DNA of 64,000 bases from an uncultured Gammaproteobacteria bacterium. Its GTDB lineage: Bacteria > Patescibacteriota > Patescibacteriia > Veblenbacterales > UBA10138. Where the stretch lies: NCBI GenBank assembly GCA_964348825.1, contig CAYGDX010000003.1:22184-86183 (forward strand), given 5' to 3'. Under the pieces are notes generated by a model, which ran no database searches, was not told where the DNA came from, and worked only from the letters and a program-made list of their open reading frames with translations. Shown here one piece after another: positions 1 to 64,000 of the stretch (positions within the stretch are counted from its first letter, which is position 1; each line of letters begins with the position of its first letter). The position numbers were made by a program, and so were the translations under genes.

Positions 1-463
1 CCAGCGTACCCAAAGTAAAATACCATCCGATGGTACGATGATATTGAAATAAATAAATACTTACTTCCAGTAAAAATTCAATTCCAAAAAATACCGATAC
101 TACTCCAGAAACACGAAACATGGCTTTTTGCCAAGTAGTTAACCGACGCTTTCGCAAATAAAGTGCGACTATTAAAAAAATTATAAATAAAGGAAAACTT
201 ATATAACTATGAAGTAGTACGGCTTTAAAAGCGTATTGTTCTATCGGACAACTATCACCGGCTGACAAAAGAAACTGGGCGGTATTGGTATTACAAACTC
301 GCCAGTGATTATTATAATAACGATTTAAATCTATTAACCCACGTTGACCCAAGCTAATTAAACTTAAAACCAATAAAAAAGATAGGAATACACTGGTTGC
401 AGTGAGCCGTTCTTTAGGTGGCGCGCTATGAGCTACTTGGGGAGAATGAAGTGAGTTGGACAT
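1..463 (-). CDS. Polytopic membrane protein, truncated by the window edge (start codon at 463)
   Basis: Reverse-strand ORF beginning ATG (rc of cat at 461-463) runs off the 5' end of the window. My translation, MSNSLHSPQVAHSAPPKERLTATSVFLSFLLVLSLISLGQRG..., is hydrophobic with several predicted TM segments. It is not in the ORF track because it is open-ended. Confidence 0.35.
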   Translation of the reverse strand, partial: MSNSLHSPQVAHSAPPKERLTATSVFLSFLLVLSLISLGQRGLIDLNRYYNNHWRVCNTNTAQFLLSAGDSCPIEQYAFKAVLLHSYISFPLFIIFLIVALYLRKRRLTTWQKAMFRVSGVVSVFFGIEFLLEVSIYLFQYHRTIGWYFTLGTL

Positions 464-587
464 AAATTGATGAGCAAAAGTTAAATCTATATATTATTAT
501 ACAACGATACTATAAAAAATGTAAGGACATAAGCTAAAAATTCTAAATCCGAATATCTAAATCCGAAATAAATCCAAATTTCCAAAA

Positions 588-756
588 GTCGTGCCGCCCT
601 GTCGTAGGGTTTGTGCAGAGCGGAAGTCAAACGAGCGTCCGGCTTGGGCGTGTCTGTGGTCGCTTCGCATAGCCCGAACCAGCTCATTTGACGAGCACTG
701 TTCAAACCCGAAGACGAAGGCGGCGACTCTTGCACTACTTCTCTAGAGAAGTAGTA
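588..756 (-). ncRNA. Copy 1 (minus orientation) of a four-copy ~170-nt GC-rich structured repeat. Terminal hairpin ctacttctc-ta-gagaagtag at 735-754.
   Basis: Shares the conserved core gtcttcgggtttgaacagtgctcgtcaaatgagctggttcgggctatgc...gacgctcgtttga...ctctgcacaaaccctacgacagggcggca with the copies at 55758, 58182 and 61263. GC-rich island in AT-rich DNA. ORF 487..735 drawn through it is not conserved as coding. Confidence 0.6.
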
Positions 757-761
757 AAAAA

Positions 762-1274
762 CTAATTACTATCATAAAACATTTGGTAAAAATTGTCTTC
801 CTGCAAACTAGCTAAAAATTCTTCCGGATGCACACTTAATTCTCGTTTTAAATCAACTGGTGAAAACCATTTTACTTCAGCCACTTCTTTGGGCTCAAAT
901 TTTATATCTTTAATATCTGTGTCTAAATTAACAATATAAAATTGTGTAAAATGATTCCATTTGGTTTTAACATGAATTTTAGGTCCAATTTTTAAATCAG
1001 ACAATTTCAAATCCAACCCCAACTCTTCCTTGGTTTCTTTAATTATATTTGATTCATAAGTTTCCCCTTCTTCTACTGTACCAGCCACGGCCGGCCCCCA
1101 CTGCCCCGGATTATGTGATTTATTGTAAGCGCGCCGCGCGAGTAAAAATTCGCCTTTACTATTCGTCAACCACAAAGCCGCTACGCGATAAATAATTTTT
1201 AAATCTTTATCATCGCGCTCTTTTACTCCAATTGGATTATCATTTTCATCTACAATTATAATTTTTGATTTCAT
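762..1274 (-). CDS. NUDIX hydrolase, isopentenyl-diphosphate isomerase-like subgroup
   Basis: Nudix box GTVEEGETYESNIIKETKEELGL. The region RVAALWLTNSKGEFLLARRAYNKSHNPGQWGPAVAG resembles Idi type 1. Confidence 0.7.
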   Translation of the reverse strand: MKSKIIIVDENDNPIGVKERDDKDLKIIYRVAALWLTNSKGEFLLARRAYNKSHNPGQWGPAVAGTVEEGETYESNIIKETKEELGLDLKLSDLKIGPKIHVKTKWNHFTQFYIVNLDTDIKDIKFEPKEVAEVKWFSPVDLKRELSVHPEEFLASLQEDNFYQMFYDSN

Positions 1275-1281
1275 ATTTTTA

Positions 1282-1863
1282 TCACAAACTAATTCCCACT
1301 TGCTTAGCTAAATCTTTCACTAACTCCCAAGGTAGCCCGCGCGCACTATCTTCGCCACCTTCCACTTTTAAATAAAATGGTTTAAGCGATGATTCATCTA
1401 ATTCAAAACCTCCAGCATGACTAAAACATTTGCCTGAGGCAACATAATTATCAATCACTTCGTTTGTTACTGGTCGCCAATACACCTTGGCCACGGCCGA
1501 TCCAACCGCTTGTTCGCCAGAACTTAAATTTGTTACTGCCACGCCATTAATATGCACGGTAGGTTCGTCGCCATAACTTTGTAAAAATCTTTTAGCTTCC
1601 GCTTGGTCAACTGGCTTTTCTCTTAACTCACCTTTATAAAGCACTACTTGATCAGCTGTGATAAGTATAGCTGGTTCGTTGCATTTGATTTTAGATACCA
1701 ACGCATCGGCCTTAGCTTTGGCCAGCGCCATAGTTAATTTTATTGGATCGTCGTCGCGAATAGCTTTTTCATCAATATCAGCTGGCCTAACTTCATAAGT
1801 TAAACCTAATTTATCTAATACTGACTGACGTGATTTAGAAACTGAACCTAAAATAATTTTCAT
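1282..1863 (-). CDS. maf: Maf-like nucleoside triphosphate pyrophosphatase
   Basis: N-terminal ILGS-S-R motif, 193 aa, the typical Maf/YhdE length, with matching conserved layout. Confidence 0.8.
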   Translation of the reverse strand: MKIILGSVSKSRQSVLDKLGLTYEVRPADIDEKAIRDDDPIKLTMALAKAKADALVSKIKCNEPAILITADQVVLYKGELREKPVDQAEAKRFLQSYGDEPTVHINGVAVTNLSSGEQAVGSAVAKVYWRPVTNEVIDNYVASGKCFSHAGGFELDESSLKPFYLKVEGGEDSARGLPWELVKDLAKQVGISL

Positions 1864-1946
1864 AGGATATTAATTTATATTTCAAAATATCGACATTTTT
1901 AAATATCGAAATTTCGATATTTTGATATGTCGAAATATTAAAATTG

Positions 1947-2390
1947 TTATTTGTTTAAAATCTGTTTTAAATATTCATCAAATTCCTGATCTTGATTATT
2001 AACCCGCTTAAACTGTTGGCCTGAAAGCGCACTACCCTTTACTTTATCCACAAAACTCTGAATCAAACGTGACACTTCGTTAGTTAAACCCAAACCTTTA
2101 TTTAATACCGCTTCATTAATAAATCGGCGATCGAATGAAATATAAAGTTGCGCCCTCACTTCACCAGTTTCACCTTTAGCAATAAACAAAGCATCAATGA
2201 ATTCATTTTTAGTGCCCCGGTCAAAACCTTCGGCGATATTAGAAAGTGGTGATATAGCCGCCCGACGAATTTGTCGTTTTAAATCAAAATCTTTAAACTG
2301 AGCTTGGTCGGTAATATCAAAAATAAAATTTGCCAGTTCTCTAGCTCTTTGCCAACAAATCAAATCTTCAAACTTTTGAATTGTCGCCAT
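1947..2390 (-). CDS. Four-helix-bundle protein (23S rRNA intervening-sequence protein family)
   Basis: 147 aa. FEDLICWQRARELANFIF...IAEGFDRGTKNEF is the hallmark of the TIGR02436/PF05635 family. Confidence 0.65.
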   Translation of the reverse strand: MATIQKFEDLICWQRARELANFIFDITDQAQFKDFDLKRQIRRAAISPLSNIAEGFDRGTKNEFIDALFIAKGETGEVRAQLYISFDRRFINEAVLNKGLGLTNEVSRLIQSFVDKVKGSALSGQQFKRVNNQDQEFDEYLKQILNK

Positions 2391-2461
2391 AAAAAATTTC
2401 TTAATATTAATATATTAAAATTTTAAAATGTCGATATCTCGAAATTTCTAAATATTAAACC

Positions 2462-2920
2462 CTACCAACCCAACTCTTTAAGTGCGGCTTCAGCATAAAA
2501 TAAAACATTAGTGCGCAAATCCATCGTGCCCAACTCCTCTTTTGTTGCCCAACGGGCCAAACTTTTCTCGTGATCATTAACTGCACTAGAAATAACATCC
2601 GTACCAGCTTTTGCAAAATATACAAACGTAACGTGTTCATGATTTTCGTTTACCATATTTTTGCCCATATACCTTGGGGCAATGATAGAAAAAAAATTAT
2701 CATCTTTAAATGGGGGTATACTCCCACAAATTTCAATATCTAACCCCACCTCTTCCTTTACTTCACGAATAGCCGCCTCATTCGGATCTTCATCAAGCTC
2801 AATGTGTCCACCAATAGATAACCAATAACCATATTTATCATGCTTACGAAGTAGTATTTTATTTTTATACACAATAAAAACCTCCACCGTAAAATCAATT
2901 TTTTCATGAATGTGTGGCAT
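2462..2920 (-). CDS. NUDIX hydrolase
   Basis: Nudix box GGHIELDEDPNEAAIREVKEEVGLD. Confidence 0.75.
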   Translation of the reverse strand: MPHIHEKIDFTVEVFIVYKNKILLRKHDKYGYWLSIGGHIELDEDPNEAAIREVKEEVGLDIEICGSIPPFKDDNFFSIIAPRYMGKNMVNENHEHVTFVYFAKAGTDVISSAVNDHEKSLARWATKEELGTMDLRTNVLFYAEAALKELGW

Positions 2921-2932
2921 GATAATTACTAA

Positions 2933-3376
2933 TTAACTAATATAAAATTCTTTTTGCAAATAATTTTTTACCATCTTCGCGCTCGGTGGAAAAAGTGGTG
3001 CTGGTAAATTATTTAAATCAAACCACTGCCACTCCACAATTTCATCCGGCTCCATAACTTTTACCTCACCACTAAAATCATCACTAAACATACCTACAGT
3101 AATAAAATGGGCATGTTCATTTTTATCATTGTTTACACACATTACTTTAACCAACTTTAATTCCAAACCCGTTTCCTCCTTTACTTCACGCTTCGCACCT
3201 TCTTCAAACGATTCTCCAAATTCCATTTTACCACCTGGCATAGTCCAACTACCTTCGCCGTGAAGCTCGGAATCGGCTTTAAGTGGATCAGAATGCCGGC
3301 GCCCCAAAAGCACCTTGCCGTCTTTAAAAATCATCACCCCAAACCCGCCTCTAACCTTTTGATTATTGTCTGTCAT
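2933..3376 (-). CDS. NUDIX hydrolase
   Basis: Nudix box PGGKMEFGESFEEGAKREVKEETGLE. Confidence 0.75.
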   Translation of the reverse strand: MTDNNQKVRGGFGVMIFKDGKVLLGRRHSDPLKADSELHGEGSWTMPGGKMEFGESFEEGAKREVKEETGLELKLVKVMCVNNDKNEHAHFITVGMFSDDFSGEVKVMEPDEIVEWQWFDLNNLPAPLFPPSAKMVKNYLQKEFYIS

Positions 3377-3386
3377 ATAAATAAAA

Positions 3387-3803
3387 TTAATTAAGTAAAC
3401 CTCTTTTCAATAAATCGGGAATTATTTTATTTCTAATAATCGGAGAGGTTTTTGGATTAGTTATATAACTTTTATCAATCCAGTGAATATTTTTTACTTC
3501 TGTTGATGCTTTTGGCTCACCAATAATTTTGCCAACATATAATTTAATAGAAACATCTCTATCTGATTTACCAGCCGCAATATCAGTGTATTCATTAACA
3601 TAAACAAGCGAATTTAAATCAACTTCGCAATTTAATTCCTCTTTTATCTCCGCTTTTAACGTCTCAACTTCAGTTGCCTCTTGAAATTGACCGCCGGGCA
3701 TAATGTAATCTGAAGTAACATTACTAGGGTCTTTCTCGCAAACCAGAAACTTGGTTTGATCGTCATTTAAAATTAATAAAGCAATTTTATTATAGTACGC
3801 CAT
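3387..3803 (-). CDS. NUDIX hydrolase (divergent)
   Basis: PGGQFQEATEVETLKAEIKEELNCE Nudix-like box, 138 aa. Confidence 0.6.
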   Translation of the reverse strand: MAYYNKIALLILNDDQTKFLVCEKDPSNVTSDYIMPGGQFQEATEVETLKAEIKEELNCEVDLNSLVYVNEYTDIAAGKSDRDVSIKLYVGKIIGEPKASTEVKNIHWIDKSYITNPKTSPIIRNKIIPDLLKRGLLN

Positions 3804-3816
3804 ACATTAAAATTAA

Positions 3817-4275
3817 TTACTTTTTTAAATACATTTTCACACCTTCTAAAATACCAGAGGTAAAAAACTTTGCGGGCACCACCTTTTCTAATTTAACCCA
3901 CTCATAACCCTTATGCTCACGACTAATCTTAATTTTACCACTTACGTACTTAGCCTCAAAAAATACATACAAAACATGAATCTCTTTTTGCCTACTGCCG
4001 GATTTCTTTGGTAATAAATGCCTCCCCACCGCCACCGGCTTACCCTTCACTATAAATTTTATATTACCTATCTCTTCCCTCACTTCTCTTTCTATAACCT
4101 CCATCAAATCAGTTCTGAATTCATCTGTATCAATTCTACCTCCAGGTAAATCATAAAAACCAGCAAAACTACCACCTTCTACGGCTTTTAGAATCAACAC
4201 TTCGCCGTCTTTATTTTTCAAAAACAACTTTAATGAAATTTGATAAAAATCTTTAGTTTTTTTCATAAGAACCAT
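3817..4275 (-). CDS. NUDIX hydrolase
   Basis: LPGGRIDTDEFRTDLMEVIEREVREEIG Nudix box. Confidence 0.65.
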   Translation of the reverse strand: MVLMKKTKDFYQISLKLFLKNKDGEVLILKAVEGGSFAGFYDLPGGRIDTDEFRTDLMEVIEREVREEIGNIKFIVKGKPVAVGRHLLPKKSGSRQKEIHVLYVFFEAKYVSGKIKISREHKGYEWVKLEKVVPAKFFTSGILEGVKMYLKK

Positions 4276-4278
4276 ACT

Positions 4279-4731
4279 TTAGTTTGATACCACGTATGCG
4301 AGTACGTTAAATTCAGGATCAAAAAATTCTATCATCTCATACTCCGGCCTCACTATAACACGAAGATTGTTTGGACACTTATGTAAATACTCTTTTTTAA
4401 AATTTTCGTAGTTAGTTTCAAAATCATTGCAACCAACTTGTGGACGCTCGGGGTCTGGCTGTCTAATGCGTAAATGCGTGATTTTATTACTTCCAACTAT
4501 AATTGGCACATTCGACTCTGCTCGCGGACCATTATGAAAACTATAGACTTTTCCTATCTCGCCAAGAATTTTAGTTAATAATTCGTACTCTGACTCCGAA
4601 TGTGAAAAAATTGTCAACGACTTAATTGGAAAAGTTTTACCAACTAAATTTTCGGCCAACTTAGATGTTTCAGTGGCAATATAATGTACTGTCTCTAACA
4701 ACCCCTCTTTATTCTGAATTAATTTTTCCAT
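4279..4731 (-). CDS. Hypothetical protein embedded in the NUDIX operon
   Basis: 150-aa ORF with a 4-nt gap to its neighbours. I recognise no family. Confidence 0.4.
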   Translation of the reverse strand: MEKLIQNKEGLLETVHYIATETSKLAENLVGKTFPIKSLTIFSHSESEYELLTKILGEIGKVYSFHNGPRAESNVPIIVGSNKITHLRIRQPDPERPQVGCNDFETNYENFKKEYLHKCPNNLRVIVRPEYEMIEFFDPEFNVLAYVVSN

Positions 4732-4773
4732 TTTTATAAACTACTCAATATTAATCTCTTTATTTATAAAAAA

Positions 4774-5169
4774 TTATTCTATGTCCAACTCCTTAAAACC
4801 AGTAGCGGAGTCAAAAAATCTTTTATACGAGGCGTCATCAAATATTCCAATAACAACCTCTGCTGTAACTTCCACCTTACAACCATCTTTCAAATGACCG
4901 CCGATTACCTTACCATCTTTATCAGAAACAGATATGTGTATATGACAACCATCTTGTGAAATTGTTCCAGTTCCAGAAACAATCTCAAACGCCCCCTCAA
5001 ACTTCTTTACGATTTGATTTTGTGGAGTTGCGCCAGCCATTCTTAAATTAACCTCTTTAAGCGAACCAACAATTGACAATAAAACTCCAGCCTTAATATT
5101 TCTAGATCTATTCTCAATTTCTTCTTTTAAAAATTGATTTGGTTTTAACCGAAATGTTAGTTGCCTCAT
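4774..5169 (-). CDS. PPC/DUF296 domain protein (PD1-like DNA-binding fold)
   Basis: 131 aa. LSIVGSLKEV.LRMAG...FEIVSGTGTIS...HIHISVSDKDGKVIGGHL matches the DUF296 pattern. Confidence 0.5.
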   Translation of the reverse strand: MRQLTFRLKPNQFLKEEIENRSRNIKAGVLLSIVGSLKEVNLRMAGATPQNQIVKKFEGAFEIVSGTGTISQDGCHIHISVSDKDGKVIGGHLKDGCKVEVTAEVVIGIFDDASYKRFFDSATGFKELDIE

Positions 5170-5205
5170 AATATTATTAACTAATGAGATAATTATCTCA
5201 AATTA

Positions 5206-5703
5206 TTATGAATTAAATCTTTGCCACTCAGTTTTTTTACCTTGTCTTTTATTATCAACCATTGCCAATTCATCATAAATACCATCTATCAATTGATAAT
5301 TTTTAGCCTCTTCTAAACTAACCCAAGCAAACTGATCACTTTCTTCAGTTTGTAATATAATTTCACCCGCCACATAATCGGCCATGCACGATATTACCAG
5401 TGACGGACTGCCATCAGCATGAATCGTGGCTAAGCTGGTCACGTATTCAATATTTTCAATCTCAATCCCCACTTCCTCTTTCACCTCACGACGCAGGGTT
5501 TGTTCTAAAACATTGTACCAATAATGCTCTGTATCTTTTGGTAATTGCAAATAATCACTGGTTTCCATTTTACCACCCGGCACTGTCCACATTCCAGGAA
5601 AACGTTTTTTATTTGGTGATCGTCGTGTAATTAAATACTTTCCGTCTTTTACAATAATGGCAGTAATTACTACTTCGTGAAGATATTGATTGGTTGCGTT
5701 CAT
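5206..5703 (-). CDS. NUDIX hydrolase
   Basis: VPGGKMETSDY...LRREVKEEVGIEIE Nudix box. Confidence 0.75.
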   Translation of the reverse strand: MNATNQYLHEVVITAIIVKDGKYLITRRSPNKKRFPGMWTVPGGKMETSDYLQLPKDTEHYWYNVLEQTLRREVKEEVGIEIENIEYVTSLATIHADGSPSLVISCMADYVAGEIILQTEESDQFAWVSLEEAKNYQLIDGIYDELAMVDNKRQGKKTEWQRFNS

Positions 5704-5714
5704 AATTTTTTTAA

Positions 5715-6125
5715 TTACACAAAAAATTCTTTTAGTTCTTTTGTCACTTTAGATAACTCTTCATCAGTGGGATTGGATCGTTTGCCCTCCAAAAGAGATT
5801 TGGAAGTAATGTCATGATAATCGTGCATTGGAACAATGTGAATGTGTGTATGTGGAATATCAAATCCGGCAACTATTAGTCCAACTTTTTTAGGATTCAT
5901 TGCGCGCTCTACAATGCTTGCTAAATTTTTTACCACATTCATGAGGTGACTATATGTATCACTGTCTAAATTGTAAAAATCCGATTCATGTTTTTTGGGA
6001 ATTACGAGCAGATGTCCAGGATTAATCGGATGTTTATCAAGAAAAGCAATAACTTTATCGTCATCATATACAACATGTGCAATAACTTCTTTATTACTAA
6101 TTTTGCAGAAGATACATTCGTTCAT
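5715..6125 (-). CDS. HIT-family (histidine triad) nucleotide hydrolase
   Basis: CIFCKI N-terminus and histidine triad HTHIHIVP. Confidence 0.8.
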   Translation of the reverse strand: MNECIFCKISNKEVIAHVVYDDDKVIAFLDKHPINPGHLLVIPKKHESDFYNLDSDTYSHLMNVVKNLASIVERAMNPKKVGLIVAGFDIPHTHIHIVPMHDYHDITSKSLLEGKRSNPTDEELSKVTKELKEFFV

Positions 6126-6145
6126 AATTTTACTTTATCCTAATC

Positions 6146-8863
6146 CTAGGCCCCATGACACTTCTTATATTTCTTTCCACTCCCACACGGACACAAATCA
6201 TTCCGTCCGACTTTTTCCCCTGATTCGTCGCGCACCTTACTTTCCACTCCTGCGCTAGAAGAAGTGAGTACCTTAGCAAACACACTCCCTGCCTCCGCCA
6301 TAGTTTTAGCTGGGCCGGATTCTTGCATAGTAAATCGTGGCGCTGACTTTTCGCTTGCAATATTTTCTACCACACTCACTTTAAAAACATTGTAAACTAC
6401 TTGATCTTGAATTGAGCCAAGTAATTGTTTGTACATTTTATAACCCTCGCGCTTATATTCCACCAACGGATCGCGCTGACCATAACCTTGAAGTCCTATT
6501 CCGCCTCGCAAATGATCCATCGCGGTTAAATGTTGCACCCACAAAGTATCAATGCTACGCAGTAAAATAGTTTTTTCGGCCTCACGCATTACTTTTTCGG
6601 GCTCGGGTAATGATTGTTTGGTAGCATGATCCACTACTTTAGCTTCTAATTTTTTATATTCTTCTTTAGCCAAACTAACTAAATAATTAATAAAAGCATC
6701 GCGCTTAGCTGGTAGTGATAATGATTTATCATCACCACAAATTTCAGCCAATGCCTTACGCGCTGAGGATTCAAGTGGAAAAATAGAATTTATTACTTCA
6801 TAAATTTCTGGCAAATTCCATTGTGATTCATCTTCTAGCGCGGTATGAAATGCTACTACCTCGACGATTTCATCAGCTACATATTTTTCTACTAGCAATG
6901 ACAAGTGAGTAGTATCGCCTTCGGCCGATTTTAAAATTTCTCGTCGCTTATTATAAATTGATTCACGTTGTTTATTTAACACATCATCATATTCCACTAA
7001 GTGTTTGCGAATATCAAAATTATGACCTTCCACTTTTTTCTGCGCCGTTTCAATTGATTTAGAAACTAAACCATTCTCAATCGGCATATCATCGGGTACA
7101 TTCAGCCGATCCATTAGTCGCTTCACTCTGTCGCCACCAAAAATTCGCATTAAATCGTCTTCCAGTGATACATAAAATTGCGAGGCACCTGGATCACCTT
7201 GCCGGCCACCACGACCTCTGAGCTGATTATCAATTCGCCTTGATTCGTGTCGTTCAGTACCTAAAATCAATAACCCACCAGCTTGTTTAACTGCTTCGGC
7301 TTCTTCAACCACCACTGGACTACCACCTAAAATAATATCTACGCCACGGCCGGCCATATTTGTAGCAATCGTGACCGCCCCTTTTCGCCCCGCTTGCGCA
7401 ATAATGGCCGCTTCACGCTCATGGTGTTTAGCATTTAATACTTCGTGTGGTACGCCGGCTTGTTTTAATAATTCAGATAAAATTTCATTTTTTTCAATCG
7501 AAATGGTACCAACCAACACTGGCTGGCCTAATTCGTGCCGGCGTTTTACTTCCTGAACCACCGCTTTAAATTTACCAAGTTCGGTTTTAAAAACACTATC
7601 CGACAAATCTTTACGCACCATCAACCGATTCGGTGGCACCGCTATTACTTCCAAATTATAAATTTTGGCAAATTCTTCCGCTTCGGTGGTGGCTGTACCA
7701 GTCATACCTGATAATTTTTTATACAACCGGAAATAATTTTGAAATGTAATGGTGGCAAGGGTGAGTGACTCGCGCTGAATTTTAACACCTTCTTTAGCCT
7801 CAATCGCTTGGTGCAAACCTTCAGAGTACCTGCGACCAAACATTAAACGACCCGTAAATTCATCTACAATTACCACTTCACCTTCACGCACTACATAATC
7901 GCGATCAAGTTTAAATAAGGTGCGGGCTTTAAGCGCCTGCTCTAATAAATGTAAAATATCTAATCCCCCTTCGTATAAATTATTTATGCCTAAATGTTTT
8001 TCCGCTTTGGTTATAGCGCTTTCCGTAAAAGTAGCGGCGCGCATTTTTTCATCTACATTATAATCTTCGTTTTCGGCGAGGGTAGCTACGAACCGCGCGG
8101 CATCCAAATACTTTTCAGTAGCTTCTTCAGCTGGTGCGGAAATAATAAGTGGCGTACGTGCTTCATCAATCAAAATTGAATCTACTTCGTCTACAATCGT
8201 GTAATGAAGCGGGCGTTGTACCATTTCTGAAGCGCGCCACACCATATTGTCACGCAAATAATCAAAACCAAATTCATTGTTGGTGCCGTAAGTAATATCA
8301 GCTTGGTACGCCTCGCGACGACTCACAGCCCGTAAATTATTATAAGTGGCATCATCGTGTTTCACTTCTGGATCAAATAAATATCCGCGCTCGTGATTAA
8401 TACAAGCAACTGAAAGACCGAGTGCATTATAAATTTTACCCATCCAAATACAATCGCGCCGCGCCAAATAATCGTTCACTGTAACCACGTGCACACCCTT
8501 GCCTTCTAAGGCGTTCAAATACACGGGCAAGGTAGCAGTTAAAGTTTTACCTTCACCAGTTCTCATTTCCGCAATATTCCCACGATGTAAAATAATACCA
8601 CCCAAAATTTGCACATCAAAATGACGCTGAGAAATTACGCGCTTAGCAGTAGCGCGCACGACCGCAAACGCTTCAGGCAACAAATCATCCAGTGTTTCAC
8701 CCTTAACTAAACGTTCTTTAAACACCGCTGTGCGAGCTAACAATTCCGCCTCACTTAATTTCTCAAACTCTGATTCTAATTCGTTGACACGTGAAACAAG
8801 CGGCTGTAATTCTTTAATTACCCGCGCATTTGGATCACCAAATAATTTATCTAAAAAACTCAT
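6146..8863 (-). CDS. secA: Preprotein translocase ATPase SecA
   Basis: 905 aa. DEAD-like motor motifs ([17 protein letters not shown]), PPXP region, and C-terminal Zn finger [14 protein letters not shown]. Confidence 0.95.
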
Positions 8864-8897
8864 AAAGCAGAATATACTTTAACATTTTTAACTTAAC

Positions 8898-8929
8898 TTG
8901 ACAAGCGGGCTGGTTATTGTTAACATAAT
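8898..8929 (+). promoter_or_regulatory. Candidate sigma70-type promoter for the 8984-10110 operon
   Basis: TTGACA (8898-8903), 17-nt spacer, TAACAT/cataat -10; about 55 nt upstream of the ATG at 8984, which has an AAGGA Shine-Dalgarno. Confidence 0.35.
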
Positions 8930-8983
8930 CTGAAAACTACTAGAAACAAAAACAATTACTCTTTAAAAAAAGGAATAACGAAT

Positions 8984-9211
8984 ATGAAAATAGTTTTAAC
9001 TAAAGGAGATTTATCAACCAGTACTAATACTTTAATTGAGATGATAAAATCGGCTCTTAACCTTAATAAAGAAACACCTTTGGATTTTGAAACTCAAGGA
9101 ACTAGGGTAACAATCAAAATCAAAAAATTAACCAAGAAGGATAAGTATAATCTTGAATCAATTAGAGCTGCTCTAATTGAGAAAAATGTAAACTACACAC
9201 TTGATAACTAA
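8984..9211 (+). CDS. Hypothetical small protein (75 aa)
   Basis: ORF preceded by aaaaaggaataacgaatATG (Shine-Dalgarno-like). First gene of a three-gene plus-strand unit. Confidence 0.4.
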   Translation: MKIVLTKGDLSTSTNTLIEMIKSALNLNKETPLDFETQGTRVTIKIKKLTKKDKYNLESIRAALIEKNVNYTLDN

Positions 9212-9225
9212 AAATAGGAGCATAA

Positions 9226-9582
9226 ATGAAAATACTTTGCGTCGATAATAAAGATTACCACCCCATTCTAAAAGGAATTATCCCTAAAATAACTGAGCAT
9301 TTTCTTATCATGGATAATTATAAAACCGCTGAAAAAGAAATTTCAAATTTTCAACCGGATATAATTATCTGCGCGAGATCAATCGGTCCCTACAGTGGTA
9401 TAGAATGGGTAAAGGAAATTAAAAAAACACACTCCACCCCCTGCTTAATTATCACCAGCAGTTTAGGTTCGACTGAAAAAGGTGACTTTGCCCAACAAGG
9501 ATTAAATGTGATGTCGCGTTGGGATGTAAACGAAGAAACACTACCTCAAAAAATTACTGAACTCATTAACGAAAAAAATTAA
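9226..9582 (+). CDS. Receiver (REC/CheY-like) domain protein lacking the phospho-acceptor Asp (pseudo-receiver)
   Basis: Aligns to CheY by eye: KILCVDN / ...PDIIICARSIGPYSGIEWVKEIK / TPCLIITSS / RWDV. The position of D57 is Ala. Confidence 0.5.
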   Translation: MKILCVDNKDYHPILKGIIPKITEHFLIMDNYKTAEKEISNFQPDIIICARSIGPYSGIEWVKEIKKTHSTPCLIITSSLGSTEKGDFAQQGLNVMSRWDVNEETLPQKITELINEKN

Positions 9583-9591
9583 GGAAAAATT

Positions 9592-10110
9592 ATGAATATC
9601 ACCTCTCTAAATTATTTCAAAAAAATCCATTTAATTCTAGTGGGTTTAAATAAAGCTGGCTTTGACCTTTTTAAAAAAGAATTTAGTGGATCGGTAACGT
9701 TCTGCCACAATTATGTTGATGGAATAAAAGCTGTGATAGAAGCTCCTAGTCCTAAAATATTGCTCATTGAATGGGGTATTCCATATCAAAATGGTACTCC
9801 TGAGGTTAGTCCAGCGTTATCATTATTATTGGCAAATGAAGCTAAAGATTACGGATTAACAGATGTTATTATTTGTTTAACCAAGGAAAACCTTAAACGT
9901 TGGAGCCCCGTCGTAAAAAAATACAATAATAATAATTGTGGCGTATTAGACCAATACACTGTAACTTCGGTAATTTCTGAAACAGCCACCACTGAAGTAA
10001 CAATAATGGAATTACCAACCTGCACCCGCGGCGATCAAGCCCCGATGTTTCCAGAAGCTACTGATTGGAAAACGTTGTTGGAAAATTATTTAAAATATAC
10101 TAACAACTAA
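9592..10110 (+). CDS. Second receiver-like domain protein (phospho-site Asp replaced by Glu) with a C-terminal extension
   Basis: IHLILVG...PKILLIEWGIPYQNG...VIICLTKEN resembles the REC fold; 172 aa. Confidence 0.4.
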   Translation: MNITSLNYFKKIHLILVGLNKAGFDLFKKEFSGSVTFCHNYVDGIKAVIEAPSPKILLIEWGIPYQNGTPEVSPALSLLLANEAKDYGLTDVIICLTKENLKRWSPVVKKYNNNNCGVLDQYTVTSVISETATTEVTIMELPTCTRGDQAPMFPEATDWKTLLENYLKYTNN

Positions 10111-10134
10111 CGAAAAAACAATTTCTTATCTTAT

Positions 10135-10168
10135 ACGTCACGAGCTTACACTTGTGACGTTTTTTTAT
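10135..10168 (+). terminator. Rho-independent terminator after the 8984-10110 unit
   Basis: acgtcacgag-cttacact-tgtgacgt hairpin followed by T7. Confidence 0.6.
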
Positions 10169-10171
10169 TTA

Positions 10172-10212
10172 TCTAAAAATAAAAATCCGTCGCTGTTTTA
10201 CCAGCGGCGGAT
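10172..10212 (-). terminator. Rho-independent terminator for minus-strand gene 10235..10552
   Basis: atccgtcgctg-ttttacc-agcggcggat hairpin; the minus strand is followed by tttattttt. Confidence 0.5.
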
Positions 10213-10234
10213 ATGATAATATTTTTAGTTGTTT

Positions 10235-10552
10235 TTATACATTTGAGAAAATCTCTACCGCTCTATTAATCGTCCCCTTAACCAGAAAAAATGGCGCATC
10301 CATAGATTCAATTGTGAAACAAATAATACCCCACAAATCATCTATTGATGGAAACAACAATGAATTACCAAATATACCAATTTTCGTTAGATAATCATTT
10401 AAACTTTCTATTGCTCCGAATAAAATCCTATTATCTATAATGGACTCTTTGCTAAATTGCAAACCAGTTCCATCCACATAAAATATTGGTTTTTTGTTGT
10501 TAAAAATAATTAAAAATACGTGTTTAATCTTTTTGCCCTCAAACTCTACCAT
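10235..10552 (-). CDS. Hypothetical protein, possibly Roadblock/LC7-like
   Basis: 105 aa; weak resemblance only. A 49-aa ORF (about 10653..10802, minus strand) plus a short frame-shifted piece lies just upstream, so the locus may be a disrupted gene. Confidence 0.3.
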   Translation of the reverse strand: MVEFEGKKIKHVFLIIFNNKKPIFYVDGTGLQFSKESIIDNRILFGAIESLNDYLTKIGIFGNSLLFPSIDDLWGIICFTIESMDAPFFLVKGTINRAVEIFSNV

Positions 10553-10919
10553 AATTTGAACTGGTTGAATTGAACTATTTTTTAGCGGAAGATTAAACTT
10601 TTTTGATATAGAATGCGCTAGAATAAATGTTGATATGTCGCAAAGTCATTTTGGAAAAACAACTACTCCACTAAGCAAACCATGAATATCTTTAAGTTGT
10701 TGGTTATGATTATCATTAATCTTTTCTAAAAAATCGGATAAATCTTTTATCAATGCGGAATGATCTACCACCCCTACTAATACCTGTTCCATTATTAACT
10801 CCCAATTTATAATTATTGTTAGAGAACTTTTTTATTTTGATAAAATATTAACTCAAATACCCATTTATGTCAAACAAAAAAACACCACCTAAAAAAGGTA
10901 GTGGTTTTTGTAAAAAATA

Positions 10920-11786
10920 TTATTTATAATGCGCGTAGCCGATTATTTTGTAAGCCAATTTTGTCACCAAAAAATCTCCAGCCGGTTGCCCAGCGATTGG
11001 CGCGAGCTCCACCACATCGGCTCCCACAATTTTACTTTGCTTTGTAACTGCCCGAATTAATTCTACAACTTTATACCAATCCAGTCCGCCCGGTTCTGGT
11101 GTGCCAGTACCTGGTACAAAACTGGGATCAAAACCATCCACATCAACCGTAATAAAAACTTGATTAGTTAAAGTTTTAAGTATTTTATCAATTGGTACTT
11201 CGGGTGCTTGAAAAATCCTACTGCCGAGACCGGCTTTTTTGATAAAACTAATTTCTTCTTCACAAGTTGAACGAATGCCAACCGCCGTAACCGGTACACC
11301 TAAATCATACACTCGGCGCATGGCGCAGGCATGGCTCCACTTCGTACCTTGATATTCATCACGCAAATCAGTATGCGCATCAATTTGAAGCACTGATAAA
11401 TTTTTATATTTATTTTTAAAAGCCGCCACCACGCCAGGTGTAATAGAATGCTCGCCACCTAAAACTAACGGCCATTTACCTGACTTTAAAATTCCTACTA
11501 CTGTATCTTGAAGTCGCTTAACATTACTTTCGGGACCACTCATATCGGGCTCAAATTCAGGAAAAGTAAAAAATCCCAAGCGCGAAACGTCTTTATTCAA
11601 TTCACTGTCCCACAATTCCAAGTGTCTAGAGGCCTCTATAATCGCGCTAGGGCCACGCGACGTGCCTCCACCATAAGTTGTAGTGGATTCATAAGGCACA
11701 GGCAAAATAGCGACTTTGGCTTTAGCCCAAGGCACTTCTGGCAACCCGCCGAAATTAAAGGGCTCTTTGGAATGTTTTAGTTTCAT
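10920..11786 (-). CDS. speB: Agmatinase (arginase/ureohydrolase family)
   Basis: Mn-binding motifs GGEHSIT, DAHTDL, DVDGFDPSFVPGTGTPEPGG. Adjacent to an arginine decarboxylase gene. Confidence 0.75.
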   Translation of the reverse strand: MKLKHSKEPFNFGGLPEVPWAKAKVAILPVPYESTTTYGGGTSRGPSAIIEASRHLELWDSELNKDVSRLGFFTFPEFEPDMSGPESNVKRLQDTVVGILKSGKWPLVLGGEHSITPGVVAAFKNKYKNLSVLQIDAHTDLRDEYQGTKWSHACAMRRVYDLGVPVTAVGIRSTCEEEISFIKKAGLGSRIFQAPEVPIDKILKTLTNQVFITVDVDGFDPSFVPGTGTPEPGGLDWYKVVELIRAVTKQSKIVGADVVELAPIAGQPAGDFLVTKLAYKIIGYAHYK

Positions 11787-11830
11787 AAATTAGTTAGAAG
11801 TTACTAGTCAATAGTTCAAAGTTTAAATTT

Positions 11831-11908
11831 CATTAGAACATTAGATCATTAGAACAAAAAAACAAAAAATTGATAAAGTGTTCTACTGTTCTAGGGTTCT
11901 AGTGGTGT
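11831..11908. promoter_or_regulatory. Palindromic 9-mer array element (3x cattagaac-like, AT-rich centre, 3x gttcta-like) upstream of speB
   Basis: cattagaacattagatcattagaac-aaaaaaacaaaaaattgataaa-gtgttctactgttctagggttctagtg. Same architecture recurs at 16748, 34252, 36741 and 59566. Confidence 0.6.
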
Positions 11909-11910
11909 TA

Positions 11911-11958
11911 AAATTTCAGAGATTGCCATGCTCGTCTCGCGACTCGCTCGCAATGACG
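11911..11958. repeat. Gene-3'-end repeat (agagattgcc...caatgacg family), copy A
   Basis: aaatttcagagattgccatgctcgtctcgcgactcgctcgcaatgacg sits immediately 3' of minus-strand gene 11960..12274. Homologous copies at 19191 and 20793. Confidence 0.55.
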
Positions 11959-11959
11959 A

Positions 11960-12274
11960 TTATTTAATAATCATAAACTTCAATAACAAAATCACTGCCA
12001 TAAACCCCACCAGAAAACCTAGCGTCATAAATAACAATTTTATACTTTCTTTTTTCTGCCCATCAATGTACCACATCACTGGCCGACCAAAAATCAAACT
12101 GCCCACCATCGCCACTGAAACAACTAGCAAAGTTAAAAATGTAATCGGCGCCCACAATGTTTTTTCATTACCAACCAAATTCTCAGCCTGCATCATAAAC
12201 CAACTAACTAGCGCCACATAAACCAAAACCCCAAGGGCCTGTAAAAAGCTATAACGAATTAATTTTTTATCCAT
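11960..12274 (-). CDS. Small membrane protein (104 aa, about 3 TM helices)
   Basis: Hydrophobic ORF between speB and speA on the same strand. Confidence 0.45.
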   Translation of the reverse strand: MDKKLIRYSFLQALGVLVYVALVSWFMMQAENLVGNEKTLWAPITFLTLLVVSVAMVGSLIFGRPVMWYIDGQKKESIKLLFMTLGFLVGFMAVILLLKFMIIK

Positions 12275-12336
12275 AAAATTATAATTAATTTAAAATTTAC
12301 AATCTTTAATTTCTTAACTAACTTATCTTAAATATA

Positions 12337-13704
12337 TTACCAACCAAATTGCTTACCCACTTCTTCTGCCGTCTCTCGCTTACGTGCCACGGTAATAATA
12401 CCATTTTGCACAATAATTTTAGTCGGCGAAGATAACATACAATGGTATGAAGATAACGCATCTTGATAAGCACCCGTATCAAAAATAGCTAAATATTGTT
12501 GCTGACCAACTTCTAAATCCTCTAATCTGGGTAATAAAATATAACTTCCACCATTAGTATATTTATCATCTGAATCACAAGAAAGCCCAGCCAACCACAC
12601 CCGTGATAATTTTTTAGCGTCTAAATTATTCACTGGCACAATATGCCATTTTTGATGAATCGCCCATGTATCTTTTAAATCATTCATAAAACTACCATCT
12701 ACCACATACCATTTTTTCACCATCGCTCCATTATTAATTTCTTTTTCTGAAAGTACGCGATAAATAGTTACTTGTGCCGGCGCCACCAAATAACTTCCCC
12801 ATTCCACTAAGATATCAGGGTGCGGAATATTAGCCCGATCACAAGCCTTCTGAATATTTTTTAAAATACTTTTTATCACACCTTCAGTTGAAAACAATGG
12901 CTTCTTTTCAAATGGCACTGGCATACCACCGCCAATATCAATCATATCCAAACTCGGATGCATCTTTTTAAGCTTAATATAAAGATCCATGGCTTTTTTA
13001 AGTGGCGCTGTAATATCCTCTTGATATTCTAGTTGTTTAGAAGTGTGATAATGTAAAAGTTTTAAATTACGAATCCGGCCAAAAGATAAAATTTCCTCAG
13101 CCGTTAAACCAAAGCGATTAAATTTTTTATCCCAATGACCATGCACTTTTACTTGTGTATCTAAACGAATACCAACATCGCCCCTGTAAGTTGAAAGCGC
13201 GGCCAATTCAAATTTATCTTCAATAATTGGAGTAATGGCCAAACCCTTGTCACGCAATTCAAAAATCAAAGCTAAATACTGGTTAGTTTTTGGACCATTA
13301 CAAATTACCCGTATTTTACTAGAAAATTGTTCTTGTTCCCACAATTTTTTTACAATCCATAATTCATTGGCACTCGTTACCTCTAAATTTCCTCCTTCGG
13401 AAATAATTGGTAAAATAAATTCCTTATTTTGACTAGCTTTCATCGGGTAATGATAAAAAAACTTGCCACGATAGCGGTAAGCTCTTATCCATTTATTAAA
13501 CAGTTGGATCAAATCACTTAAACGCTGCTCCACTACAAAAGGCAAGGCCACTTCCAAAGAACTGCCGAATTTTTTTACTAAATCAAATAAATTATATTGG
13601 TAATTACCCTCCCGCACCACGAGTTCACCATCGCGATTAATATCAAAAAAATCCGTATTAACATCGGCTCGACCTAATTTCCAAAACTGATAATATTTTT
13701 TCAT
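12337..13704 (-). CDS. speA: PLP-dependent arginine decarboxylase-like enzyme (Orn/DAP/Arg decarboxylase fold III)
   Basis: YHYPMKASQN (Lys-binding region), DIGGGMPVPF, and the C-terminal GLSCDSDDK motif characteristic of SpeA-type enzymes. Next to agmatinase. Confidence 0.6.
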   Translation of the reverse strand: MKKYYQFWKLGRADVNTDFFDINRDGELVVREGNYQYNLFDLVKKFGSSLEVALPFVVEQRLSDLIQLFNKWIRAYRYRGKFFYHYPMKASQNKEFILPIISEGGNLEVTSANELWIVKKLWEQEQFSSKIRVICNGPKTNQYLALIFELRDKGLAITPIIEDKFELAALSTYRGDVGIRLDTQVKVHGHWDKKFNRFGLTAEEILSFGRIRNLKLLHYHTSKQLEYQEDITAPLKKAMDLYIKLKKMHPSLDMIDIGGGMPVPFEKKPLFSTEGVIKSILKNIQKACDRANIPHPDILVEWGSYLVAPAQVTIYRVLSEKEINNGAMVKKWYVVDGSFMNDLKDTWAIHQKWHIVPVNNLDAKKLSRVWLAGLSCDSDDKYTNGGSYILLPRLEDLEVGQQQYLAIFDTGAYQDALSSYHCMLSSPTKIIVQNGIITVARKRETAEEVGKQFGW

Positions 13705-13709
13705 TGCTT

Positions 13710-14117
13710 TTATTCCAAAGGATTATTATCAGATAAATCAACTGTTGTATCTTTATCTTTTCTAAATTTACGCGCCTTACTTTCAATTTTACCTTTCACT
13801 CGCGCGATTAAGCGTTCTAATTTTGGTACCAGCAAATCAATTGCGGCGTGCATATCGTGGGCGCTAACCTCAACACTAATATCTGGCCCCGGCACTTCAA
13901 GCTTTGCTTCCACGCCGTAAATCTCGCCTGACTTTTGATTTTTTTGAACACCAAGTTCCACTCGAGCCCGAATAATTTTTTTCCAAAATTTTCCAAGCCT
14001 CCCCACCTTTTCTTCTACATACGTTTTAAGTGAAGGCGTGAGTTTAAAATTTTTTCCACTGATGATGATGTCCATAAAAATTTTGTAAGAATAATAGTTT
14101 AGAGCTGTGCCCCGCAC
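13710..14117 (-). CDS. hpf: Ribosome hibernation promoting factor (HPF/RaiA, S30EA family). The true start is probably the internal Met near 14075.
   Basis: MDIIISGKNFKLTPSLKTYVEEKVGRLGKF...EVSAHDMHAAIDLLVPKLERLI is typical HPF. Confidence 0.7.
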   Translation of the reverse strand: MRGTALNYYSYKIFMDIIISGKNFKLTPSLKTYVEEKVGRLGKFWKKIIRARVELGVQKNQKSGEIYGVEAKLEVPGPDISVEVSAHDMHAAIDLLVPKLERLIARVKGKIESKARKFRKDKDTTVDLSDNNPLE

Positions 14118-14147
14118 TGTTCCCGCCTAAGCGAAATCTAGTGCGTG

Positions 14148-14279
14148 GGTAAGAGTTGCTCGCCCCGCGTAGCTCTCGCCGTCGCGTAGCCGCTATGGCG
14201 GAGCACGGTTAGCGAAGTGGGGTCATTCCCGCGGCTTGTCCTGCCGTAGTCTTAACGAAGGAGGAAGGCGGGAATCCAG
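14148..14279. repeat. GC-rich ~130-nt element shared with 56021-56106 (reverse complement). Contains a gtcattcccgc...gcgggaatccag hairpin of the GGATTC/GAATGAC family.
   Basis: gtaagagttgctcgccccgcgtagc...gcgaagtggggtcattcccgc..gcgggaatccag matches rc(56021-56106) gtaagaattgctcgccccacgtagc..gcgaagtggggtcattcccgc..gcgggaatccag. Confidence 0.55.
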
Positions 14280-14456
14280 AAAATAATAATCCGAAAATTT
14301 AAAGTATAGTAAAGTATAAGACGATTTTAACTATAAGGAATATTCATCCAAAACGCAAGCCCTGTGGAAAACTTGACTAAGGTAAGTTCAAAGTAGTAAG
14401 GTAGAAGCAGAAAAAACCTAAAACAACATAGTATTTTTAACAAAAAGGATAATACA

Positions 14457-15500
14457 ATGCTTAAATTATTCAGTGGAAGATCTAACCCAACATTTGCTGC
14501 TAATATGGCTCTTCATCTGCAAACTAATTACAGTCAAGATTATAAAGGGGCACTTGATATTCAAAATTTTTCCGACGGAGAAATATTTCCCTCTTTTCCC
14601 GAAAGTGTTCGTGGTAATATAGTTGCTATATTACAATCAACACATTCCAAATACAGCGGAGCCAACAATATATTAGAATTGTTACTAGCTGTCGATGCCG
14701 CTAAACGATCATCAGCCCAAAAAATATTTTGTGTTATGCCATATTTTGGTTACGCACGGCAAGACAGAAGAGATAAACCCGGTGTACCTATTAGCGCAAA
14801 GTTAATAGCTAATTTATTAACAAAGGCTGGTGCGGATCGCATTATCACATTGGATTTACACTCACCGCAAATTCAAGGATTTTTTGATATACCGTGCGAT
14901 GTTCTTTATGCTTCATATATAATGCTCCCATTTCTCCGGAAACAATCTTTTCCCAATCTAACAATTTGGGCGCCAGATAAGGGTGCGGAAAAAATGGCAC
15001 GTTTTTGGGCTAAAAAACTCGGTGCTATTGTTAAAAAAAGTCATCAAAATGATCCAGTTGAAGAAAAAAACTTCTTTGTTACTGCCGAAAAACGCCGCCC
15101 CAAACCTGATGTGGTTGAGATTGTTAAAGTTGATGGCGATGAGAATGGGAGCAATCCATTAATTAATGGTCGCACAGTGCTTATAGTAGATGATGTTGCT
15201 AGCACATTTGGCACTATTAAAGCATCAGTAAATGCGGCTTATGATCGCGGCGCCTCAGCAGTTTATGGTTGCTGTATTCATCCATTACTTGACGGGCCTG
15301 CACCAGATATACTTGGTAATTCAAAAATCGTCAAACTATATACTACAAATACTATTCCTCTGGACACAAAGCAAACAAAAATGATGCAAAAAATAGAGGA
15401 AGTTGACGTATCGGGACTTTTAGCCGAAGCCACTATACGTGCCGCTAACAATCAATCAATAAGCGCGCTTTATGAAGACAGAGAAGAATTAGTAAGATAA
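14457..15500 (+). CDS. prs: Ribose-phosphate pyrophosphokinase (PRPP synthetase)
   Basis: KLFSGRSNPTFAANMA, FSDGE, YFGYARQDRR and DLHSPQIQGFFDIP motifs. Shine-Dalgarno AAAGGA upstream. Confidence 0.9.
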   Translation: MLKLFSGRSNPTFAANMALHLQTNYSQDYKGALDIQNFSDGEIFPSFPESVRGNIVAILQSTHSKYSGANNILELLLAVDAAKRSSAQKIFCVMPYFGYARQDRRDKPGVPISAKLIANLLTKAGADRIITLDLHSPQIQGFFDIPCDVLYASYIMLPFLRKQSFPNLTIWAPDKGAEKMARFWAKKLGAIVKKSHQNDPVEEKNFFVTAEKRRPKPDVVEIVKVDGDENGSNPLINGRTVLIVDDVASTFGTIKASVNAAYDRGASAVYGCCIHPLLDGPAPDILGNSKIVKLYTTNTIPLDTKQTKMMQKIEEVDVSGLLAEATIRAANNQSISALYEDREELVR

Positions 15501-15521
15501 ACAACAAAATAATTAAAATCC

Positions 15522-15560
15522 AAGGAACGTGTCAATATGAACGTTCCTTTTTTATTTTTC
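15522..15560 (+). terminator. Rho-independent terminator of prs
   Basis: aaggaacgt-gtcaatatga-acgttcctt followed by ttttatttttcc. Confidence 0.7.
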
Positions 15561-15657
15561 CAAAATACTATTACACATACACAGTTTATGATTCTGAACG
15601 AAACGAAGTGTAGTGAAGAATCTCTAAGATTCTTCGCTCTTTTGTGATTTTTAGTTA

Positions 15658-15693
15658 TTATCTAATTATGTCCACCCGGACATAATTAGATAA
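15658..15693. terminator. 16-bp perfect hairpin (ttatctaattatgtcc-accc-ggacataattagataa) between convergent prs and murB; candidate bidirectional terminator
   Basis: Perfect inverted repeat sharing the core tgtccNNNcggaca with the hairpins at 18788 and 39886. Lies between convergent genes. Confidence 0.4.
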
Positions 15694-15740
15694 TAGATTA
15701 ATTTAACATTCCACCTTATTTCACTTGGCATGACACCCAA

Positions 15741-16712
15741 CTAGAACCCAATATACCTCACCTCGTCTTGCAACTGTATCCCAAATTGATCCCGCACTTG
15801 TTGTTTAATAAAAGAAATCAGCATCACTACATCCTCGGCTTTAGCTCCACCAACATTTACAATGTAATTAGCATGCTTATCGGAAACTTGCGCTCCGCCA
15901 ATGGTTTTGCCTTTCAGCCCCGCCCGATCAATCAACCAACTGCTTGGTAATTGTCCTTTTTGTATAAACTCCTCAATTTTTTCCTCACCGGCGAATTTAG
16001 TTCGCACTTCATCGGCATTGGTAATTGCTGAATTCATAAAAATACAACCTGAAGATGGCACGTTGTACGGTTGATTACGCCGCGCGTCAATATATTTTTT
16101 CATTAATTCTTTACTCACGCCCGACTCATCTTTTTTTAATTCAAAAACCACTTGTAAAATAACGTCATGATTTCTCTTAAAAATTGATTGGCGATAACCA
16201 AACTCGCATTCAGCTTTACTTAATTTAACCACCTTATCATCACGACACACCACTACTTCTTTTATAAAGTCACCAATAAAACCATTTTTAATTTGTGGAA
16301 TACCAGCATTACCGTAAACTGCACCTCCCACCGTACCCGGTACAGCTACTAGCGGTTCAAGCCCAGTGAGGCCAGCCGCAATAACTTTTTGCACTAAAAA
16401 TCCTAAATTCACACCGGCGTCAGAATTAACTTGCTCACCTTCAACTGACCACTGATTATTACGCGCTTCAATTACCAAACCATCAAAGCCCTTATCCGAT
16501 ACTAAAACATTGGAACCACCACCTAAAATCAAAAACGGTAATTTTAATTCATCAGCCACTTGAATAGCGCGCGTGAGTTCGTTGGTACTGCGCGCCACAA
16601 AAAAATATTTGGCTGGCCCACCAATTTTAAAATTAGTATGAGCTGATAGTGGCTCAGCCATTTTAACCAAGTCGCCGAGGTTTGTTTTAAGTTCAGAGAA
16701 TATGTCAGACAT
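15741..16712 (-). CDS. murB: UDP-N-acetylenolpyruvoylglucosamine reductase MurB
   Basis: FAD-binding N-terminus FKIGGPAKYFFVARSTNEL...LGGGSNVLV, 323 aa. Confidence 0.9.
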   Translation of the reverse strand: MSDIFSELKTNLGDLVKMAEPLSAHTNFKIGGPAKYFFVARSTNELTRAIQVADELKLPFLILGGGSNVLVSDKGFDGLVIEARNNQWSVEGEQVNSDAGVNLGFLVQKVIAAGLTGLEPLVAVPGTVGGAVYGNAGIPQIKNGFIGDFIKEVVVCRDDKVVKLSKAECEFGYRQSIFKRNHDVILQVVFELKKDESGVSKELMKKYIDARRNQPYNVPSSGCIFMNSAITNADEVRTKFAGEEKIEEFIQKGQLPSSWLIDRAGLKGKTIGGAQVSDKHANYIVNVGGAKAEDVVMLISFIKQQVRDQFGIQLQDEVRYIGF

Positions 16713-16747
16713 TGGTTAGTAAGAGTAAGGGGATCAATTATTTATCA

Positions 16748-16846
16748 CTTGAACATTAGATCACTAGAGCATTAGAACAATAGAAAAACTTTGGTGTATA
16801 ATAATGTTCTAATGCTTAAGTGTTCTAGTGATAAAGTGAACGATAA
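16748..16846. promoter_or_regulatory. Palindromic 9-mer array element upstream of murB (cattaga-c repeats, AT-rich centre with tggtgtataat, then gttctaatg.. repeats)
   Basis: cattagatcactagagcattagaac-aatagaaaaactttggtgtataataat-gttctaatgcttaagtgttctagtg. Lies 35 nt upstream of the murB start. Confidence 0.6.
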
Positions 16847-17085
16847 ATCTACTTATTCCAGCTTACCATCCCCCTTAATTCTGGTAAATCCGTTAAATTA
16901 TCTAAAAATCCTTTAAATCTTATATTTTTACCAAAATAAGTCAATTATAAATAATTAATTTATGCTAATATTAGCCAAAATATTATATTTATTGTTCCAC
17001 AATCATTGACAAAATCTACTATCCGCGCTATCATAGAGTGTTAACAATTTAAAACCAATTTTCGTTCCTAATGCTTGGGGCGCGG

Positions 17086-17210
17086 AAAAGGGTGTTTATA
17101 GTGAGTTAGATTAATTTCAAGCATGCCTTTTTAGGCAAAACGGATGCCGCAGTTGAATATACGGATGACGAATGCTGAATCTGACACACTATAAACACCT
17201 TTTTTAAATA
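17086..17210 (+). ncRNA. Candidate small RNA: ~17-bp closing stem enclosing a ~80-nt GC-rich interior, ending in a U-tract
   Basis: aaaagggtgtttatagtg (17086-17103) pairs with cactataaacacctttt (17186-17202), followed by ttttttaaat. The interior is GC-rich and protein-free. No family recognised. Confidence 0.35.
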
Positions 17211-17239
17211 AAAAAATCAATAACATAAACAAAAAAAAT

Positions 17240-17338
17240 ATGGAAAATTTACTTATCGCAATGGCAATCAGCTTGTTTTTTACAGCTGTTGCTCAGCTCG
17301 ACAAATTGAATCGAGAAATAAAATACCGACATTTATAA
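17240..17338 (+). CDS. Possible 32-aa hydrophobic micro-protein
   Basis: ATG..TAA ORF translating as MENLLIAMAISLFFTAVAQLDKLNREIKYRHL. Below the ORF-track length cut-off; no Shine-Dalgarno. Confidence 0.2.
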   Translation: MENLLIAMAISLFFTAVAQLDKLNREIKYRHL

Positions 17339-17702
17339 ATGCACCCCTCATCCCGGCAAACATGACCGGGCGATCAAAAACCAAAAAATAAAACAATGAA
17401 CAGAACCCGAGCCGCTCCCTAACTAAGGGATATAACCCACCAAAACAAAAATAGTACTACGGGGATAAAACCCCTATTAATAGGAACGCTAGTTCCAATC
17501 AATTTGTATGAACTTAGTATAGTAGAGATAAGAAAAAATCTGATTTATCAGAACTTCCCTCAAAATAATAAATTCATACACTACAAGATTAATGGTCAAG
17601 GGGGAGCCGACAACAACAGTGAACGACCCCCTTCTCTCCCCAGCCGATGATAAAAATCGTCGTTTGAGAAGAGGAAATAAAAATGTCATTCCAAAAATAG
17701 TT

Positions 17703-17780
17703 GTCATTCCCGCGCAGGCGGGAATCCATAAAAACTAAACTACAAATTTCTGGATCCCGGATTCTTGTCCGGGATGACAA
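17703..17780. repeat. Two tandem GGATTC..stem..GAATGAC-family hairpins (gtcattcccgcgcaggcgggaatcc and ggatcccggattcttgtccgggatgaca)
   Basis: Perfect short hairpins flanked by the ggattc / gaatgac motif. Related copies at 14222, 18725, 19063, 19099 and 56021. Confidence 0.55.
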
Positions 17781-18031
17781 TAAACTGTCACTTTAACAAA
17801 CATTTATCTTTACCAACCTGGGAGGAGTAAAACGAATCTAACGAAACATTTTACAACGCGGGGCAGATTTGGGTCGCGACTGGTGTAAACTGGTTTCTAC
17901 CTATTATCTGTACGCTTGGTAGGATGGCTTTCGAGCCAAAATCCTACCCGCCAGGTTAGTAAAGATAAATAATATTTATAAACAAATAACGCCCGCTACC
18001 GAGGATTTATATCGGAGAGGATAAAAACAAA

Positions 18032-18547
18032 ATGAATAAAATTTTTTCATTCGCAGGTAATATAATAATGGCTGTCATCGCGGCAATTATTATTTCATTG
18101 TCTTATGATTTAGAAACTGACCTGACCATAATAAACGCTTGCATAGCCTTATTTGCTATAGCAAAAATTAATATGGCATTCTACTTCACACAAGGTCATG
18201 GTGTTGGATTAAAACACTCATCAAAAAATTTCTTAAGAATGCCGGTTATTCTAATTGTCTTCTTTGTAATAGCATTAGGTCTTTCCACTGCGCTATTTGC
18301 GACTGCCTTATTATCAAATAATGAGCTTTCGACAACAACTATGAATAACATAGCAGCAATTGGGTTAACAATGCTATTAACCATAGTGCTTGCAATGTTA
18401 CGATGGTATTTATCTGCCTACCGAGAAATGTATCTTGGGAGTGAATATGAAGCTCGGCTGGAGTTCAAAGGAAAAAATTATACCATTGAGCAGGCTGATC
18501 TAAAAATTCAACAACTGAGGGACCATGGCGTTCTTCCAATAAAATAA
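18032..18547 (+). CDS. Membrane protein, about 4 TM helices, unknown function
   Basis: 171-aa ORF with GGAGAGG Shine-Dalgarno 11 nt upstream. Lies inside the island interrupting the dcw cluster. Confidence 0.5.
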   Translation: MNKIFSFAGNIIMAVIAAIIISLSYDLETDLTIINACIALFAIAKINMAFYFTQGHGVGLKHSSKNFLRMPVILIVFFVIALGLSTALFATALLSNNELSTTTMNNIAAIGLTMLLTIVLAMLRWYLSAYREMYLGSEYEARLEFKGKNYTIEQADLKIQQLRDHGVLPIK

Positions 18548-18670
18548 TATTTAATCATTGATTTATTCAAAACTAAAAGGTATTAATATGAAACGTAGGT
18601 GACAAATAAAGCGGGTCGTCGACCACCTCGGCAAACAGAAGTCGACCGCAACTAAAGGCGAATTTTAGAT

Positions 18671-18707
18671 AAGGACAGAACAAGATTTATCTGTCCTTAA
18701 TTTTTTT
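18671..18707 (+). terminator. Rho-independent terminator
   Basis: aaggacag-aacaagatttat-ctgtcctt followed by aattttttt. Confidence 0.55.
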
Positions 18708-18787
18708 AAGATTATAATTATTTCTGGATTCTTGCCTGTGCAGGAATGACAAACGTGTTATAACTTAAAAAAGTTAAACTAACTACC

Positions 18788-18823
18788 GTCTCTACAAATG
18801 TCCGGGCGGACATTTGTAGAGAC
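18788..18823. repeat. 17-bp perfect hairpin gtctctacaaatgtccg-ggc-ggacatttgtagagac (tgtccNNNcggaca family)
   Basis: Perfect inverted repeat. ORF 18798..18998 as drawn starts inside it, so the true start is more likely 18849. Confidence 0.5.
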
Positions 18824-18848
18824 GCACAAAAAAAAGAAAGAAAAAATA

Positions 18849-18998
18849 ATGGAAAAGAAAAATAAAAAAAGATTCATCGCTATAATATTGACGGTGATAT
18901 TAGTATTTACCGCCAATTTAATTATTGGCACGTTTGATTGTCACGGACCACGTGATGGTCGAGTAATTGAATCACCAACTGACTCACCTAAACCATAA
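18849..18998 (+). CDS. Small secreted/membrane protein (49 aa, one TM helix)
   Basis: MEKKNKKRFIAIILTVILVFTANLIIGTF..., followed by a strong terminator. Confidence 0.35.
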   Translation: MEKKNKKRFIAIILTVILVFTANLIIGTFDCHGPRDGRVIESPTDSPKP

Positions 18999-19054
18999 AA
19001 GCCGACTTTGTATGCAACATATAATATGCAACACCAAGTCGGCTTATTTTTTTA
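18999..19054 (+). terminator. Rho-independent terminator
   Basis: aagccgac...gtcggctt stem followed by T7. Confidence 0.6.
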
Positions 19055-19062
19055 TCTATTTC

Positions 19063-19124
19063 TGGATTCCCCTTTTCAGGGGAATGACATATTGCCAAGA
19101 TTCTTCACTGTGATTCAGAATGAC
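19063..19124. repeat. Two GGATTC..GAATGAC-family hairpins (ggattcccc-tttt-caggggaatgaca; gattcttcactgtgattcagaatgac)
   Basis: Same flanking motif as 17703, 18725 and 56021. Confidence 0.45.
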
Positions 19125-19190
19125 GTTTTGGGATTTGGTCCGCCAGCTGGCGGATTGGAGATTTTTAGAAATTAGAAATTAGATATTAGT

Positions 19191-19241
19191 AATTTTGAGA
19201 GATTGCCATGTCGTTCGCCTTACTCACTCCTCGCAATGACG
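19191..19241. repeat. Gene-3'-end repeat, copy B, immediately after the murC stop
   Basis: aattttgagagattgccatgtcgttcgccttactcactcctcgcaatgacg, preceded by ttagaaattagaaattagatattagt, as in copy C. Confidence 0.55.
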
Positions 19242-19246
19242 AAATG

Positions 19247-20650
19247 TTATACCTCTTCAACTTTTCCAATTTGTGTAATCATCTTCTCCCCCACTTGCCA
19301 CACATCGCCCGCGCCCATAGTGACGACTAAATCACTTCGGCCGGCAGTAGAAATTAAATATTCTAAAGCATTGTCAATTTTTCCTTGATACTCCACATTC
19401 TTGTGGTGCTTTTTTATTTCAACAACAACATCCTCACTAGAAATTCCACCTTGCTCTTCGCGCGCTGAACCATAAATATCCATTATCACCACTTCATCGG
19501 CATCGGCAAAGGCTATAGCAAAATCAGGTAACAATGCTTTAGTACGCGTAAAAGTGTGGGGTTGAAAAACACACCGAATTTTTTTATATGGATAGAATGC
19601 CTTGAGAGCTTTAAGCGAGGCCTTAATTTCTGACGGATGATGTGCGTAATCATCTATCACATAAACACCATTATTTAATTTAGCTTTTTTTTCTAAACGC
19701 CGCGCCGTGCCTTCAAAGCTAGCCAGTGCTTGGCGAATAATTTCTATATCTACCCCGAGTTTTGTGGCGCAAGCGAGCGCCGCCATAGCATTGGCCACAT
19801 TATGCGAACCAATTAAACGCAACCAAAAATCACCTACAAATTCCTCGCCATGGGCCACTGAAAAATGCCATTTACCTTCATCGAGCCAAGTACGTACCAA
19901 ACTCCACTCGCCCTCGCGCAAGCCATAACTAATAATTTGTTCGGGCTGTAATCCCGCCTCAGCCACAACTTTTTTTACTATTGGTGAATCAAAACACGGA
20001 ACGATAAATCCATCTGATGGTATTTTTTTTAAAAAATTAACAAAAGCGGCTTCGTAATCATTTGGGGTAGGGAAAAAATCTGGATGATCCCAGTCAACAC
20101 TGGTTAAAATTATGCCACGGGGCGAAAAATATTGAAATTTATTTTGATACTCATCGGCCTCATACACAAAAATGTCACCGGAGCCAATAAGCGCATTACC
20201 ACCAAATTGTGGGACGACTGAGCCAACAATGGCACGAGGATTTAGATTGGCGTGTTTTAAAATATGTGCGAGCATAGCCGAAATAGTAGTTTTGCCATGC
20301 GAACCTGCTACAGCTACACCTGTGTAACCCGCAGTTAATTCGCCTAATGCTTCAGGATAAGTAAAAATCGGAATTTTTTTTGATTCGGCTGTTTGTACTT
20401 CAATATTATTTTCACCATAGGCGGTAGAACGAATTACTAAATCAATCTGACCATTTATGTGCTCAGCTGAAAAATTGTCATAAATTTTAAGGCCTAATTT
20501 TTTAAGCACTGGAGTAGTAACAAAATCTTCCGCTACATCACTCCCCCACACTTCTTTGTTTTGAGCGAGTAAATGCTGAGCGAGAGCAGTCATGCCAACG
20601 CCCTTGACCCCTATTAAATAAATTCGGTTAGAGTTGTTTAAGATTGACAT
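19247..20650 (-). CDS. murC: UDP-N-acetylmuramate--L-alanine ligase MurC
   Basis: IYLIGVKGVGMTALAQHL...GSD N-terminus and Mur ligase central/C-terminal domains; 467 aa. Confidence 0.9.
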   Translation of the reverse strand: MSILNNSNRIYLIGVKGVGMTALAQHLLAQNKEVWGSDVAEDFVTTPVLKKLGLKIYDNFSAEHINGQIDLVIRSTAYGENNIEVQTAESKKIPIFTYPEALGELTAGYTGVAVAGSHGKTTISAMLAHILKHANLNPRAIVGSVVPQFGGNALIGSGDIFVYEADEYQNKFQYFSPRGIILTSVDWDHPDFFPTPNDYEAAFVNFLKKIPSDGFIVPCFDSPIVKKVVAEAGLQPEQIISYGLREGEWSLVRTWLDEGKWHFSVAHGEEFVGDFWLRLIGSHNVANAMAALACATKLGVDIEIIRQALASFEGTARRLEKKAKLNNGVYVIDDYAHHPSEIKASLKALKAFYPYKKIRCVFQPHTFTRTKALLPDFAIAFADADEVVIMDIYGSAREEQGGISSEDVVVEIKKHHKNVEYQGKIDNALEYLISTAGRSDLVVTMGAGDVWQVGEKMITQIGKVEEV

Positions 20651-20789
20651 AATATGATTTAAAATAATTTGTAGAAAATCCGAAATCCTAAACCCTAAAT
20701 CCCAAATAAATCATAAAATTTAAAATCCTAATATATAAACCTTTTTGATTTCAAGTATTGGGATTTATTTAGGATTTAGATATTAGGAA

Positions 20790-21938
20790 TTAGAATTTTT
20801 GAGAGATTACTTCGTCATTCCGCTTCACTTCATTCCTCACAATGACGTCCTTTAATAATCGTAAAACCTCACTAACCACCCTCTCCGCTCCATCTTTCGG
20901 AAACAATTTAGTCAAATTTTCCGCGTACTTTTCCCGGCGATCTGTATCGTTCCAAAGCTCGTTTACAGTAGCAACCAATTGCTCACTCGTCAATCCTAAC
21001 TGATGTACATATACCCCAGCTTGTTTCTTGGCTATTAACTCCGCATTGGCTTCTTGATGTTTACTAGGCAAAGGTATCACGATAATTGATTTACCAAGTA
21101 CACCAAGCTCTGTTAAAAAGGCCATACCCGCTCGTGTAATCACTACATCAGCCACTTGAAGTGCTTTAAAAATAGTTTCTGCTTGAGCTACAAATTCAAG
21201 TGGAAGATAGTGCGAATGTTTAAAAGTATTTTTTAAATTACCTTGTCCCGTAATATGAAGTACTTGAAAATTCTTAACTAGCTCTGGTACAGCTTGCTCG
21301 ACTATGCGATTAAGAGAAACAGCGCCCGTGCCTCCACCAATTACCACTAGAATTGGCAAATGTACATTCAAACCTAATTCATTTTTTAATGTATCGGCCG
21401 GCCGAAGATTTAAAAATTCCGAACGCACTGGATTGCCCACTACCCTACAAACGTTATTTGGAAAATCTTTAATTGATTCCGGAAATGTTACCGTAACTAA
21501 ATTCGCCACTCGCCCTAATATTTTATTAGTTAAAACTACTTTAACATCTTGTTGGTGTACCACTAGTGGTACGCTCATTACCTTAGCAACTAAACCAACC
21601 GGTAGTGCCACGAAACTGCCAGCGGTGAGCACGATATCAACCTGATTTCTTGTAAACCAAATTAAACATTTAATAAAACTAAAAAGGATGAGTACTAAAT
21701 CGGTAATATTTTTTATACTAAAGTAACGTCGCCACTTAGCTGCTGGTAGTTGAATATATTTTTCTACTACATTTTGTACCACCTCTTTTTCTGGACCATG
21801 AGTCGTACCAAACCAAACCACGCGTACCTTACACGCCGGCAATTGTTTTTTTAATTCCGCAAGTACTGAAAGTAGGGGCGTAACCGAACCAAGCGTACCA
21901 CCGCCCGCACAAACAATGGTTAATTCTTTTCGTTCCAT
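20790..21938 (-). CDS. murG: MurG, UDP-GlcNAc:undecaprenyl-PP-MurNAc-pentapeptide GlcNAc transferase. The C-terminal ~17 aa are probably read through a repeat.
   Basis: GT28 fold with glycine-rich N-terminus IVCAGGGTLGSVTPLL, 382 aa; sits between ftsW and murC. Confidence 0.85.
   Translation of the reverse strand: MERKELTIVCAGGGTLGSVTPLLSVLAELKKQLPACKVRVVWFGTTHGPEKEVVQNVVEKYIQLPAAKWRRYFSIKNITDLVLILFSFIKCLIWFTRNQVDIVLTAGSFVALPVGLVAKVMSVPLVVHQQDVKVVLTNKILGRVANLVTVTFPESIKDFPNNVCRVVGNPVRSEFLNLRPADTLKNELGLNVHLPILVVIGGGTGAVSLNRIVEQAVPELVKNFQVLHITGQGNLKNTFKHSHYLPLEFVAQAETIFKALQVADVVITRAGMAFLTELGVLGKSIIVIPLPSKHQEANAELIAKKQAGVYVHQLGLTSEQLVATVNELWNDTDRREKYAENLTKLFPKDGAERVVSEVLRLLKDVIVRNEVKRNDEVISQKF
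20793..20847. repeat. Gene-3'-end repeat, copy C, overlapping the annotated 3' end of murG
   Basis: gaatttttgagagattacttcgtcattccgcttcacttcattcctcacaatgacg. The last 17 codons of the murG ORF (..IVRNEVKRNDEVISQKF) are translated from this repeat. Confidence 0.55.
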
Positions 21939-23044
21939 TTTATATGTCGAGAAATATTAACAACTATACCACAAGCGGCCAGCGCAGTAAGTAAGGCGCT
22001 ACCACCAGCCGAAACAAATGGTAATGGCACGCCCGTCAGTGGCATAATATTTATCATAGAAGCTACATTTATACAAATTTGCCACCCAAACCACACCATA
22101 ATACCGGAAGCGAGATATGTACCAAAAGCATCAGGCGCGCGTAAGGCAATCCTTAGCCCGCGAAATAAAAAAGTAAAAATTATTAACAAAAATACCACAC
22201 TTAAAATAAACCCTAATTCCTCAGCCATAATTGCAAAAATTGAATCGCCGGTAACTTCAGGTAGATATTGATATTTTTGACGCGAGTAGCCAAGTCCTAA
22301 ACCAAATAAACCGCCTGATCCAACGGCGAGCAGTGCTTGATTAATATGATAACCAATACCTTGCGGATCAAGCTCAGGATTTAAAAACACTGTTAAACGT
22401 TTCACGCTGTGTGGAAAAATTTTAATAATCGACCAAAGTGCAGTGATTCCACCCGCAGCCAATACCCCCAAATGCGAAAACTTGGCACCGGCCACCAAAT
22501 AAATTGCAATCGCCGCCACACCAACTACTGAAGTTGTACCTAAATCTGGTTGTAAAACAATTAAACTTAAAGTAACTACTAAAATTATAACAAAAGGCAA
22601 AAAACCTTTAACCAAACTTTTCACATTTTCACCCGCCGCTTCAAACCAAGCCGCCAAATAAATTACCAAGGTTAATTTAATTAATTCGCTGGGTTGAAAT
22701 ACGAATGGCCCAAGTGCTAACCAGCGCCGTGCTCCACCCAAATTCAACCCCAAGCCTGGTACAAAAATAAGCCCCAGCAAAATTAAAGAAATAATAAAAA
22801 ACCAAAGTGCAAATTTTTTTAATTTATGATAATCAAACCGACTAAAAAAAATAAATAAAAGCAACCCTGGTAAAAGACCAGCCAGTACTTGATGTTTTAA
22901 GTAATAATAAGTATCGCCAAATCTTTGAAAACCAACTGATACTGAAGCTGAAGTAAGAAATACTAAACCAATTATCACTATCAAACTTAAGGTGGTGATA
23001 AAAAAATAATCTGGCTTGCCACTTGAAGTAGTAAATTTTTCCAT
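21920..23044 (-). CDS. ftsW: SEDS-family peptidoglycan polymerase FtsW/RodA
   Basis: 10-TM protein; its position between murD and murG follows dcw order. Confidence 0.85.
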   Translation of the reverse strand: MEKFTTSSGKPDYFFITTLSLIVIIGLVFLTSASVSVGFQRFGDTYYYLKHQVLAGLLPGLLLFIFFSRFDYHKLKKFALWFFIISLILLGLIFVPGLGLNLGGARRWLALGPFVFQPSELIKLTLVIYLAAWFEAAGENVKSLVKGFLPFVIILVVTLSLIVLQPDLGTTSVVGVAAIAIYLVAGAKFSHLGVLAAGGITALWSIIKIFPHSVKRLTVFLNPELDPQGIGYHINQALLAVGSGGLFGLGLGYSRQKYQYLPEVTGDSIFAIMAEELGFILSVVFLLIIFTFLFRGLRIALRAPDAFGTYLASGIMVWFGWQICINVASMINIMPLTGVPLPFVSAGGSALLTALAACGIVVNISRHIKWNEKN

Positions 23045-23101
23045 AAAATCTTCAGATTTTATCCCGAGCTTGTCGAGGGGTTGTCAATAAATCCAATCTA
23101 A

Positions 23102-24484
23102 TTATTTCTTTAATTTAAAAACAACTTTCTTAAATTGTTCACCGCGGTCAAATTCATGTTTAAATAAATTAAAACTAGCCGCGCCAGGTGAAAGTAAAAT
23201 AATATCGCCCACTCTTGCTAATTTTTTAGCGAGTGTAACGGCCTGAAGCATGCTACTTACAGTTTTAAATTTATACACTCCACCCAACGACTGTTTAATT
23301 TTATCACTCGCTGTGCCAGGTAATAAAATTAATTGTTTAACTCGTTTTTTAATAACTTCCGCTAATTCTTTGTAATTTAAATTTTTATCTACTCCGCCAG
23401 CAATCAAAATAATTGGCCGAGCTGACAAAGCATTAAGTGCTGCTATTACCGCCTCCGGTGATGTGGCTGAAGTATCATTGTAATATGATACTTTTTTTAT
23501 TTCTGCGATTAGTTCTAAACGATCGTGTAAGCCCACAAAATTTTTAATACCTAATTTAATATAATCAATTGGCACGCCAATTACCCGAGCTAAGGTTACT
23601 GCCGACAAAACATTAGCTAAATTATGTTCACCTAATAATTTTATATCCGATAAATTAAATAAACTAACTACTTTGGATTTATTTTTAAAATAAACTGTAT
23701 TATTTTTTACAAAACAACCCCGACTAACTTTATTTTTAATTGACCACCACCAAACTTTAGCTATCGCCTTTTTACCAAACTGACGAGTATACTTATTATC
23801 ATAATTCAAAACCAAATTATCATTTCTCTTTTGCCATTTAAAAATTTGTTCCTTGGCCGATCGGTAAGCGGCAAATGATTTATATCTATTTAAATGTTCA
23901 GGATATATATTAGTTATTAAAGCGCTGAGTACACGTATTTTATGTTCACCCATAACTTCCAAGTGCCAACTAGATAATTCTAAAACTACAGGCGTGTGTT
24001 TTTTTATTTTAGGCAAAACATCAAACATTAATTGATCGCGAATATTGCCGGCGACTTGCGTATCTTTTTGCCACAATTTTAATATTGACCCAAGTATTGT
24101 GCTAGTAGTTGATTTCCCGCGACTACCTGTAACACCAATAATTAAATTGCTAGGGCATAATTTAAAAAATAAACTAGCTTCATTCTCAATTGGAATTTTC
24201 TGCTGTCGAGCTTGATTAAGCAGCGACAAATCAGCTGGCACGCCCGGATTCTGAATAATTAAATCACAATCTCCAAGCAGCGATTCGGGATGCTCACCCA
24301 AAACATATTTAATTGATAAATTTTTTAATTTATCTAAACTCAGTGCTAGTTCTGATTTATTTTTTTTATCACTCACTGTTACTTGAGCGCCTTGACGAGC
24401 TAAAAAACGCGCTACAGCCACACCTCCACCATGCAGCCCGAGCCCTAGCACTAAAACGCGCTGATTTTTAAAACTTTTAACCAT
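23102..24484 (-). CDS. murD: UDP-N-acetylmuramoylalanine--D-glutamate ligase MurD
   Basis: VLVLGLGLHGGGVAVARFLARQGAQVTVSD N-terminus and Mur ligase domains. Confidence 0.9.
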   Translation of the reverse strand: MVKSFKNQRVLVLGLGLHGGGVAVARFLARQGAQVTVSDKKNKSELALSLDKLKNLSIKYVLGEHPESLLGDCDLIIQNPGVPADLSLLNQARQQKIPIENEASLFFKLCPSNLIIGVTGSRGKSTTSTILGSILKLWQKDTQVAGNIRDQLMFDVLPKIKKHTPVVLELSSWHLEVMGEHKIRVLSALITNIYPEHLNRYKSFAAYRSAKEQIFKWQKRNDNLVLNYDNKYTRQFGKKAIAKVWWWSIKNKVSRGCFVKNNTVYFKNKSKVVSLFNLSDIKLLGEHNLANVLSAVTLARVIGVPIDYIKLGIKNFVGLHDRLELIAEIKKVSYYNDTSATSPEAVIAALNALSARPIILIAGGVDKNLNYKELAEVIKKRVKQLILLPGTASDKIKQSLGGVYKFKTVSSMLQAVTLAKKLARVGDIILLSPGAASFNLFKHEFDRGEQFKKVVFKLKK

Positions 24485-24486
24485 AA

Positions 24487-25521
24487 TTACAACCCCTTAT
24501 CAAGTAATACTGCTGCAAGCCCAGCCGCGGCGGCCACACCCGAAATAAGCCACAACCTCATTACCACTTTGGGCTCGGGCCAACCAATCGCTTCCAAATG
24601 ATGGTGGAGTGGTGCTGATAAAAAAACTTTTTTGCCCCGTAATTTTTTAGAAGCGACTTGAATAATAACCGAGGCTGATTCAAGCATAAAAACAAAACCA
24701 ATAATAGGTAAAAATAAAACGGTATTGGTGAGCATGGCTACTACGCCTAAAGTAACACCAAGCGACATTGCACCAGTATCGCCCATAAAAAATCGAGCCG
24801 GATTAATATTAAACCACAAGAATGAAATAAGTGCTCCCACAATTACAGCGCAAAAAATAGCTAAATCAAATTTACCCTGCCAAAAAGCAATCACTGAATA
24901 TGCGCCAAAAGCGGTAGTTAAAATTCCACCAGCTAACCCGTCTAAACCATCGGCTTCGTTGACTGAAAAAGAAGTCGCCACAATTACAAAAATAAAAATT
25001 GGGATATACCATAAACCAACTGGCATATTACCCCAAAATGGAATATGTAAAATATCCCAATCTAATTTATAATAAAACCACCAAGCGCCGAAAGCCGCAA
25101 TCGCAGTGTAAATTAATAAACGATGTCGCACACGAAGCCCACCACCTGACGGGCCAATTTTTTTTATATTAAGCCAGTCATCAATTAGCCCCACTACAGC
25201 TGAGGCCACCAAAACACCAAGCGGTAACCAAGTTTCACTGCGGCTTAAAAAATTTAATTTTATTAAGCCAATTTTATCAAAATAATAAAAAAGTAAAGCC
25301 AAAAATAAAGTTGTACCCCAAATAAGCACCCCACCCATAGTGGGAGTGCCTGATTTATCAGCGTGAAGCGCTGACATAATTGGCGCAGAACCAGAATCTC
25401 TAATTTGTTTACCAAGTTTATGTCGATATAAAAATTTAGTAAAAAACGGCGTAATTAAAAACGATACCACAAATGATAAAGTGGCCAGCAAAAGAATTCT
25501 TAAAATTAAGAAATTTTCCAT
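24487..25521 (-). CDS. mraY: Phospho-N-acetylmuramoyl-pentapeptide transferase MraY
   Basis: Polytopic protein with MGDTGAMSLG and DGLDGLAGG motifs. Confidence 0.9.
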   Translation of the reverse strand: MENFLILRILLLATLSFVVSFLITPFFTKFLYRHKLGKQIRDSGSAPIMSALHADKSGTPTMGGVLIWGTTLFLALLFYYFDKIGLIKLNFLSRSETWLPLGVLVASAVVGLIDDWLNIKKIGPSGGGLRVRHRLLIYTAIAAFGAWWFYYKLDWDILHIPFWGNMPVGLWYIPIFIFVIVATSFSVNEADGLDGLAGGILTTAFGAYSVIAFWQGKFDLAIFCAVIVGALISFLWFNINPARFFMGDTGAMSLGVTLGVVAMLTNTVLFLPIIGFVFMLESASVIIQVASKKLRGKKVFLSAPLHHHLEAIGWPEPKVVMRLWLISGVAAAAGLAAVLLDKGL

Positions 25522-25545
25522 AATTAAACTATTGCTTAATAGAAT

Positions 25546-25920
25546 TTATACATTGTACCAAATCAACAATAAAGACAACCAAAGTATAGCTGAACTAACC
25601 ACTACTCCACCCCACAAAGTTAGGGTTTTCAAAATTAAAGAACCGCGACTAACCTTGTAAGCTAACCAAAAATTTAAAATATTAAAAATTAAGTTCACGC
25701 TTGGCAGTAATAGCAGGTATTCTTTTTTATCTAACCAACTGCCCCCAAAATAAACTGAATAACGTAAGGTAATTATTTCCGTTAAACCCGACCAAAATGT
25801 TAAAACTACCAACCAATTGGCAAATACAAAAACTAAAATAATTACTACCGGTACAACCAGTAATGGGTGTCGCCAAAATGACGACCACAATTCTTTTCGC
25901 CAAATAGGTAATTTAATCAT
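25546..25920 (-). CDS. Small membrane protein
   Basis: 124-aa hydrophobic ORF upstream of mraY. Confidence 0.4.
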   Translation of the reverse strand: MIKLPIWRKELWSSFWRHPLLVVPVVIILVFVFANWLVVLTFWSGLTEIITLRYSVYFGGSWLDKKEYLLLLPSVNLIFNILNFWLAYKVSRGSLILKTLTLWGGVVVSSAILWLSLLLIWYNV

Positions 25921-26157
25921 AACAATGGTATTTTAGCGGAAAAAAACATATCCGACAAGTAGCTATACTTATCGCTAAAATATCCAAGGATAAAAGTATT
26001 TGAATATAGAAATATGAATTGTTTTAATAACTAATCTCTAATATCTAATTTCTAAAAAACCAAAAATCCTAATAACCAACTTAAAAAATAGGAATTAGTC
26101 ATTAGACATTAACAATTACCCTCTACCCTATTTTTCCGTCATCTGATATATTTAATT

Positions 26158-27057
26158 ATGATGATAAAATACAATGAATATATTGGCGTAGATTTAAGCG
26201 GCGGGCAATTGATGGCTAGCCAAATTTTATTTAATAAGCGCGTCACAGAAATTAAAAATTTTTTTACTTCAACCAAACTTGAACTAAATAAAATACCATC
26301 CTCTACTCAACTAAAAACTTTGACTGATAAAATTTTTACTGGAAATAATCATCAATCAAAAATTTTAGTTGCTCTTCCCAACCAATCGGTTGTTATGCGC
26401 ACCATTGAAGTGTCCAGTAAAATTAAACAACCAGAAAAATATATAGCGGCTGAAATAAAAAGCCTGCTCGGTACTAGCGAATCAAATTTCACCACTAGTT
26501 GGCAATGGTTAAAAACAACTAAAAATTCGCCAATCAAAACCGCTCTACTAGTCGCAGCCGAACAAAAAATAATTAATGAATATATTAAAAATTTACAAGA
26601 CAACAATTTAACCCCACTTAGCCTAGAGCCGGCTGGAGTAGCCCTGGTGAGAGCAGTAGCTTATTTAACCAACCATCTGCCTGCTTTACAAATTGCTATT
26701 TACACTCGAACAAGTGATACAACAGTAGTAATTTTTGATCAAGAATCAATCTACACTTCAGTTATAATCAACACTAGTTTAAGTGATGTCAAAAAAAATA
26801 AAAATACTTTAAGTGTTACTCATGCCGCCTTAGCTCAATATGAGGAATTTTTTGGATACTTCCCCAAAATAAACTATGCTTGGTACGCCGGTGAAAATAT
26901 ATCAGTCGCTAATTTTAAAACTACCGCGTCCAAACAATTAAAAATAAAATTTATGCCCCTCCCCACTACTAAATTAAAGTTTGGCCAAACGGTGAATAAA
27001 AAAAACTTTTTTAACGAAGGTTTAATTGCCTTTGGCACAGCTTTAAAATTTACTTAA
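26158..27057 (+). CDS. pilM: Type IV pilus assembly protein PilM-like (actin-like ATPase fold)
   Basis: YIGVDLSGGQL N-terminus and LEPAGVALVRAV segment. Followed by a PilN-like gene. Confidence 0.5.
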   Translation: MMIKYNEYIGVDLSGGQLMASQILFNKRVTEIKNFFTSTKLELNKIPSSTQLKTLTDKIFTGNNHQSKILVALPNQSVVMRTIEVSSKIKQPEKYIAAEIKSLLGTSESNFTTSWQWLKTTKNSPIKTALLVAAEQKIINEYIKNLQDNNLTPLSLEPAGVALVRAVAYLTNHLPALQIAIYTRTSDTTVVIFDQESIYTSVIINTSLSDVKKNKNTLSVTHAALAQYEEFFGYFPKINYAWYAGENISVANFKTTASKQLKIKFMPLPTTKLKFGQTVNKKNFFNEGLIAFGTALKFT

Positions 27058-27558
27058 ATGAAACATTTATCCGAAATAAATTTAATACCTGAACCATTGT
27101 TTAATAAAATAATTAATCAGCGGTTAATTCGTTACTCACAAATTACCGGCCAAGTAATTATTATTTGTTTGCTAGTTTGGGCTACTTTACTACTCGCGGT
27201 CGCAAGTGTTTTAAGTAGGCCTAATATTATTTACAACACCGAACAAACTAAATTAATTAACGAAGTTGAAAGTTTTAATAAACAAATAAACACTATAGCA
27301 ACTATTCAAACTAACGCCACTGCTATTACCCCAATTTTACACCAAATACTAAAATCAATGCCCAAGGAGATAAATATTTCACAATTAATTTGGAGTAAAA
27401 ATAATAATGAATTAATTGTAGTTGGTACTTCAAAAAATTTAATAATCCTTAAAAATTTTGAACAAACTGCTAAAAATAATTTCGGATTAGATGAGCTAAC
27501 CAGCACTATGTTAACTCCGGAACGAATTGTTTGGCAGGCGATTTTCAAAATTAATTAA
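27058..27558 (+). CDS. pilN: PilN-like pilus assembly protein
   Basis: INLIPEPLF..IINQRL N-terminus (PilN INLLP signature) then a single TM segment. Confidence 0.5.
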   Translation: MKHLSEINLIPEPLFNKIINQRLIRYSQITGQVIIICLLVWATLLLAVASVLSRPNIIYNTEQTKLINEVESFNKQINTIATIQTNATAITPILHQILKSMPKEINISQLIWSKNNNELIVVGTSKNLIILKNFEQTAKNNFGLDELTSTMLTPERIVWQAIFKIN

Positions 27559-27579
27559 CCAAAATTATGATAAAAAATG

Positions 27580-27718
27580 AAGCTCCGCGCAACAAGTTGC
27601 GTGGTATCAAAGCGAAATTCTTCCGGAGCCAACCCTCCTTCGCTCTGCGAGCTACGGAAGGGTTCTCCCCGCCTTCAGCCTCGCAGTTTACTGCGAGCAT
27701 GAAGGCGAAGGAGAATAA
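27580..27718 (+). other. GC-rich nested-hairpin island inside the pil operon, overlapping the pilO-like start region
   Basis: ctccttcgc..ctgcgag..ggaaggg..ccttc..ctcgcag..gcgaaggag nested inverted repeats, plus cgcgcaac-aa-gttgcgtg. The sequence reads as structured rather than coding. Confidence 0.4.
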
Positions 27719-28208
27719 TAACTGGTTACTTATTACTCTATTAGCCATAACTTTAATTATTCTAGGTGTAATTATGCCGACTATTTTTTGGTTGAGTCAA
27801 AATTTTAATTTTACAAAAAAATTACACACTACTATAACAAATTATTATGCCACCGAACAAACCTACGCTAAAATTTTAACTGACTATAAAAATCATTCAA
27901 CCAGTCAGCAATCTTTAAACAAAATGCTGGCCACCGAACAAACCTTATTGGAACTAGATAAACAACTTAATATACTGGCTAAAAAAAACCAGCTCGACCT
28001 ACAATATAACTGGGGTGAAATAAAAACAGCTACCCTGTCTTATAAAAATTTAAAAATAAGCACCTCTGGCAATGCCGGCGATATTTTAAATTTTGTAAAT
28101 GCCTTAGAAAATTTACCGACTTATATTTCAATCCAAAACTTAGAAATGCAAACTGATTATCCCCTAACTTCCGGTTTTATTTTAACTGAAGTTTATTTAA
28201 AAATATGA
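27699..28208 (+). CDS. pilO: PilO-like membrane protein (start chosen at the internal Met MKAKENNNWLL; the track ORF starts at 27567)
   Basis: Short cytoplasmic N-terminus, one TM segment, coiled-coil-like periplasmic region; position after pilN. Confidence 0.4.
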   Translation: MKAKENNNWLLITLLAITLIILGVIMPTIFWLSQNFNFTKKLHTTITNYYATEQTYAKILTDYKNHSTSQQSLNKMLATEQTLLELDKQLNILAKKNQLDLQYNWGEIKTATLSYKNLKISTSGNAGDILNFVNALENLPTYISIQNLEMQTDYPLTSGFILTEVYLKI

Positions 28209-28525
28209 AACGACTTAACTATCATCATGTAAAATCCGCTACCAAAAATTTTAATCTGGTACTACTGGTCGCAATTATAATAACCGGCGTAATTATTACT
28301 TGGTTAGTATTTTTAATACCCACTCAAATTTACAATCAAAAAATAATTCAAAAATTAACTACTGTAATTATGCCGATAAAAATACCAGCCGAAAAATTAA
28401 GCACTATTTTGATAAAATCCGAAAACAAAAAGCAAGCGATTTATGATTTCCGCTCGCTTAATGATAAATTTATAAATTTACGCACTTCGGTTAAATTACA
28501 AGATTTAGATAAGGGAAATCGCTAA
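28205..28525 (+). CDS. Small bitopic membrane protein (PilP-like position)
   Basis: 106 aa, one TM segment, overlaps the previous stop by 4 nt. Confidence 0.35.
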   Translation: MKRLNYHHVKSATKNFNLVLLVAIIITGVIITWLVFLIPTQIYNQKIIQKLTTVIMPIKIPAEKLSTILIKSENKKQAIYDFRSLNDKFINLRTSVKLQDLDKGNR

Positions 28526-28530
28526 CTTAT

Positions 28531-28782
28531 TTATTCTATCGCTTCTACTTCTTTCACTTCAGGAAATTTGGCCTGAAGTTTTTTTAATAATCCAAAACGT
28601 AAAGTAATTGGTGATAAGGCACAGTGTGCGCAAGATCCTTTAAGACGTACACCCACCACACCAGTTTTTAAATCAAAACCAACAAATTCTAACTCTCCCC
28701 CATGCCCCGCCACATAAGGCGATAATTTTTTAATCAACACCTTAATTTTTTTATTGATTTCTGATTTCAAATTTTTGATCAT
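28531..28782 (-). CDS. NifU-like (Nfu) Fe-S cluster scaffold domain protein
   Basis: HGGELEFVGFD..GVVGVRLKGSCAHCALSPITL matches the Nfu CxxC motif. Confidence 0.75.
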   Translation of the reverse strand: MIKNLKSEINKKIKVLIKKLSPYVAGHGGELEFVGFDLKTGVVGVRLKGSCAHCALSPITLRFGLLKKLQAKFPEVKEVEAIE

Positions 28783-28794
28783 AATTTAATGCGT

Positions 28795-28831
28795 CACAAA
28801 AGTTCGCGGTCGCGCGGTATTTGTGACGGGT
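28795..28831. repeat. Nested palindrome cgtcacaaa..gcggtcgcgcgg..tttgtgacg (family of 3)
   Basis: Outer stem TCACAAA/TTTGTGA with inner GC palindrome. Homologous copies at 30307 and 55203, all at junctions between minus-strand genes. Confidence 0.5.
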
Positions 28832-28832
28832 G

Positions 28833-30275
28833 TTAATTAAGTCCAGAGGTTGAAATTACAAATAATGCACCATCGGCCGCTACTATTATATAATTTTGCC
28901 GAGCTTTACCTAATCGTCCCAACAAAACTTGGTGAATAGCGCCACAAGGTTGATTATCTGCCACAAAAAATTGTCGTGGATAACCAACTAAATTTTTACC
29001 ACCAGCTTCCACCGCGCTCAAACGACAACCTACACTATTAAATACTATATCTAACTCCTTATCGCCATTTATATCACCCACCACAGGTTGCTTAGCCCAA
29101 GATGTATCAGGATAACCATCAATTGCGGGATAACCTTCGAGCAAAGTGCCATCTATTTGCCAAGCATATACTTTTCCTACTTTACTATTTACAATAATTT
29201 CTAATTTTTTATCATCATTTAAATCAGCCAACACCGGCACAGAATCATACAACCTTTGGTTACCGGTTAACTTCGGCCAACCTGAAAATTCCACCCAATC
29301 TTTATCATAAATATGAACCTTGCCTGAATCTGGTTGTTGCACTGAAGTACCAACTACAATCTCCTTTTCACCATCGCCATCTAAATCTACTACTTGCGGT
29401 GGAACAGAAATTCTTTCATACATTAATAAAAATGGTGAATTAAAATCAGAGCCATCAGCTTTTTTAATATATATTTTACTATTAAAAATACTATGGAAAA
29501 CAGTTATCACTTCCGGACTACCATCGGAATCAATATCACTCACTGTAGGCTTTATCATTTGTGGCCAACCAGTTGGACCATTCACCTTCCATAATAATTC
29601 TTTATTAGCTTTGTAAACACGAAGCTCAAGTGGATTACCAGAACCACTCGCCGGCCAATAACCAACTACTATCTCAAGTGCTTTGTCGTTATTTAAATCC
29701 ACTAAAGTCGGGCCAGTGAACTTTACTATTTCAGCTATAATCGGCCAACCAGTTTTTAATTGCCCATTACTTTCATATGCCAATAGCGCCGCATTGTTTT
29801 GCCCAAGCCCAATACGACTACTACTTACTACTATATCCAGTGATTTATCGCCATCAATATCGCCCACGGCTAAAACACCTTTGCCCGGTTCTAGTTCGTA
29901 CGGCGCAAATTGACTGCGCCATAATAATTTACCATTACCTAAATAGGCCTCCACATAAAATCCTACCGGCACAAAATTTTGTTCACGGGCGATAATTAAT
30001 TCATTTACACCGTCATTATTAATATCGGCTAGAGCTAGGCCTGCCACCGTGCCATTATTAAATATTTTTGTCCAACTGCTTGGCACTGATGGTTGTAGAC
30101 GATTCTTAGTTATTTCATCATAATTCGCACTTTTAGCCCAAGCTGAATTTGTAGTCACAACCTTATCGCCTAATGATGAAGCATAACCAATCATCAAGCC
30201 ATTTAAAAATAATACCAACATTAAAAAACCGGCGATTGGGGCGCGATAATATCTGGTGATTGGTTTTGATAACAT
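28833..30275 (-). CDS. Secreted/membrane-anchored FG-GAP (VCBS) repeat beta-propeller protein
   Basis: N-terminal signal anchor. Repeated DxDxDG-like calcium-binding motifs: DINNDGVNEL, GDIDGDKSLDIVV, DLNNDKALEIVVG, DLDGDGEKEIVVG, GDINGDKELDIVF. Confidence 0.7.
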   Translation of the reverse strand: MLSKPITRYYRAPIAGFLMLVLFLNGLMIGYASSLGDKVVTTNSAWAKSANYDEITKNRLQPSVPSSWTKIFNNGTVAGLALADINNDGVNELIIAREQNFVPVGFYVEAYLGNGKLLWRSQFAPYELEPGKGVLAVGDIDGDKSLDIVVSSSRIGLGQNNAALLAYESNGQLKTGWPIIAEIVKFTGPTLVDLNNDKALEIVVGYWPASGSGNPLELRVYKANKELLWKVNGPTGWPQMIKPTVSDIDSDGSPEVITVFHSIFNSKIYIKKADGSDFNSPFLLMYERISVPPQVVDLDGDGEKEIVVGTSVQQPDSGKVHIYDKDWVEFSGWPKLTGNQRLYDSVPVLADLNDDKKLEIIVNSKVGKVYAWQIDGTLLEGYPAIDGYPDTSWAKQPVVGDINGDKELDIVFNSVGCRLSAVEAGGKNLVGYPRQFFVADNQPCGAIHQVLLGRLGKARQNYIIVAADGALFVISTSGLN

Positions 30276-30306
30276 AAAAATAAAATAGGTAATAAATATT
30301 TTAATG

Positions 30307-30344
30307 CATCACAAGCTTTCAGCGACCGCTGACATTTTGTGATG
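30307..30344. repeat. Nested palindrome catcacaa..cagcgaccgctg..ttgtgatg
   Basis: Same family as 28795 and 55203. Confidence 0.5.
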
Positions 30345-30347
30345 AAA

Positions 30348-31091
30348 TTATTTAAGTGGTTTGATAAGGCCGGAGATGATTATCATAACTTGTTCGCCTT
30401 TATCCACTACCCCACCATTCCAATCGTGTACTGCTTTACTTAATACTTTCTCAGTGTAACGGAAATTTTCGCCACGCTTAGTACCGGGATCATTGGTAAT
30501 AAATTCATTACCTTGGAAACCTTTTATTACTAACATATGATACAGTGGGCCAGGCCGGCGAAAATACTGATTACCTAACTTACGGCCAGCCGCAGGAATT
30601 AACACTGGTTGTTTTTTAAGTAATGCCGCGCGTAAGACACTGGCATTATATGGCACAACTTTGGCCTCTAGATTAAAATTGTCTTTTAATATTTTTACTG
30701 TTTCCGCGGCAGTAATATCCAGCGCGTAACCGTTTTTCTCTTCCCAAGTCACGAGTTTTAAAATTTCTTTTTCGGCATAATCAGCTGGCAGTTGTAATTT
30801 TTTATTTTGCTTAAAATATTCTACCACCATAACCATACTCGCCTCTTCGCAGGCCTCTTGGTGAAGCGCATCCCATTTGGCATAAGGCGCTTGGGAGGTA
30901 AAAGGAATTTTAAAAACATTGATTTTATTTAAACCTGCACTAGGATTGGTCTTTATTTCAACCGTCTTAGCTAAAACATCTGTATTGTTTAACCATTTAT
31001 TAGGTAATGTAAAATAACCAAACCAAGCCGCAAAAACAGCTACCCAGCTTAAGGAAGCTAATGATATAATCAAGTAAAGTCGCCATTTCAT
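30348..31091 (-). CDS. Peptidase C39-like (papain-fold) domain protein with N-terminal TM anchor
   Basis: QAPYAKWDALHQEACEEAS (catalytic Cys region) and YHMLVIKGF (His region), typical of Peptidase_C39_2. Confidence 0.5.
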   Translation of the reverse strand: MKWRLYLIISLASLSWVAVFAAWFGYFTLPNKWLNNTDVLAKTVEIKTNPSAGLNKINVFKIPFTSQAPYAKWDALHQEACEEASMVMVVEYFKQNKKLQLPADYAEKEILKLVTWEEKNGYALDITAAETVKILKDNFNLEAKVVPYNASVLRAALLKKQPVLIPAAGRKLGNQYFRRPGPLYHMLVIKGFQGNEFITNDPGTKRGENFRYTEKVLSKAVHDWNGGVVDKGEQVMIIISGLIKPLK

Positions 31092-31122
31092 AGTGATTTT
31101 ATACTACCTTAAACACCTGCTC

Positions 31123-31151
31123 TTGACTAGGTTAACGATATAATCTATAAT
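31123..31151 (+). promoter_or_regulatory. Sigma70-type promoter for rpmA
   Basis: TTGACT (31123-31128), 17-nt spacer, TATAAT (31146-31151); 68 nt upstream of the rpmA ATG. Confidence 0.5.
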
Positions 31152-31218
31152 AAATTCACTGTCTAAATACCAAATTTTAGGATTTCGGATTTAGAATTTA
31201 GGATTTTATAATTTTCTT

Positions 31219-31503
31219 ATGGCTCATACTAAAGCGGGCGGCTCTACCGCCCTAGGTCGCGATTCACAAAGTAAACGTTTGGGTGTTAAATTATTTGCTG
31301 GCCAATTCGCTAAGGCCGGTATGGTAATTGTTCGCCAACGTGGTACTAAATTTTATCCTGGAGTAGGCGTTAAAAAAGGTTCAGATGATACCTTATTTGC
31401 CAGCACTTCTGGTGTACTTAAATTTTATAAAAAATGGAAAAAGAGTTACGATGGCAAATTGAAACTAGCTAAGATGGTATCAGTTGTACCACAAGAAAAG
31501 TAA
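31219..31503 (+). CDS. rpmA: 50S ribosomal protein L27
   Basis: [24 protein letters not shown]...IVRQRGTKF signature, with a short C-terminal extension. Confidence 0.9.
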
Positions 31504-31518
31504 TTGAAATTTAATTTA

Positions 31519-31552
31519 AAACCATTCCGATTGCAATCGGAATGGTTTTTTA
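31519..31552 (+). terminator. Rho-independent terminator of rpmA (14-bp perfect palindrome plus T-tract)
   Basis: aaccattccgattg/caatcggaatggtt followed by tttttt. Confidence 0.7.
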
Positions 31553-31632
31553 TTCTAAAAAAGTATGAAAAAAATGACAATGTGACTATAAAACTTGTTG
31601 TAAAATTAAATTTCTTAATATTTTTTAAAAAA

Positions 31633-31872
31633 TTATTTACCTTGTTTCCAAATTTCAAACGGAATATTTTGTCCATTTTTACTAATAAATGTTTTTCTAT
31701 CTGCATCATCTTCAGATTTTATATGAACTAATCCTTCATCTTCTTGGAGCGGATAATACTTTCCATCAGAATCACTAAATCCTATAACTTTTATCTGTCC
31801 ATCTACTATTTTAGTTTTTTCTTCAAACAATTGCCATTCTGGCAAAGGTTCACCTGGCCTCTTTCTATCCAT
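31633..31872 (-). CDS. Hypothetical small protein (79 aa)
   Basis: ORF with plausible codon usage between the rpmA terminator and pyrG. No family recognised. Confidence 0.3.
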   Translation of the reverse strand: MDRKRPGEPLPEWQLFEEKTKIVDGQIKVIGFSDSDGKYYPLQEDEGLVHIKSEDDADRKTFISKNGQNIPFEIWKQGK

Positions 31873-31903
31873 AATTTTACAAATTAATAATTAATAGATC
31901 AAA

Positions 31904-33571
31904 TTATTTCTTACCACCCAAACACGCGCCTACAAAATCCCGGAAAAGAGGGTGTGGTCGAAGGGGGCGAGATTGGAATTCAGGATGAAATTGCGTACCC
32001 ACCATAAATGGATGATTTTTAATTTCCGCGATCTCCACTAAATTTTTCTCTGGATTCAATCCTGAAAAAACAAATCCAGCGGCCGCGAACTGCTCGCGGT
32101 AATCATTATTAAATTCATAGCGATGACGATGGCGTTCAGAAATTATTACTTCTGAAGCCTTGGTTTGAACTGGCACCGCACTCTCTATTTTTGAGGTATA
32201 CGCTGTATAAGCGCGTGTACCAGCGAGTAGGCGACATTCATAAGCCCCTAGGCGCATACTGGCACCCATATCTTTTTGCGCCAAATTCTTGCGCTGTTCT
32301 GGCATAATGTGAATAACGGCATTTTTGGTTTTAGTATCAAATTCTGTAGAATTAACTTCACTCGTTTTAAGTAACTCGCGGCCAAATTCAATCGACATAA
32401 TTTGCATACCCAAACAAAGTCCTAAATACGGAATTTTATTTTCTCGAGCATAGCGCGCGGCTAAAATTTTTCCTTCAATCCCCCGACCACCAAATCCACC
32501 CGGCACTAAAATACCATCCGCAGTTTTTAATCTTTTCCATTCGGGCGAATTTTTATCTTCTAATTTTTCTGAATCAATATCTATAATTTGTAATTTAGCT
32601 TGATGATAAGCCGCCGCCGATTTCAAGGCCTCGTGCACTGAAATATAAGCATCACCATGCGCGGTGTATTTTCCAACTAAAGCAATTGTCATTTTTTGAT
32701 TATCACTATTTTTTAAACGCTTAACCAACGTACGCCACGCTTTAAGATCTGGCGCTTTGCCTTTCATATCAAAATGTTTATAAATGAGCTCGGAAATTTT
32801 ATAAGAATCTAAATCAAGCGGTACCTCGTAAATAGTTTTAAGTGTGGGACAAGGTATAGCATTCGTTTTTGGTACATCGGCAAACAAGGCAATTTTCTCA
32901 AGTAAATCTTTACCGATTTTATGATCAGCGCGCGCTAAAATAACATCGGGCTGAATACCCATACGATGAAGTTCGCGTACTGCCATTTGAGTTGGTTTGG
33001 TTTTAAGTTCGCCTGATGTTTCAAGATACGGCAAGAGTGTGAGTAACATAAACATCACATTACTATTCCCTATCTCGCGGTGAAATTGCCGAGCTGCTTC
33101 TAAATACGGTTCACCTTCAATATCGCCCACTGTACCACCGATTTCTATTAACATAAAATCGGGCTTGGTGCGATCGGCTGCGGAAAGTAATCTATCTTTA
33201 ATAAAAGTAGTAATATGTGGAATGACTTGAATGGTGCGTCCTAAATACGTGCCTTGACGCTCATCAGCTAAAACTTTTTGATACACCTGCCCAGTAGTTA
33301 AATTTGATAAACGAGACAGTGGTTCATCAATAAATCTTTCATAATGCCCTAAATCCAAATCTGATTCATAACCATCATCGGTCACAAACACTTCGCCGTG
33401 CTGATATGGGCTCATAGTGCCTGGATCAATATTTAAATAAGGATCAAATTTGATAACGCTAACAGAATAACCAGCCGATTTTAATATCGCACCGATTGCC
33501 GCCATGGCCGTACCCTTGCCAAGGCCAGAACAAACTCCACCGGTCATGAAAATAAATTTGGTTTTTGACAT
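31904..33571 (-). CDS. pyrG: CTP synthase
   Basis: N-terminal synthetase domain (GGVCSGLGKG) and C-terminal glutamine amidotransferase domain (GLCLGMQ); 555 aa. Confidence 0.95.
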   Translation of the reverse strand: MSKTKFIFMTGGVCSGLGKGTAMAAIGAILKSAGYSVSVIKFDPYLNIDPGTMSPYQHGEVFVTDDGYESDLDLGHYERFIDEPLSRLSNLTTGQVYQKVLADERQGTYLGRTIQVIPHITTFIKDRLLSAADRTKPDFMLIEIGGTVGDIEGEPYLEAARQFHREIGNSNVMFMLLTLLPYLETSGELKTKPTQMAVRELHRMGIQPDVILARADHKIGKDLLEKIALFADVPKTNAIPCPTLKTIYEVPLDLDSYKISELIYKHFDMKGKAPDLKAWRTLVKRLKNSDNQKMTIALVGKYTAHGDAYISVHEALKSAAAYHQAKLQIIDIDSEKLEDKNSPEWKRLKTADGILVPGGFGGRGIEGKILAARYARENKIPYLGLCLGMQIMSIEFGRELLKTSEVNSTEFDTKTKNAVIHIMPEQRKNLAQKDMGASMRLGAYECRLLAGTRAYTAYTSKIESAVPVQTKASEVIISERHRHRYEFNNDYREQFAAAGFVFSGLNPEKNLVEIAEIKNHPFMVGTQFHPEFQSRPLRPHPLFRDFVGACLGGKK

Positions 33572-33752
33572 ATAACAAACCTTCTCTTACTAAAAATAAT
33601 TAAAATATTTTTAAAATAATGATATTTTATATCAAAATCTAAATTGCTTAAATCCCAAGTTTAAAGTTCAAAATCCCAATAAAGTTCCAAATGTTTGAAA
33701 ATTTTAAATCATTGAAAATTTATTGGGAATCGGAACTTGGTCATTGAAAATT

Positions 33753-34211
33753 CTACACTAATTTCTTCTCTCCTTCAACTACCACTACTAGCGGCGCTAC
33801 TACATCATCGTACAACTTAATCTCCACTTGATATTTACCCAAATGTTTAATCGGTTGGGTTAAAATAATTTGCTCAGCTTTTACATCAATTTTAAATTGT
33901 GATTTAATAATTGGCGCAAGATCAGCTGAAGTAACACCGGCATATAAAGTACCTGATTCATTGGCGCGTGCTTCTACTGTAATTGCTCGGCCACGCAACT
34001 GAATAGCATATTTTTCCGCTTGAATACGGACTTTTACTTGGGTTTGTTCGGCCGCTTTAGCACGCAGGGCTACCGCCGCGATTTTTTCAGGATTAGCTCG
34101 CACTGCCAAACCCTTAGGTAATAAAAAATTTAAAGCATAGCCATCGCTTACTTCACGCACTTGATCGCGGTGTGCTACACCAGCTATGTCTTGAATAAAA
34201 ATTACGCGCAT
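33753..34211 (-). CDS. rplI: 50S ribosomal protein L9
   Basis: MRVIFIQDIAGVAHRDQVREVSDGYALNFLLPKGLA is the L9 N-terminal domain; 152 aa. Confidence 0.85.
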   Translation of the reverse strand: MRVIFIQDIAGVAHRDQVREVSDGYALNFLLPKGLAVRANPEKIAAVALRAKAAEQTQVKVRIQAEKYAIQLRGRAITVEARANESGTLYAGVTSADLAPIIKSQFKIDVKAEQIILTQPIKHLGKYQVEIKLYDDVVAPLVVVVEGEKKLV

Positions 34212-34251
34212 AAGTTTAGTAAGAGTAAGAGATTTAAGTTAAGAGTCTTTG

Positions 34252-34350
34252 TCATTAGAACATTAGATCACTAGAGCATAAAAACAAAAATGTCATTTAT
34301 TATAATGTTTTAATGTTTAAGTGTTCTAGTGTTTTATATTAGCGTTCTAA
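34252..34350. promoter_or_regulatory. Palindromic 9-mer array element upstream of rplI
   Basis: cattagaacattagatcactagagcat-aaaaacaaaaatgtcatttattataat-gttttaatgtttaagtgttctagtg. The centre carries a TATAAT. Confidence 0.6.
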
Positions 34351-35619
34351 CAATTCAAGCGCTCTCTCTAACTGCGGATCACGATCGGCTTCAATATCTT
34401 CTCTGGTTCGCTTAACTTCAATATCTGGCACTAAACCATTTTTATCAATTGAACGTCCTTTGGGCGTAAACCACTTGGCAATAGTGAGCTTAACCGCGCT
34501 ACCATCAGGAAATTCTTCTAAATTTTGCACCGAACCCTTACCAAATGTTTTTTCACCCACTACTGTAGCGAGTTTGTAATCTTGCAGAGCGCCCGTAACA
34601 ATTTCCGAGGCCGAAGCTGAACCCTCGTTAACTAAAACTACAGTTGGAACTGACGCTAATTCGCCACCACCTTCACTTTCATAATCCCTAAAATCGGGTG
34701 GTGTGAATTGTTCACGTACCACTGAGCCATCTTTAATCCAATGGCTAGAAATGGCCACCGCTTGATCCAAAAAACCACCTGGGTCATTTCGTAAATCCAA
34801 AACAATTGATTTGGCACCTTGGGCCGCGAGCTTAGTCCAAGCGGCTAAAAATTCAGAATCGGTATCGCGACCAAATTGCGAAATTTTAATATAAGCCACT
34901 TTATTTTTACTACCGGGCAAAGTTTTTAACTCACCTTTCACTAATTTAATCACAATTTTATCACGCTTTAATTCCACCTCACGTGGTTCTGTTTCACCAT
35001 TTGATAAAATAGTTAATTTTACTTTGGTACCTCGTGGACCGCGAATTAAATTAACCGCTTGATCCACTGGCATACCAGTAGTATCGAACTCATTAATACC
35101 TAAAATTTTATCACCCGGTTTAAGTTTGGCACGTTCGGCTGGTGTACCTGGTAGTGGCGCCACCACTACTAATTTTTTATCTCTTATCCCAATCTCCGCG
35201 CCAATACCATCAAAAGTGCCCTGAAGTTCTTTATCAAATTGCCTAGCCATTTCCGGATCAAGATAAATTGAATATGGATCATCTAGCCCAGCTACCAGCC
35301 CTTGCAAAGCGCCATAAAATAATTTTGTATCTTTAACATCTCGTTCATAAGAATATTTGCGTACATAATCCCACACCTGCCAAAACAAATTAAAATCTAC
35401 ATCTTTGGCTAAATATTCTGGTGGCTTAGAATTAAGATTTAGTACACTGCCAGTACCCGAAAAAACCTGCTTGACCGTAGAGGTATTAATGAAGATGCCT
35501 AAACCCAAACCAACTATAAATAAAACAATGGCCAAAGTTATTGGCACTGTTCGCTTAGGTTGGTTGTGGGGTGAAAAAGGGTGAATAGAATCCATAATAT
35601 GACAATTGGATTTTAACAC
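34339..35619 (-). CDS. ctpA: Carboxyl-terminal processing protease (S41 family) with PDZ domain
   Basis: N-terminal TM anchor, PDZ segment, and S41 catalytic region (GSASASEIV.., KG). Confidence 0.8.
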   Translation of the reverse strand: MLKSNCHIMDSIHPFSPHNQPKRTVPITLAIVLFIVGLGLGIFINTSTVKQVFSGTGSVLNLNSKPPEYLAKDVDFNLFWQVWDYVRKYSYERDVKDTKLFYGALQGLVAGLDDPYSIYLDPEMARQFDKELQGTFDGIGAEIGIRDKKLVVVAPLPGTPAERAKLKPGDKILGINEFDTTGMPVDQAVNLIRGPRGTKVKLTILSNGETEPREVELKRDKIVIKLVKGELKTLPGSKNKVAYIKISQFGRDTDSEFLAAWTKLAAQGAKSIVLDLRNDPGGFLDQAVAISSHWIKDGSVVREQFTPPDFRDYESEGGGELASVPTVVLVNEGSASASEIVTGALQDYKLATVVGEKTFGKGSVQNLEEFPDGSAVKLTIAKWFTPKGRSIDKNGLVPDIEVKRTREDIEADRDPQLERALELLER

Positions 35620-35820
35620 GATAAGTGATAATTGGTCAAAATAATAAAATGATAAGTAAACTGTTGATTTTTAAGTTAAAAAAAGCTAGAGTACAAGCAG
35701 GATTTGTACAATATTTTTATTATGCGAATATTAATAACTGGTGATGTAGGGCTGTGCCCCGTACCCAATATAGAATGATTTAATCAAATAATGGTGTTTA
35801 TTTAGAATTATATTTTAATT

Positions 35821-36753
35821 ATGAAAATATTAGTTACCGGTGGTGCAGGGTTTATTGGCTCACATTTGACTGATTTCTTGGTATCTAAAAAACACCAAGT
35901 TTTAGTGCTGGATAATTTAAGTCACGGACGATTGTCTAATATTGCCACAAACTCTCAAAAATATAAATTTAAAAAAATAGATATTCGCTCACCACGCTTA
36001 TCTACTGTTTTTCGCGCCTTCCGTCCAGAAAAAGTTTTTCACTTGGCGGCACAAATTAATGTACGTGAATCATTAAAAAATCCGGCGCGTGACGCGGAAA
36101 GTAATATTATTGGCGCGCTTAATGTTTTTCAAAATGCCCAAAATGTAGGCGCTAAACAAATTATTTTTACTTCTACTGGCGGCGCACTTTACGGCGAAGC
36201 AAAAATTCGACCCACCCCCGAAAATCATCCGACTGTTCCCCTTTCGCCTTACGGCATCGCCAAGCTCGCCACTGAAAATTATTTAAAATTTTATTATCAA
36301 GTTTATAAATTACCCTCTGTAATTTTAAGATTTTCTAATGTTTACGGCCCACGGCAAAACCCTGAAGGTGAAGCTGGTGTGGTCGCAATTTTTGCAGATT
36401 GTTTATTAAAAGGTTTATCACCAACAATTAACGGCTCGGGGAATCAAACTCGTGATTTTGTTTATGTGGGCGATGTAGTTCAAGCTTTAAACAAAGCAAG
36501 TAGCCATAAAAAATTTGATATTTTTAACATTGCCACTGAACGAGAAGTTAGTATCAATGAAATTTTTAATATTCTTAAAAAAATTACTAAATTTTCTGGT
36601 GCACCAAAATATGTACCAGCAATCCTAGGCGAAATTTATCACAGCGTGTTAAGCGCAAAACACGCCAAGCAAACGTTGCGTTGGCAACCACAGGTTAAAA
36701 TTGAGGAGGGATTAAAAAAAGTGGCGGAGTATATGTTATCACTAAAACATTAG
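35821..36753 (+). CDS. NAD-dependent sugar epimerase/dehydratase (GalE-like SDR)
   Basis: MKILVTGGAGFIGSHL Rossmann motif and YGIAK catalytic Tyr-x3-Lys. Confidence 0.8.
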   Translation: MKILVTGGAGFIGSHLTDFLVSKKHQVLVLDNLSHGRLSNIATNSQKYKFKKIDIRSPRLSTVFRAFRPEKVFHLAAQINVRESLKNPARDAESNIIGALNVFQNAQNVGAKQIIFTSTGGALYGEAKIRPTPENHPTVPLSPYGIAKLATENYLKFYYQVYKLPSVILRFSNVYGPRQNPEGEAGVVAIFADCLLKGLSPTINGSGNQTRDFVYVGDVVQALNKASSHKKFDIFNIATEREVSINEIFNILKKITKFSGAPKYVPAILGEIYHSVLSAKHAKQTLRWQPQVKIEEGLKKVAEYMLSLKH

Positions 36754-36797
36754 AACACTTTATCAATTTTTGTTTTTATGTTCTAGTGGTCTAGTGT
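36741..36797. promoter_or_regulatory. Palindromic 9-mer array element straddling the epimerase stop, immediately upstream of the GT2 gene
   Basis: cactaaaacattagaacac-tttatcaatttttgtttttat-gttctagtggtctagtg. Confidence 0.5.
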
Positions 36798-36807
36798 AAA
36801 AAAATTT

Positions 36808-37872
36808 ATGTCAACTAAAAACTCTGTCTACTGCATCATCGTTTGCTACAACGGCGCCAAATTCTTGCCAGAGTTATTTGCGTCGCTTGATAAAACTATA
36901 ATGCCGAACGGCGTTGAATTTAAAACTGTAGTAGTTGACAATGCTTCAACTGACGATTCCTTGTCTTATCTAAAAACCTTAAACAATATTCATCTTATTG
37001 AAAGTAAAACCAATGCTGGTTTTGCGGAAGGAAATAATATTGGCCTGCGTTATGCCTTAGAAAACGGTGCGAATTTTGTATTTTTACTTAATCAAGATAC
37101 GGTAGTGGATCAAAACTGGCTTCAAGAAATTATGGAAACTGCTAAAAAGCATCCGGAAGCAGGAGCCATTCAATCTTTATTATTACTTCACAATCAGGAC
37201 GAAACCGCGCCAAAATTAATAAACAGTTGGGGCAATGAACTACACTTCTTGGGTTTTGGTTTTGCTGGTGGATTAAAAAAACTTTTTAAACCCGATGTTT
37301 TAACTGCCAAATCTATTACTTACGCCTCAGGTGCGGCTGTTTTATTCCGTAGTGAAGCACTTAAAAAAATAGGTTTATTTGACGCTTCATATTTTCTTTA
37401 CCATGAAGATACCGACCTTTCACTTCGTTTAAGAATTAGTGGGCACGATATTATACTATCGCCTAAATCAATTATCTACCATAAATATAAATTTGGCCCA
37501 AATCAAATCACTTATTATCATTTGGAAAAAAATCGTTTGCGAGTTTTACTAGAATATTATAAATGGCCCACTTTACTACTCATTTTACCATTTTTTATTG
37601 GCTATGAGCTCGGCATTTTACTTTTTGCTTTAAAAAGCGGATTCTTTAAAGCTAAAATAAAATCTTGGTGGTGGGTGATTAAAAATTTCCCATTAGTTAT
37701 AAAGAAAAGACAAAATATTCAATCCTTACGTACTATATCTGATTTAGAATTTACTAAAATATTACGGGGTGATATTGAATTTGTGGAAGTAAATAATCCT
37801 CTACTTCAATATATTGTTAACCCCTTAGGAAAAATTTATTGGGCCTTAATTCGTAGCTTAATTTTTTGGTAA
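36808..37872 (+). CDS. Family 2 glycosyltransferase
   Basis: CIIVCYNG...VVVDNASTDDS and the acceptor-side DTDLSLR motif. Confidence 0.75.
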   Translation: MSTKNSVYCIIVCYNGAKFLPELFASLDKTIMPNGVEFKTVVVDNASTDDSLSYLKTLNNIHLIESKTNAGFAEGNNIGLRYALENGANFVFLLNQDTVVDQNWLQEIMETAKKHPEAGAIQSLLLLHNQDETAPKLINSWGNELHFLGFGFAGGLKKLFKPDVLTAKSITYASGAAVLFRSEALKKIGLFDASYFLYHEDTDLSLRLRISGHDIILSPKSIIYHKYKFGPNQITYYHLEKNRLRVLLEYYKWPTLLLILPFFIGYELGILLFALKSGFFKAKIKSWWWVIKNFPLVIKKRQNIQSLRTISDLEFTKILRGDIEFVEVNNPLLQYIVNPLGKIYWALIRSLIFW

Positions 37873-39882
37873 ATGATTACACAATCACAAATTAGAATTT
37901 TTATTATTACCTTAGGTTTACTTTTAGGACTAAACTTATGGTTTTGGCAAACACAAATTGTTGGCAGTATTTTAGGAATAATGCTTACTATTACTATCTC
38001 TTATATTTTAGGTAATAAATTTATTAAGTCCAATAATCTAATCAATACTTTGCTTGGCTTAATTATTTTAATTAGCTATTTAAGTGTACTGGGTTCAATT
38101 TTTTATTTAATAATTGGTTTATATCTTCCAATTATTTTAATAATGTTAATTGGAGTAATTGCATTTGGATATTTTTACGCTACCAATATAGAATTGCCGT
38201 TAGTAAAAATAAAATTTGATTGGACAATTTTGGTGTACAGCACCTTAATAGCTATTTGTCTTTTTATTCTTTACCAATCAAGAACCTCCGAAGCCATTCG
38301 CTCCACTTGGGAAGTAGTGCCAATTAGTTTTTGGATAACTTTAATACTTACTACCGGATTTTTAGTTTGGCGTGAAATTAACCGCGGACATTCCTTAATT
38401 TTAGTTATCATCCATAGCTTACTTTTATTAAACGTGGCTAATATTATTTATGTACTTGGTTTTGGCTATGATCCTTTTATTCACTTAGCTACCGAAAAAT
38501 ATATTGCCATAAATGGTTTCATTACCCCTAAAAAACTTTATTATTTAGGAATGTATAGCCCAATTATATTTTGGCATCACCTAACCTTAATGCCACTAGA
38601 AATAATAAATAAATGGCTGGTACCAATTTTGGCTGGGCTTACACTACCAGCCGCAATGAGTTTATTATTATCAAAACACCAAAAAACATATTTAACTTTG
38701 GGAGTACTGGCCGTACCGTTTACAACTTTTATAATTACCACACCGCAAAATTTAGCTAATCTTTTTTTATTACTAATAGTTATTTTAATTTTAGCTCAAA
38801 CTAAACCAACGGTAATTGGGTTGCTAACTCTAGCCGCCCTAATTACTCAACCGCTAGCCGGTATTCCAGCCTTAGCTCTAGCTAGTTTTTACCAATCTAT
38901 CCAGCTTAATAATCAACCAATAAGCCGAATTTTCAAATTTTCCGGCTTTATTGTTGGCTTTATTGGAATACCAACCGCGCTTTTTTTACTTAGCATAATA
39001 TCACCTTTTCATCCCACACTAGCTTGGTCCTTGCCACCCAGTCAACTTTTTTTACCACTTATTACCTCACTTAAACTTACAACTCAACCAATACTGGATG
39101 CGATTTACCTTTACTCTAGTTTACTCTGGCCCGCAGTTTTAATAATAAGTTTATTTGGTTTTACAAAATATTGGCGCGTTGATAAAAATTTAAAAATAAT
39201 CAGCTGGTTGGTAATAACTTTATTTTTTAATGCTATTTTAATAAGTAGTTTAATAAAATTTGATTTTTTAATTGGTTACGAAAGATTAGATTTTGCCAAA
39301 AGATTTGTTGAAATGGCGCTACTAGTTTTAACACCAGTCGTTTTAATTATTTTGGCTAATTTAAAAATAACTGGCAAAATTTATCAATCAACAATAATAA
39401 TTTTATTAAGCTTAGTCCTACCTACCTCACTTTATTTATCACACCCTAGAAACGATAAACATTTTTACACCCGCGGTTTTAATATTAGCCAAGCTGACCT
39501 TGCCGCTGTGTCAAAAATTAAACAAGACGCCCAGAATAAAAAATATGTTGTACTAAGTAATCAAAATTTAGGCGCGGCTGCTTTAGTGGTTTCAGGTTTT
39601 TCTCCGCATTATTTTGCACCAGATGGCAGTGAACAATATTTTTATTCAATCCCAACCGGTGGGTACTTGTATAAATACTTTTATCAAATCGCGGAACTAA
39701 GTGGTGATGTTAAAATTAATGTTGATGAAATATTTAAAACTATACCGGTTGACTATATTTATCTAGCGATTCACAATTATTGGTTTAATAAAGAAAAAAT
39801 TATAACTTCCACTACACAATTAAACAACCAAAAAATAATCGCCACTGATAAAAATATCACAGTGATTCGATTTGAAAGATAG
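37873..39882 (+). CDS. Large polytopic membrane protein with extracytoplasmic C-terminal domain (putative GT-C-type glycosyltransferase or polymerase)
   Basis: 669 aa; more than 12 hydrophobic helices in the first ~470 aa; starts 1 nt after the GT2 stop. Confidence 0.45.
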   Translation: MITQSQIRIFIITLGLLLGLNLWFWQTQIVGSILGIMLTITISYILGNKFIKSNNLINTLLGLIILISYLSVLGSIFYLIIGLYLPIILIMLIGVIAFGYFYATNIELPLVKIKFDWTILVYSTLIAICLFILYQSRTSEAIRSTWEVVPISFWITLILTTGFLVWREINRGHSLILVIIHSLLLLNVANIIYVLGFGYDPFIHLATEKYIAINGFITPKKLYYLGMYSPIIFWHHLTLMPLEIINKWLVPILAGLTLPAAMSLLLSKHQKTYLTLGVLAVPFTTFIITTPQNLANLFLLLIVILILAQTKPTVIGLLTLAALITQPLAGIPALALASFYQSIQLNNQPISRIFKFSGFIVGFIGIPTALFLLSIISPFHPTLAWSLPPSQLFLPLITSLKLTTQPILDAIYLYSSLLWPAVLIISLFGFTKYWRVDKNLKIISWLVITLFFNAILISSLIKFDFLIGYERLDFAKRFVEMALLVLTPVVLIILANLKITGKIYQSTIIILLSLVLPTSLYLSHPRNDKHFYTRGFNISQADLAAVSKIKQDAQNKKYVVLSNQNLGAAALVVSGFSPHYFAPDGSEQYFYSIPTGGYLYKYFYQIAELSGDVKINVDEIFKTIPVDYIYLAIHNYWFNKEKIITSTTQLNNQKIIATDKNITVIRFER

Positions 39883-39885
39883 CTG

Positions 39886-39913
39886 CCAATTATATTCGGC
39901 CGGACATAATTGG
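39886..39913. terminator. Hairpin ccaattatattcgg-ccgg-acataattgg between convergent genes (tgtccNNNcggaca-like family); candidate bidirectional terminator
   Basis: Inverted repeat sharing ggacataatt with the 15658 hairpin. Located between convergent 37873..39882 (+) and 39927..41141 (-). Confidence 0.35.
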
Positions 39914-39926
39914 CTGATATGATTAT

Positions 39927-41141
39927 TTATAAATTTAATAATTTTTCTAAATAAGAATTTATATCAAGTCCTTGCACTGAGAGTACTGTATTTTTACGCA
40001 AAGCAACTAAATCATCCTTATGATACAAACAGTGTTCTAAAGTTTTTAATAAATCATCACTGCTACCGGCCTGAAAAATATAACCGTTCACACTATGCTG
40101 AACTAATTGCACTCCACCGATTTGGGCGGCGATAACTGGCACACCAAAAGATAAACTTTCACCAATAATAGTTGGTGAATTTTCATAACAAAGTGAAGGG
40201 AAAATAGTGGCATCGATATTAGTAAAAACTTCAGGTAAATCACGATGAGCCACCACCCCCCTTACCACAATCTCTTCGTAGCCAACTGAAATTCTTTTAA
40301 CTTGATTAAGAAGCGCTCCTCCACCAACGATTAATAATCTAGCGGACTTAGGGTATTTATTTAAAAAAATTTTAAATGTTTCTACTAAAAATACAATGCC
40401 TTTGTGATTTTCTAATTGACCAAGGTATAAAAAATTTAATTGCTGACTGGGCTTAAAAACAGCCGGCACTTGTGGTTTAAGTGGATTAAGTAAAACTATT
40501 TTCTTAGAATTACAAAAAAATTTACGCTCCACATAAAAATCCAATAAAAACTGAGAAGCCGATACCACCACTTGTGGTGAAGAAAAAATTAATCGATTTA
40601 AAAATTCATACAAACGTGTGAATGGCCCTTTATTTTGCCACGATTCTTCCTCACCTTTGATAATCCGACCAGTTGGAATAGATAGTTGAACATCGTGTAC
40701 TGTATGAATATGTCGGACTTTAAATTTTTTAGCATACTTTTCCGCCACTCGAATTGCCAAATAACTAACGCCTTTTAAGTTGTGAGTTAAAACTATTTGT
40801 GGTTTTTCTATATGTAAAATTTTATTTGTAACAAAATAAGCGTGGAAGTTAAACATATCAATCACGTGCCAAGGTAATCGTAAAATACTTGGTCGATAAT
40901 TAATATTTAAAAAGGAAAATAAATTTAATGGATAATAGCGATAAACTGTTAACTTACCGACGACAGTCGGTAAAATTTCTGGACGTAGCCACAGCGACTT
41001 AAATCCTTTCAGAAATCCAGCGGTAATAACAATAACCTCATGACCTTGTTTAACCAAGCCATCTACGGTATTTTCCACTGCTACATCGGCTCCACCAGTA
41101 GAGTAAGGCCTAAAAGCAGAAGCAATTAAACAAATCTTCAT
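39927..41141 (-). CDS. Family 4 (GT-B) glycosyltransferase
   Basis: C-terminal E-x7-E-like region GESLSFGVPVIA; 404 aa. Confidence 0.7.
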   Translation of the reverse strand: MKICLIASAFRPYSTGGADVAVENTVDGLVKQGHEVIVITAGFLKGFKSLWLRPEILPTVVGKLTVYRYYPLNLFSFLNINYRPSILRLPWHVIDMFNFHAYFVTNKILHIEKPQIVLTHNLKGVSYLAIRVAEKYAKKFKVRHIHTVHDVQLSIPTGRIIKGEEESWQNKGPFTRLYEFLNRLIFSSPQVVVSASQFLLDFYVERKFFCNSKKIVLLNPLKPQVPAVFKPSQQLNFLYLGQLENHKGIVFLVETFKIFLNKYPKSARLLIVGGGALLNQVKRISVGYEEIVVRGVVAHRDLPEVFTNIDATIFPSLCYENSPTIIGESLSFGVPVIAAQIGGVQLVQHSVNGYIFQAGSSDDLLKTLEHCLYHKDDLVALRKNTVLSVQGLDINSYLEKLLNL

Positions 41142-41151
41142 AAAATATAAA

Positions 41152-42294
41152 CTATAATAATGCCTCTTTGTAATATTCTACTAATTTTTGAGTTACTCTT
41201 GGCCAACTATAATTAGTTACCACTTTGATCCGCGCTGACTCACCTAAAAATTTTCTTTCATCAGGATGTTCAAATAAACGAACAATAGCTTGACTGAGTG
41301 ACACAGAATCATTAATCGGCACAACTAAACCATCTTGCCCAACTAAAGCCGCTGGTCCTGGTAAAGTAGTAGTAATAACCGGCTTGGCACAAGCCATGGC
41401 CTCTAAAACTACCACTGGAAAAGCTTCCACTGCCACCGACGGTAAAATAAATAAATCAGCTAAACGATAATAATCTGGCAACTTTTGTTGATCAATTCCA
41501 CCTGCCCATATTATATTTTTAGCTACACCTAAAACTTGGGCTTGCACTTGGTAATCTTTTTTAAGCTCACCCTCACCTACCACAATTAAAAAAATATCAT
41601 TATCTTTTTTTGATAATATACTAAGCGCGGAAAGCAATACCGGCAAGCCTTTAAAATAATGGGCCTGATCCAATCCGCCCACAAACAATAAAATTTTGTG
41701 ATCAAATATATTAAATTTCTGACGTAAATTATTAAACATCTCTCCCGGACAAAACAATTCGGTATTAACTCCATTAGGTAAGTACCTAATTTTATTTTTT
41801 ACCCTATCTGACAAATTAGCTAAATCGCTACCTGCCACATGTGCTTCAGACAAACCAAAAATAAATTTAGCATTTTTTACTAAACTAGTTAAAAAACATT
41901 TAGTATAAAATCTAAAAATAATCCGACGTACACCCGAACCAATTAAATCATTGTGGTATTGCACCACCAAAGGAATATCAAATAAATGACAAATTGTTTT
42001 AACAAACCAGGTGCTACCAATAAAATACAAATGTAAATGCACTAAATCAAAATTTCTAATTTGTGACAAAAGTTGTGGTAAAACTGCCGCATTACCAAAA
42101 GATAAAAGTGGTCGCAAAAATCTTATTTCTAAACCGCCATTAATTTCCACCCGCGCTAATTCATTGTGATAAGCTGGTGTAAAAACTGTTATCTTGTGCC
42201 CCAATTTAGTTAAATATTCAGCTTGATTTTTAGCCACCACACCCACCCCCGCTCCATACGGCGGCCACACACAACTAATTATGGCAATTTTCAT
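41152..42294 (-). CDS. Family 4 (GT-B) glycosyltransferase
   Basis: PSVAVEAFPVVVLEAMACAKPVITT is the GT4 signature. Confidence 0.75.
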   Translation of the reverse strand: MKIAIISCVWPPYGAGVGVVAKNQAEYLTKLGHKITVFTPAYHNELARVEINGGLEIRFLRPLLSFGNAAVLPQLLSQIRNFDLVHLHLYFIGSTWFVKTICHLFDIPLVVQYHNDLIGSGVRRIIFRFYTKCFLTSLVKNAKFIFGLSEAHVAGSDLANLSDRVKNKIRYLPNGVNTELFCPGEMFNNLRQKFNIFDHKILLFVGGLDQAHYFKGLPVLLSALSILSKKDNDIFLIVVGEGELKKDYQVQAQVLGVAKNIIWAGGIDQQKLPDYYRLADLFILPSVAVEAFPVVVLEAMACAKPVITTTLPGPAALVGQDGLVVPINDSVSLSQAIVRLFEHPDERKFLGESARIKVVTNYSWPRVTQKLVEYYKEALL

Positions 42295-42404
42295 AAATTA
42301 AGTTCGTAGCTGTTAATCAATAGTTCGTAGAACTAATTACTACAAAAAATCGATAAATTATAAAATTATTTTCGAATTTCGATATTCGGATTTCGAATTT
42401 TTAC

Positions 42405-43655
42405 TTATACTCGCTTAATTTTCGCACCTAAAGAAGCCAACCTTTCATCTAATTTTTCATAACCGCGATCCACATTTTCCACATCATGAATCAAAGTTTC
42501 ACCTTGAGCAATTAGCGCTGCCACAATCAAGGTGGCGCCCGCTCGCAAATCAAAAGTTCTAATCTCTCTGCCATAAAGTGGGGTTGGTCCAGTAATCACC
42601 ACCCGATGTGGATCAGCCACCACTGCACCGGCTCCCATTTTTACAAGCTCTGAAATATGATTTAAACGACCTTCATACATTGGGTCGTGAATTAAAGATG
42701 TGCCAGTGGCTTGAGTAGCGAGTACTGTAAATGGCGCTTGTAAATCAGTGGGGAACCCTGGGTATGGTAAGGCCTGCAATTTAAATGATTTCAACTGACG
42801 ACTGGCCACAACTTTTAGATAATTATTTTGAAGTTCAAAATCTACACCAATTTCTTTCAGTTTTAATAAAATAATAGATAAATGCTCCGGCACAACTGGG
42901 CCAATGGTAATTTCACCGCGGCTTACCGCACCAAGTACTGCCCAAGTACCAATTTCAATAGTATCGGGTATTAAATTATGTGAAGTGCCATGAAGCTCGC
43001 TTACACCTTCAATCACCAAAGTGTGTGTACCAATACCACTAATCTGCGCTCCCATTTTTACCAAAAAATTACATAAATCTTGCACGTGTGGTTCCGCCGC
43101 CGCCAGTTCGATAGTAGTTACTCCGGAAGCTAAAACCGCGGCCATTACAATATTTTCTGTAGCGGTAACAGAAAATTCTGGTAAAATAATTCTGGTACCA
43201 TTTAATTTTTTAGCTTTCAAACAATACGACTCGCCTTGTATTTCTACGGTGGCGCCTAATTTCCGTAAACCATCTAAATGAGCTCCGAGTGGACGATTAC
43301 CAATAATACAACCCCCTGGCTCAGGCAAACTAACTTCACCTAAACGTGCGAGGAGTGGTCCAAACATTAAAACAGACGACCTCATACCTTTTACCAATTT
43401 ACGATCTAAATTGGCTAGATTGACTTCAGCGGCGCTAATTTTTAATTCTGATCCGACCCTAGTACATTTTGCACCCACTTGCTCTAATAATTTTATCATT
43501 TTATCGACATCACTAATTTGTGGAACATTACTAATCACCACTTCATCTTTAGTTAAGAGTGAAGCGGCTAAAATTGGAGTAGCGGCATTTTTCGCCCCCG
43601 GCACATTAATTTGGCCACTTAAAGAGTTGCCACCTTCAATAATTAAGCTACTCAT
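42405..43655 (-). CDS. murA: UDP-N-acetylglucosamine 1-carboxyvinyltransferase MurA
   Basis: 416 aa; EPSP-synthase fold motifs and catalytic-loop region LPEPGGCIIGNRPL. Confidence 0.9.
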   Translation of the reverse strand: MSSLIIEGGNSLSGQINVPGAKNAATPILAASLLTKDEVVISNVPQISDVDKMIKLLEQVGAKCTRVGSELKISAAEVNLANLDRKLVKGMRSSVLMFGPLLARLGEVSLPEPGGCIIGNRPLGAHLDGLRKLGATVEIQGESYCLKAKKLNGTRIILPEFSVTATENIVMAAVLASGVTTIELAAAEPHVQDLCNFLVKMGAQISGIGTHTLVIEGVSELHGTSHNLIPDTIEIGTWAVLGAVSRGEITIGPVVPEHLSIILLKLKEIGVDFELQNNYLKVVASRQLKSFKLQALPYPGFPTDLQAPFTVLATQATGTSLIHDPMYEGRLNHISELVKMGAGAVVADPHRVVITGPTPLYGREIRTFDLRAGATLIVAALIAQGETLIHDVENVDRGYEKLDERLASLGAKIKRV

Positions 43656-43740
43656 GGTAAAATGAAAAATAGTTAATATAATACGCTAGATGAAATTATT
43701 GTAGCAGAATACTAATCATTTATCAACCTAATTACAAATT

Positions 43741-45162
43741 ATGGATTTAGCCTCTAGACGCTTAATTTACTTGGGATTTTTTCTAATTTTTATAGTGGCC
43801 GGCAGTGCTTTGATTTTTTATTTGCAAGGTTTTCGTTATAACCCTGATAAAAAAGAGGTTGAGCAAGTGGGTGCTATTAATTTAAGTACTACGCCAAATG
43901 GTGCGACAATTTTTTTAAACGGACAAAAATTTTCACACCCCACTCCAACTACTATTAATTCACTAACCGCTGGTGAATACGAAGTAACTTTAAAAAAGGA
44001 AGAATTGCAAGTGTGGCAAAAAAAATTAACTGTTAAACCCAAACAAGTTGTTAGTGCCAGTGACGTAATACTTTGGTTGCCACCACAAATTTTCACTCCA
44101 ACAAGTGACAATAAAATATCATCTGTAAAAAATAAAACTCTAGTAGAAAATAATATAGCCCTTCATAAAATTTCCCACAACAACCAAACGCTACTTTACA
44201 CTACCACTGCCACGACTAATAATTTATGGTTACTTAATTTGCGTAGCGGCGAAAGCGATTTACTCGCACCGCCTACTGGTTTTTTAATTAATGAATTTAA
44301 TTTTTCACCTTCTAGTCAAAAAATTCTATTCCTTGGACAAATCCAAAATAAACCAATGGCCTTTATTTATTACCTTACTCAACAAAAATGGGAGAAAGCT
44401 TTAGCAATGGAAGCAGATAGTTTTGATAAATTAACTTGGGGTGAAAGTGATGATTATTTACTTAAACAAAATGATGATAATTTATGGCTAATTGATTTAG
44501 GTAGTGGTGAAGCCAAACTTATTTGGGAAGGAATAGTTAAGGATTGGAAAATGAACGATAATTTAATTTATTTACTGGTACCACAAAATGACAACTTGGT
44601 TTTAAAAATTATTAACAGTCGTAATTTAAAAAATATTAATTTAGCTGAACCATTAATTTTATCTAACAACTCCTCTTTTTTAACAACCCGTGGTGATTGG
44701 CTACCCATTACTGATGAAACAAAACATCTTCTTTATTTAATACGCTCACCTTTGAAAAATTCCTCGTCTTTAAGAAAATTAACAGCCGTGACAGCTATTG
44801 ATTGGCTTAACAATAATTCAAAAATGATAGTGGCTAATAATTATGAAATTTGGGAATACGAACCATTAGCCGATAACTTAAATCTAATTTGGCGGATAAG
44901 CACACCTTTAGCCCGCGTTCGACAATATTTAAATAAGCCCTACTTACTACTGACCTCGGGGAGTAGTTTGTGGGCTTTAGAATTTGATCGTCGCGGTGAT
45001 CAACAACGTTTCTTGCTAGCTGATTATGGTTTACCAATCACTGATTTTTTTATTAATCAAGATGGCACTTTCGCCACAGTTTTAACTGATACTAAAATTT
45101 ATCAACTGCCACTTAAGCCACAAAGGACTGAGGGTTACGACTGGCCCATAAATTTGCCCTAA
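43741..45162 (+). CDS. Membrane-anchored protein with PEGA-like domain and C-terminal beta-rich region
   Basis: N-terminal TM segment, then AINLSTTPNGATIFLNGQ...LTAGEYEVTLKK (PEGA-like). Confidence 0.4.
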   Translation: MDLASRRLIYLGFFLIFIVAGSALIFYLQGFRYNPDKKEVEQVGAINLSTTPNGATIFLNGQKFSHPTPTTINSLTAGEYEVTLKKEELQVWQKKLTVKPKQVVSASDVILWLPPQIFTPTSDNKISSVKNKTLVENNIALHKISHNNQTLLYTTTATTNNLWLLNLRSGESDLLAPPTGFLINEFNFSPSSQKILFLGQIQNKPMAFIYYLTQQKWEKALAMEADSFDKLTWGESDDYLLKQNDDNLWLIDLGSGEAKLIWEGIVKDWKMNDNLIYLLVPQNDNLVLKIINSRNLKNINLAEPLILSNNSSFLTTRGDWLPITDETKHLLYLIRSPLKNSSSLRKLTAVTAIDWLNNNSKMIVANNYEIWEYEPLADNLNLIWRISTPLARVRQYLNKPYLLLTSGSSLWALEFDRRGDQQRFLLADYGLPITDFFINQDGTFATVLTDTKIYQLPLKPQRTEGYDWPINLP

Positions 45163-45835
45163 GTAGTGATTCGAAAGTACCAGCATCAATCCACTCGCCT
45201 TCCACAATATCAACCTTAAGCTCACCGCGCTCTAAATACCAATTATGTAAATCAGTAATTTCTAGTTCGCCTCTCCCACTTGGCTTCACTTTTTTAGCTA
45301 TCTCCACAATTCTATTATCATAAATATACAAACCAGTAATCGCATAATTACTTAAATATTCCTTTGGTTTTTCTTTAATCGCCACGGCTTTTCCTTCGTC
45401 ATCAAATTTAACTACACCAAAACGCTCTGGATCAGGTACTTTTTTTGCAAAAATATGCGCCCCACTCTTAAATGATTTAATAGTAGATGAAAAATCATCT
45501 GCAAAAATATTATCACCGAGAATCATCGTAACGCTATCATCACCAATAAATTCTGAACCAATAATAAAAGCTTCGGCCAGTCCCGCTGGCTTATCTTGAA
45601 TTTCATAAGTAAATTTAGCGTTAAAATCACGACCACTCCCAAGTAAATGTAAATAATCACCAGCGTGATCTGGTGCCACAATGATTAAAATATCGCGAAT
45701 ATCAGCTTGCAATAAAGTAGCCAGCGGATACATAATCATTGGTTTGTTATAAATTGGCAATAATTGTTTAGAAGTAACACGAGTAAGTGGCCGTAGCCTA
45801 GTGCCTTCACCACCTGATAAAATAATACCTTTCAT
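45113..45835 (-). CDS. rmlA: Glucose-1-phosphate thymidylyltransferase
   Basis: MKGIILSGGEGTRLRPLT...KQLLPIY signature. Confidence 0.85.
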   Translation of the reverse strand: MKGIILSGGEGTRLRPLTRVTSKQLLPIYNKPMIMYPLATLLQADIRDILIIVAPDHAGDYLHLLGSGRDFNAKFTYEIQDKPAGLAEAFIIGSEFIGDDSVTMILGDNIFADDFSSTIKSFKSGAHIFAKKVPDPERFGVVKFDDEGKAVAIKEKPKEYLSNYAITGLYIYDNRIVEIAKKVKPSGRGELEITDLHNWYLERGELKVDIVEGEWIDAGTFESLLRANLWASRNPQSFVA

Positions 45836-46218
45836 AATACCATCAGTAATACTCCACTAAAAATTACAATAAATGAACAAATAAGTAATGTAATTACACT
45901 TTTTTGTTTATATTTATTAATTAATAAAAAAATAGAGTAAGTTAAACCTAAAATACCAATAACAGAAAAAATAATAATACTAAACTCGAAAATTATAAGT
46001 CTTATCATAAAATTCGATGATCCTAATTGTTCTGATATAATTAAAATAATAAATAAAACAACAGAAACTGCTTGCACAGCTAATAAAAATAAAACATATC
46101 TTAGTGGATTATAATTTTGGGGATTTGGTAATTTAAGAACTTCAATCATTTTGTTAAAATCAAAAAATAATAAACCTTTATACATTGACTTTTTGTAAAT
46201 ACTCACGCAAGGCCTCAC
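45832..46218 (-). CDS. Small membrane protein
   Basis: 128-aa hydrophobic ORF overlapping its neighbours by 4 and 41 nt. Confidence 0.3.
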   Translation of the reverse strand: MRPCVSIYKKSMYKGLLFFDFNKMIEVLKLPNPQNYNPLRYVLFLLAVQAVSVVLFIILIISEQLGSSNFMIRLIIFEFSIIIFSVIGILGLTYSIFLLINKYKQKSVITLLICSFIVIFSGVLLMVL

Positions 46219-47041
46219 GCCACGGCCGAAGCACTGGAAACTTGGTGTTTAAAAGTATAGCTTTTTTAGGCCGACGGGCGGGTGTTAAATAATCAGCCGA
46301 AGTAATCGGCGTTAATTTAATTTTAATATTTTTTAATTTAAATAATTCGTGCGCTATCGCGTACCAACTAGCCGCCTCTTCGTTCACTAAATGATAAATA
46401 CCCGGCTGATAATCCCCTTTTATTAAATTTTTTACCGCTTGCGCTAAATCTTTGGTGTAAGTTAACTTACCAAATTGATCATTTACTACTTTAACCTCAG
46501 CTTGCTCACTGCCTAATTTTAACATAGTGTCAATAAAATTTAAACCTCTAGGCTTGCCTAACTGCAAAGCGTGACCATACAACCACGAAGTGCGAATTAA
46601 ATACCCATTATTATATTCTGTTACAAATTTTTCACCGTCTAATTTTGACTGTCCATAAATATTAATTGGACTGGGCACAGAATTTTCATCATATCCAATT
46701 TCATCCTCACCGCTAAAAACGTGTTCAGTTGAAAAATGAACAAGCTTAGCTTGAATTTTGCCCGCGGCCTGCACTAAATATCCAACCGCTTCGGCATTTA
46801 TTTTAAAAGCCATTTCCTTATTATTTTCCGCGCCATCAACATCAGTAAACCCTGTAGCATTAATAATAATATCGGGTTGAAGTGATTCAATTTTAATTTG
46901 AACTAATTTCTCGGAAGTAACATCAAGCTCTTCCTTATCCCATAAATATAATTCAGCACTGGAAGCTAAAGCATGCGCCAAATCTGTACCCAGCATACCA
47001 TGACAACCTAAAATTAATATTTTTTTATTATCCTGTATCAT
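46178..47041 (-). CDS. rmlD: dTDP-4-dehydrorhamnose reductase
   Basis: ILILGCHGMLG Rossmann motif, YGQSK catalytic motif, 287 aa. Confidence 0.8.
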   Translation of the reverse strand: MIQDNKKILILGCHGMLGTDLAHALASSAELYLWDKEELDVTSEKLVQIKIESLQPDIIINATGFTDVDGAENNKEMAFKINAEAVGYLVQAAGKIQAKLVHFSTEHVFSGEDEIGYDENSVPSPINIYGQSKLDGEKFVTEYNNGYLIRTSWLYGHALQLGKPRGLNFIDTMLKLGSEQAEVKVVNDQFGKLTYTKDLAQAVKNLIKGDYQPGIYHLVNEEAASWYAIAHELFKLKNIKIKLTPITSADYLTPARRPKKAILLNTKFPVLRPWREALREYLQKVNV

Positions 47042-47044
47042 AAA

Positions 47045-47437
47045 CTACTTGTTATTTACTTTTCTAAATTCCTCATAATCTGAAATATAGTCCTGCCTAG
47101 TTGAATCATAATCTGTTGATGATAAGGCCACCACTACCGTACCTAGCGCAAACGACTTAAAATGATGCCAAACATAAGCTCCAACATAAACCGCTTCGCC
47201 TTGATTTAAATTAACATCACGTAAACCCGAACCATCATCAATTACCATCACAGCCGAACCGCGCGCCACAAAAAAGCACTCCTCTTCAACTTTATGACAA
47301 TGCGAACCTGATGGTTTAACTCCGTCTACAATTACATAAACACGCTTAATTGTAAAACCTAAATCTTTCCCCGCTTCTATTAAAGAAAAACGATCGTCGG
47401 TATGGATTGGGAGTTTGAATTGTTTAAACTTTATCAT
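47045..47437 (-). CDS. WxcM/FdtA-like cupin sugar 3,4-ketoisomerase
   Basis: RVYVIVDGVKPSGSHCHKVEEECFFVARGSAVMVIDDG...YVGAYVWHHF matches the FdtA/WxcM C-terminal domain. Confidence 0.55.
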   Translation of the reverse strand: MIKFKQFKLPIHTDDRFSLIEAGKDLGFTIKRVYVIVDGVKPSGSHCHKVEEECFFVARGSAVMVIDDGSGLRDVNLNQGEAVYVGAYVWHHFKSFALGTVVVALSSTDYDSTRQDYISDYEEFRKVNNK

Positions 47438-47441
47438 AAAA

Positions 47442-47918
47442 TTAAAATAATTTTTCTTTACCCAAACCCACCCAATCTACTAATTCAGTAAACCTAACGT
47501 AAAAACCAAATGGATCAATTACTCTAAAATCTTTTTTACCCCAACGTTTAAGCGTTAATGGCTGAGCAATTAGATTGGGTTGTAATTTATCCTTAACCAA
47601 ACCCCAAAGTTCATCAACATTGGAGACTGGGATAGTTATTTCAACCGCATAACCGCGTGGTGTAGTCGCTGGGAAGTCACAAAAATGAGAATGCTGCGAG
47701 ACTTTCTCTTTGTCTCCATAAAAATTTATATGCGTTTCACCTAGAATATCTTCTCGTTTTAATATAAGATATCCCAAGTCACTTCCCCCACCTGATGTTG
47801 GATCGTAACTTAACTCACTAAATCCAAAAATTGAATAAAAAGAGCGTACTATAGAAAAATCTGGCACATGGAGTTCTAAAACTAAATTGTTGGGGACAAT
47901 ATTCATAACCTTAAACAT
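47442..47918 (-). CDS. VOC (glyoxalase/bleomycin-resistance) family protein
   Basis: ELHVPDFSIVRSFYSIFGF and the paired beta-alpha-beta-beta-beta module layout. Confidence 0.45.
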   Translation of the reverse strand: MFKVMNIVPNNLVLELHVPDFSIVRSFYSIFGFSELSYDPTSGGGSDLGYLILKREDILGETHINFYGDKEKVSQHSHFCDFPATTPRGYAVEITIPVSNVDELWGLVKDKLQPNLIAQPLTLKRWGKKDFRVIDPFGFYVRFTELVDWVGLGKEKLF

Positions 47919-47920
47919 TA

Positions 47921-48925
47921 TTAATTAAGATGTGGATTTAATTCTGATTTCCTTTTTTCTAATTTCTCTACCCACTCTTTATTATTTACATACCATTCTA
48001 CCGTTTCCTTAATCGCCTTAGTAAAATCATACTGCGGAACCCAACCTAATTCTTGTTTAATTTTAGTGGCATCAATCGCGTAGCGCCGGTCGTGGCCCGG
48101 GCGATCGGCTACAAAAGTAAGTAAGCTTTCGGGCTTACCCAATTCACTTAAAATAATCTTAGCAATTTCTAAATTAGATTTTTCATTATCTGCCCCAATA
48201 TTATACACTTCTCCCGCTACTCCTTTGTGGAGCATTAGGTCAATCGCCTCACAATGATCAAGCACATAAATCCAATCACGTACGTTTTTACCATCGCCAT
48301 AAAGTGGTAATGATTCACCACGCAGTGATTTAAAAATAAAAAATGGAATCAACTTTTCCGGAAATTGATACGGGCCATAATTATTAGAGCAGTGAGATAC
48401 TACCACAGGTGTGCTATAAGTTTTAAAAGCCGCCCGACACAAAAGGTCGCCACCTGCTTTAGCCGCCGCATATGGCGCATTGGGTGTAAATGGCGTATTT
48501 TCAGTAAACTGTGTATTATCTTCAAGCTCTAAACTACCATACACTTCATCGGTTGAAATCTGCACCATTTTTTTGACTTCATATTTCCGTACCGCATCAA
48601 GCAAAGTTTGCACACCTAAAGTATTGGTCAGCACAAAATCGCGATTACCACCGTGGATGCTTCTATCCACATGGGTTTCCGCCGCAAAATTAACTACCGC
48701 ATCAAAACTTTGCGCTAGCACCTCGTCAACTTTAGTTTGATCAGCAATATCACCTTGAATAAAACTATAATGCGGATTTTTTACTAAATCAGCTAAATTA
48801 TCTAAATTACCAGCGTAAGTTAGTTTATCATAATTAACAATTTGATAATCAGGATATTTTTGTAAAATATGGCGGATAAAATTGGAGCCAATAAACCCTG
48901 CACCACCGGTAACTAATATTTTCAT
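47921..48925 (-). CDS. rmlB: dTDP-glucose 4,6-dehydratase
   Basis: MKILVTGGAGFIGSNFIRH, YAAAKAGGD (YxxxK), 334 aa. Confidence 0.9.
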   Translation of the reverse strand: MKILVTGGAGFIGSNFIRHILQKYPDYQIVNYDKLTYAGNLDNLADLVKNPHYSFIQGDIADQTKVDEVLAQSFDAVVNFAAETHVDRSIHGGNRDFVLTNTLGVQTLLDAVRKYEVKKMVQISTDEVYGSLELEDNTQFTENTPFTPNAPYAAAKAGGDLLCRAAFKTYSTPVVVSHCSNNYGPYQFPEKLIPFFIFKSLRGESLPLYGDGKNVRDWIYVLDHCEAIDLMLHKGVAGEVYNIGADNEKSNLEIAKIILSELGKPESLLTFVADRPGHDRRYAIDATKIKQELGWVPQYDFTKAIKETVEWYVNNKEWVEKLEKRKSELNPHLN

Positions 48926-49034
48926 AATTAAAATATAATTCTAAATAAACATCATTATTTGATTAAATCATTTTACTACTGGGTACAGGGCGCTGCCCCG
49001 CACCACCAGTGATTAAAAGTTTAATAATAAAAAA

Positions 49035-49382
49035 TTATAACTTATTATACTTCGTATGCTTACCATAAGATTTGGCTATTGGATATTTAGCATCATCTTT
49101 AACTATCTTTTTCTGCACCGCCTTAGCTAAATCTATATTTAAACTATCACAAAACAATAATAAATATTTCAAAACATCGGCTATCTCATCACTTATATCT
49201 GCTTTAGAATTTTTAACATACTTATCAATTTCTTTTTTATTTAACCATTGAAAATGCTCTAACACCTCCCCCGCTTCTAATAATAAGGATAAGGCTAAAT
49301 CTTTTGGATTGTGAAATTGTTTCCAATTCCGCTCGTCCCGAAATTTAACAACTTGTTTGGTTAATTTTTGAATATCAGACAT
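49035..49382 (-). CDS. MazG-like nucleotide pyrophosphohydrolase
   Basis: FRDERNWKQFHNPKDLALSLLLEAGEVLEHFQW signature. Confidence 0.7.
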   Translation of the reverse strand: MSDIQKLTKQVVKFRDERNWKQFHNPKDLALSLLLEAGEVLEHFQWLNKKEIDKYVKNSKADISDEIADVLKYLLLFCDSLNIDLAKAVQKKIVKDDAKYPIAKSYGKHTKYNKL

Positions 49383-49401
49383 AAAATAAAATCTAGTTAA
49401 T

Positions 49402-49689
49402 TTATTTACTATCCTCTTGATCTAATTTTTCCCAATCAATCACTAATTCATCTACCTTTGGCGGGTTTTTACGCAACTCAACCAATTCTTTGGCACCGTT
49501 AGCCCATTTAATCAAACCATCTAAGTACAACACGTCTTCTGATTTCAACTCTTCTTTATATTTTTGTTTAACTTCTTCAGTCAACTTTAAAACTGCTTCA
49601 AAGTTATTAACCCTTAATAATCTGTCAGCTTCTAACTGCCAATTATCTAACCCTATTTCTTCAGGATTATGCCGCAATTCTTGTTTCAT
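49402..49689 (-). CDS. Hypothetical protein (95 aa)
   Basis: ORF with no recognised family. Confidence 0.3.
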   Translation of the reverse strand: MKQELRHNPEEIGLDNWQLEADRLLRVNNFEAVLKLTEEVKQKYKEELKSEDVLYLDGLIKWANGAKELVELRKNPPKVDELVIDWEKLDQEDSK

Positions 49690-50153
49690 AAAAAGTTAAT
49701 TAGTATATAAACAACTATAATTATCATCCTCCAAAATCAGAAAAAAGGCAAGAAAAAACCGCTATTTGATTAAAGCGGAAATATCAGAAAAAAATAAAGC
49801 GTCAGGTGTAAGCAAAAAGTTAGAAAGGATAAGAAAGACCTTTTTACTAAACACAACTGACGCTGTAACAAAATTTATTGAAAGAACGATTTTAAAATAA
49901 GGGGCTAGCGTTTAGGCAAGTAATTAATTGCTGTAAAAATCCGCATGAGTCGGCCTGCACAATGGGGGATTACCCTAATTAATTACTCTAAAATAAACCT
50001 AAATACTAGCCTTGCCCAAATAGACGTTTTATGCCGATAACCTACCAAGGTTCGGAGTCCATAATATATATGACCTAGTAGGGTAAAATAATCTTAGCAC
50101 CATTAAAAAAATAGTCAAGCGTTTAAAACTTGACTACTTTATTAACAAAAAAA

Positions 50154-50567
50154 TTAAATCGCCATTAAGCTTCTTATTCTTTCAGCGACTTGCTCGCGCT
50201 CGCCTGCCTTATAATCTTTCCCTTGCCACGAACCAAGACCGTCGCCAGTTTGCCGTGGCATAATGTGAACATGGGCGTGAAAGACAGTTTGCCCCGCGAC
50301 AACGCCGCAATTTACCCCGATATTAAACCCTTCTACACTAACCGCTTGAATTACAAATGGTGAAATTTTATGTACCACTGAAAATAATTTACCGACTTCA
50401 TCTTCTGACATTGCAATTAAATCAGTATAGTGTTTTTTGGGAATTACTAATACATGCCCCGGATTCACTGGCTTAATATTTAAAAATGCTAAAAATTCAT
50501 CATCTTCATAAACCTTAGACGACGGCAACTCCCCGGCTACAATTTTACAAAAAATACAATCGGACAT
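50154..50567 (-). CDS. HIT-family hydrolase (second copy)
   Basis: CIFCKI N-terminus and HAHVHIMP histidine triad. Confidence 0.8.
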   Translation of the reverse strand: MSDCIFCKIVAGELPSSKVYEDDEFLAFLNIKPVNPGHVLVIPKKHYTDLIAMSEDEVGKLFSVVHKISPFVIQAVSVEGFNIGVNCGVVAGQTVFHAHVHIMPRQTGDGLGSWQGKDYKAGEREQVAERIRSLMAI

Positions 50568-50572
50568 AAAAA

Positions 50573-51670
50573 TTATAATTTTTCTCCTAAAACTTCCCGA
50601 GTAAACAAATTAATACCTAACACTTCTTTAAATTCGTTAATATCTGTAATCATAACACCATGAGGTAGTATACCAGTTAACAATGGTTTATTTTTTATAC
50701 GCTCCATCATTTCTGCTGTTGGCTGCCAATCAAAACTCATGGCATCAAAAATAACTTTAAGTTGGTAACATTCTTGAAACATTACTTTTAATTTCAACTC
50801 CTCAAAACTTAACTGCCGAATTTCTTGATATAAAACTTCTGCCTTGTGAGACAAATCATCAATCAAATTATCAATTTCATCTAAAGACAAAATTTTACCA
50901 TCAGCTACTACGGCATACTTACGCATCCCAAGAACTGGGCTACCAGATTTAACGACTGTGTGACAACCTACAAACGAAATTTCCCAATCGACGTCCTGAT
51001 AAAAACTATAAATATAAATTTCTTTATACTGGGCAAGAAATTTATCGGGCCATAACTCTTTTGGCTGCATGTTAGGAAACCACCGAATCAATAAACTGTA
51101 TTCCATTGAATCGATGGTACTATTATAAGGCCCAAAAGCCTCCCAACCTAAATCAGTTACTAAATCATTATACAATCCATGAACCAAAGAACCAGCCGCG
51201 GTGATAAGTTGTCCTATTTTTCTTGCTTCCACTGGCGTAGTGGTAGAAAATAAAACATTAGAAGATATTTCAGCTAACTCTTCTTCGGAATTAACTTGAT
51301 TTTTACTTATCGCAAATGGATCAGACGGACATGCTTCCAACAACATTCGCCCTAGAAAATTTGCCACTAATTTAATATTGTCTAAATTTTTAATCGTCAA
51401 ACCTTTATATGCTGGCATTAACTTTTGTAAAATTGCCCGCATATTGGACGGTGGTGGGAGTAAACGACGCAATTCAGAGTATGTTTTTTGATCTAGCTTA
51501 TTGTCGCGTATCACTTGGGCAAAACGATCAAGCCAAAGATCATACCAAATTGGGAAAAAATGAAAAAAATCAATGGGCTGAAAACCTTCTATGACATTAC
51601 CAGCAAACAATTTAAATACTCCTTGTGTAAATTGATTAATCCAATTCATAAATCTCACCAGTTGAACCAT
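50573..51670 (-). CDS. Hypothetical protein, third gene of the operon built around the PEP-utilizers swivel domain
   Basis: 365 aa; overlaps the upstream gene, suggesting translational coupling. No family recognised. Confidence 0.4.
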   Translation of the reverse strand: MVQLVRFMNWINQFTQGVFKLFAGNVIEGFQPIDFFHFFPIWYDLWLDRFAQVIRDNKLDQKTYSELRRLLPPPSNMRAILQKLMPAYKGLTIKNLDNIKLVANFLGRMLLEACPSDPFAISKNQVNSEEELAEISSNVLFSTTTPVEARKIGQLITAAGSLVHGLYNDLVTDLGWEAFGPYNSTIDSMEYSLLIRWFPNMQPKELWPDKFLAQYKEIYIYSFYQDVDWEISFVGCHTVVKSGSPVLGMRKYAVVADGKILSLDEIDNLIDDLSHKAEVLYQEIRQLSFEELKLKVMFQECYQLKVIFDAMSFDWQPTAEMMERIKNKPLLTGILPHGVMITDINEFKEVLGINLFTREVLGEKL

Positions 51671-51965
51671 TAATTTTTAACTTCATACCAGATTTAATTT
51701 TTAAAGTAGCTTCTTTAGTATTTACCACACATGGAATACCCATTTCACGGCTTAAAATAGCTGGATGTGAAGTAATACCACCAATATCAGTCACAATCGC
51801 TCCCGCCCGTATCATAACTTGTACCATGGTTGGATCGGTTAAAGTGGTTACTAAAATTTCACCCTCTTTAAATAAACTAAAATCACCACCCGGTAGTATT
51901 ACGCGAGCTACACCTTCGGCCAAACCACCACTCGCGGCCATTCCTTTTAATAAAATATTACCCAT
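51636..51965 (-). CDS. Stand-alone PEP-utilising enzyme mobile (swivel, phosphohistidine) domain protein
   Basis: GGLAEGVARVI...VTDIGGITSHPAILSREMGIPCVV has the conserved phospho-His motif; 109 aa. Confidence 0.7.
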   Translation of the reverse strand: MGNILLKGMAASGGLAEGVARVILPGGDFSLFKEGEILVTTLTDPTMVQVMIRAGAIVTDIGGITSHPAILSREMGIPCVVNTKEATLKIKSGMKLKINGSTGEIYELD

Positions 51966-52941
51966 AGAAGCTTACATTACCTTTTTGATGCAAAGTTTTA
52001 TCTTTCCTCTCCTGCGTGATACCTTCAGCGATTAATTGCTTTAATACTTCATCATCAACTTTATATTCCTGCCCCCTTATTTTTACACTCACAGTTGGCT
52101 CACCCTTCTCGTTAGTAGATACTTCACTTTCCCACTCATCCAAAATTTTCAAACTACCGCCAACCTCAGCTAATTTTGTGATACGAGCGTTATCTGATTT
52201 ACGAATCAATACGCCTGAAGCTAAAAACGCTTCGGTAACAGTTTTATGAGTATTATGAAAAATATCAACTTCTGAGCCAGCGTTCAAACGCTCCGCCATT
52301 AAACCATGTCGACGACCAAATAACACTGCAAAATTAGCCGCCTGCATACGTGGTGGAAAATTTTTCGCCATTGTACTTTCTGGATTATCTATCCATTCTA
52401 GTATCACTGGCTCTTCGGCCGTTTCAGCAATTTCTTCTTGTTGATCAGGCGTTAATTTACCAAATTCAACATTAGGATATTTACCACTTTCAATACCTTG
52501 CCTTAATAACTCCTTTTTATTATCACCCCATTTTTGTTCATATTCTTTCAAAAACTCTGGGGTACCAGAAGGCGCCACCAACGCTTTATCTATTCGTACT
52601 TTTTCTCGAACCACCACATCAGGATTTGATTCAGCATAACCGCGCATTAAGGCGTCAAACGTTTCTTGAGTTCTTTCGGAAGTGCTTTTATATCCTTTAG
52701 CGCCATACTTTCCGGCCTCATAAGTTGCCCCTCTCTCTTCCGCTCGCACCGCACCACCCGGAGAGATATTAGACAAAGATATTCCGGTTTTTTCAGAATT
52801 AAAAACTTCGCCACTAGATTTTTGACTATGTCGTACATAATGATTATGTATTGTAACATTTTTACCACGATTTTCTCGCAACTCTTTCTTTTCTTTATCA
52901 GAAAGAGTTTCCAATAACGATGGTCTATTAAATTCAGACAT
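51958..52941 (-). CDS. Hypothetical protein, first gene of the swivel-domain operon
   Basis: 327 aa; its stop overlaps the swivel-gene start by 8 nt. No family recognised. Confidence 0.4.
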   Translation of the reverse strand: MSEFNRPSLLETLSDKEKKELRENRGKNVTIHNHYVRHSQKSSGEVFNSEKTGISLSNISPGGAVRAEERGATYEAGKYGAKGYKSTSERTQETFDALMRGYAESNPDVVVREKVRIDKALVAPSGTPEFLKEYEQKWGDNKKELLRQGIESGKYPNVEFGKLTPDQQEEIAETAEEPVILEWIDNPESTMAKNFPPRMQAANFAVLFGRRHGLMAERLNAGSEVDIFHNTHKTVTEAFLASGVLIRKSDNARITKLAEVGGSLKILDEWESEVSTNEKGEPTVSVKIRGQEYKVDDEVLKQLIAEGITQERKDKTLHQKGNVSFYG

Positions 52942-52968
52942 AAATTAAATAATTAATGTTTTAAAAAC

Positions 52969-53448
52969 CTAATACAACATCAAATCCTGCCTTACGCGGG
53001 CGATGAATGCTTGACCGGCTTCTTTATCTTCCTCAGCCGGCGCCCAAGTGGGAAATTTTTTATGCGTACGCGGATCCCACGGGCCTTCTACCACTTCGTA
53101 AAGCGCAGTATCGGGTGCAAGCGCTACTGTCATATGCCAAGTAGTAGGCGATACTTCCACTCCCCACGGACTTTTCCCCGCTTCCAAAACCACATGATTT
53201 GAAATACGACCATCCTCCGCAAATTCTACCAGTGCGGCTTTACCTTGCAAACAAATAAAAATTTCTACTTTATCGGGACTTTCATGCTTATGTGGACGCA
53301 AGTAAGAATCAGGCTCAATTACGCTAAACAAGCGATGAATTTTGTCATCGTTGTTATCATGAAAAGTATATAAACTACGACGACGCGTAGAATTTTGTGC
53401 CATAGTGGCGACTTCACTTAGTAATTTTTGGTCGATTAGACGTAACAT
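52969..53448 (-). CDS. Cupin-fold protein
   Basis: HKHESPDKVEIFICLQGKAALVEF...WHMTVA resembles a cupin metal-binding motif. Confidence 0.45.
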   Translation of the reverse strand: MLRLIDQKLLSEVATMAQNSTRRRSLYTFHDNNDDKIHRLFSVIEPDSYLRPHKHESPDKVEIFICLQGKAALVEFAEDGRISNHVVLEAGKSPWGVEVSPTTWHMTVALAPDTALYEVVEGPWDPRTHKKFPTWAPAEEDKEAGQAFIARVRQDLMLY

Positions 53449-53555
53449 TTTAACAAATGTAAAAATTAAAAATCAAAATGAAAAATGACAAATCAAAATT
53501 TAAAATTTTTTAAAATTATCACTTATCTTTATATTATCCTAAATTAGATAAAAAA

Positions 53556-55154
53556 TCAAGGCGTATTTACTTGTAAAAATTTATACAAACTATGCTCGAG
53601 CAAATTGTCTTTTTCTAATTTTAATTCCAAATCAGCTATTTTTAATTTATTTTGCCACTCGACTAATTGTACTTCACTAAAAGTTAGATTAAATAAATAA
53701 ACTGGAATACCGGCTTTTACTAATCTGCCCACAGCTTGATATTCACGAATACTTGCAAAAGACACAATCACCTGTCGCTCTGGCCAAAAGAATTTATCAG
53801 TACGTCCCGGCGCAACTATAACACTATCTGACGGTGTTATTCCTTGCACTACACGACTAACATTTTCAAATTGCCATAAACGTTGTTGTAAAAACACCAA
53901 CCCTTCATCTTTTCCCCATAAAACCAAATTGGCTGACAGAGTTATAAAAATAATTATTATGCTTGAAACAATTATTCGACCATATTTTTTTAACCACAAA
54001 TCAGCCAAATAAAAACTAGCTGGCCATAATCCTAAAATATATAATGGCAAAAAATATCGCACATATGAACTACCAAGAGTAACAGCAGTTGGATCGGGAT
54101 TATCACTAAACCACCAACTACCGTAAACAACCAACAACCAAGCACTAACAACTAGCGACATTAAAAATAATCCCTTGACTTCTTGGCTTAATGTTTGCCA
54201 TTTTTTAATTACGTAACCCGTGCCAACTAAAACTAAAATAAACCACCACCAACTAAACTGCACTATGTAATGCAAAAAAATTTGCCACATCACGCGCGGA
54301 TGAAAACCAAAAGGCAATATCACTTGGCTAATAAATTTAGTGATTGATTCACCACCTGCAGCGGGTAAAGTTATTCCACCACTGTAGCCCACGATAAATA
54401 ATTGTCCGTAAGTTAAATAATTTACCACTAGTACTGGTGCAATACCTAAAATTAATCCTAAAACAAGCCAAGCAATATAGCGCCAAATAATTTGCTTGTA
54501 ACAATACGCTGACCAAACACCAAAAGCCGTGGCCAGCCAAAAAACTTCTGAGCTACGAACTGAAATAGCTAATCCTAAAATTAAACCAGTTAACAAATAC
54601 CAAATTATTTTTTGTTTTTTAAGCGCTTGATACCATAACCACATTCCAACTAAAACTAAATCAAAAAATAAAGCATTGTGAAAAAAACTACGTGAATGAT
54701 AATACCAATAAGCTGGCGTTACGCTCGTCAAAATTATAATCAACCAAGCAGCACGACGATTAATTAAATCACGTCCCAACAAATAAAGCGCACCTAATCC
54801 AAAAATAGCAAAAATTGGTGTAATAAACGGTAACACTGAAACGCTAAATACCCAGCCAAAAATGGCTAATATTAGCGGAAATCCAATGAAACCTGCCAGT
54901 ACTATATCATTATCTAAAATATGAACCCAACGTGGCCGAACAATTGTTTCGCCCGCAATTTTATTAAGTGGTGCTGGCGCGCGTAAATTCTCACCGTTTG
55001 CGAGTCGCTCACTAAAAAATGAATTTACTACTTCATCGGGAGTATTAAAACGATTATGCGGCGCTAGCCAAATATAAGCTGAATATATAAAAGTAATGGC
55101 TAATATAAAAATTATCAACCATTTTTCTTTTTTAGCTATTTCTAAACTTAACAT
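53556..55154 (-). CDS. GT-C fold glycosyltransferase (ArnT/PMT-like, GT39/GT83-type)
   Basis: 532 aa, about 12 TM helices; the first-loop region is typical of polyprenyl-phosphate-sugar-dependent transferases. Confidence 0.6.
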   Translation of the reverse strand: MLSLEIAKKEKWLIIFILAITFIYSAYIWLAPHNRFNTPDEVVNSFFSERLANGENLRAPAPLNKIAGETIVRPRWVHILDNDIVLAGFIGFPLILAIFGWVFSVSVLPFITPIFAIFGLGALYLLGRDLINRRAAWLIIILTSVTPAYWYYHSRSFFHNALFFDLVLVGMWLWYQALKKQKIIWYLLTGLILGLAISVRSSEVFWLATAFGVWSAYCYKQIIWRYIAWLVLGLILGIAPVLVVNYLTYGQLFIVGYSGGITLPAAGGESITKFISQVILPFGFHPRVMWQIFLHYIVQFSWWWFILVLVGTGYVIKKWQTLSQEVKGLFLMSLVVSAWLLVVYGSWWFSDNPDPTAVTLGSSYVRYFLPLYILGLWPASFYLADLWLKKYGRIIVSSIIIIFITLSANLVLWGKDEGLVFLQQRLWQFENVSRVVQGITPSDSVIVAPGRTDKFFWPERQVIVSFASIREYQAVGRLVKAGIPVYLFNLTFSEVQLVEWQNKLKIADLELKLEKDNLLEHSLYKFLQVNTP

Positions 55155-55202
55155 ATAAACTTATAATAAATACCATATCCTAAATCAAAATAGTAAAATC
55201 TC

Positions 55203-55240
55203 CATCACAAACATTCCGCGACCGCTGACACTTTGTGATG
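55203..55240. repeat. Nested palindrome catcacaa..gcgaccgctg..ttgtgatg
   Basis: Same family as 28795 and 30307; between the GT-C start and the DoxX stop. Confidence 0.5.
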
Positions 55241-55260
55241 TGAAATATATTAGACAACTC

Positions 55261-55725
55261 TTACTCTACACTCGCATTTTTATTTAATTTTTTATCCCAC
55301 AACTTCGTTAAATATAATTCAGCGCGAAAGTTATCTAACTCTAAACTCCACAAAGTTAAAGCCGCGGTTAATAGGGCCACATTTTTCCAAACCAACGAAA
55401 AATCAAGAATAATAAAAAATATTATAAAAGCCAATACGGTGAGAAGTGCTGCAATTTCAGTAGCCAAACCTAAAATAAGCATACTACCTAAAATAATTTC
55501 ACCGATTGATTGATAAAAAACAAATAACTCTGGCTCCATTGGCAGCCAAGTGAACGACGACACTAAACTCACGGCTTCGCTGGCATTGGTGCAAACACCT
55601 AAGGCATTTGAATCGGCGCCAAATTTACTAAGCCCTGACCAAAGAAAAATAAAACCAAGGGATAAACGGAGAATGAGCGGGAGGTAAGGTTTGAGTGTTT
55701 GACGAATTTTAATTGTGCTAATCAT
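55261..55725 (-). CDS. DoxX-family membrane protein
   Basis: LILRLSLGFIFLWSGLSKF signature, 154 aa. Confidence 0.6.
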   Translation of the reverse strand: MISTIKIRQTLKPYLPLILRLSLGFIFLWSGLSKFGADSNALGVCTNASEAVSLVSSFTWLPMEPELFVFYQSIGEIILGSMLILGLATEIAALLTVLAFIIFFIILDFSLVWKNVALLTAALTLWSLELDNFRAELYLTKLWDKKLNKNASVE

Positions 55726-55757
55726 ACTAAGTGTTATGAATTAAGAATTAGTTTTAT

Positions 55758-55946
55758 TTTGTTACTTCTTTAATAGAAGTAACCATGAATCGCAGGCCAC
55801 GGTCTCCAAGTTTGAACAGTGCTCGTCAAACGAGCTGGTCAGGCCTATGCACAGCGACCACAAACACGGCCTGACCGGACGCTCGTTTGATTCCCTGCCT
55901 ACCGGCAGGCAGGCGCTCTGTACAAACTTTCCGACATGGCCGCACA
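55758..55946 (+). ncRNA. Copy 2 of the four-copy GC-rich structured repeat. Terminal hairpin gttacttc-tttaata-gaagtaac at 55760-55782.
   Basis: Core ...gtctccaagtttgaacagtgctcgtcaaacgagctggtcaggcctatgc..ggcctgaccggacgctcgtttgattccctgcctaccggcaggcaggcgctctgtacaaactttccgacatggccgcac. The last ~70 nt are identical to copy 3. Confidence 0.6.
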
Positions 55947-56020
55947 ACTTTTGGGAATTGGGATTTTTAAAAATTAGTTATTAGTTGTTAGTGATTTTCC
56001 CCGCCACAGCGGGGCAAGCT

Positions 56021-56106
56021 GGATTCCCGCCGGAGTTTACCCCGCACCAAGATGCGGGGCGGGAATGACCCCACTTCGCCAAGGCTACGTGGGGCGAGCA
56101 ATTCTT
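56021..56106. repeat. GC-rich element homologous (reverse complement) to 14148-14279; contains a ggattcccgcc...ggcgggaatgac hairpin
   Basis: See the 14148 feature. Confidence 0.55.
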
Positions 56107-56437
56107 ACTCTTTCTTGACCTCTTTAATTGCTACTTCCCGTACGACTTTAGTTAACTGCCGATCAAATTTTTCCAATCGCACAAAAATTTTAAACAATAA
56201 ATAAAAAACTAACAGAATTGACAAATAAATTATTAAATCACTCCCCCGCCCCACACCAACTACATCGGCCATATAGGAAGCAATTTTTGGTTCCAAACCA
56301 ACCACCCCAATTACTAGCCATAATAAAAGCCATTCCCAAAATTCTGAACGTTTTATTTCTTGGGCGCGCAGGCGGCTAAATAATCGCCACCAAACGATTA
56401 ACACGACTAACAAGATAATAAACTGGATTAAAGACAT
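56105..56437 (-). CDS. DUF2304-like small membrane protein
   Basis: 110 aa, 3 TM helices, directly downstream of a GT2 polyprenyl-phosphate sugar synthase, the usual DUF2304 context. Confidence 0.5.
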   Translation of the reverse strand: MSLIQFIILLVVLIVWWRLFSRLRAQEIKRSEFWEWLLLWLVIGVVGLEPKIASYMADVVGVGRGSDLIIYLSILLVFYLLFKIFVRLEKFDRQLTKVVREVAIKEVKKE

Positions 56438-56586
56438 AAAAAATTAAAATGTAAATATAAAAATGGAAAATGACAGATTAAAATTTAAAATGAATTGTAA
56501 CCTATTTAATATCTAAGGAAAAATTATTATCTAATTATTTTTTAATTTTTCATTGTCATTTTTATTTTTGATTTTTTATTTTTAAA

Positions 56587-57282
56587 TTATTTAAACATTC
56601 TCCCTACCACCAAATCTTTTACAATCTTCGCCGCTGGCCATTTGCCTTGTTTACTACCCTTCAAACTACTTTCAGTATAGCGCACTGTAACTGGTACTTC
56701 CACCCAAGTAATATTACAACGTTTTATCTCATCAATTACTTCTGAACTAAAAGCCATTAAATCCTGTCTAAAATTAAATTTTTGCCAAGCGGAACTGGTG
56801 AAGGCACGAAAACCATTGTGAGCATCGGTTAATTTAATACCTGAAAAAATCCAAGTAAAAATAATAGCTAGTTTTAAAGTTAGATAGCGAAGTTTTGGCA
56901 TATCAATCACTTTTCCCAAAAAACGCGACCCTAAAGCTACGCTTGGTACACCAAGTTGTAAAGCGCCAACTAATCGTGAAATATCATTGGCTTCAAATTG
57001 ACCATCAGCATCAAAATGAATTATGATATCGGCGCCGCGAGATACGGCATAATCTGAACCAGTAACAAGTGCCGCCCCATAACCGCGATTTACTAAATGC
57101 TGCAAAACAATCGCGCCCGCGGAAGTGGCAAGGTTAGCTGTATCATCATCTGAACCATCATCAACCACTACCACTTTATCAACTATCTTTTTCACTTTTA
57201 TAACCACGTCTGCAATATTTTTAGCTTCATTTTTAGCTGGAATAATTACCCACGTATTCATTTTCCTTGCTCCTTCCACCAT
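56587..57282 (-). CDS. GT2 polyprenyl-phosphate glycosyltransferase (DPM1/GtrB-like)
   Basis: VIIPAKNEAKNI...VVVVDDGSDDDT and catalytic D-x-D region. Confidence 0.8.
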   Translation of the reverse strand: MVEGARKMNTWVIIPAKNEAKNIADVVIKVKKIVDKVVVVDDGSDDDTANLATSAGAIVLQHLVNRGYGAALVTGSDYAVSRGADIIIHFDADGQFEANDISRLVGALQLGVPSVALGSRFLGKVIDMPKLRYLTLKLAIIFTWIFSGIKLTDAHNGFRAFTSSAWQKFNFRQDLMAFSSEVIDEIKRCNITWVEVPVTVRYTESSLKGSKQGKWPAAKIVKDLVVGRMFK

Positions 57283-58163
57283 TTAAAAGTTAAACGTAGT
57301 CCTTCTATAAGCGGCACCTGAGGCGACCAATTTAATTGAGCTTGTGCTTTATCTGAATTAAACACTGAAATTAGCGCTTCACCCGAATCAAGCGCAATGT
57401 AATTTACTTTTGGCACTTCACCTATAACTTGCCCAATAGCGAGCGCTAATTCTCGGAAACTAATACCCTCACCAGTTGATAAATTATAAACTCCTTGACC
57501 AAATTGTAAAGCTTGAAATATTCCTTGTGCCGCATCAGTTACATACAAATAATCACGCACTGATTCGCCTTGACCTGGTAGAAGTAATGGTTCTGACTCC
57601 AGTGCCGCTTTAACAAAGCGCGGCATAGTGCCAGCTAATTGACGTGGGCCAAATATGCGAGTCAAACGCGTAATAACCTGCGGCAGACCATAATTTTCCG
57701 CATAATAATTTAAATAACCCTCGGCCGTTACCCGTGATAAAGCATAAAATGAAGTTGGCTCAATATCATCATTTTCTTTAATTGGTTTGTCACTCGACTT
57801 ATAAACTGCCAAGCTTGAAACATATAAAAATTTTTTTATTTTTAAATCTTTTAAGGCCGATAGTAAATTAACTGTGCCAACCACAGCTACGCTTAAATCA
57901 TGACTTGGATTATTATTCGCAGCTGAAACAACATTCACGCCAGCTAACTGACAAACATAATGTGGTGAAATTTTTTTTATTAAGGCGGATAGTTTAGGTG
58001 AACAGATATCAAGTAAATGAAATTTAGCCGCCTTTGGTACAAATACTTTGCGTCCAAAAGATAAGTCATCTATAACATGAACTTCAAAACCAGCCCGCAA
58101 AGCTATTTCAGCTAAATGCGAACCAACAAAACCAGCGCCGCCAACAATTAGTACTTTAAACAT
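57258..58163 (-). CDS. NAD-dependent epimerase/dehydratase (SDR)
   Basis: VLIVGGAGFVGSHL Rossmann motif, YALSR (YxxxK variant). Confidence 0.7.
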   Translation of the reverse strand: MFKVLIVGGAGFVGSHLAEIALRAGFEVHVIDDLSFGRKVFVPKAAKFHLLDICSPKLSALIKKISPHYVCQLAGVNVVSAANNNPSHDLSVAVVGTVNLLSALKDLKIKKFLYVSSLAVYKSSDKPIKENDDIEPTSFYALSRVTAEGYLNYYAENYGLPQVITRLTRIFGPRQLAGTMPRFVKAALESEPLLLPGQGESVRDYLYVTDAAQGIFQALQFGQGVYNLSTGEGISFRELALAIGQVIGEVPKVNYIALDSGEALISVFNSDKAQAQLNWSPQVPLIEGLRLTFKWWKEQGK

Positions 58164-58181
58164 AGTTAATATAATACTTTT

Positions 58182-58368
58182 TTGTTACTTCTTTAATAGA
58201 AGTAACCAAGAATCGCGGCCTTCGTCTCCAAGTTTGAACAGTGCTCGTCAAACAATCTGGTCAGGCCTATGCCGAGCGACCACATACACGCCCAAGCCGG
58301 ACGCTCGTTTGATTCCCTGCCTACCGGCAGGCAGGCGCTCTGTACAAACTTTCCGACATGGCCGCACG
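58182..58368 (+). ncRNA. Copy 3 of the four-copy GC-rich structured repeat. Terminal hairpin at 58184-58206.
   Basis: ttgttacttctttaatagaagtaacca..gtctccaagtttgaacagtgctcgtcaaacaatctggtcaggcctatgc...ggcgctctgtacaaactttccgacatggccgcac. Confidence 0.6.
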
Positions 58369-58423
58369 ACTTTCTATGATTTATTTTTCTAATTTCGAAT
58401 TTAGTGCTTCGGATTTGGAATTT

Positions 58424-59563
58424 TTATTTTATATACTTCTTCAACTCTTTCACCATATCCAACTTCTCCCAAGTAAACCCCTCACCCATGCGGCCAAAAT
58501 GACCATAAGTAGCGGTGGCTTGATAAATCGGCCGACGTAATTTTAAATGTTCAATTATCTCATACGGTGTCAGTGGAAAATGATTTTCAATAATTTTTAT
58601 TATTTTGTCATCTGGTAACGCACCGGTACCAAAAGTATTTACTGCCAAACTAACAGGCACAGGTTCACCAATCGCATAAGCTAGTTGTACTTCGCACTCG
58701 CGAGCTATTCCTGCCGCTACTAAATTTTTCGTGATATAACGGGCCGCGTACGAAGCTGAACGATCAACTTTGGAAGCATCTTTACCCGAAAAACAGCCAC
58801 CACCATGATGCGCCCGACCGCCATAAGTATCTACGATTATTTTGCGACCTGTCAGGCCAGTATCGGCCTCCGGCCCGCCAATTACAAATCGACCGGTAGC
58901 ATTAATAAAAACTTTGGTTTTATTATCAAATAGTAACCCGCAAATTTTTTTTATTACTTCTTTTTCTAATTCCGCTCGCAATTTAACTAAAGATACATTT
59001 GGATCATGCTGGGCCGCTAGTACCACACTAAAAATTCTTTTTGGTTTGCCACTTTCATATTCCACCGCCACCTGACTTTTGCCATCGGGCCTGAGACCTT
59101 TCACAATCCCCTTCTTTCTTACCTCAGCTAAACGCATAGCTAACTTATGCGCCAACATAATTGGTAAAGGCATAAATTCCGGAGTTTCAAGGCAAGCATA
59201 ACCAAACATCAATCCTTGATCACCCGCACCAATATTTTTTGCTGAACGCACTACGCCACGTTTAATATCCACCGACTGTTCGTGTAGCGCCACCAGCACA
59301 CCAGCGTCAGAAGCATCAATTCCAAAATCAGGATTGGTATAACCAATCTCACTTAAAACTTGCCGCGCAATTTTTTGCACATTCACATAACCGCGCGTTG
59401 ACACTTCACCGCCCACCAACATCACACCAGAAGTAACATATGTTTCAATGCCAGCACGAGTAAAGGGATCTTGGCGTAATAATTCATCTAAAATTGCGTC
59501 GGATACTTGATCACAAATTTTATCGGGATGACCCTCGGTAACTGATTCTGAAGTATAAATCAT
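58424..59563 (-). CDS. metK: S-adenosylmethionine synthetase
   Basis: [33 protein letters not shown] and DTYGG motifs. Confidence 0.95.
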
Positions 59564-59565
59564 AT

Positions 59566-59650
59566 CATTAAAACACTAGAACATTAAAACATTAGAACAT
59601 TATTAATAAAAATCTTGTTTCTATGATCTAGCGATCTAATGTTCTAATGT
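59566..59650. promoter_or_regulatory. Palindromic 9-mer array element beginning 3 nt upstream of the metK start codon
   Basis: cattaaaacactagaacattaaaacattagaacat-tattaataaaaatcttgtttctatg-atctagcgatctaatgttctaatg. Confidence 0.55.
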
Positions 59651-59658
59651 AAATATTA

Positions 59659-60678
59659 TTAAGCCGACAACTTCGGCCCCAGCACATACTCATGGGCATT
59701 GCCATAATTAATCGTAGAGCGTAAACCATCTTCTAGCTTAGTTAAAGGAAACCAACCTAATTGCTCTTTTGCTAAAGTAATATCGGGCACACCCTGCCTT
59801 GCTAAATAAGGCAAAGCCGCGGCCTCTTCAAAAACAACCCTAGCACTAGTTAAATCAATTATCATCTGCGCAATATCTTTCATTTTGTAGGGTTCTGGCG
59901 AGCCAAGATTAAATACACCAGATGATGTATGATCCATTAATTTTAACAAGCCATCTACCATATCGCTAACATAACAATAAGTAGAAATTTCCTCGGGTGA
60001 ACCATAAATAGTAAGTGGTTGATTAGTTAAAGCATGAGCAATAAAATCAGGAATCATACGACCATCTTGTAGTTTCATACGCGGACCGAAAGTATTAAAA
60101 ATCCGAGCAATACGAAAATCGACTGAGCGATAATTACCATAATTAACTACCAAACTTTCGGCAAAACGTTTACCTTCATTATAACAACTGCGCGGTCCCA
60201 CTGGATCAATTGAACCCCAATCTGATTCTTTAAATTTTTGATTCTGAACTGGCTCACCATAAATAGAAGCGGACGAAGCGTGTAGAAATCTGGCCTTATA
60301 TTTCACGGCTAAATCCAAAAGATTACGCGTGCCCTGCGAATTAGTAAGCAATGTTTCAATTGGCAAATGATGATATTCTTTAGGACTGGTCGGACAAGCT
60401 AAATTATAAATTTGTTGCAAGCCCTGATACTTAACTTTAAATACTTCAAGTTCAGGCAGAGCTTCTAAATCAATTGGTTCAATTAAATCGTGCTTAATAA
60501 ATTTAAAATTTTGATTTTGCATTAACAAATCAATATTTTCTTCCTGACCGGTAATAAAATTGTCTATACAAATTACATTATTTTTTTCAAGCAAAGCGTC
60601 ACATAAATGCGAACCAATAAAGCCAGCTCCACCCGCTACCAGCACATTACTGCGATCTAAAATTTTTGTATAAGACAT
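59659..60678 (-). CDS. UDP-glucuronate decarboxylase (UDP-xylose synthase)-like SDR
   Basis: VLVAGGAGFIGSHLCDALL..VICIDNFITG, YNLACPTSP, YNEGKR (YxxxK). Confidence 0.7.
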   Translation of the reverse strand: MSYTKILDRSNVLVAGGAGFIGSHLCDALLEKNNVICIDNFITGQEENIDLLMQNQNFKFIKHDLIEPIDLEALPELEVFKVKYQGLQQIYNLACPTSPKEYHHLPIETLLTNSQGTRNLLDLAVKYKARFLHASSASIYGEPVQNQKFKESDWGSIDPVGPRSCYNEGKRFAESLVVNYGNYRSVDFRIARIFNTFGPRMKLQDGRMIPDFIAHALTNQPLTIYGSPEEISTYCYVSDMVDGLLKLMDHTSSGVFNLGSPEPYKMKDIAQMIIDLTSARVVFEEAAALPYLARQGVPDITLAKEQLGWFPLTKLEDGLRSTINYGNAHEYVLGPKLSA

Positions 60679-60763
60679 AATTAAAATAGATATGAATAAG
60701 CTCTTTTATTATAACAAAAAAAGGCCAAATTTGAAACCGGCCAAAATTTTCCCCCTAATTTCA

Positions 60764-61180
60764 CTATTTAGCTTCAGCACTATTAAAAACCTGACTTTTA
60801 AGCACTAAATAATAAAGTAACGCCCAAATGGCAACTGCCACGGCGCGGGCTGATAAATCATACCAAGTCAGCCAATTCATCAGCCCCCAAAAAGTAAACT
60901 GAATGCCAGCTAAATACAAAACGGAGGCGGTTAAAAACTTTAAATACTGTTTAAAAAAACTAGTTGATAATTCTGAAAAAGTAAAATAACGATGCCAATA
61001 AAAATTATTAAAATTAGCAAGTAGCGTAGCAATAAATCCTACCGCTACTAAATTATTTTGCCCGAAACTTGTAAACCTCGTTAATAAAGTGTAAATACCA
61101 AAATCAACTACCAAGCCACTAGCGCCGACTAAAATAAATTTAGTGAATTGAACAAGCGCTGGTGGAAATTTTAATGGCAT
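60764..61180 (-). CDS. GtrA-family membrane protein
   Basis: 138 aa, 4 TM helices, FTKFILVGASGLVVDFGIY N-terminus. Confidence 0.6.
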   Translation of the reverse strand: MPLKFPPALVQFTKFILVGASGLVVDFGIYTLLTRFTSFGQNNLVAVGFIATLLANFNNFYWHRYFTFSELSTSFFKQYLKFLTASVLYLAGIQFTFWGLMNWLTWYDLSARAVAVAIWALLYYLVLKSQVFNSAEAK

Positions 61181-61262
61181 AGAGTAAATATATTATCTAA
61201 CAAAACCATGAGTCGGTATAGAAAATTTAAAACAAAAATTTTAAATATCAAAATATTATTTT

Positions 61263-61432
61263 TACCACTTCTCTAGAGAAGTGGTGCAAGAGTCGCCGCC
61301 TCGGTCTCCGGGCTTGAACAGTGCTCGCCAAACGAGCTGGTCAGGCCTATGCCAAGCGACCACAACACGGCCTGACCTTAAGCTCGTTTGCCTTGCGCTC
61401 TGTACAAACCCTACGACAGGGCGGCATTCGTT
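61263..61432 (+). ncRNA. Copy 4 of the four-copy GC-rich structured repeat. Terminal hairpin ccacttctc-ta-gagaagtgg at 61265-61284; lacks the cctgcctaccggcagg sub-hairpin.
   Basis: ccacttctctagagaagtggtgcaagagtcgccgcctcggtctccgggcttgaacagtgctcgccaaacgagctggtcaggcctatgccaagcgaccacaacacggcctgacc..gctcgtttgccttgcgctctgtacaaaccctacgacagggcggca. Same subfamily as copy 1. Confidence 0.6.
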
Positions 61433-61495
61433 TCCATTTTTTGAATTTAGAATTTTAGATTTATTTAGGATTTCGAATTTCGATATTCGGATTTT

Positions 61496-63547
61496 TTACT
61501 TAAATATCGCCACATTCAAGCCGCCACGCCAATTTGTTGGCTCCATAAAAAACTGGGCTTGTGCCTTACCCTCTTTATTAAATATTCTAATCTGCGGCCC
61601 GCCGGAAGTGGCTGGCACAGTTACTACTTCCTGATTACCATTACCATCGGTATCGCCCACCGCCACTTGCACGCCACCGCGAAAACTTTTGGCAAAAGCA
61701 AAAAACTGTTTAATTAATTTTCCCTTACCATCAAAAATTTTTACTTCTGGTTCACTGCCCGCCCCGCGCGCTACAATAATTTCCGATTTAGCATCACCAG
61801 TTAAATCGCCGGCTGAAATATTAACACCACCCTTACCCATTGCCTGCCAAGCCCAAAATTCTAATTTTTTATTACCAAATTTATCAAATACTCTAATTGG
61901 TAAATTATTCTTACCCTGCGGCGCTACAATAATTTCTGGATTTTTATCACCATCAATATCACCAGTGGCTACTTGTACCCCACCTAAATAATTAAAATCA
62001 TAAGGCGCAAATTGATAAAATAATCGACCACTGCCATCAAAAATTCTAACTAAATTAGATGCCCGCGAACCTGTACCCACCACAATATCACTTTCCCCTT
62101 CGCCCGTAAAATCAGCCGATGCCACACTTAACCCACCTAAATAAAATTCTGGAAAAGCTAAAAATTCAAATTCTAATTCACCTTTTTGATTAAAAATTCT
62201 AACCTGTGGCTTACTACCCGCTCGCGGCGCTGTAATAATATCGGTTTGGCCATCATCATCAATATCGCCGGCTGTTAAATTAACACCCCCTTTAACAGTT
62301 GAATCATAGGCTGTAAATTTTTGTAGTACTTCACTACTAATATCTAAAGTGGAGATGAGTGCTGGCCCAGTTTGATAACCAACAATAATTGGATTCTTGC
62401 GTGGAAATTTAGTACTACCAGCCAAATCAACCGCCGCTTTTAAATTTAATTTACGCCCTACTTTGCCATTTGATCCTAAAATTTCATCACCCGAGGCAAT
62501 TAAAACATCCCTAAGTTGTGATGGCGAAAGTCGCGGAAAGGCCGCTTTTAAAAAAGCGAGTGAGCCACTAATAAGCGGCGTAGCGACTGAAGTGCCTGAC
62601 CATCCTCCACCATAACTTTGTTTAAATTTAGTATTACCATTTACTACTAACTGCGTACTATAAATATTTGTACCCGGAGCTGACAAATCAACGCACCCCG
62701 CGCCAAAATTAGAAAATTCGGCGCGCTGATTATTTTCACCCAAAGCCGCCACACCAATTACCCAATTGGAGCCGACAGGTCCATCACTACACACTGGATA
62801 CTGCGGTGAAAAATCCATATCAATCGCTTTGGTTTGATCATTGCCCGAGGCCGCTACTACTAAAATTCCAAGCTTAGCCGCCCGCGCAATCGCTACTTCT
62901 AAATCGGGATCTGATAAATCACCCACAAAACTTAAATTTATAATATCAGCATTTTTATCAATCGCATAGTTAACAGCTCGCGCCACCGCTGTTGTATCGC
63001 CCACACCTCTGCCGTCGAGCACCCGCAGTGGCATTAGGCGCGCCTGAAAAGCCACGCCTGCCACGCCTAAATTATTATCACCCACTGCCGCGGCTACACC
63101 AGCTACAATTGTACCGTGATTTACCGCTAGCTCATTCCAACCTGATTCAAATTTTGGTCGTGGATCAGGCGAATTCGCCACAAAATCCCAACCGTGCACA
63201 TCATCAGTAAAACCATTATTATCATTATCTAATTTATCACCCGGCACTTCCCATGGGTTAAACCAAATATTTGATTTTAAATCTGGATTATCTATATCCA
63301 CCCCTGAATCTAAAATAGCAATTACAGGGCGCAAATTACCTTTGATTTGATAATCCCACGCCGCTGGAATATTAACGCGCTCTAAATAATTTTTTTGATA
63401 TTTAAAATCTAAGTCACTTGGTTGCAAAGCTATTTTAACCAAACCACCGGCGGCATAAACAAAATTTTGACCAATAACGAAAAACCCGAGAACAATTCCC
63501 GGGAAAATTTTATAGCTAAATTTTCCACTTAACCACTGGATCATCAC
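61496..63547 (-). CDS. Secreted subtilisin-like (S8) serine protease fused to C-terminal FG-GAP/VCBS repeats
   Basis: Signal anchor; catalytic triad regions DSGVD, HGTIVAG, GTSVATP; C-terminal repeats DIDDDGQTDII, DIDGDKNPEII, GDTDGNGNQEVV. Confidence 0.75.
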   Translation of the reverse strand: MMIQWLSGKFSYKIFPGIVLGFFVIGQNFVYAAGGLVKIALQPSDLDFKYQKNYLERVNIPAAWDYQIKGNLRPVIAILDSGVDIDNPDLKSNIWFNPWEVPGDKLDNDNNGFTDDVHGWDFVANSPDPRPKFESGWNELAVNHGTIVAGVAAAVGDNNLGVAGVAFQARLMPLRVLDGRGVGDTTAVARAVNYAIDKNADIINLSFVGDLSDPDLEVAIARAAKLGILVVAASGNDQTKAIDMDFSPQYPVCSDGPVGSNWVIGVAALGENNQRAEFSNFGAGCVDLSAPGTNIYSTQLVVNGNTKFKQSYGGGWSGTSVATPLISGSLAFLKAAFPRLSPSQLRDVLIASGDEILGSNGKVGRKLNLKAAVDLAGSTKFPRKNPIIVGYQTGPALISTLDISSEVLQKFTAYDSTVKGGVNLTAGDIDDDGQTDIITAPRAGSKPQVRIFNQKGELEFEFLAFPEFYLGGLSVASADFTGEGESDIVVGTGSRASNLVRIFDGSGRLFYQFAPYDFNYLGGVQVATGDIDGDKNPEIIVAPQGKNNLPIRVFDKFGNKKLEFWAWQAMGKGGVNISAGDLTGDAKSEIIVARGAGSEPEVKIFDGKGKLIKQFFAFAKSFRGGVQVAVGDTDGNGNQEVVTVPATSGGPQIRIFNKEGKAQAQFFMEPTNWRGGLNVAIFK

Positions 63548-63565
63548 ATTTATTATAACAAAAAT

Positions 63566-63603
63566 AGGTAAAAAACAAAAGCGCCCCGCTTAGCAGGGCG
63601 CTT
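63566..63603 (-). terminator. Rho-independent terminator for a small minus-strand ORF
   Basis: agcgccc-cgcttagca-gggcgct hairpin; the minus strand is followed by tttgttttttacc. Confidence 0.5.
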
Positions 63604-63632
63604 ATAATATTTTAATAACTAAACTGATAACT

Positions 63633-63806
63633 TAAGCCATTTCTTGTTTAATAACGCCTAACTTATGTAAAGCAATTATGATTGGTTCGGCGCAAATAGC
63701 ACATAATTCATAACTATCCCATTTTTTTAACCTCGTCTCCACTCGCACAAAATTTCCACGATCAGCTATTGTCTCCCCACAATACTCACAAATATTAATC
63801 ATCATA
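63633..63806 (-). CDS. Possible 57-aa zinc-ribbon micro-protein (CxxC...CxxC)
   Basis: MMINICEYCGETIADRGNFVRVETRLKKWDSYELCAICAEP... Below the ORF-track cut-off; followed by a terminator. Confidence 0.3.
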
Positions 63807-64000
63807 AAAAAATAATTAATAATAAATTGTATGGATAATTAATTTATTAACATTTTTCTAATGGTAACAATCCGCCCTTGATTTTTTAATTGTAATCCAA
63901 ATACTACTACAGTCAACGACTTTAAATCTCTAACAAATCCACTAATCCAATCGACTTATCCACAACATACAATAAATATTTGCCGCGTCACAAACAGCGT

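Follow-up and report, generated by a model that had tools for sequence, protein, structure and literature searches.

A lineage-restricted structured intergenic repeat, probably mobile, behind a NUDIX hydrolase gene in a patescibacterial genome

Introduction

Patescibacteria have tiny, streamlined genomes that are thought to be poor in repeats. In the 64-kb stretch of DNA analysed here (the window, along which all positions without a locus label are counted), the stop codon of a NUDIX hydrolase gene (TAG on the minus strand, 762-764) is separated from the start of a small membrane-protein gene by a GC-rich block, with up to 64% GC (in 80-nt windows) at 570-741 compared with ~36% for the window. 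What is this block, and what does it do between the two genes? An earlier note had described it as copy 1 (c1) of a structured repeat, the only copy in minus orientation, and had suggested that its terminal hairpin might act as a terminator or attenuator that separates the NUDIX operon from the downstream membrane-protein gene.

The copy 1 locus

The features of the locus are listed in Table 1, together with the other copies in and next to the window. The terminal hairpin is present behind the NUDIX stop codon, and the coordinates of the locus in the earlier note were accurate, but the gap between hairpin and stop codon is 6 nt (six A's on the plus strand, 756-761) and not 7 nt. This run of T's in the reading direction of the element is either a remnant of the target site or else comprises the first bases of the element. 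On the other side, the membrane-protein gene begins at 463, as had been proposed. The microrepeats reported beside c1 are real, with AAATCC at 545, 559 and 570 in 'ctaaatccgaa' units, but the tract extends over ~541-587 rather than 520-590. Beyond it, the promoter-like region at 496..525 is nearly 100% conserved in the sister species described below; this site delimits c1 without belonging to the element.

Table 1. Features of the c1 locus and positions of the other copies in and beside the window
Feature	Position	Strand	Description
c1, whole element	588-755	-	T-run, 22-nt 5' hairpin and 140-nt rod-like stem-loop
T-run TTTTTT	756..761	-	separates hairpin1 from the NUDIX stop codon (762-764)
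5' hairpin (hairpin1)	734..755	-	ACTACTTCTCTAGAGAAGTAGT, perfect 22-nt palindrome, AU-rich stem
Linker GCAAGA	728..733	-	joins hairpin1 to the rod
Rod-like imperfect stem-loop	588..727	-	140 nt, five helices; RNAalifold and pair counts, with which the c1 MFE structure agrees
Rod closing stem	719-727 with 588-598	-	closes as GTCGCCGCC/GGCGGCACGAC
Conserved mid-rod motif	692-705 opposite 611-622	-	TTGAACAGTGCTCG opposite CGCTCTGcACAA
Variable helices 4 and 5	672-691 with 627-649	-	
Apical loop	650..671	-	TATGCgaAGCGACCACAGACAC, 22 nt, best-conserved part of the family
3' flank	534..587	-	TTTT (584-587), then GGATTT-type microrepeat tract (AAATCC on the plus strand)
Promoter-like site	496..525	-	CTTACA-18-TATAAT, outside the element; serves the small membrane-protein gene downstream
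Spurious ORF	487..735	-	82 aa; crosses element, tract and promoter region
c2	~55751-55963	+	BLAST and covariance model
c3	~58174-58385	+	BLAST and covariance model
c4	~61254-61445	+	BLAST and covariance model
c0	L017 11882-12073	as c1	~1.2 kb beyond the left end of the window; L017 is a longer contig of the same organism

The ORF that runs across the element had been called an artefact, and this holds. Elsewhere in the family the frame is lost to indels of 1 nt and 20 nt and ends at varying places, and translations of the element ORFs, used as a profile, retrieved nothing credible among 5.8 billion proteins (one match, E = 8.4). With a frame that is unconserved among copies and no homologue better than E = 8, it was rejected as a protein-coding gene. 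The ORF on the opposite strand (591..746) is likewise an artefact, with 1-nt and 20-nt indels elsewhere in the family and no homologues.

Upstream of c1, positions 762-5703 hold five NUDIX hydrolase paralogues in a 5-kb co-directional cluster, interleaved with genes for Maf, a 23S_rRNA_IVP-family protein, a PCC-domain protein and a HIT protein.

A family of repeats with a common fold

Searches by BLAST and with a covariance model uncovered further copies of the element, and these, together with strong covariation among them, bear out the description of c1 as a copy of a structured repeat. There are 16 full copies: four in the window, one just past its left end and 11 in the MAG of a sister species. 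Within the window c1 is indeed the sole minus-oriented copy, because the three other copies (c2-c4) all read on the opposite strand. Each copy has a core of 163-168 nt, after removal of an optional 20-nt insert, that comprises the 5' hairpin and the 140-nt rod with its conserved apical loop and mid-rod motif; pairwise identity between cores is 66-96%.

The distribution of the family is narrow. Apart from 2 chance matches, an exact-pattern scan of 185,579 species genomes located the motif in a single organism besides that of the window, a Patescibacteria MAG (H52-bin160_1) that carries it on nine of its contigs. Model searches of the loci of this MAG, including its MetK locus (L022), recovered 11 full copies and one truncated copy. 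The MAG is closely related to the organism of the window, with ~87% nucleotide identity in shared genes and 93% identity in the MetK protein. An exact-pattern scan of the JGI metagenome collection gave only 5 chance matches, a viral contig collection gave no match with the stem and loop pattern and none with the loop alone, and BLAST against phage genomes gave no match to the repeat. Since the next relatives (72-73% MetK identity) are without the element and these wider scans came back empty, the family appears to be restricted to a narrow clade. For comparison with chance, a 41-nt probe found a match in 0 of 100 shuffles, and the loop motif has 4 matches against 0.21 expected. Independent assemblies (Logan, ENA) of the same organism end in or at copies (L018 at 7551, L019 at 1082 and L021 at 2951), and the repeat thus fragments MAG assemblies of the lineage.

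Several observations point to selection on the fold. The rod comprises 40 pairs, and across the family copies 96.8% of 599 pair cells are standard pairs (RNAalifold and pair counts). Two-sided changes are seen at 20 of the 40 pairs (63 cells), with none of 500 shuffles as good, and when the rod partners are slid against one another as a control, pairing falls to 25-43%. Helix 4 alone occurs as CAAAC/GTTTG, CAAAT/ATTTG, TCCGC/GCGGA, CGGAC/GTCCG and GGCAC/GTGCC. Hairpin1 comes in three types, all paired (ACTAC/GTAGT, ACCAC/GTGGT and GTTAC/GTAAC), and that of L002, the orthologue of c1 in the sister species, differs from the c1 hairpin by a two-sided compensatory change. Set against these variable stems, two elements hardly change: the apical loop, TATGCnnAGCGACCACAn(n)CAC, is nearly invariant across copies and the mid-rod motif, TTGAACAGTGCTCG / CGCTCTGTACAA, essentially so. 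The folding energy of c1 is -78.6 kcal/mol (z = -6.0), and the other strand, at -78.5 kcal/mol (z = -5.6), is of similar stability. Taken together, these results suggest that the structure of the repeat is under selection.

The earlier note had also grouped c1 with c4 in a subfamily. The two do have in common a type-a 5' hairpin and a CGCC/GGCG closing stem, both lack the 20-nt insert, and their cores are 84% identical, but their apical stems differ. The nearest relative of c1 is L008, a non-orthologous copy from the sister species (90%), whilst that of c4 is L002, the orthologue of c1 (also 90%). The family is a mosaic with no clean subfamily split.

A diverged paralogue lies at ~1895-2050 of L020 on the minus strand, ~4.7 kb beyond the right end of the window and antisense to its neighbours. 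Its stem sequences are unrelated to those of the family, its apical loop (TATGCAAAGCGGCCACAACAC) is the same, and it has a 5' hairpin of its own before it and TTTTT after it. The predicted fold has an energy of -60.9 kcal/mol (z = -3.7), and at 1919-1959 the near-identical apical loop caps an otherwise unrelated hairpin. A covariance model of the loop alone detected no additional diverged members in 271 kb including outgroups.

Insertion, turnover and exchange between copies

How the copies came to lie where they do can be read from a single operon, with the gene order S8 peptidase - GtrA - epimerase - MetK - epimerase - GT2 - DUF2304 - DoxX. In the outgroups L026 and L031 (72-73% MetK identity) the genes of the same operon are 2-7 nt apart, and the sites of c2, c3 and c4 hold no element. 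In the window, three of its junctions are occupied by c4, c3 and c2; in the sister MAG c3 is present and the c4 and c2 junctions are empty (73 and 46 nt). Comparison of the orthologous junctions identifies the copies as insertions into formerly tight gene junctions. Elsewhere, c1 is common to the sister MAG (as L002), and the MAG copies L007 and L008 occupy loci that have no copy in the window, so that the six comparable loci divide into two shared, two window-only and two MAG-only. Because presence and absence differ in this way between the window and the sister MAG, multiple subtypes must have been inserted after the two species split. In the spacer where the sister species has its L007 copy, the window carries an AT-rich inverted repeat instead (CACTAGAGCATTAGAACA ... 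TGTTCTAATGCTTAAGTGTTCTAGTG, ~16720-16900).

At least four T's are found directly 5' of hairpin1 in all 16 copies, with unrelated sequence farther upstream, and TTT directly follows the 3' end of the rod in 11 of 15 independent copies (10-11 of 15 if TTT(T) is counted). T-runs on both sides are compatible with insertion into a T-run and its duplication. Comparison of filled with empty orthologous sites revealed no exact ends and no target duplication; the ends of the insertions are not base-exact because the intergenic spacers are rearranged and diverged.

Copies also exchange parts. Compared with its otherwise identical orthologue in the sister species, c3 carries a 20-nt palindrome insert and a 29-nt patch from another subtype (window 58257-58300 versus L022 6869-6912), which leaves helix 5 mismatched. 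Patch and insert aside, the two species agree at 100% identity over c3 and the tract 3' of it, compared with only 89% nucleotide identity for MetK. Modules are thus exchanged between copies, and in c3 a 29-nt conversion tract has broken helix 5.

In being short, multi-copy and non-coding, and in its presence/absence variation, the repeat resembles a MITE. MITEs are further marked by terminal inverted repeats that match a parent IS and by a target-site duplication; here the sole inverted repeat is the rod itself, with hairpin1 lying outside it, T-runs flank the copies on both sides, and no parent IS was seen in ~145 kb.

Other small repeats in the same spacers

The microrepeats beside c1 are a separate family of intergenic tracts and not peculiar to c1. 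At 19130-19200, 20676-20800, 31170-31210 (ahead of the L27 gene) and 42360-42405, AAATCC/GGATTT tracts stand with no element beside them, and a GGATTT-type tract is also present at the empty c4 site of the sister MAG. Each of the four window copies is followed on the 3' side by such a tract, always turned the same way relative to the element, which suggests a preferred insertion context, and the GGATTT-type tract at c1 is probably insertion context rather than part of the core. Tracts of this type, such as TTTAGGATTTCGGATTTAGAATTT, are found again and again in intergenic spacers and run in either orientation. Near-identical 35-nt stretches directly follow the stop codons of the S8 peptidase gene and of the gene ending at 42405, and the ENA assembly breaks at the 42.4-kb tract.

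The 20-nt palindrome, CCTGCCT(A/G)CCGGCAGGCAGG, behaves as an independent mini-insertion in the internal loops of the rod, on the 5' or the 3' arm. It is found in the window at 55889-55909 (in c2) and 58311-58331 (in c3, being missing from the orthologous MAG copy), in L002, L006 and L007 (~1100), and twice in the copy at L010 4317-4544. It also occurs alone, among other places between the MetK and epimerase genes of a distant relative with 72% MetK identity (L030 4757-4776). Other GC-rich palindromic units, among them GTCATTCCCGC...GCGGGAATC, CCCCGCCACAGCGGGG and CTGGATTCCCCTTTTCAGGGGAATGACA, are clustered at 55976-56126, 14089-14285, 27577-27722 and 19044-19089 in the window, at L008 2440-2470 and upstream of the copy in L009; the cluster at 27577-27722 falls within the start of ORF 27567..28208.

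Known families and partner genes

No match to Rfam 15 was obtained at the gathering threshold anywhere in the window. When the threshold was relaxed to E ≤ 10 for 400-900 and 55600-61600, weak matches appeared (13-18 bits), none of which recurred across copies. Pfam annotation of ~90 kb of the window genome and ~55 kb of the MAG loci identified housekeeping genes only, including those for cell-wall synthesis, SecA/SecDF, NUDIX, BipA, TGT/QueA and the CCA-adding enzyme; in these ~145 kb around copies no transposase, recombinase, reverse transcriptase or TnpB-like protein was seen.

Two further identities were considered and rejected. An integron attC array, in which sites of one orientation set apart promoterless cassettes beside an integrase and conservation is limited to the R'/R'' cores, is at odds with the mixed orientations, with the syntenic housekeeping genes (MetK, epimerases) that lie between copies and with conservation of the apical loop rather than the ends, and a resemblance to SRP RNA and 6S RNA was set aside on architecture and copy number.

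Orientation and transcription

Relative to their neighbouring genes, eight copies are in sense and six in antisense orientation. GC skew is uniformly negative across the window, so the orientation of the copies is unrelated to replication direction, and a replication-linked orientation was rejected on this ground. Mixed orientation also argues against strand-specific cis-regulation and against strictly strand-biased single-strand transposition.

Both c1 and c0 follow the end of a transcription unit and precede a promoter-like site, and c2-c4 are antisense inside an operon. No conserved promoter was found in or beside the copies, the upstream flanks of which are unrelated. The repeat is probably co-transcribed with its neighbours. 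A scan of positions 300-1000 with the intrinsic-terminator consensus returned no terminator-like site, and the only terminator-like feature in the NUDIX direction is the entire rod followed by UUUU (584-587). This 3' T-run is absent in L002 and in 4 of the 15 independent copies, so that the family as a whole has not conserved termination. At c1, however, the rod with its UUUU is the only strong structure in the stretch that separates the NUDIX operon from the promoter of the next gene, and may in practice mark where the transcript ends.

What kind of element is it?

The reading that we favour, at a probability of roughly 60%, is that the repeat is a lineage-restricted, non-autonomous and structure-constrained mobile intergenic element of the same kind as MITEs, bcr1, ERIC and REPINs. 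To judge from the loci compared, it has been inserted repeatedly and in either orientation into the short spacers of housekeeping genes beside T-runs, often beside GGATTT-type tracts. Copies, or the source copies from which they derive, would be selected to retain the fold and the two sequence motifs. Such selection implies a trans-acting factor, encoded elsewhere, that reads the folded single strand (DNA or RNA); candidates would be a transposase, a recombinase or a host protein. The element itself appears to be promoterless and to be transcribed by read-through, with a very stable predicted structure on either strand. By analogy with repeats of the REP, ERIC and bcr type, its likely effect would be that of a 3'-end or processing barrier within mRNAs.

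Three observations sit less easily with a mobile repeat. Conservation peaks in the apical loop and the internal motif and not at the termini, which is more like a functional RNA than a classical MITE; the L020 paralogue has retained architecture and loop on stems of unrelated sequence, as if under selection for RNA or protein binding; and no mobilising enzyme was found in the ~145 kb examined, nor a clean pair of filled and empty sites with exact ends.

The first two of these observations lend weight to the view that the copies are genes for a structured small RNA, in which the loop and mid-rod motif bind a protein or target, the rod and U-run bring about self-termination, and dispersal is secondary. 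An invariant loop and internal motif between covarying helices is a pattern typical of RNA, TTT(T) stands directly behind the rod in most copies, and the L020 paralogue has the same layout of hairpin, rod, loop and T-run whilst lying antisense to its neighbours. A near-fixed U.G at the base of helix 5 and hairpin1 wobbles in c0 and L006 also fit transcription of the 'forward' strand. Small-RNA genes would, however, be expected neither to do without a conserved promoter in or upstream of the copies nor to lack the T-run in 4-5 of them, the orthologue of c1 included. The sporadic non-standard cells of the rod (G.U 5, A.C 7) display no strand preference, the copies turn over rapidly between species with ~87% nucleotide identity, a broken helix is tolerated in c3, and Rfam offers no match that recurs across copies even at E = 10. 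On balance we consider this explanation unlikely, although it is the main rival.

It is less probable again that the repeat is a mobile structured RNA module, the loop and mid-rod motif of which would bind a dedicated protein that uses and spreads the RNA, with the L020 paralogue as the ancestral functional gene. One form that this could take is a hitherto undescribed patescibacterial system of mobility or regulation that depends on RNA or is guided by it.

Descent from an IS200/IS605-type element, mobilised as a single strand by a Y1 transposase, is very unlikely. The repeat would then be a relic or derivative, a PATE with a guide-RNA (omega-RNA-like) scaffold inserted 3' of a T-rich target. 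Insertion immediately behind a T-run, a hairpin at one end and selection on a single-strand fold all speak for this, and omega-RNA-like scaffolds are similar in size to the repeat. PATEs are recognised by subterminal hairpins that resemble each other at the two ends, by insertion with a strand bias 3' of one short, fixed motif and by an accompanying Y1 and/or TnpB. In the repeat, the two ends are dissimilar, orientation is unbiased within one replichore (2 versus 3 copies, with uniform GC skew), no TnpA, TnpB or IscB gene was seen in the ~145 kb examined, and there is no Rfam match of the omega-RNA type.

Least probable of all is the suggestion that the hairpin at 734-755 works as an intrinsic terminator or attenuator that sets the NUDIX operon off from the membrane-protein gene: it does lie 6 nt past the stop codon in an intergenic region with no other terminator-like site, and the next gene has its own promoter-like site downstream, but the U-run of the transcribed strand precedes the hairpin in the NUDIX direction, so that this is no canonical terminator, GCAAGAG follows an AU-rich stem, the terminator scan was empty, and the same hairpin is the standard 5' module of every copy, including antisense copies within an operon, where it precedes start codons by 10-70 nt.

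Significance

A 64-kb stretch of DNA harbours four copies of an element whose structure is supported by covariation, and at least two other kinds of small repeat besides. The element invaded formerly tight operons after two sister species had split and, being so recent an arrival there, is a clean marker of recent genome dynamics. On the practical side, the repeat causes assembly breaks and spurious gene calls in MAGs of the lineage. The combination of an invariant loop with covarying helices defines a candidate for a new protein-binding nucleic-acid structure. The main interest of the family lies in its unusually clear covariation, its invariant loop and its recent activity in a streamlined genome.

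Comparison with known systems

Intrinsic (rho-independent) terminators, marked by a G+C-rich stem with a U-tract straight behind it on the transcribed strand, and SPRITE-type terminator-like repeats have in common with the repeat a stable hairpin near a stop codon and, in most copies, TTTT behind the rod. They differ in that the T-run of hairpin1 is on the wrong side, the rod is ~140 nt long, its T-run is not universal and half of the copies are antisense to genes.

REPs and REPINs are GC-rich, non-autonomous extragenic palindromes, mobilised by RAYT transposases, whose structure is kept during within-genome evolution (PMC3116915, PMC3337134), and the repeat resembles them in its GC-richness, its long hairpins, its non-autonomy and the maintenance of its structure. 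REPINs are inverted doublets of ~25-nt REPs with a GTAG or CGTC tag at one end (PMC3733652). Membership would be indicated by such a tag ending a palindrome of 20-40 nt, an inverted doublet and a RAYT gene in the genome. No RAYT was seen in the DNA examined here. In the present family doublets are lacking, and GTAG is internal (on the reverse strand, inside the rod) and not invariant, being lost in c2 and c3, which read GTCGGAAAG; membership was rejected for these reasons.

The ERIC/IRU and YPAL repeats of enterobacteria are MITE-like imperfect palindromes of 127-168 bp, found in transcribed intergenic regions in both orientations, that form rods in mRNA and can alter its stability depending on orientation (PMC3184786). 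Here too a rod-forming element is found in both orientations, and is probably co-transcribed. The ends of ERIC are inverted repeats flanked by TA (PMC3184786), whereas the repeat has a hairpin at one end only and T-runs, and its interior is conserved rather than its termini.

The bcr1 repeats (group A of the Bacillus cereus repeats) behave as mobile elements with no known transposase and TTTAT-associated insertion (PMC6542083), and are ~155 nt in size (table in PMC3184786). Both are lineage-specific, non-coding interspersed repeats, bcr1 with tens of copies, and the T-runs or TTATTTT that flank copies here recall the T-rich motif of bcr1. There is no sequence similarity between them and the host phylum is another one, and no TTTAT duplication was seen at the sites compared here. 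The repeat further stands out by its GC-richness against an AT-rich genome and by its conserved 22-nt apical loop. It is a member of neither bcr1, ERIC/YPAL nor REP/REPIN, and is without a matching Rfam family. By analogy, it would work most like bcr1 of the Bacillus cereus group: the family is new and restricted to its lineage, and its probable kind, the non-autonomous mobile intergenic repeat, is already known.

Follow-up and report, generated by a model that had tools for sequence, protein, structure and literature searches.

A run of eleven genes downstream of secA

Why do six Nudix hydrolase genes stand together directly behind secA, and what might such an array do? In the window, the whole 64-kb stretch of DNA that was analyzed, secA (6146..8863; 905 aa, with the SecA Pfam domains) anchors an array of eleven genes that lie, like secA itself, on the minus strand. 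The order of transcription is secA, HIT, NudA, PCC, unk150, NudB, NudC, NudD, NudE, 4HB, Maf and NudF, and the intergenic gaps from secA to NudF measure 20, 11, 36, 42, 3, 13, 10, 12, 71, 83 and 7 nt. The array thus comprises six Nudix genes and genes for a HIT protein, a Maf protein, a PCC/DUF296 protein, a 150-aa protein (unk150) and a four-helix-bundle protein of the 23S-IVP type (4HB). The ORF list bears out, coordinates included, an earlier note on this DNA, which had described eleven closely spaced ORFs on one strand without saying which strand, and Pfam upholds its HIT, Maf, PPC and four-helix-bundle assignments, with unk150 matching no family. Pfam also confirms the second HIT gene (50154-50567) and the MazG-like gene (49035-49382) that the note had placed at 49035-50567. 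SecA is 55–72% identical to relatives in Patescibacteria metagenome-assembled genomes, and the host is a tiny-genome bacterium of the Patescibacteria (CPR).

The unusual feature of the array is its family content; its layout is ordinary for the genome. The window contains exactly these six Nudix ORFs and no others, and they fall in a stretch of 11 adjacent genes among the 73 (approximate p 2e-4). The minus strand carries 59 of the 73 window ORFs, gaps have a median of 25 nt, and another co-directional run extends over 22 genes. Since a shared direction and close spacing are the rule in this genome, they do not show that the array is co-transcribed. The best promoter-like site in a promoter scan lies upstream of secA (9346..9317), and a scan of the intergenic gaps of the array returned no intrinsic terminators; the array would probably be read through from the secA promoter, with constitutive, low-level expression. 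There is no compositional anomaly (array GC 0.34–0.36, matching the rest of the window) and no sign of recent acquisition.

Six diverged Nudix proteins

Families were assigned using Pfam gathering scores, NCBIfam equivalog cut-offs and PADLOC models. Five of the six Nudix proteins pass the Pfam gathering score, at 44–84 bits. Pairwise identity among the six is only 20–33%, the nearest characterized relative differs from one protein to the next, and NudC and NudE, the two families searched, have 60–76% identical orthologues across Patescibacteria. The earlier note's six Nudix paralogues are real Nudix proteins, but local duplication is unsupported; judged from these comparisons, they are deep paralogues and not tandem duplicates. 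Not one of the Nudix, Maf and HIT proteins reached an NCBIfam equivalog or exception cut-off, and all ten proteins scanned stayed below the curated equivalog cut-offs, those of the Ap4A, ADP-ribose, NAD and RppH types included.

NudA (5206..5703; Pfam Nudix 62 bits) and NudB (3817..4275; Pfam Nudix) carry insertions of 14 and 3 aa, respectively, inside the Nudix box, but the REVxEExG core is intact in both (REVKEEVGI and REVREEIG). The nearest relatives of NudA are the pyrimidine (d)NTPases NudI and NudG, although the similarity is weak (NudG 50 bits vs a cut-off of 156), and those of NudB are NudI and the M. mazei MutT-related protein 3grn. NudD (2933..3376; Pfam Nudix 84 bits) has a canonical box and is closest to Arabidopsis NUDX1, Rickettsia 4kyx, NUDT15 and MTH1, with PDB matches at E 1e-21; it is predicted to be the most MutT-like member of the array by function. 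NudE (2462..2920; Pfam Nudix, canonical box) belongs to a CPR-wide family (3590 matches, the top ones 60–70% identical), with C. perfringens 3f6a, P. aerophilum 1jrk and the NudB-type dihydroneopterin-triphosphate/dATP pyrophosphatase as nearest relatives. NudF (762..1274; Pfam Nudix), in which Lys replaces Arg in the box core KETKEELGL, falls on the DR0079/YfcD/IDI-like branch. An isopentenyl-diphosphate isomerase assignment was rejected for NudF, which has AVAGTV where IDI has its catalytic Cys.

NudC (3387..3803) scores marginally below the Pfam Nudix cut-off (20.8 vs 21.1). The PADLOC Nudix model matches it at E 5e-10, most of its orthologues carry PF00293, and Foldseek aligns its AF2 model (pLDDT 90.6) with BdRppH, MutT2 and MTH1 (TM 0.79), so that NudC is a genuine Nudix protein. 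Its box, AEIKEELNC, is without the Arg, the upstream Glu and the closing Gly; alignment shows that this non-canonical form, (A/N)EIKEEL(N/S/D)C, is conserved throughout the family and hence is not the result of decay. The family comprises 267 homologues across Patescibacteria at 60–76% identity; one is labelled as a Woesearchaeota MAG. On alignment, NudC has the one degenerate Nudix box among the six.

The substrates of Nudix hydrolases also include ADP-ribose, NAD(H), CoA, NDP-sugars, RNA caps and prenyl diphosphates. The nearest characterized homologues of the present set are mostly (d)NTP-sanitizing enzymes. This bears on the earlier note's proposal of a module for signalling-nucleotide turnover, in which alarmones or second messengers (Ap4A, (p)ppGpp, cyclic nucleotides) would be degraded. 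ApnA hydrolases do exist among HIT and some Nudix families, an Aquifex Ap4A hydrolase is among the structural neighbours of NudC, and E. coli MutT is listed among ppGpp-binding and ppGpp-metabolizing proteins (PMC10981312). However, no synthetase, cyclase, receptor or effector gene is present in the run, nor a synthetase, cyclase or effector gene in the syntenic loci; no protein gives an equivalog-level match to RppH/NudH or ApnA hydrolases, the HIT protein groups with HinT, and six different hydrolases would be excessive for the turnover of one signal. These comparisons do not support the proposal, and we consider it the least probable account of the array.

Other array members and intergenic elements

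The HIT-family hydrolase (5715..6125; Pfam HIT 70.6 bits), whose gene starts 20 nt past secA, presents the HxHxHxx triad as HTHIHIV; its nearest NCBIfam model is HinT (82 bits vs a cut-off of 130), which points to the HinT branch. The Maf-family nucleotide pyrophosphatase (1282..1863; Pfam Maf 125 bits) scores 106.8 against the subfamily model TIGR00172, just under the cut-off of 117. Maf prefers m5UTP, pseudo-UTP, m5CTP and m7GTP (PMC3899018).

The PCC, unk150 and four-helix-bundle proteins have no known link to nucleotide sanitation. The PCC/DUF296 (PPC) domain protein (4774..5169; Pfam PCC 98 bits) has an orthologue (192 bits) in a relative, locus L009, between two Nudix genes after secA. 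unk150 (4279..4731) matches neither Pfam nor NCBIfam, but belongs to a conserved Patescibacteria family (243 homologues at 60–82% identity; 284 clusters at 50% identity) with many invariant Arg, Lys, Asp and Glu residues. Its AF2 model (pLDDT 93.6) has 1k4n as best Foldseek match (E 3.8e-5, TM 0.66), and the prediction is a VOC/glyoxalase-like fold that most resembles E. coli YecM. By manual count, secA lies at most four genes upstream of an unk150 homologue in 21 of 66 metagenome loci, and the habitual predecessors are secA, MazG-like or Nudix genes.

The four-helix-bundle gene (1947..2390; 23S_rRNA_IVP/TIGR02436, 97 bits) is bracketed by related AT-rich, TCGA-containing repeats (1871-1946 and 2391-2461) and is probably a passenger. 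The gene is Avd-like. On its 3′ side, an intergenic hairpin of about 25 bp (1864..1946, minus strand) folds at -21 kcal/mol (z -5.05), and the motif ATATCGAAATTTCGATAT is restricted to the two gaps flanking the gene (3 matches vs 0.11 expected); the hairpin may serve in RNA processing or stability or act as an operator. At the 3′ end of the array lies a structured GC-rich palindromic repeat (523..765), intergenic and one of four copies in the window, which occurs at the same place in a sister genome and has no match in Rfam.

Conservation and turnover behind secA

In the sister genome (SecA identity 94%), seven Nudix genes and one NTPase_I-T gene lie between secA and secDF, and the order secA...unk150...NudB-NudC-NudD-NudE-4HB-Maf-NudF...ABC-SecDF is kept. 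The distal eight array genes are syntenic at 87–97% amino acid identity (NudD 95%, NudE 87.5%, NudF 96%, 4HB 97%); NudB is listed at 77% identity to its sister copy. The secA-proximal genes are swapped for NTPase_I-T and other Nudix genes.

We compared 80 species-level secA loci from relatives, with the upstream 10 kb as control. Nudix ORFs number 36 downstream of secA and 5 upstream, an approximately 8-fold difference (binomial p 1e-7, a value that overstates the evidence, since the 80 loci are not phylogenetically independent). Each of the 36 downstream ORFs shares the orientation of secA, and 27 of them are no more than 3 kb away. No Nudix gene follows secA at 60 of the 80 loci, some of them cut short by contig ends. 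In the two ORF positions next after secA, the most frequent Pfam family is NUDIX (13 of 102), followed by SecDF, MazG-like (4), Maf (2) and NTPase_I-T (2); Nudix, MazG-like, Maf and NTPase_I-T genes are significantly over-represented after secA in class-level relatives. The upstream control contains the S30AE hibernation factor, MurB and RseP, and no house-cleaning family is among the 25 families listed there. Other species carry orthologues of four of the six window Nudix proteins behind secA: NudA (loci L038 and L058), NudB (L019), NudD (L019, L045 and L048) and NudF (L008, L015 and L044). NudC and unk150 orthologues occur in unrelated contexts too. The unusual clustering reported by the earlier note is therefore kept in the sister genome and echoed in relatives, although array genes are only partly co-located in the distant ones.

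These data could also be read as no functional unit at all: the post-secA interval would be a permissive, recombination-prone site for small dispensable genes, where Nudix genes would prevail simply because no other small accessory genes are as numerous in these genomes. The contents of the slot vary greatly, with methyltransferases, L,D-transpeptidases, FG-GAP proteins and many unknown ORFs among them; even two genomes at 94% SecA identity have different secA-proximal genes, long co-directional runs are the norm in the genome, and NudC and unk150 orthologues function elsewhere. Such a reading does not account for the scarcity of Nudix genes in the 10 kb upstream of secA in these genomes, for the synteny of the distal eight genes, or for the convergence on one slot of Nudix, MazG, Maf and NTPase_I-T, which are mechanistically related but structurally unrelated superfamilies. 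Moreover, E. coli K-12 has an equivalent linkage, where mutT neighbours secA on one strand at a distance of 59 nt. We regard the absence of a functional unit as quite unlikely.

The cassette-like turnover between the sister genomes, with other NTPases and Nudix genes as replacements, would also suit a conflict island, that is, variable cassettes for nucleotide-pool warfare directed at phage-specific or host-derived modified (d)NTPs or at immune signalling nucleotides, a use that would account for how fast members are exchanged. Each of the six Nudix proteins matches the PADLOC single-gene defence candidate PDC-S07, and the repeat-bracketed, Avd-like four-helix-bundle gene sits inside the array. 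However, the PDC-S07 matches reflect generic Nudix similarity; the run contains no nuclease, sensor, toxin, integrase or other defence hallmark, core genes flank it and its GC is genome-typical. The NudC, NudE and unk150 families are broadly conserved and strongly constrained, unlike typical defence genes. The array analysis returned no support for a role in defence or signalling, and we judge a conflict island very unlikely.

A putative house-cleaning array

Based on these observations, we propose, as the probable but by no means secure explanation, that the secA–secDF interval holds a persistent, fast-remodelled array of house-cleaning nucleotide hydrolases that sanitizes abnormal nucleotides. 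The gene content, its conservation and its enrichment behind secA are observed, whereas co-transcription, substrates and physiological rationale are inferred. Nudix, ITPase/YjjX, all-alpha MazG and Maf proteins have been grouped as house-cleaning enzymes (PMC3899018). The array would supply a non-redundant set: a Maf pyrophosphatase, a HinT-type HIT hydrolase and six diverged Nudix proteins (putatively one NUDX1/MTH1-like, two NudI/NudG-like, one NudB/3f6a-like, one DR0079/YfcD-like and one with a non-canonical box), to which relatives add MazG-like and YjjX-type NTPases at the same slot.

An alternative that we hold to be unlikely is a salvage or catabolic module, in which scavenged nucleotide conjugates (ADP-ribose, NAD(H), CoA, NDP-sugars, aminoacyl or lysyl adenylates) are dismantled for nutrition and not for quality control, the NMPs and sugar phosphates feeding the cell's own nucleotide and pentose metabolism. 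Genes for de novo synthesis of purines and pyrimidines are uncommon in CPR (PMC6851277), and a nucleotide salvage route through RuBisCO has been described for CPR (bioRxiv 10.1101/2019.12.18.881540). The HIT protein resembles HinT, of the nucleoside phosphoramidase type, the run at relative locus L044 holds a cytidylyltransferase-like gene, and prs and pyrG are the sole nucleotide-metabolism genes noticed in the annotated parts of the window. The dependence on salvage suggested by the earlier note is accordingly plausible for a CPR host, but the absence of a pathway is not inferable from a 64-kb window. As to the array itself, all Nudix proteins fall short of the ADP-ribose, NAD and CoA pyrophosphatase equivalog cut-offs and are, among characterized proteins, most closely related to (d)NTP pyrophosphohydrolases; the MazG-like, Maf and NTPase_I-T proteins that accompany them are NTP pyrophosphatases, not conjugate hydrolases, and the run contains no nucleoside kinase, phosphorylase or nucleotide transporter gene.

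Returning to the house-cleaning array, we infer from these family relationships that its enzymes would jointly hydrolyze oxidized, methylated and other non-canonical (d)NTPs and nucleotide adducts, and would thereby keep abnormal nucleotides out of DNA and RNA. The position of the array repeats the logic of the E. coli secA–mutT pair, and its activity may be of special value for an organism that probably scavenges nucleic acids with modified bases.

Gene content and layout downstream of secA

The eleven ORFs that the earlier note had read as an operon-like run of six NUDIX paralogues with HIT, Maf and other genes are all present, on the minus strand directly downstream of secA (8863..6146, minus strand), the anchor of the array. 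In order of transcription, and all on the minus strand, they encode HIT (6125..5715; PF01230, 70.6 bits), the Nudix protein NudA (5703..5206), a PCC/DUF296 protein assigned with Pfam (5169..4774), the 150-aa protein unk150 (4731..4279), and the Nudix proteins NudB (4275..3817), NudC (138 aa; 3803..3387), NudD (3376..2933) and NudE (2920..2462), followed by the four-helix-bundle protein 4HB (2390..1947), Maf (1863..1282) and the last Nudix protein, NudF (1274..762). The gaps from secA to NudF are, in order, 20, 11, 36, 42, 3, 13, 10, 12, 71, 83 and 7 nt. Beyond the 3′ end of the array, the original contig, an ENA metagenome contig listed as ERZ27247837 k141_1088634, carries two ORFs without assignment, an ABC transporter gene and secDF. 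The family calls were borne out by Pfam and NCBIfam, with NudC alone falling 0.3 bits under the Pfam gathering score, and the second HIT gene (50154-50567) and the MazG-like gene (49035-49382) are also where the first reading had placed them.

The 64-kb window holds no Nudix ORF besides these six, and their occurrence inside eleven consecutive genes of 73 has an approximate p of 2e-4. The minus strand carries 81% of the window ORFs, neighbours on one strand are separated by a median of 25 nt, and a second co-directional run comprises 22 genes; co-directionality and short gaps are thus the genomic background, and an operon-like layout alone does not set the array apart. Array GC (0.34-0.36) is the same as in the rest of the window. 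With no terminator-like site in the intergenic gaps and the best promoter-like site lying upstream of secA (both scans being uninformative in DNA this AT-rich), the array would probably be co-transcribed with secA and expressed by read-through from it.

The window SecA is 55-72% identical to SecA from MAGs of the Patescibacteria/CPR (Kerfeldbacteria, Veblenbacteria, Falkowbacteria, Buchananbacteria, Magasanikbacteria and Uhrbacteria). No tRNA was found in a scan of the window, and Rfam returned nothing for it at the gathering threshold. A few kb upstream of secA, arginase-family and ornithine/arginine decarboxylase genes for polyamine synthesis (10920-13704) lie beside the gene for an S30AE hibernation factor.

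The six Nudix proteins

We compared the six proteins with PF00293 (gathering threshold 21.1 bits) and with the Nudix box consensus GX5EX7REUXEEXGU. Five pass the threshold, with 44-84 bits, and NudC scores 20.8 bits. The box is canonical in NudD and NudE, and in NudF Lys replaces Arg; NudA and NudB carry insertions of 14 aa and 3 aa, respectively, with the REVxEExG core intact in both. The earlier note had made its reading depend on intact boxes: only one of the six, that of NudC, is degenerate, in a way that its whole family shares.

The NudC box reads (A/N)EIKEEL(N/S/D)C; it retains the three core Glu residues but has neither the Arg nor the Gly, and the upstream Glu is missing too. This form is retained across 267 homologues that are 60-76% identical (NudC-family alignment A3). 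NudC is matched by the PADLOC Nudix model, most of its orthologues are matched by PF00293, and its AF2 model (pLDDT 90.6) superposes in Foldseek on BdRppH with a TM-score of 0.79 and also matches MutT2 and MTH1; on the strength of these matches, NudC is a bona fide Nudix protein. Since the non-canonical box is conserved and the core Glu residues are retained, we regard it as a conserved variant; the conserved box and the intact predicted fold rule out a decayed pseudogene. The subfamily spans the Patescibacteria, with one match labelled as a Woesearchaeota (DPANN) MAG.

The six sequences share only 20-33% pairwise identity and sort into separate orthogroups in clustering, which rules out an origin by tandem duplication. 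Recent horizontal acquisition of NudC and NudE is likewise ruled out, as both belong to large conserved Patescibacteria families (the NudE family is CPR-wide, with 3590 matches, the best of them 60-70% identical) and the GC of the array is window-like. The earlier note had posed a choice between duplication and acquisition, and neither option fits these proteins, given their low identity, their differing nearest structures and the CPR-wide spread of the NudE family. As judged from their sequences, the six are long-standing, separately conserved lineages that have been gathered or kept together.

The nearest solved structures differ accordingly among the six. NudD aligns over its full length with Arabidopsis NUDX1, Rickettsia 4kyx and human NUDT15 and MTH1 (E 1e-21), and shares with this group the canonical box, but reaches no curated equivalog cut-off. 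Dihydroneopterin triphosphate and geranyl diphosphate are further substrates of the NUDX1 family, and because of this breadth an 8-oxo-dGTPase activity for NudD is only a guess. NudA is closest to E. coli NudI and NudG, NudB to M. mazei 3grn and NudI, NudE to C. perfringens 3f6a, P. aerophilum 1jrk and the NudB-type dihydroneopterin-triphosphate/dATP pyrophosphatase, and NudF to D. radiodurans DR0079/YfcD and to IDI, the type-1 isopentenyl-diphosphate isomerase; for NudC, nothing was significant by sequence. The characterised relatives of NudA, NudB, NudE and NudF are mostly (d)NTP or NDP pyrophosphohydrolases, although the structure matches are weak (26-76 bits) and NudA and NudB differ by their in-box insertions.

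No Nudix, Maf or HIT protein of the array reaches a curated NCBIfam equivalog or exception cut-off. Identity with the MutT 8-oxo-dGTP diphosphatase is rejected, with 23-37 bits against cut-offs of 97.9 (TIGR00586) and 148 (NF008044), the best score being that of NudD (35-37 bits). NudF is rejected as a type-1 isopentenyl-diphosphate isomerase, both by score (58 and 41 bits against 127 and 105.8) and by sequence. The catalytic Cys of that enzyme lies in the motif NxxCxHP; NudF reads GPAVAGTVEEGE (AVAGTV), with neither Cys nor His at the catalytic-Cys position. For the ADP-ribose, NAD(H), CoA, RppH and Ap4A subfamilies, every score lies far below the equivalog cut-off, with example scores of 44 against 158 bits for NAD+ diphosphatase, 45 against 116 for RppH and 23 against 134 for CoA pyrophosphatase. 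Among the rival readings of the array, nutritional breakdown of nucleotide conjugates is possible but rather doubtful, and turnover of signalling nucleotides is in our judgement the least probable of all the readings considered here.

HIT, Maf and 4HB

Maf matches PF02545 with 125 bits over residues 2-188 of 193, and scores 106.8 against the cut-off of 117.15 of the TIGR00172 subfamily model. HIT, which falls on the HinT branch, contains the triad HxHxHxx as HTHIHIV; against the HinT models it scores 82 versus 130 and 35 versus 206 bits, below the curated cut-offs. Among more distant genomes, a HIT-NudC gene pair recurs in one locus.

A conflict or defence island appears very unlikely. PADLOC does return a generic single-gene candidate, PDC-S07, through its Nudix model, but no defined multi-gene defence system was matched, and Maf, 4HB, unk150 and PCC had no PADLOC match of any kind.

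4HB resembles the 23S rRNA intervening-sequence (IVS) proteins (Avd-like; PF05635/TIGR02436), with a full-length match that exceeds both curated cut-offs. It is flanked by inverted and direct repeats, which recall IVS stems. Unlike IVS proteins, it lies outside an rRNA gene, and in the sister genome (see below) a copy that is 97% identical occupies the same place. No reverse transcriptase gene was found in the eleven-gene run or among the annotated neighbouring genes.

The brackets themselves are related AT-rich repeats (1864-1946 and 2391-2461) with TCGA motifs and an 8-nt periodicity; ATATCGAAATTTCGATAT is confined to the 4HB flanks, with 3 matches versus 0.11 expected, and for the 3′ flank a hairpin of about 25 bp is predicted, with -21 kcal/mol and z -5.05. 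From their sequence, these flanks suggest an operator, a site of processing or the borders of a discrete cassette.

A second, GC-rich intergenic repeat of about 190-240 nt occurs at 523-765, 55731-55966, 58175-58438 and 61259-61502, with no fixed orientation to the flanking genes; it is also present in loci L001 (~15399) and L176 (3142-3376), and its 14-nt core motif reveals a fifth copy just beyond the window. Copies are 72-78% identical and are predicted to fold as a rod-like hairpin of 50 pairs, six with compensatory changes; two carry an extra 19-nt hairpin. One copy marks where the Nudix array ends on its 3′ side, and the same position is occupied in the sister genome described below. Rfam returned nothing at E<=1 for 55600-61600, which covers three of the four copies. 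Candidate identities for the repeat are an ncRNA, an element that punctuates transcripts, or a new REP/MITE-like element.

unk150, a conserved protein with a VOC-type predicted fold

unk150 had no match in Pfam or NCBIfam, and a sequence-profile search against the PDB gave nothing even at E<=10. Its 243 homologues come from very different Patescibacteria lineages, and almost all of them show 60-70% identity; at 50% identity there are 284 clusters. The AF2 model (pLDDT 93.6) suggests a VOC/glyoxalase-type fold built from beta-alpha-beta-beta-beta modules, for which the best Foldseek match is E. coli YecM (1k4n; TM 0.66, E 3.8e-5), followed by methylmalonyl-CoA epimerases and glyoxalase-type proteins. 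We know of no function for YecM itself. Homologues fused to an ASCH domain (P0109) and, in one case, to a Glyoxalase domain (P0130) also exist. unk150 stands apart from YecM and the VOC superfamily: sequence similarity is not detectable, a distinctive set of Arg, Lys, Asp and Glu residues is invariant, among them R70, R88, R90, D93, R96, D103 and E135, and its gene habitually follows secA. The invariant set may point to a phosphorylated ligand. unk150 thus has a predicted fold of known type and belongs to no described family, whereas all other genes of the array add new members to known families.

secA is the immediate upstream neighbour of unk150 in 11 of the 60 metagenome loci that have one, and lies within four genes upstream in 21/66 (manual count); a Nudix, MazG-like or Maf gene shares the locus in 18/66 (manual count). 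This company makes unk150 a regular member of the neighbourhood. Typically it stands directly after secA or a MazG-like gene (loci L083, L085 and L093-L172), and one order recurs: unk150, a 333-aa protein, a Nudix protein, an 89-aa protein and, further on, a 130-aa protein.

The secA-secDF interval in relatives

The sister genome, GCA_964360795.1 from Hainich groundwater, has a SecA that is 94% identical to that of the window. Two of its contigs abut inside NudC (window ~3595). The first reads secA - 141aa - tRNA_bind - NTPase_I-T - Nudix129 - unk150 - Nudix162 - HTH_5 - NudB - NudC, and the second NudD - NudE - 4HB - Maf - NudF - 178aa - 172aa - ABC - SecD - SecF, so that the sister array counts seven Nudix genes. 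From NudD through the 178-aa ORF, the encoded proteins of the two genomes are 87-97% identical. Near secA, HIT-NudA-PCC of the window is exchanged for 141aa-tRNA_bind-NTPase_I-T-Nudix129, and an extra Nudix-HTH pair follows unk150 in the sister; no DNA similarity is left in the swapped segments. The genes are therefore not scattered in this relative, as the earlier note had allowed they might be, but are syntenic between secA and secDF.

For a wider view we used 80 species-representative secA loci, taken as +/-10 kb pieces, which are not phylogenetically independent. The 552 kb sampled downstream of secA contain 36 Nudix ORFs, and the 608 kb sampled upstream contain 5 (binomial p 1e-7, kinship ignored). 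All 36 downstream ORFs share the orientation of secA, and 27 of them are no more than 3 kb away from it. At least 20 of the 80 loci have one or more Nudix genes after secA, the maximum being four, together with a HIT gene, in a Buchananbacteria MAG. An unbiased count of Pfam families in the two ORFs next to secA gave, downstream (102 ORFs), NUDIX 13, SecDF 9, MazG-like 4, Maf 2 and NTPase_I-T 2, and upstream (102 ORFs; L003-L082) it gave S30AE hibernation factor 28, MurB 15 and RseP-type M50 protease 5, with no house-cleaning family among the 25 families listed. At least ten Nudix orthogroups use the post-secA slot, and other species have orthologues of NudA, NudB, NudD and NudF in it; at class level, the closest relative (L003) reads secA - Nudix - MazG-like.

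Neutral accumulation of genes at a permissive site would reduce the array to a curiosity of genome architecture. In more distant genomes, NudC and unk150 orthologues also occur in unrelated neighbourhoods; given the one-sided enrichment, the convergence of four superfamilies on the slot and the synteny of the distal genes in the sister genome, we consider this reading unlikely. The best-supported reading makes the secA-secDF interval a conserved home of non-redundant hydrolases that would sanitise or process nucleotides. Gene content, conservation and positional enrichment are matters of direct observation, whereas co-transcription, substrates and physiology are inferred from them.

In these Patescibacteria, the upstream side of secA is conserved and the downstream side hypervariable. 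Several genomes encode a fusion of SecD with a PPIase (rotamase).

Comparison with secM-secA-mutT and with house-cleaning enzymes

The window resembles secM-secA-mutT of E. coli, in which (strain K-12) 59 nt separate secA from a co-oriented mutT: here, too, a Nudix gene follows secA on the same strand after a short gap (20 nt from secA to HIT, with the first Nudix gene 11 nt past HIT). E. coli has one Nudix gene in this position, whereas the window has six, with HIT, Maf, PCC, unk150 and 4HB. Nor are the window proteins MutT orthologues, E. coli MutT being a singleton when clustered with the post-secA Nudix proteins.

House-cleaning NTP pyrophosphatases comprise Nudix, all-alpha MazG/dUTPase, Maf/ITPase and YjjX (the grouping of Galperin 2006, summarised in PMC3899018). 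The window array contains Nudix and Maf, and the same slot in relatives contains MazG-like and NTPase_I-T (YjjX) genes. Descriptions of house-cleaning enzymes usually concern single genes, scattered over the genome; here, in contrast, one conserved locus brings together genes of several superfamilies. In a literature search of limited coverage, neither Nudix arrays in CPR nor a house-cleaning neighbourhood anchored at secA turned up, and nothing relevant emerged on Nudix proteins in CPR/Patescibacteria or on secA-mutT linkage.

Possible implications for nucleotide quality control

CPR/Patescibacteria are thought to depend on scavenged building blocks. The only nucleotide-metabolism genes in the annotated parts of the window are prs and pyrG, and CPR bacteria seldom carry purine or pyrimidine synthesis genes (PMC6851277). 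Maf prefers m5UTP, pseudo-UTP, m5CTP and m7GTP, which are modified nucleotides from RNA turnover (PMC3899018). We found no paper on how CPR avoid poisoning DNA or RNA with damaged or modified recycled nucleotides. A sanitising set of the kind proposed here would probably be important to a cell that uses scavenged, partly modified nucleotides.

A bolder version, which we judge decidedly unlikely as a whole, would make the secA-secDF interval a hypervariable island of "nucleotide-pool hygiene", in which (i) four unrelated NTP-pyrophosphatase superfamilies are swapped quickly to match the foreign modified nucleotides, from host or phage, that an episymbiont meets, (ii) the constant members are the unk150 and NudC families, with new activities on nucleotide derivatives, and (iii) the linkage to secA, as in E. 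coli mutT, is ancient and sets the expression level.

The array shows that the textbook adjacency of secA and mutT is not peculiar to E. coli. Its small enzymes form a compact panel on which substrates could be screened, and it includes two strongly conserved families, unk150 and the Nudix with the non-canonical box, whose gene company suggests nucleotide-related chemistry. With up to seven Nudix genes together with Maf, HIT, MazG-like and YjjX-type genes at secA, an otherwise minimal genome would appear to invest heavily in nucleotide quality control or in the processing of nucleotide conjugates.

Follow-up and report, generated by a model that had tools for sequence, protein, structure and literature searches.

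The DNA between murC and murB in the window, by which we mean the whole 64-kb stretch analysed here, probably holds a clade-conserved transcription unit directed opposite to the dcw genes, comprising a promoter, two structured RNAs (elements A and B) and genes for small envelope proteins. The two RNA folds are supported by covariation and have no Rfam family, and they lie in one conserved unit inside a cell-wall synthesis cluster. Patescibacteria (CPR) have tiny genomes, are uncultured and are probably host-dependent. We found almost nothing in the literature on CPR regulatory RNAs, and no paper describing non-coding RNAs of this lineage. If A and B are regulators, they would provide an entry point to envelope control in uncultured CPR bacteria and two additional orphan motifs that are directly testable.

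Position and conservation of the murC-murB block

Pfam searches placed mraY, murD, ftsW, murG and murC between 25521 and 19247 of the minus strand (murC: 19247-20650), with murB following on the same strand (15741-16712). Canonical dcw clusters have the order mraY-murD-ftsW-murG-murC-murB on one strand, which is retained here. In contrast to canonical clusters, murB of this clade is separated from murC by a unit that would be transcribed in the opposite direction, and murB must therefore use its own promoter region (16713-17005). The initial annotation had described the run from mraY to murC as free of gaps; the gene order was correct, but murG and murC are separated by a spacer of 139 nt.

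The spacing between murC and murB is 2534 nt and holds the two largest gaps between ORFs of at least 90 aa in the window (16713-18031, 1319 nt; 18548-19246, 699 nt), the median of such gaps in the 64 kb being 84 nt. The non-coding block described between the two genes is therefore real, but the term is overstated because very small membrane peptides are encoded in part of it, e.g. a 49-aa peptide with weak relatives. Likewise, 16713-18031 had been thought to lack ORFs of 60 aa or more, and we found two on the minus strand, of 72 aa (17489-17707) and 63 aa (17589-17780).

These two ORFs, together with a frame of 37 codons running across B in the L003 locus (read by eye), could suggest that a protein-coding gene, overlooked or in decay, lies in the block and that the RNA structures are by-products. 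We consider this extremely improbable. Both ORFs run across repeat hairpins, have no relatives and are not conserved. In tblastx comparisons between the gaps, coding-like similarity was confined to small ORFs of L008 and L009, and tblastn of all gap proteins of the relatives against the island gave no match, i.e. no remnant of these proteins was found in the window. Moreover, where the sequences of A and B have changed, it is base pairing and not a reading frame that has been maintained.

Related loci were gathered via MurB homologues and exact-protein look-ups, and those with a MurB at least 57% identical and named Veblenbacteria or Kerfeldbacteria were taken as clade loci. A metagenome scan with MurB yielded only distant relatives (identity 38% or less) and added nothing. 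The comparison of dcw clusters, which had been proposed as a check, revealed a murC-murB gap of 0.47-2.4 kb at the same place in 16 of the 17 clade loci with both murC and murB. Even where MurB was only 57-73% identical, the promoter, A and B occupied identical places in identical orientation. In two clade loci (L005 and L056) the promoter would drive B directly, without A. The whole unit is missing from the clade member L082, whose murC and murB genes are adjacent, which indicates that the unit is dispensable. Among 16 more distant Patescibacteria loci, the two genes were adjacent or overlapping (less than ~50 nt apart) in nine.

It had been suggested that the block is an insertion. A recent arrival of a mobile island, or selfish DNA that landed between murC and murB, would explain the adjacency of the two genes in distant Patescibacteria and in L082, and would also be consistent with the strongly different gap content of L054 (MurB 94% identical), with the two assemblies of the closest relative that break inside the gap, with the enrichment of REP-like hairpins in the block, and with a dispersed 165-nt foldback element of the relatives, copies of which lie within or adjoining the gap. 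Such a recent event is nevertheless very unlikely: the promoter, A and B keep place and orientation over large MurB distances, A and B each occur once in 64 kb of genome, the GC content of the block (0.34-0.38) is similar to that of its neighbourhood, and no transposase, integrase or tRNA was found inside or adjoining it (ARAGORN detected neither tRNA nor tmRNA). A viral origin was also considered and rejected. Conserved strings of A and B matched 17 viral contigs; neither RNA model matched any of these, and we attribute the string matches to chance.

The suggestion of an insertion thus holds only in a deep sense, in that murC and murB are mostly adjacent in distant Patescibacteria, and fails for a recent or private event, since 16 of the 17 clade loci share the block. 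The common position, promoter and RNAs in these loci argue that the block is ancestral to the clade and under selection, rather than a recent or private insertion. It was probably acquired in the ancestor of a Veblenbacteria-like Patescibacteria lineage and retained since.

The putative unit begins with a sigma-70 promoter on the plus strand (TTGACA - 17 nt - TATCAT; 17006-17034) that is directed away from murB and matches the consensus at 11 of 12 positions. A perfect TTGACA, the 17-nt spacer and TATnnT were present in all 15 clade loci read. Between the divergent genes lies a control region (16964-17002) that is conserved in alignments of the relatives; it contains the palindrome GCTAATATTAGC (16964-16975) and, just 5' of the -35 box, the motif TGTTCCACAA (16993-17002). 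This region is 87% identical in L054, and the flanking intergenic DNA could not be aligned to that locus. We infer that the near-consensus promoter, with the conserved palindrome alongside, fires away from murB.

Structure of elements A and B

Element A (17038-17210, plus strand, ~165 nt) was defined by its folding energy (z = -5.4), by model R2 and by covariation. It begins with hairpin P1 (17063-17082, loop UAAUGCUU), followed by the long closing helix P2 with 27-nt arms (17086-17112 and 17178-17204; 23 consensus pairs), which encloses hairpin P4 (17147-17164, loop CAGUUGAAUAUA) and is followed by U6. The P1 loop can form a pseudoknot, AUGCUUG (17071-17077) pairing with CAAGCAU (17118-17124). 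Shuffling of individual sequences gave weak statistics for this pairing because 7-mers are easily matched by chance, and the case for the pseudoknot rests on three co-varying versions at the homologous position (GUGCUUG/CAAGCAC, AUGCUUG/CAAGCAU and AGAAGAG/CUCUUCU). The 5' hairpin and the pseudoknot are missing from A of L004. At the 3' end, GGGUG/CACC at the base of the helix is followed by U5-U6, an arrangement of sequence and structure expected of an intrinsic terminator; a U-tract of 5-6 follows the closing helix in all 13 sequences read. A simple terminator scan omits this 3' end because the loop exceeds 8 nt. Element A includes the candidate sRNA that had been placed at 17086-17210 and that is strongly structured and conserved in relatives.

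Element B (17798-17970, plus strand, ~170 nt) was defined in the same way (z = -7.7; model R1; covariation). It is a multi-helix junction of 155-200 nt with a long closing helix, P1 (17802-17821 and 17951-17970; conserved CCUGGGAGGAG on the 5' side), in which a conserved GGAGG-type, Shine-Dalgarno-like purine tract pairs with a CCUCC-like tract. In the window, an additional hairpin follows P1. Conserved hairpins are P3, with the core ACUGGU-GUAA-ACUGGU (17879-17894), and P4, GGUAGGAU-GGCU-UUCG-AGCC-AAAA-UCCUACC (17918-17948). Separate minimum-energy folds of 11 sequences gave the same architecture. The structured leader proposed at 17812-17960 corresponds to this strongly structured element, which is conserved in the relatives.

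In model searches, R2 scored 87.8 bits on the plus strand of the window and 28.7 bits on the minus strand. It yielded a single match per locus in 14 clade loci, on the strand opposite murB, and none elsewhere; loci outside its training scored 80 (L063), 45 (L009) and 69.5 bits (L081). Model R1 was built from five relatives, excluding the window, where the plus strand scored 50.4 bits (E = 6e-10) and the minus strand 29.6 bits. It recovered the window and nine other loci outside its training with up to 101 bits, and matched 15 clade loci once each and no other locus. Pairing was found in 90.3% of cells for A (slid controls: 38-48%) and 90.1% for B (35-46%), with compensatory changes in 12 of 31 and 30 of 39 pairs, respectively, counted in small samples of 10-11 phylogenetically related sequences; the alignments had been fitted to the models, a bias towards the structure. 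The covariation values of B were reached by none of 500 shuffles. Base pairs are thus kept by compensatory changes in both elements, above controls, as in structured RNAs.

The strand of both elements is also defined. G-U/A-U alternation fixed A to the plus strand, both elements contain many plus-strand G-U pairs, and the strand scores in relatives were up to 151 versus 33 bits. One C-A / G-U position in the closing helix of B in the window raised the possibility of the minus strand, which was ruled out by model scores and G-U counts. Both elements are single-copy and constant in position; the rest of the 64-kb window, ~45 other loci and viral contigs contained no further copy. We rejected a MITE or dispersed selfish repeat as the source of A and B, there being one copy per locus, always in the same position.

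The Rfam search proposed for the block gave no family for A or B. With Rfam 15, no match reached the gathering score in the window or in 18 loci of relatives. At E values up to 10, only generic hairpins (miRNA precursors) and a partial FtrB match were obtained for 17030-17980, and the 6S and SRP models did not match. We regard the FtrB, U5 and miRNA matches as generic hairpins; Rfam gave no support for apparent likenesses to ZTP, SRP, T-box or glycine RNAs.

Possible functions of the two RNAs

The order of these parts suggests how the unit may operate. The closing helix and U-tract of A would act as an intrinsic terminator and A would be released as a stable small RNA, so that the genes downstream would be reached by read-through alone, which may be conditional. 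The read-through RNA would carry B ahead of the RBS of a gene for a small membrane protein or lipoprotein (in the window, a 4-TM protein), and B may set translation or stability of this downstream mRNA. The most likely roles, to judge from this arrangement, are those of an attenuator or small RNA for A and then of a 5'-UTR control element for B. The remainder of the block appears to be fast-evolving and is made up of small envelope genes that differ between lineages, of terminators and REP-like hairpins, and of a putative murB promoter cassette.

In L058 and L009, 15-20 nt separate the start of B from the U-tract of A, and the 11 loci compared showed no consistent sigma-70-type promoter upstream of B; some read-through into B is therefore needed. 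An RBS and start codon of an ORF for a TM protein or lipoprotein follow B within 10-61 nt in 13 of 14 loci. These observations argue against a different reading, in which A and possibly B are free-standing trans-acting or housekeeping small RNAs (protein-binding, 6S-like) that merely share the promoter region and exert no cis-regulation. We hold that reading to be possible though doubtful. It would account for the consensus promoter and the conserved terminator-like 3' end of A, for loop sequences of A (AGUUGAAUAA, GUGCUUG) that are conserved across the deep clade, and for the heterogeneity of the genes downstream. It is also consistent with L081, where B occurs alone, with a terminator-like hairpin and no ORF of at least 25 aa after it, which argues that B can be a free-standing RNA. 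Like 6S RNA, A would be a promoter-driven small RNA; both have a long closing helix and an unpaired region inside. Unlike in 6S RNA, the loop of the upstream hairpin of A pairs into the internal region and the part enclosed by the helix is only ~120 nt, and Rfam 6S and SRP models had no match at E up to 10. Nor was a trans target evident: the complement of the P4 loop occurred 29 times in the window versus 29 times expected, i.e. at chance rate.

Under cis-regulation by A and B, likenesses to known systems can be drawn for both elements. Terminator-type 5' leaders such as riboswitches and attenuators can yield small RNAs, e.g. SreA and SreB, derived from SAM riboswitches in Listeria. Like these leaders, A follows a strong promoter, folds into a conserved structure with a pseudoknot, has a hairpin and U-tract at its end and precedes genes that need read-through. 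In contrast to them, its terminator helix encloses the conserved core and does not compete with that core, we found no other pairing that could serve as an antiterminator, the genes downstream are of mixed kinds and Rfam has no match. Classical riboswitches precede coherent sets of genes. Elements of 5'-UTRs that involve Shine-Dalgarno (SD)-like sequences include translational riboswitches that sequester the SD and the STAB-SD mRNA stabiliser of cryIIIA in Bacillus thuringiensis. B resembles them in its position 10-61 nt upstream of an RBS and in a GGAGG-type tract, far from the start codon, that is paired to a CCUCC-type tract. It differs in that the paired tract is not the gene's own SD, in that it forms a junction of 155-200 nt in which the P3 and P4 hairpins are conserved, and in that no ORF follows it in L081.

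More specifically, and only tentatively, A and B might represent two new lineage-specific classes of CPR regulatory RNA arranged one after the other, first a terminator-type switch and then a switch of translation or stability, each of which would sense a cellular signal (metabolite, ion, envelope stress or protein) and control fast-evolving small envelope proteins. The genes after A and B encode small TM proteins or lipoproteins of several unrelated families. This heterogeneity counts against the reading preferred here, of a conserved unit with cis-acting RNAs, as do the incomplete A of L004, the B without ORF in L081 and the absence of the unit from L082.

Small proteins, terminators and repeats

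A 32-aa hydrophobic peptide ORF (MENLLIAMAISLFFTAVAQLDKLNREIKYRHL; 17240-17338, plus strand) follows A; it has no clear SD and is a gene call in the source contig. Small TM ORFs occur at the same post-A position in L004, L060 and L063, a likeness of position. We considered whether the peptide and A form a type I toxin-antitoxin system and rejected this: A lies upstream on the same strand without overlap, and we detected neither an antisense promoter nor complementarity. The start codon of the 4-TM gene (18032-18547, plus strand, 171 aa) lies 61 nt past the end of B. The four hydrophobic segments and an RBS (GGAGAGGA, 18014-18021) support this gene, as initially annotated. Its product has no Pfam, NCBIfam or PADLOC family and only one homologue (74% identity) among 5.8 billion proteins. 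The 49-aa single-TM peptide gene (MEKKNKKRFIAIILTVILVF...; 18849-18998, plus strand) had also been noted and appears real, with the ATG at 18849 as a correction. At the corresponding place near murC, L056 (54% over 26 aa, E = 2e-6), L055 and L063 have weak relatives of the peptide. Neither the peptides nor the lipoproteins of relatives matched Pfam, NCBIfam or PADLOC.

Instead of the three terminators reported, we counted four plus-strand terminator-like hairpins with U-tracts: the end of A, one after the 4-TM gene (18670-18706; 10-bp stem, then U7), one after the 49-aa peptide gene (18999-19052; U7, z = -6.5) and one at 19134-19165. The 17-bp perfect hairpin described previously was found at 18787-18824 (plus strand), 25 nt upstream of the 49-aa peptide ORF, as a palindrome with 18-nt arms and a 17-bp stem (-28.7 kcal/mol, z = -9.8).

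REP-like hairpins with the consensus UGGAUUC-stem-loop-stem-GAAUGAC number 4-6 in the block and 6-7 in or near the island. The exact GGATTC..GAATGAC pattern occurs three times versus zero expected. Two hairpins in inverted orientation lie at 17703-17778 (17703-17727, minus; 17754-17778, plus). Pattern search and folding placed another at 18726-18750 (plus), and one at 19064-19088 belongs to a plus-strand repeat cluster adjoining the murC stop codon (19064-19241). Five such hairpins had been claimed initially; only four of the repeat hairpins fold well, into 8-9-bp stems, the degenerate copy at 19097-19124 does not fold, and the ..GCAATGAC hairpin at 19196-19240 is weak. The cluster further contains the terminator-like hairpin at 19134-19165 and an AT-rich TAGAAATTAG module (19154-19241), which is also present at 20757-20847, 26026-26058 and 55957-55998 and in L007. 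REP-like copies outside the island (14222-14275 and 56023-56069) make this a multi-copy intergenic palindrome. Like REP/BIME elements, the hairpins are short and intergenic, with conserved flanks and covarying stems, and often follow terminators. Unlike REP/BIME, the hairpin also occurs in distant bacteria, namely in L026, which has an exact 27-nt copy of a hairpin at 17703-17778, and in the Francisella FtrB model, whose partial Rfam match (28.9 bits, threshold 66) is limited to a hairpin of that same site. A RAYT-type transposase, as accompanies REP elements, was not noticed in the 64-kb window.

The description of the block as a hotspot for small RNAs and selfish repeats was largely right, with two conserved, covariation-supported RNAs, REP-like hairpins and a repeated cassette. 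Intergenic DNA that seems empty in a streamlined genome would here consist of conserved RNA genes, unannotated micro-proteins and several palindromic repeat families, a mixed content that matters for the annotation of metagenome-assembled genomes.

An inverted repeat of 109 nt adjoining murB (16738-16846; 45-nt arms, 78% complementary) had been overlooked in the initial annotation. It lies in the murB 5' region (16716-16846, minus strand) and consists of ~16-nt TAGAAC/GTTCTA units that flank an AT-rich centre, thus resembling a promoter/operator cassette. It is absent upstream of murB in L054. Paralogues of the cassette lie directly upstream of rplI (34216-34331), metK (59574-59650) and an arginase gene (11831-11904).

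The block between murC and murB

The window comes from a metagenome contig (ENA ERZ27247837, k141_1088634) of a bacterium of the Patescibacteria (CPR), and its nearest MurC and MurB relatives carry the names Candidatus Veblenbacteria or Kerfeldbacteria. Five dcw genes (mraY, murD, ftsW, murG and murC) were confirmed on the minus strand by Pfam searches. The same searches placed murB at 15741-16712 and, past murB, prs, hpf and a gene for an arginine/ornithine decarboxylase. We ranked the gaps between all ORFs of at least 90 aa in the window (coding: ~87%), and the two largest, 16713-18031 (1319 nt) and 18548-19246 (699 nt), both fell into the murC-murB block. Compared with a median inter-ORF gap of 84 nt this makes the block exceptional, as the initial annotation had proposed when it called such a non-coding stretch unusual.

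Several features described there were recovered: the 171-aa ORF with four transmembrane segments (4-TM), which has a good ribosome binding site; the 49-aa peptide ORF (ATG at 18849); and a perfect hairpin, which is a palindrome at 18787-18824 with arms of 18 nt. The regions proposed as a small RNA (17040-17215) and a structured leader (17795-17980) both fold strongly (z=-5.4 and z=-7.7, respectively). Conversely, the 1.3 kb at 16713-18031 said to lack ORFs of at least 60 aa contains two on the minus strand (63 and 72 aa), both spurious-looking; we found four terminator-like sites on the plus strand instead of three; and a 109-nt inverted repeat directly 5' of murB had been overlooked. The block was rightly called repeat-rich, as it holds several repeat families. 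However, these decorate a conserved core and do not constitute the block, which is not merely non-coding filler. It is probably a conserved unit transcribed oppositely to murB, composed of two RNA motifs of no described family (A and B), micro-protein genes and selfish hairpins. The earlier observation was thus essentially correct and its interpretation half right.

Age of the block

We retrieved 38 genome loci of relatives via MurC (designated by L numbers) and additional close-clade loci via MurB homologues. The clade is sharply bounded, with MurB identities of 57-94% within and ≤48% outside. At the murC-murB position, 16 of the 17 clade loci holding both genes have a gap, which measures 1.1-2.4 kb in 15 of them and 0.47 kb in L004. 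Not counted among these is the gap of L008, which spans no less than 1.4 kb and is truncated where the contig stops. In distant Patescibacteria the two genes are adjacent or overlapping (< ~50 nt) in 9 of 16 loci with both genes, and the other loci have gaps of 0.15-0.85 kb. These data make the block an old acquisition of the clade that has been maintained since. The insertion suspected by the initial annotation is therefore upheld in this sense, but it is neither recent nor private to the genome of the window. The GC content of the block resembles that of its surroundings, and no tRNA, integrase or transposase was found in or beside it in the window.

The clade member L082 (L082:559-2960; MurB 66% identical) has a murC-murB spacing of 14 nt, and neither A nor B was detected within 8 kb. 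The whole unit thus appears to be dispensable, or was lost there.

Two contigs of the nearest relative (from H52 samples, with 94% identity in both MurB and MurC) end at or beside the murC-murB gap: that of L054 begins 477 nt upstream of murB and that of L007 stops inside murC. These two breaks were probably caused by repeats.

Conserved layout and promoter

In gaps compared at nucleotide level, conserved non-coding stretches adjoin murB. Between L008 and L009, identity was 70% over 572 nt, with tblastx matches in all frames. On the plus strand the order is control region, promoter, A, a small transmembrane ORF present in some loci, B, one to three genes of small membrane proteins or lipoproteins, and terminators facing the murC end.

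The promoter (17006-17034, plus strand) agrees with the consensus at 11 of 12 positions, and in 15 of 15 loci read TATnnT follows a perfect TTGACA after a 17-nt spacer. In L054 the TTGACA box seems to be missing from its expected position. The control region contains, immediately upstream of the -35 box, the perfect palindrome GCTAATATTAGC (16964-16975) and the motif TGTTCCACAA (16993-17002). Both are conserved across the clade and are candidate binding sites of a regulator. Upstream of B, L003 and L060 also have the CCACAACC core as its reverse complement.

Element A

Element A (17038-17210, plus strand) has a hairpin on its 5' side (P1), a long helix that closes the structure (P2; arms of 27 nt in the window, 23 pairs in the consensus) and is followed directly by U5-U6, and an inner hairpin (P4) whose loop, AGUUGAAUAA, is conserved. 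The P1 loop forms a 7-nt pseudoknot with the first nucleotides enclosed by P2. This pairing occurs at the homologous place in three sequence versions, GUGCUUG/CAAGCAC in most loci, AUGCUUG/CAAGCAU in the window and AGAAGAG/CUCUUCU in L008 and L009.

Searches with a covariance model (R2) found A as a single copy in 14 clade loci, always on the strand opposite to murB, with 44-149 bits versus ≤48 bits on the other strand. Loci outside the training set were still matched (L063, 80 bits; L009, 45 bits; L081, 69.5 bits), and R2 matched neither distant relatives nor viral contigs nor any other part of the window. Pairing was retained in 90.3% of cells (slid controls: 38-48%), with compensatory changes in 12 of 31 pairs. 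At several positions A-U and G-U pairs replace each other, which is sensible only for an RNA of the plus strand. In L005 and L056 A is missing and the same promoter runs straight into B; L004 has an A without P1.

Element B

Element B (17798-17970, plus strand) has a long closing helix, P1, with 25-30 bp in relatives and 20-nt arms in the window; in the inner part of P1 a conserved purine tract (CUGGGAGGGGAGA) is paired to a UCUCCUCC-type tract. Hairpin P3 has the invariant core YUGGU-loop-ACURR, and P4 comprises an outer stem, GCC-UUCG-GGC and an AAA bulge. Some loci, the window among them, have an extra variable hairpin.

A covariance model (R1) was built on five relatives, leaving out the window, which it nevertheless matched with 50.4 bits (E=6e-10) on the plus strand versus 29.6 bits on the minus strand. 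Nine further non-training loci were matched with 32-101 bits. B occurs once per locus in constant place and orientation, and R1 found no B elsewhere in the window, in the other loci searched or in viral contigs. Pairing amounted to 90.1% of cells versus 35-46% when slid, 30 of 39 pairs were compensatory, and none of 500 shuffles reached any observed measure. Separate minimum-energy folds of 11 B sequences all gave the same architecture, which is hence independent of the model-fitted alignment. We conclude that A and B are very likely functional RNAs of the plus strand.

Neither the window nor the loci of 18 relatives gave a gathering-level match to Rfam 15, and at E up to 10 nothing meaningful covered A or B; a literature search on non-coding RNAs of this lineage found none. 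On these grounds both elements are regarded here as undescribed motifs.

Proposed working of the unit

From the conserved consensus promoter, strong transcription would be expected in the direction leading away from murB. Together with its U-tract, the closing helix of A has the predicted anatomy of an intrinsic terminator, and A would be expected to build up as an RNA of ~165 nt. B begins 15-20 nt past the U-tract of A in L058 and L009, and no consistent sigma-70-type promoter precedes B in the loci compared, so that B and the genes behind it would have to be reached by read-through. A would then act as an attenuator, whether a leaky constitutive one or a conditional one.

The ribosome binding site and start codon of a transmembrane or lipoprotein gene lie 10-61 nt past B in 13 of 14 loci. 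The CCUCC-like strand of B could stay locked to a decoy Shine-Dalgarno sequence in P1 or pair with the real one, which would suit control of translation or mRNA stability. Several findings speak against a purely cis-acting role: in L081 a terminator-like hairpin comes after B and there is no ORF, the genes downstream of A and B fall into several unrelated families, and L082 is without the entire unit. On balance we favour this transcription-unit model; that at least one of the two RNAs is a true signal-sensing switch seems rather doubtful.

Variable small genes

Among 5.8 billion proteins, just one homologue of the 4-TM protein was found (74% identity), and profile searches gave no family assignment. 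Relatives have one 3-TM family and two lipoprotein families in its place, and no remnants of their gap genes were found in the window. Weak relatives of the 49-aa peptide occur at the equivalent position near murC (L056: 54% over 26 aa). The leaders of its ORF and of a 32-aa peptide ORF (leaders at 18827-18856 and 17218-17247, respectively) are alike (73% identical over 30 nt), A-rich and without a Shine-Dalgarno sequence, both ending in ATGGAAAA.

Repeat families

The GGATTC..GAATGAC pattern was seen three times against zero expected. Five such hairpins had been annotated initially, but only four repeat hairpins fold well; the block contains these four and one or two degenerate copies of this REP-like hairpin (UGGAUUC-stem-GAAUGAC). 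Further copies of the hairpin (TGGATTCCCGC...GCGGGAATGAC), with long variable loops, lie at 14222-14275 (minus strand) and 56023-56069 (plus strand). A contig of distant Patescibacteria (L026:2645-2748) contains two exact copies of 27 nt, indicating that the family is spread far beyond the clade. The sole Rfam near-match, FtrB, was limited to this hairpin.

Upstream of murB lies an inverted-repeat cassette of TAGAAC/GTTCTA units around an AT-rich centre (16716-16846), with copies directly upstream of rplI (34216-34331), metK (59574-59650) and an arginase-family gene (11831-11904). Other sequence replaces the murB cassette in the relative with a 94% identical MurB. The cassette may be a shared promoter/operator module moving between genes.

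An AT-rich module of TAGAAATTAG repeats (19154-19241) occurs at the murC-proximal end of the island. Copies lie upstream of murC in the murG-murC spacer (20757-20847), in two other spacers (26026-26058 and 55957-55998), and at L007:4441-4641; a similar string precedes murB in L054.

The fourth family is a dispersed GC-rich foldback of ~165 nt with four copies in the window, all intergenic (588-759, minus strand; 55796-55948, 58207-58370 and 61260-61426, plus strand) and none in the murC-murB block. In relatives it occurs at L054:236-425, adjoining murB on the upstream side, at L081:4016-4200, within the murC-murB gap, and at L055:2919-2969. It is rod-like with 54 pairs, 20 of which have compensatory changes between copies, and its apical loop is conserved (UAUGC.AAGCGACCACA.ACACG). 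No Rfam family matched it. An ERIC- or Correia-like repeat is one possibility, a multi-copy RNA another. Eleven consecutive ORFs of 131-193 aa with very short spacers (762-6125, minus strand) may be a tandem paralogous family.
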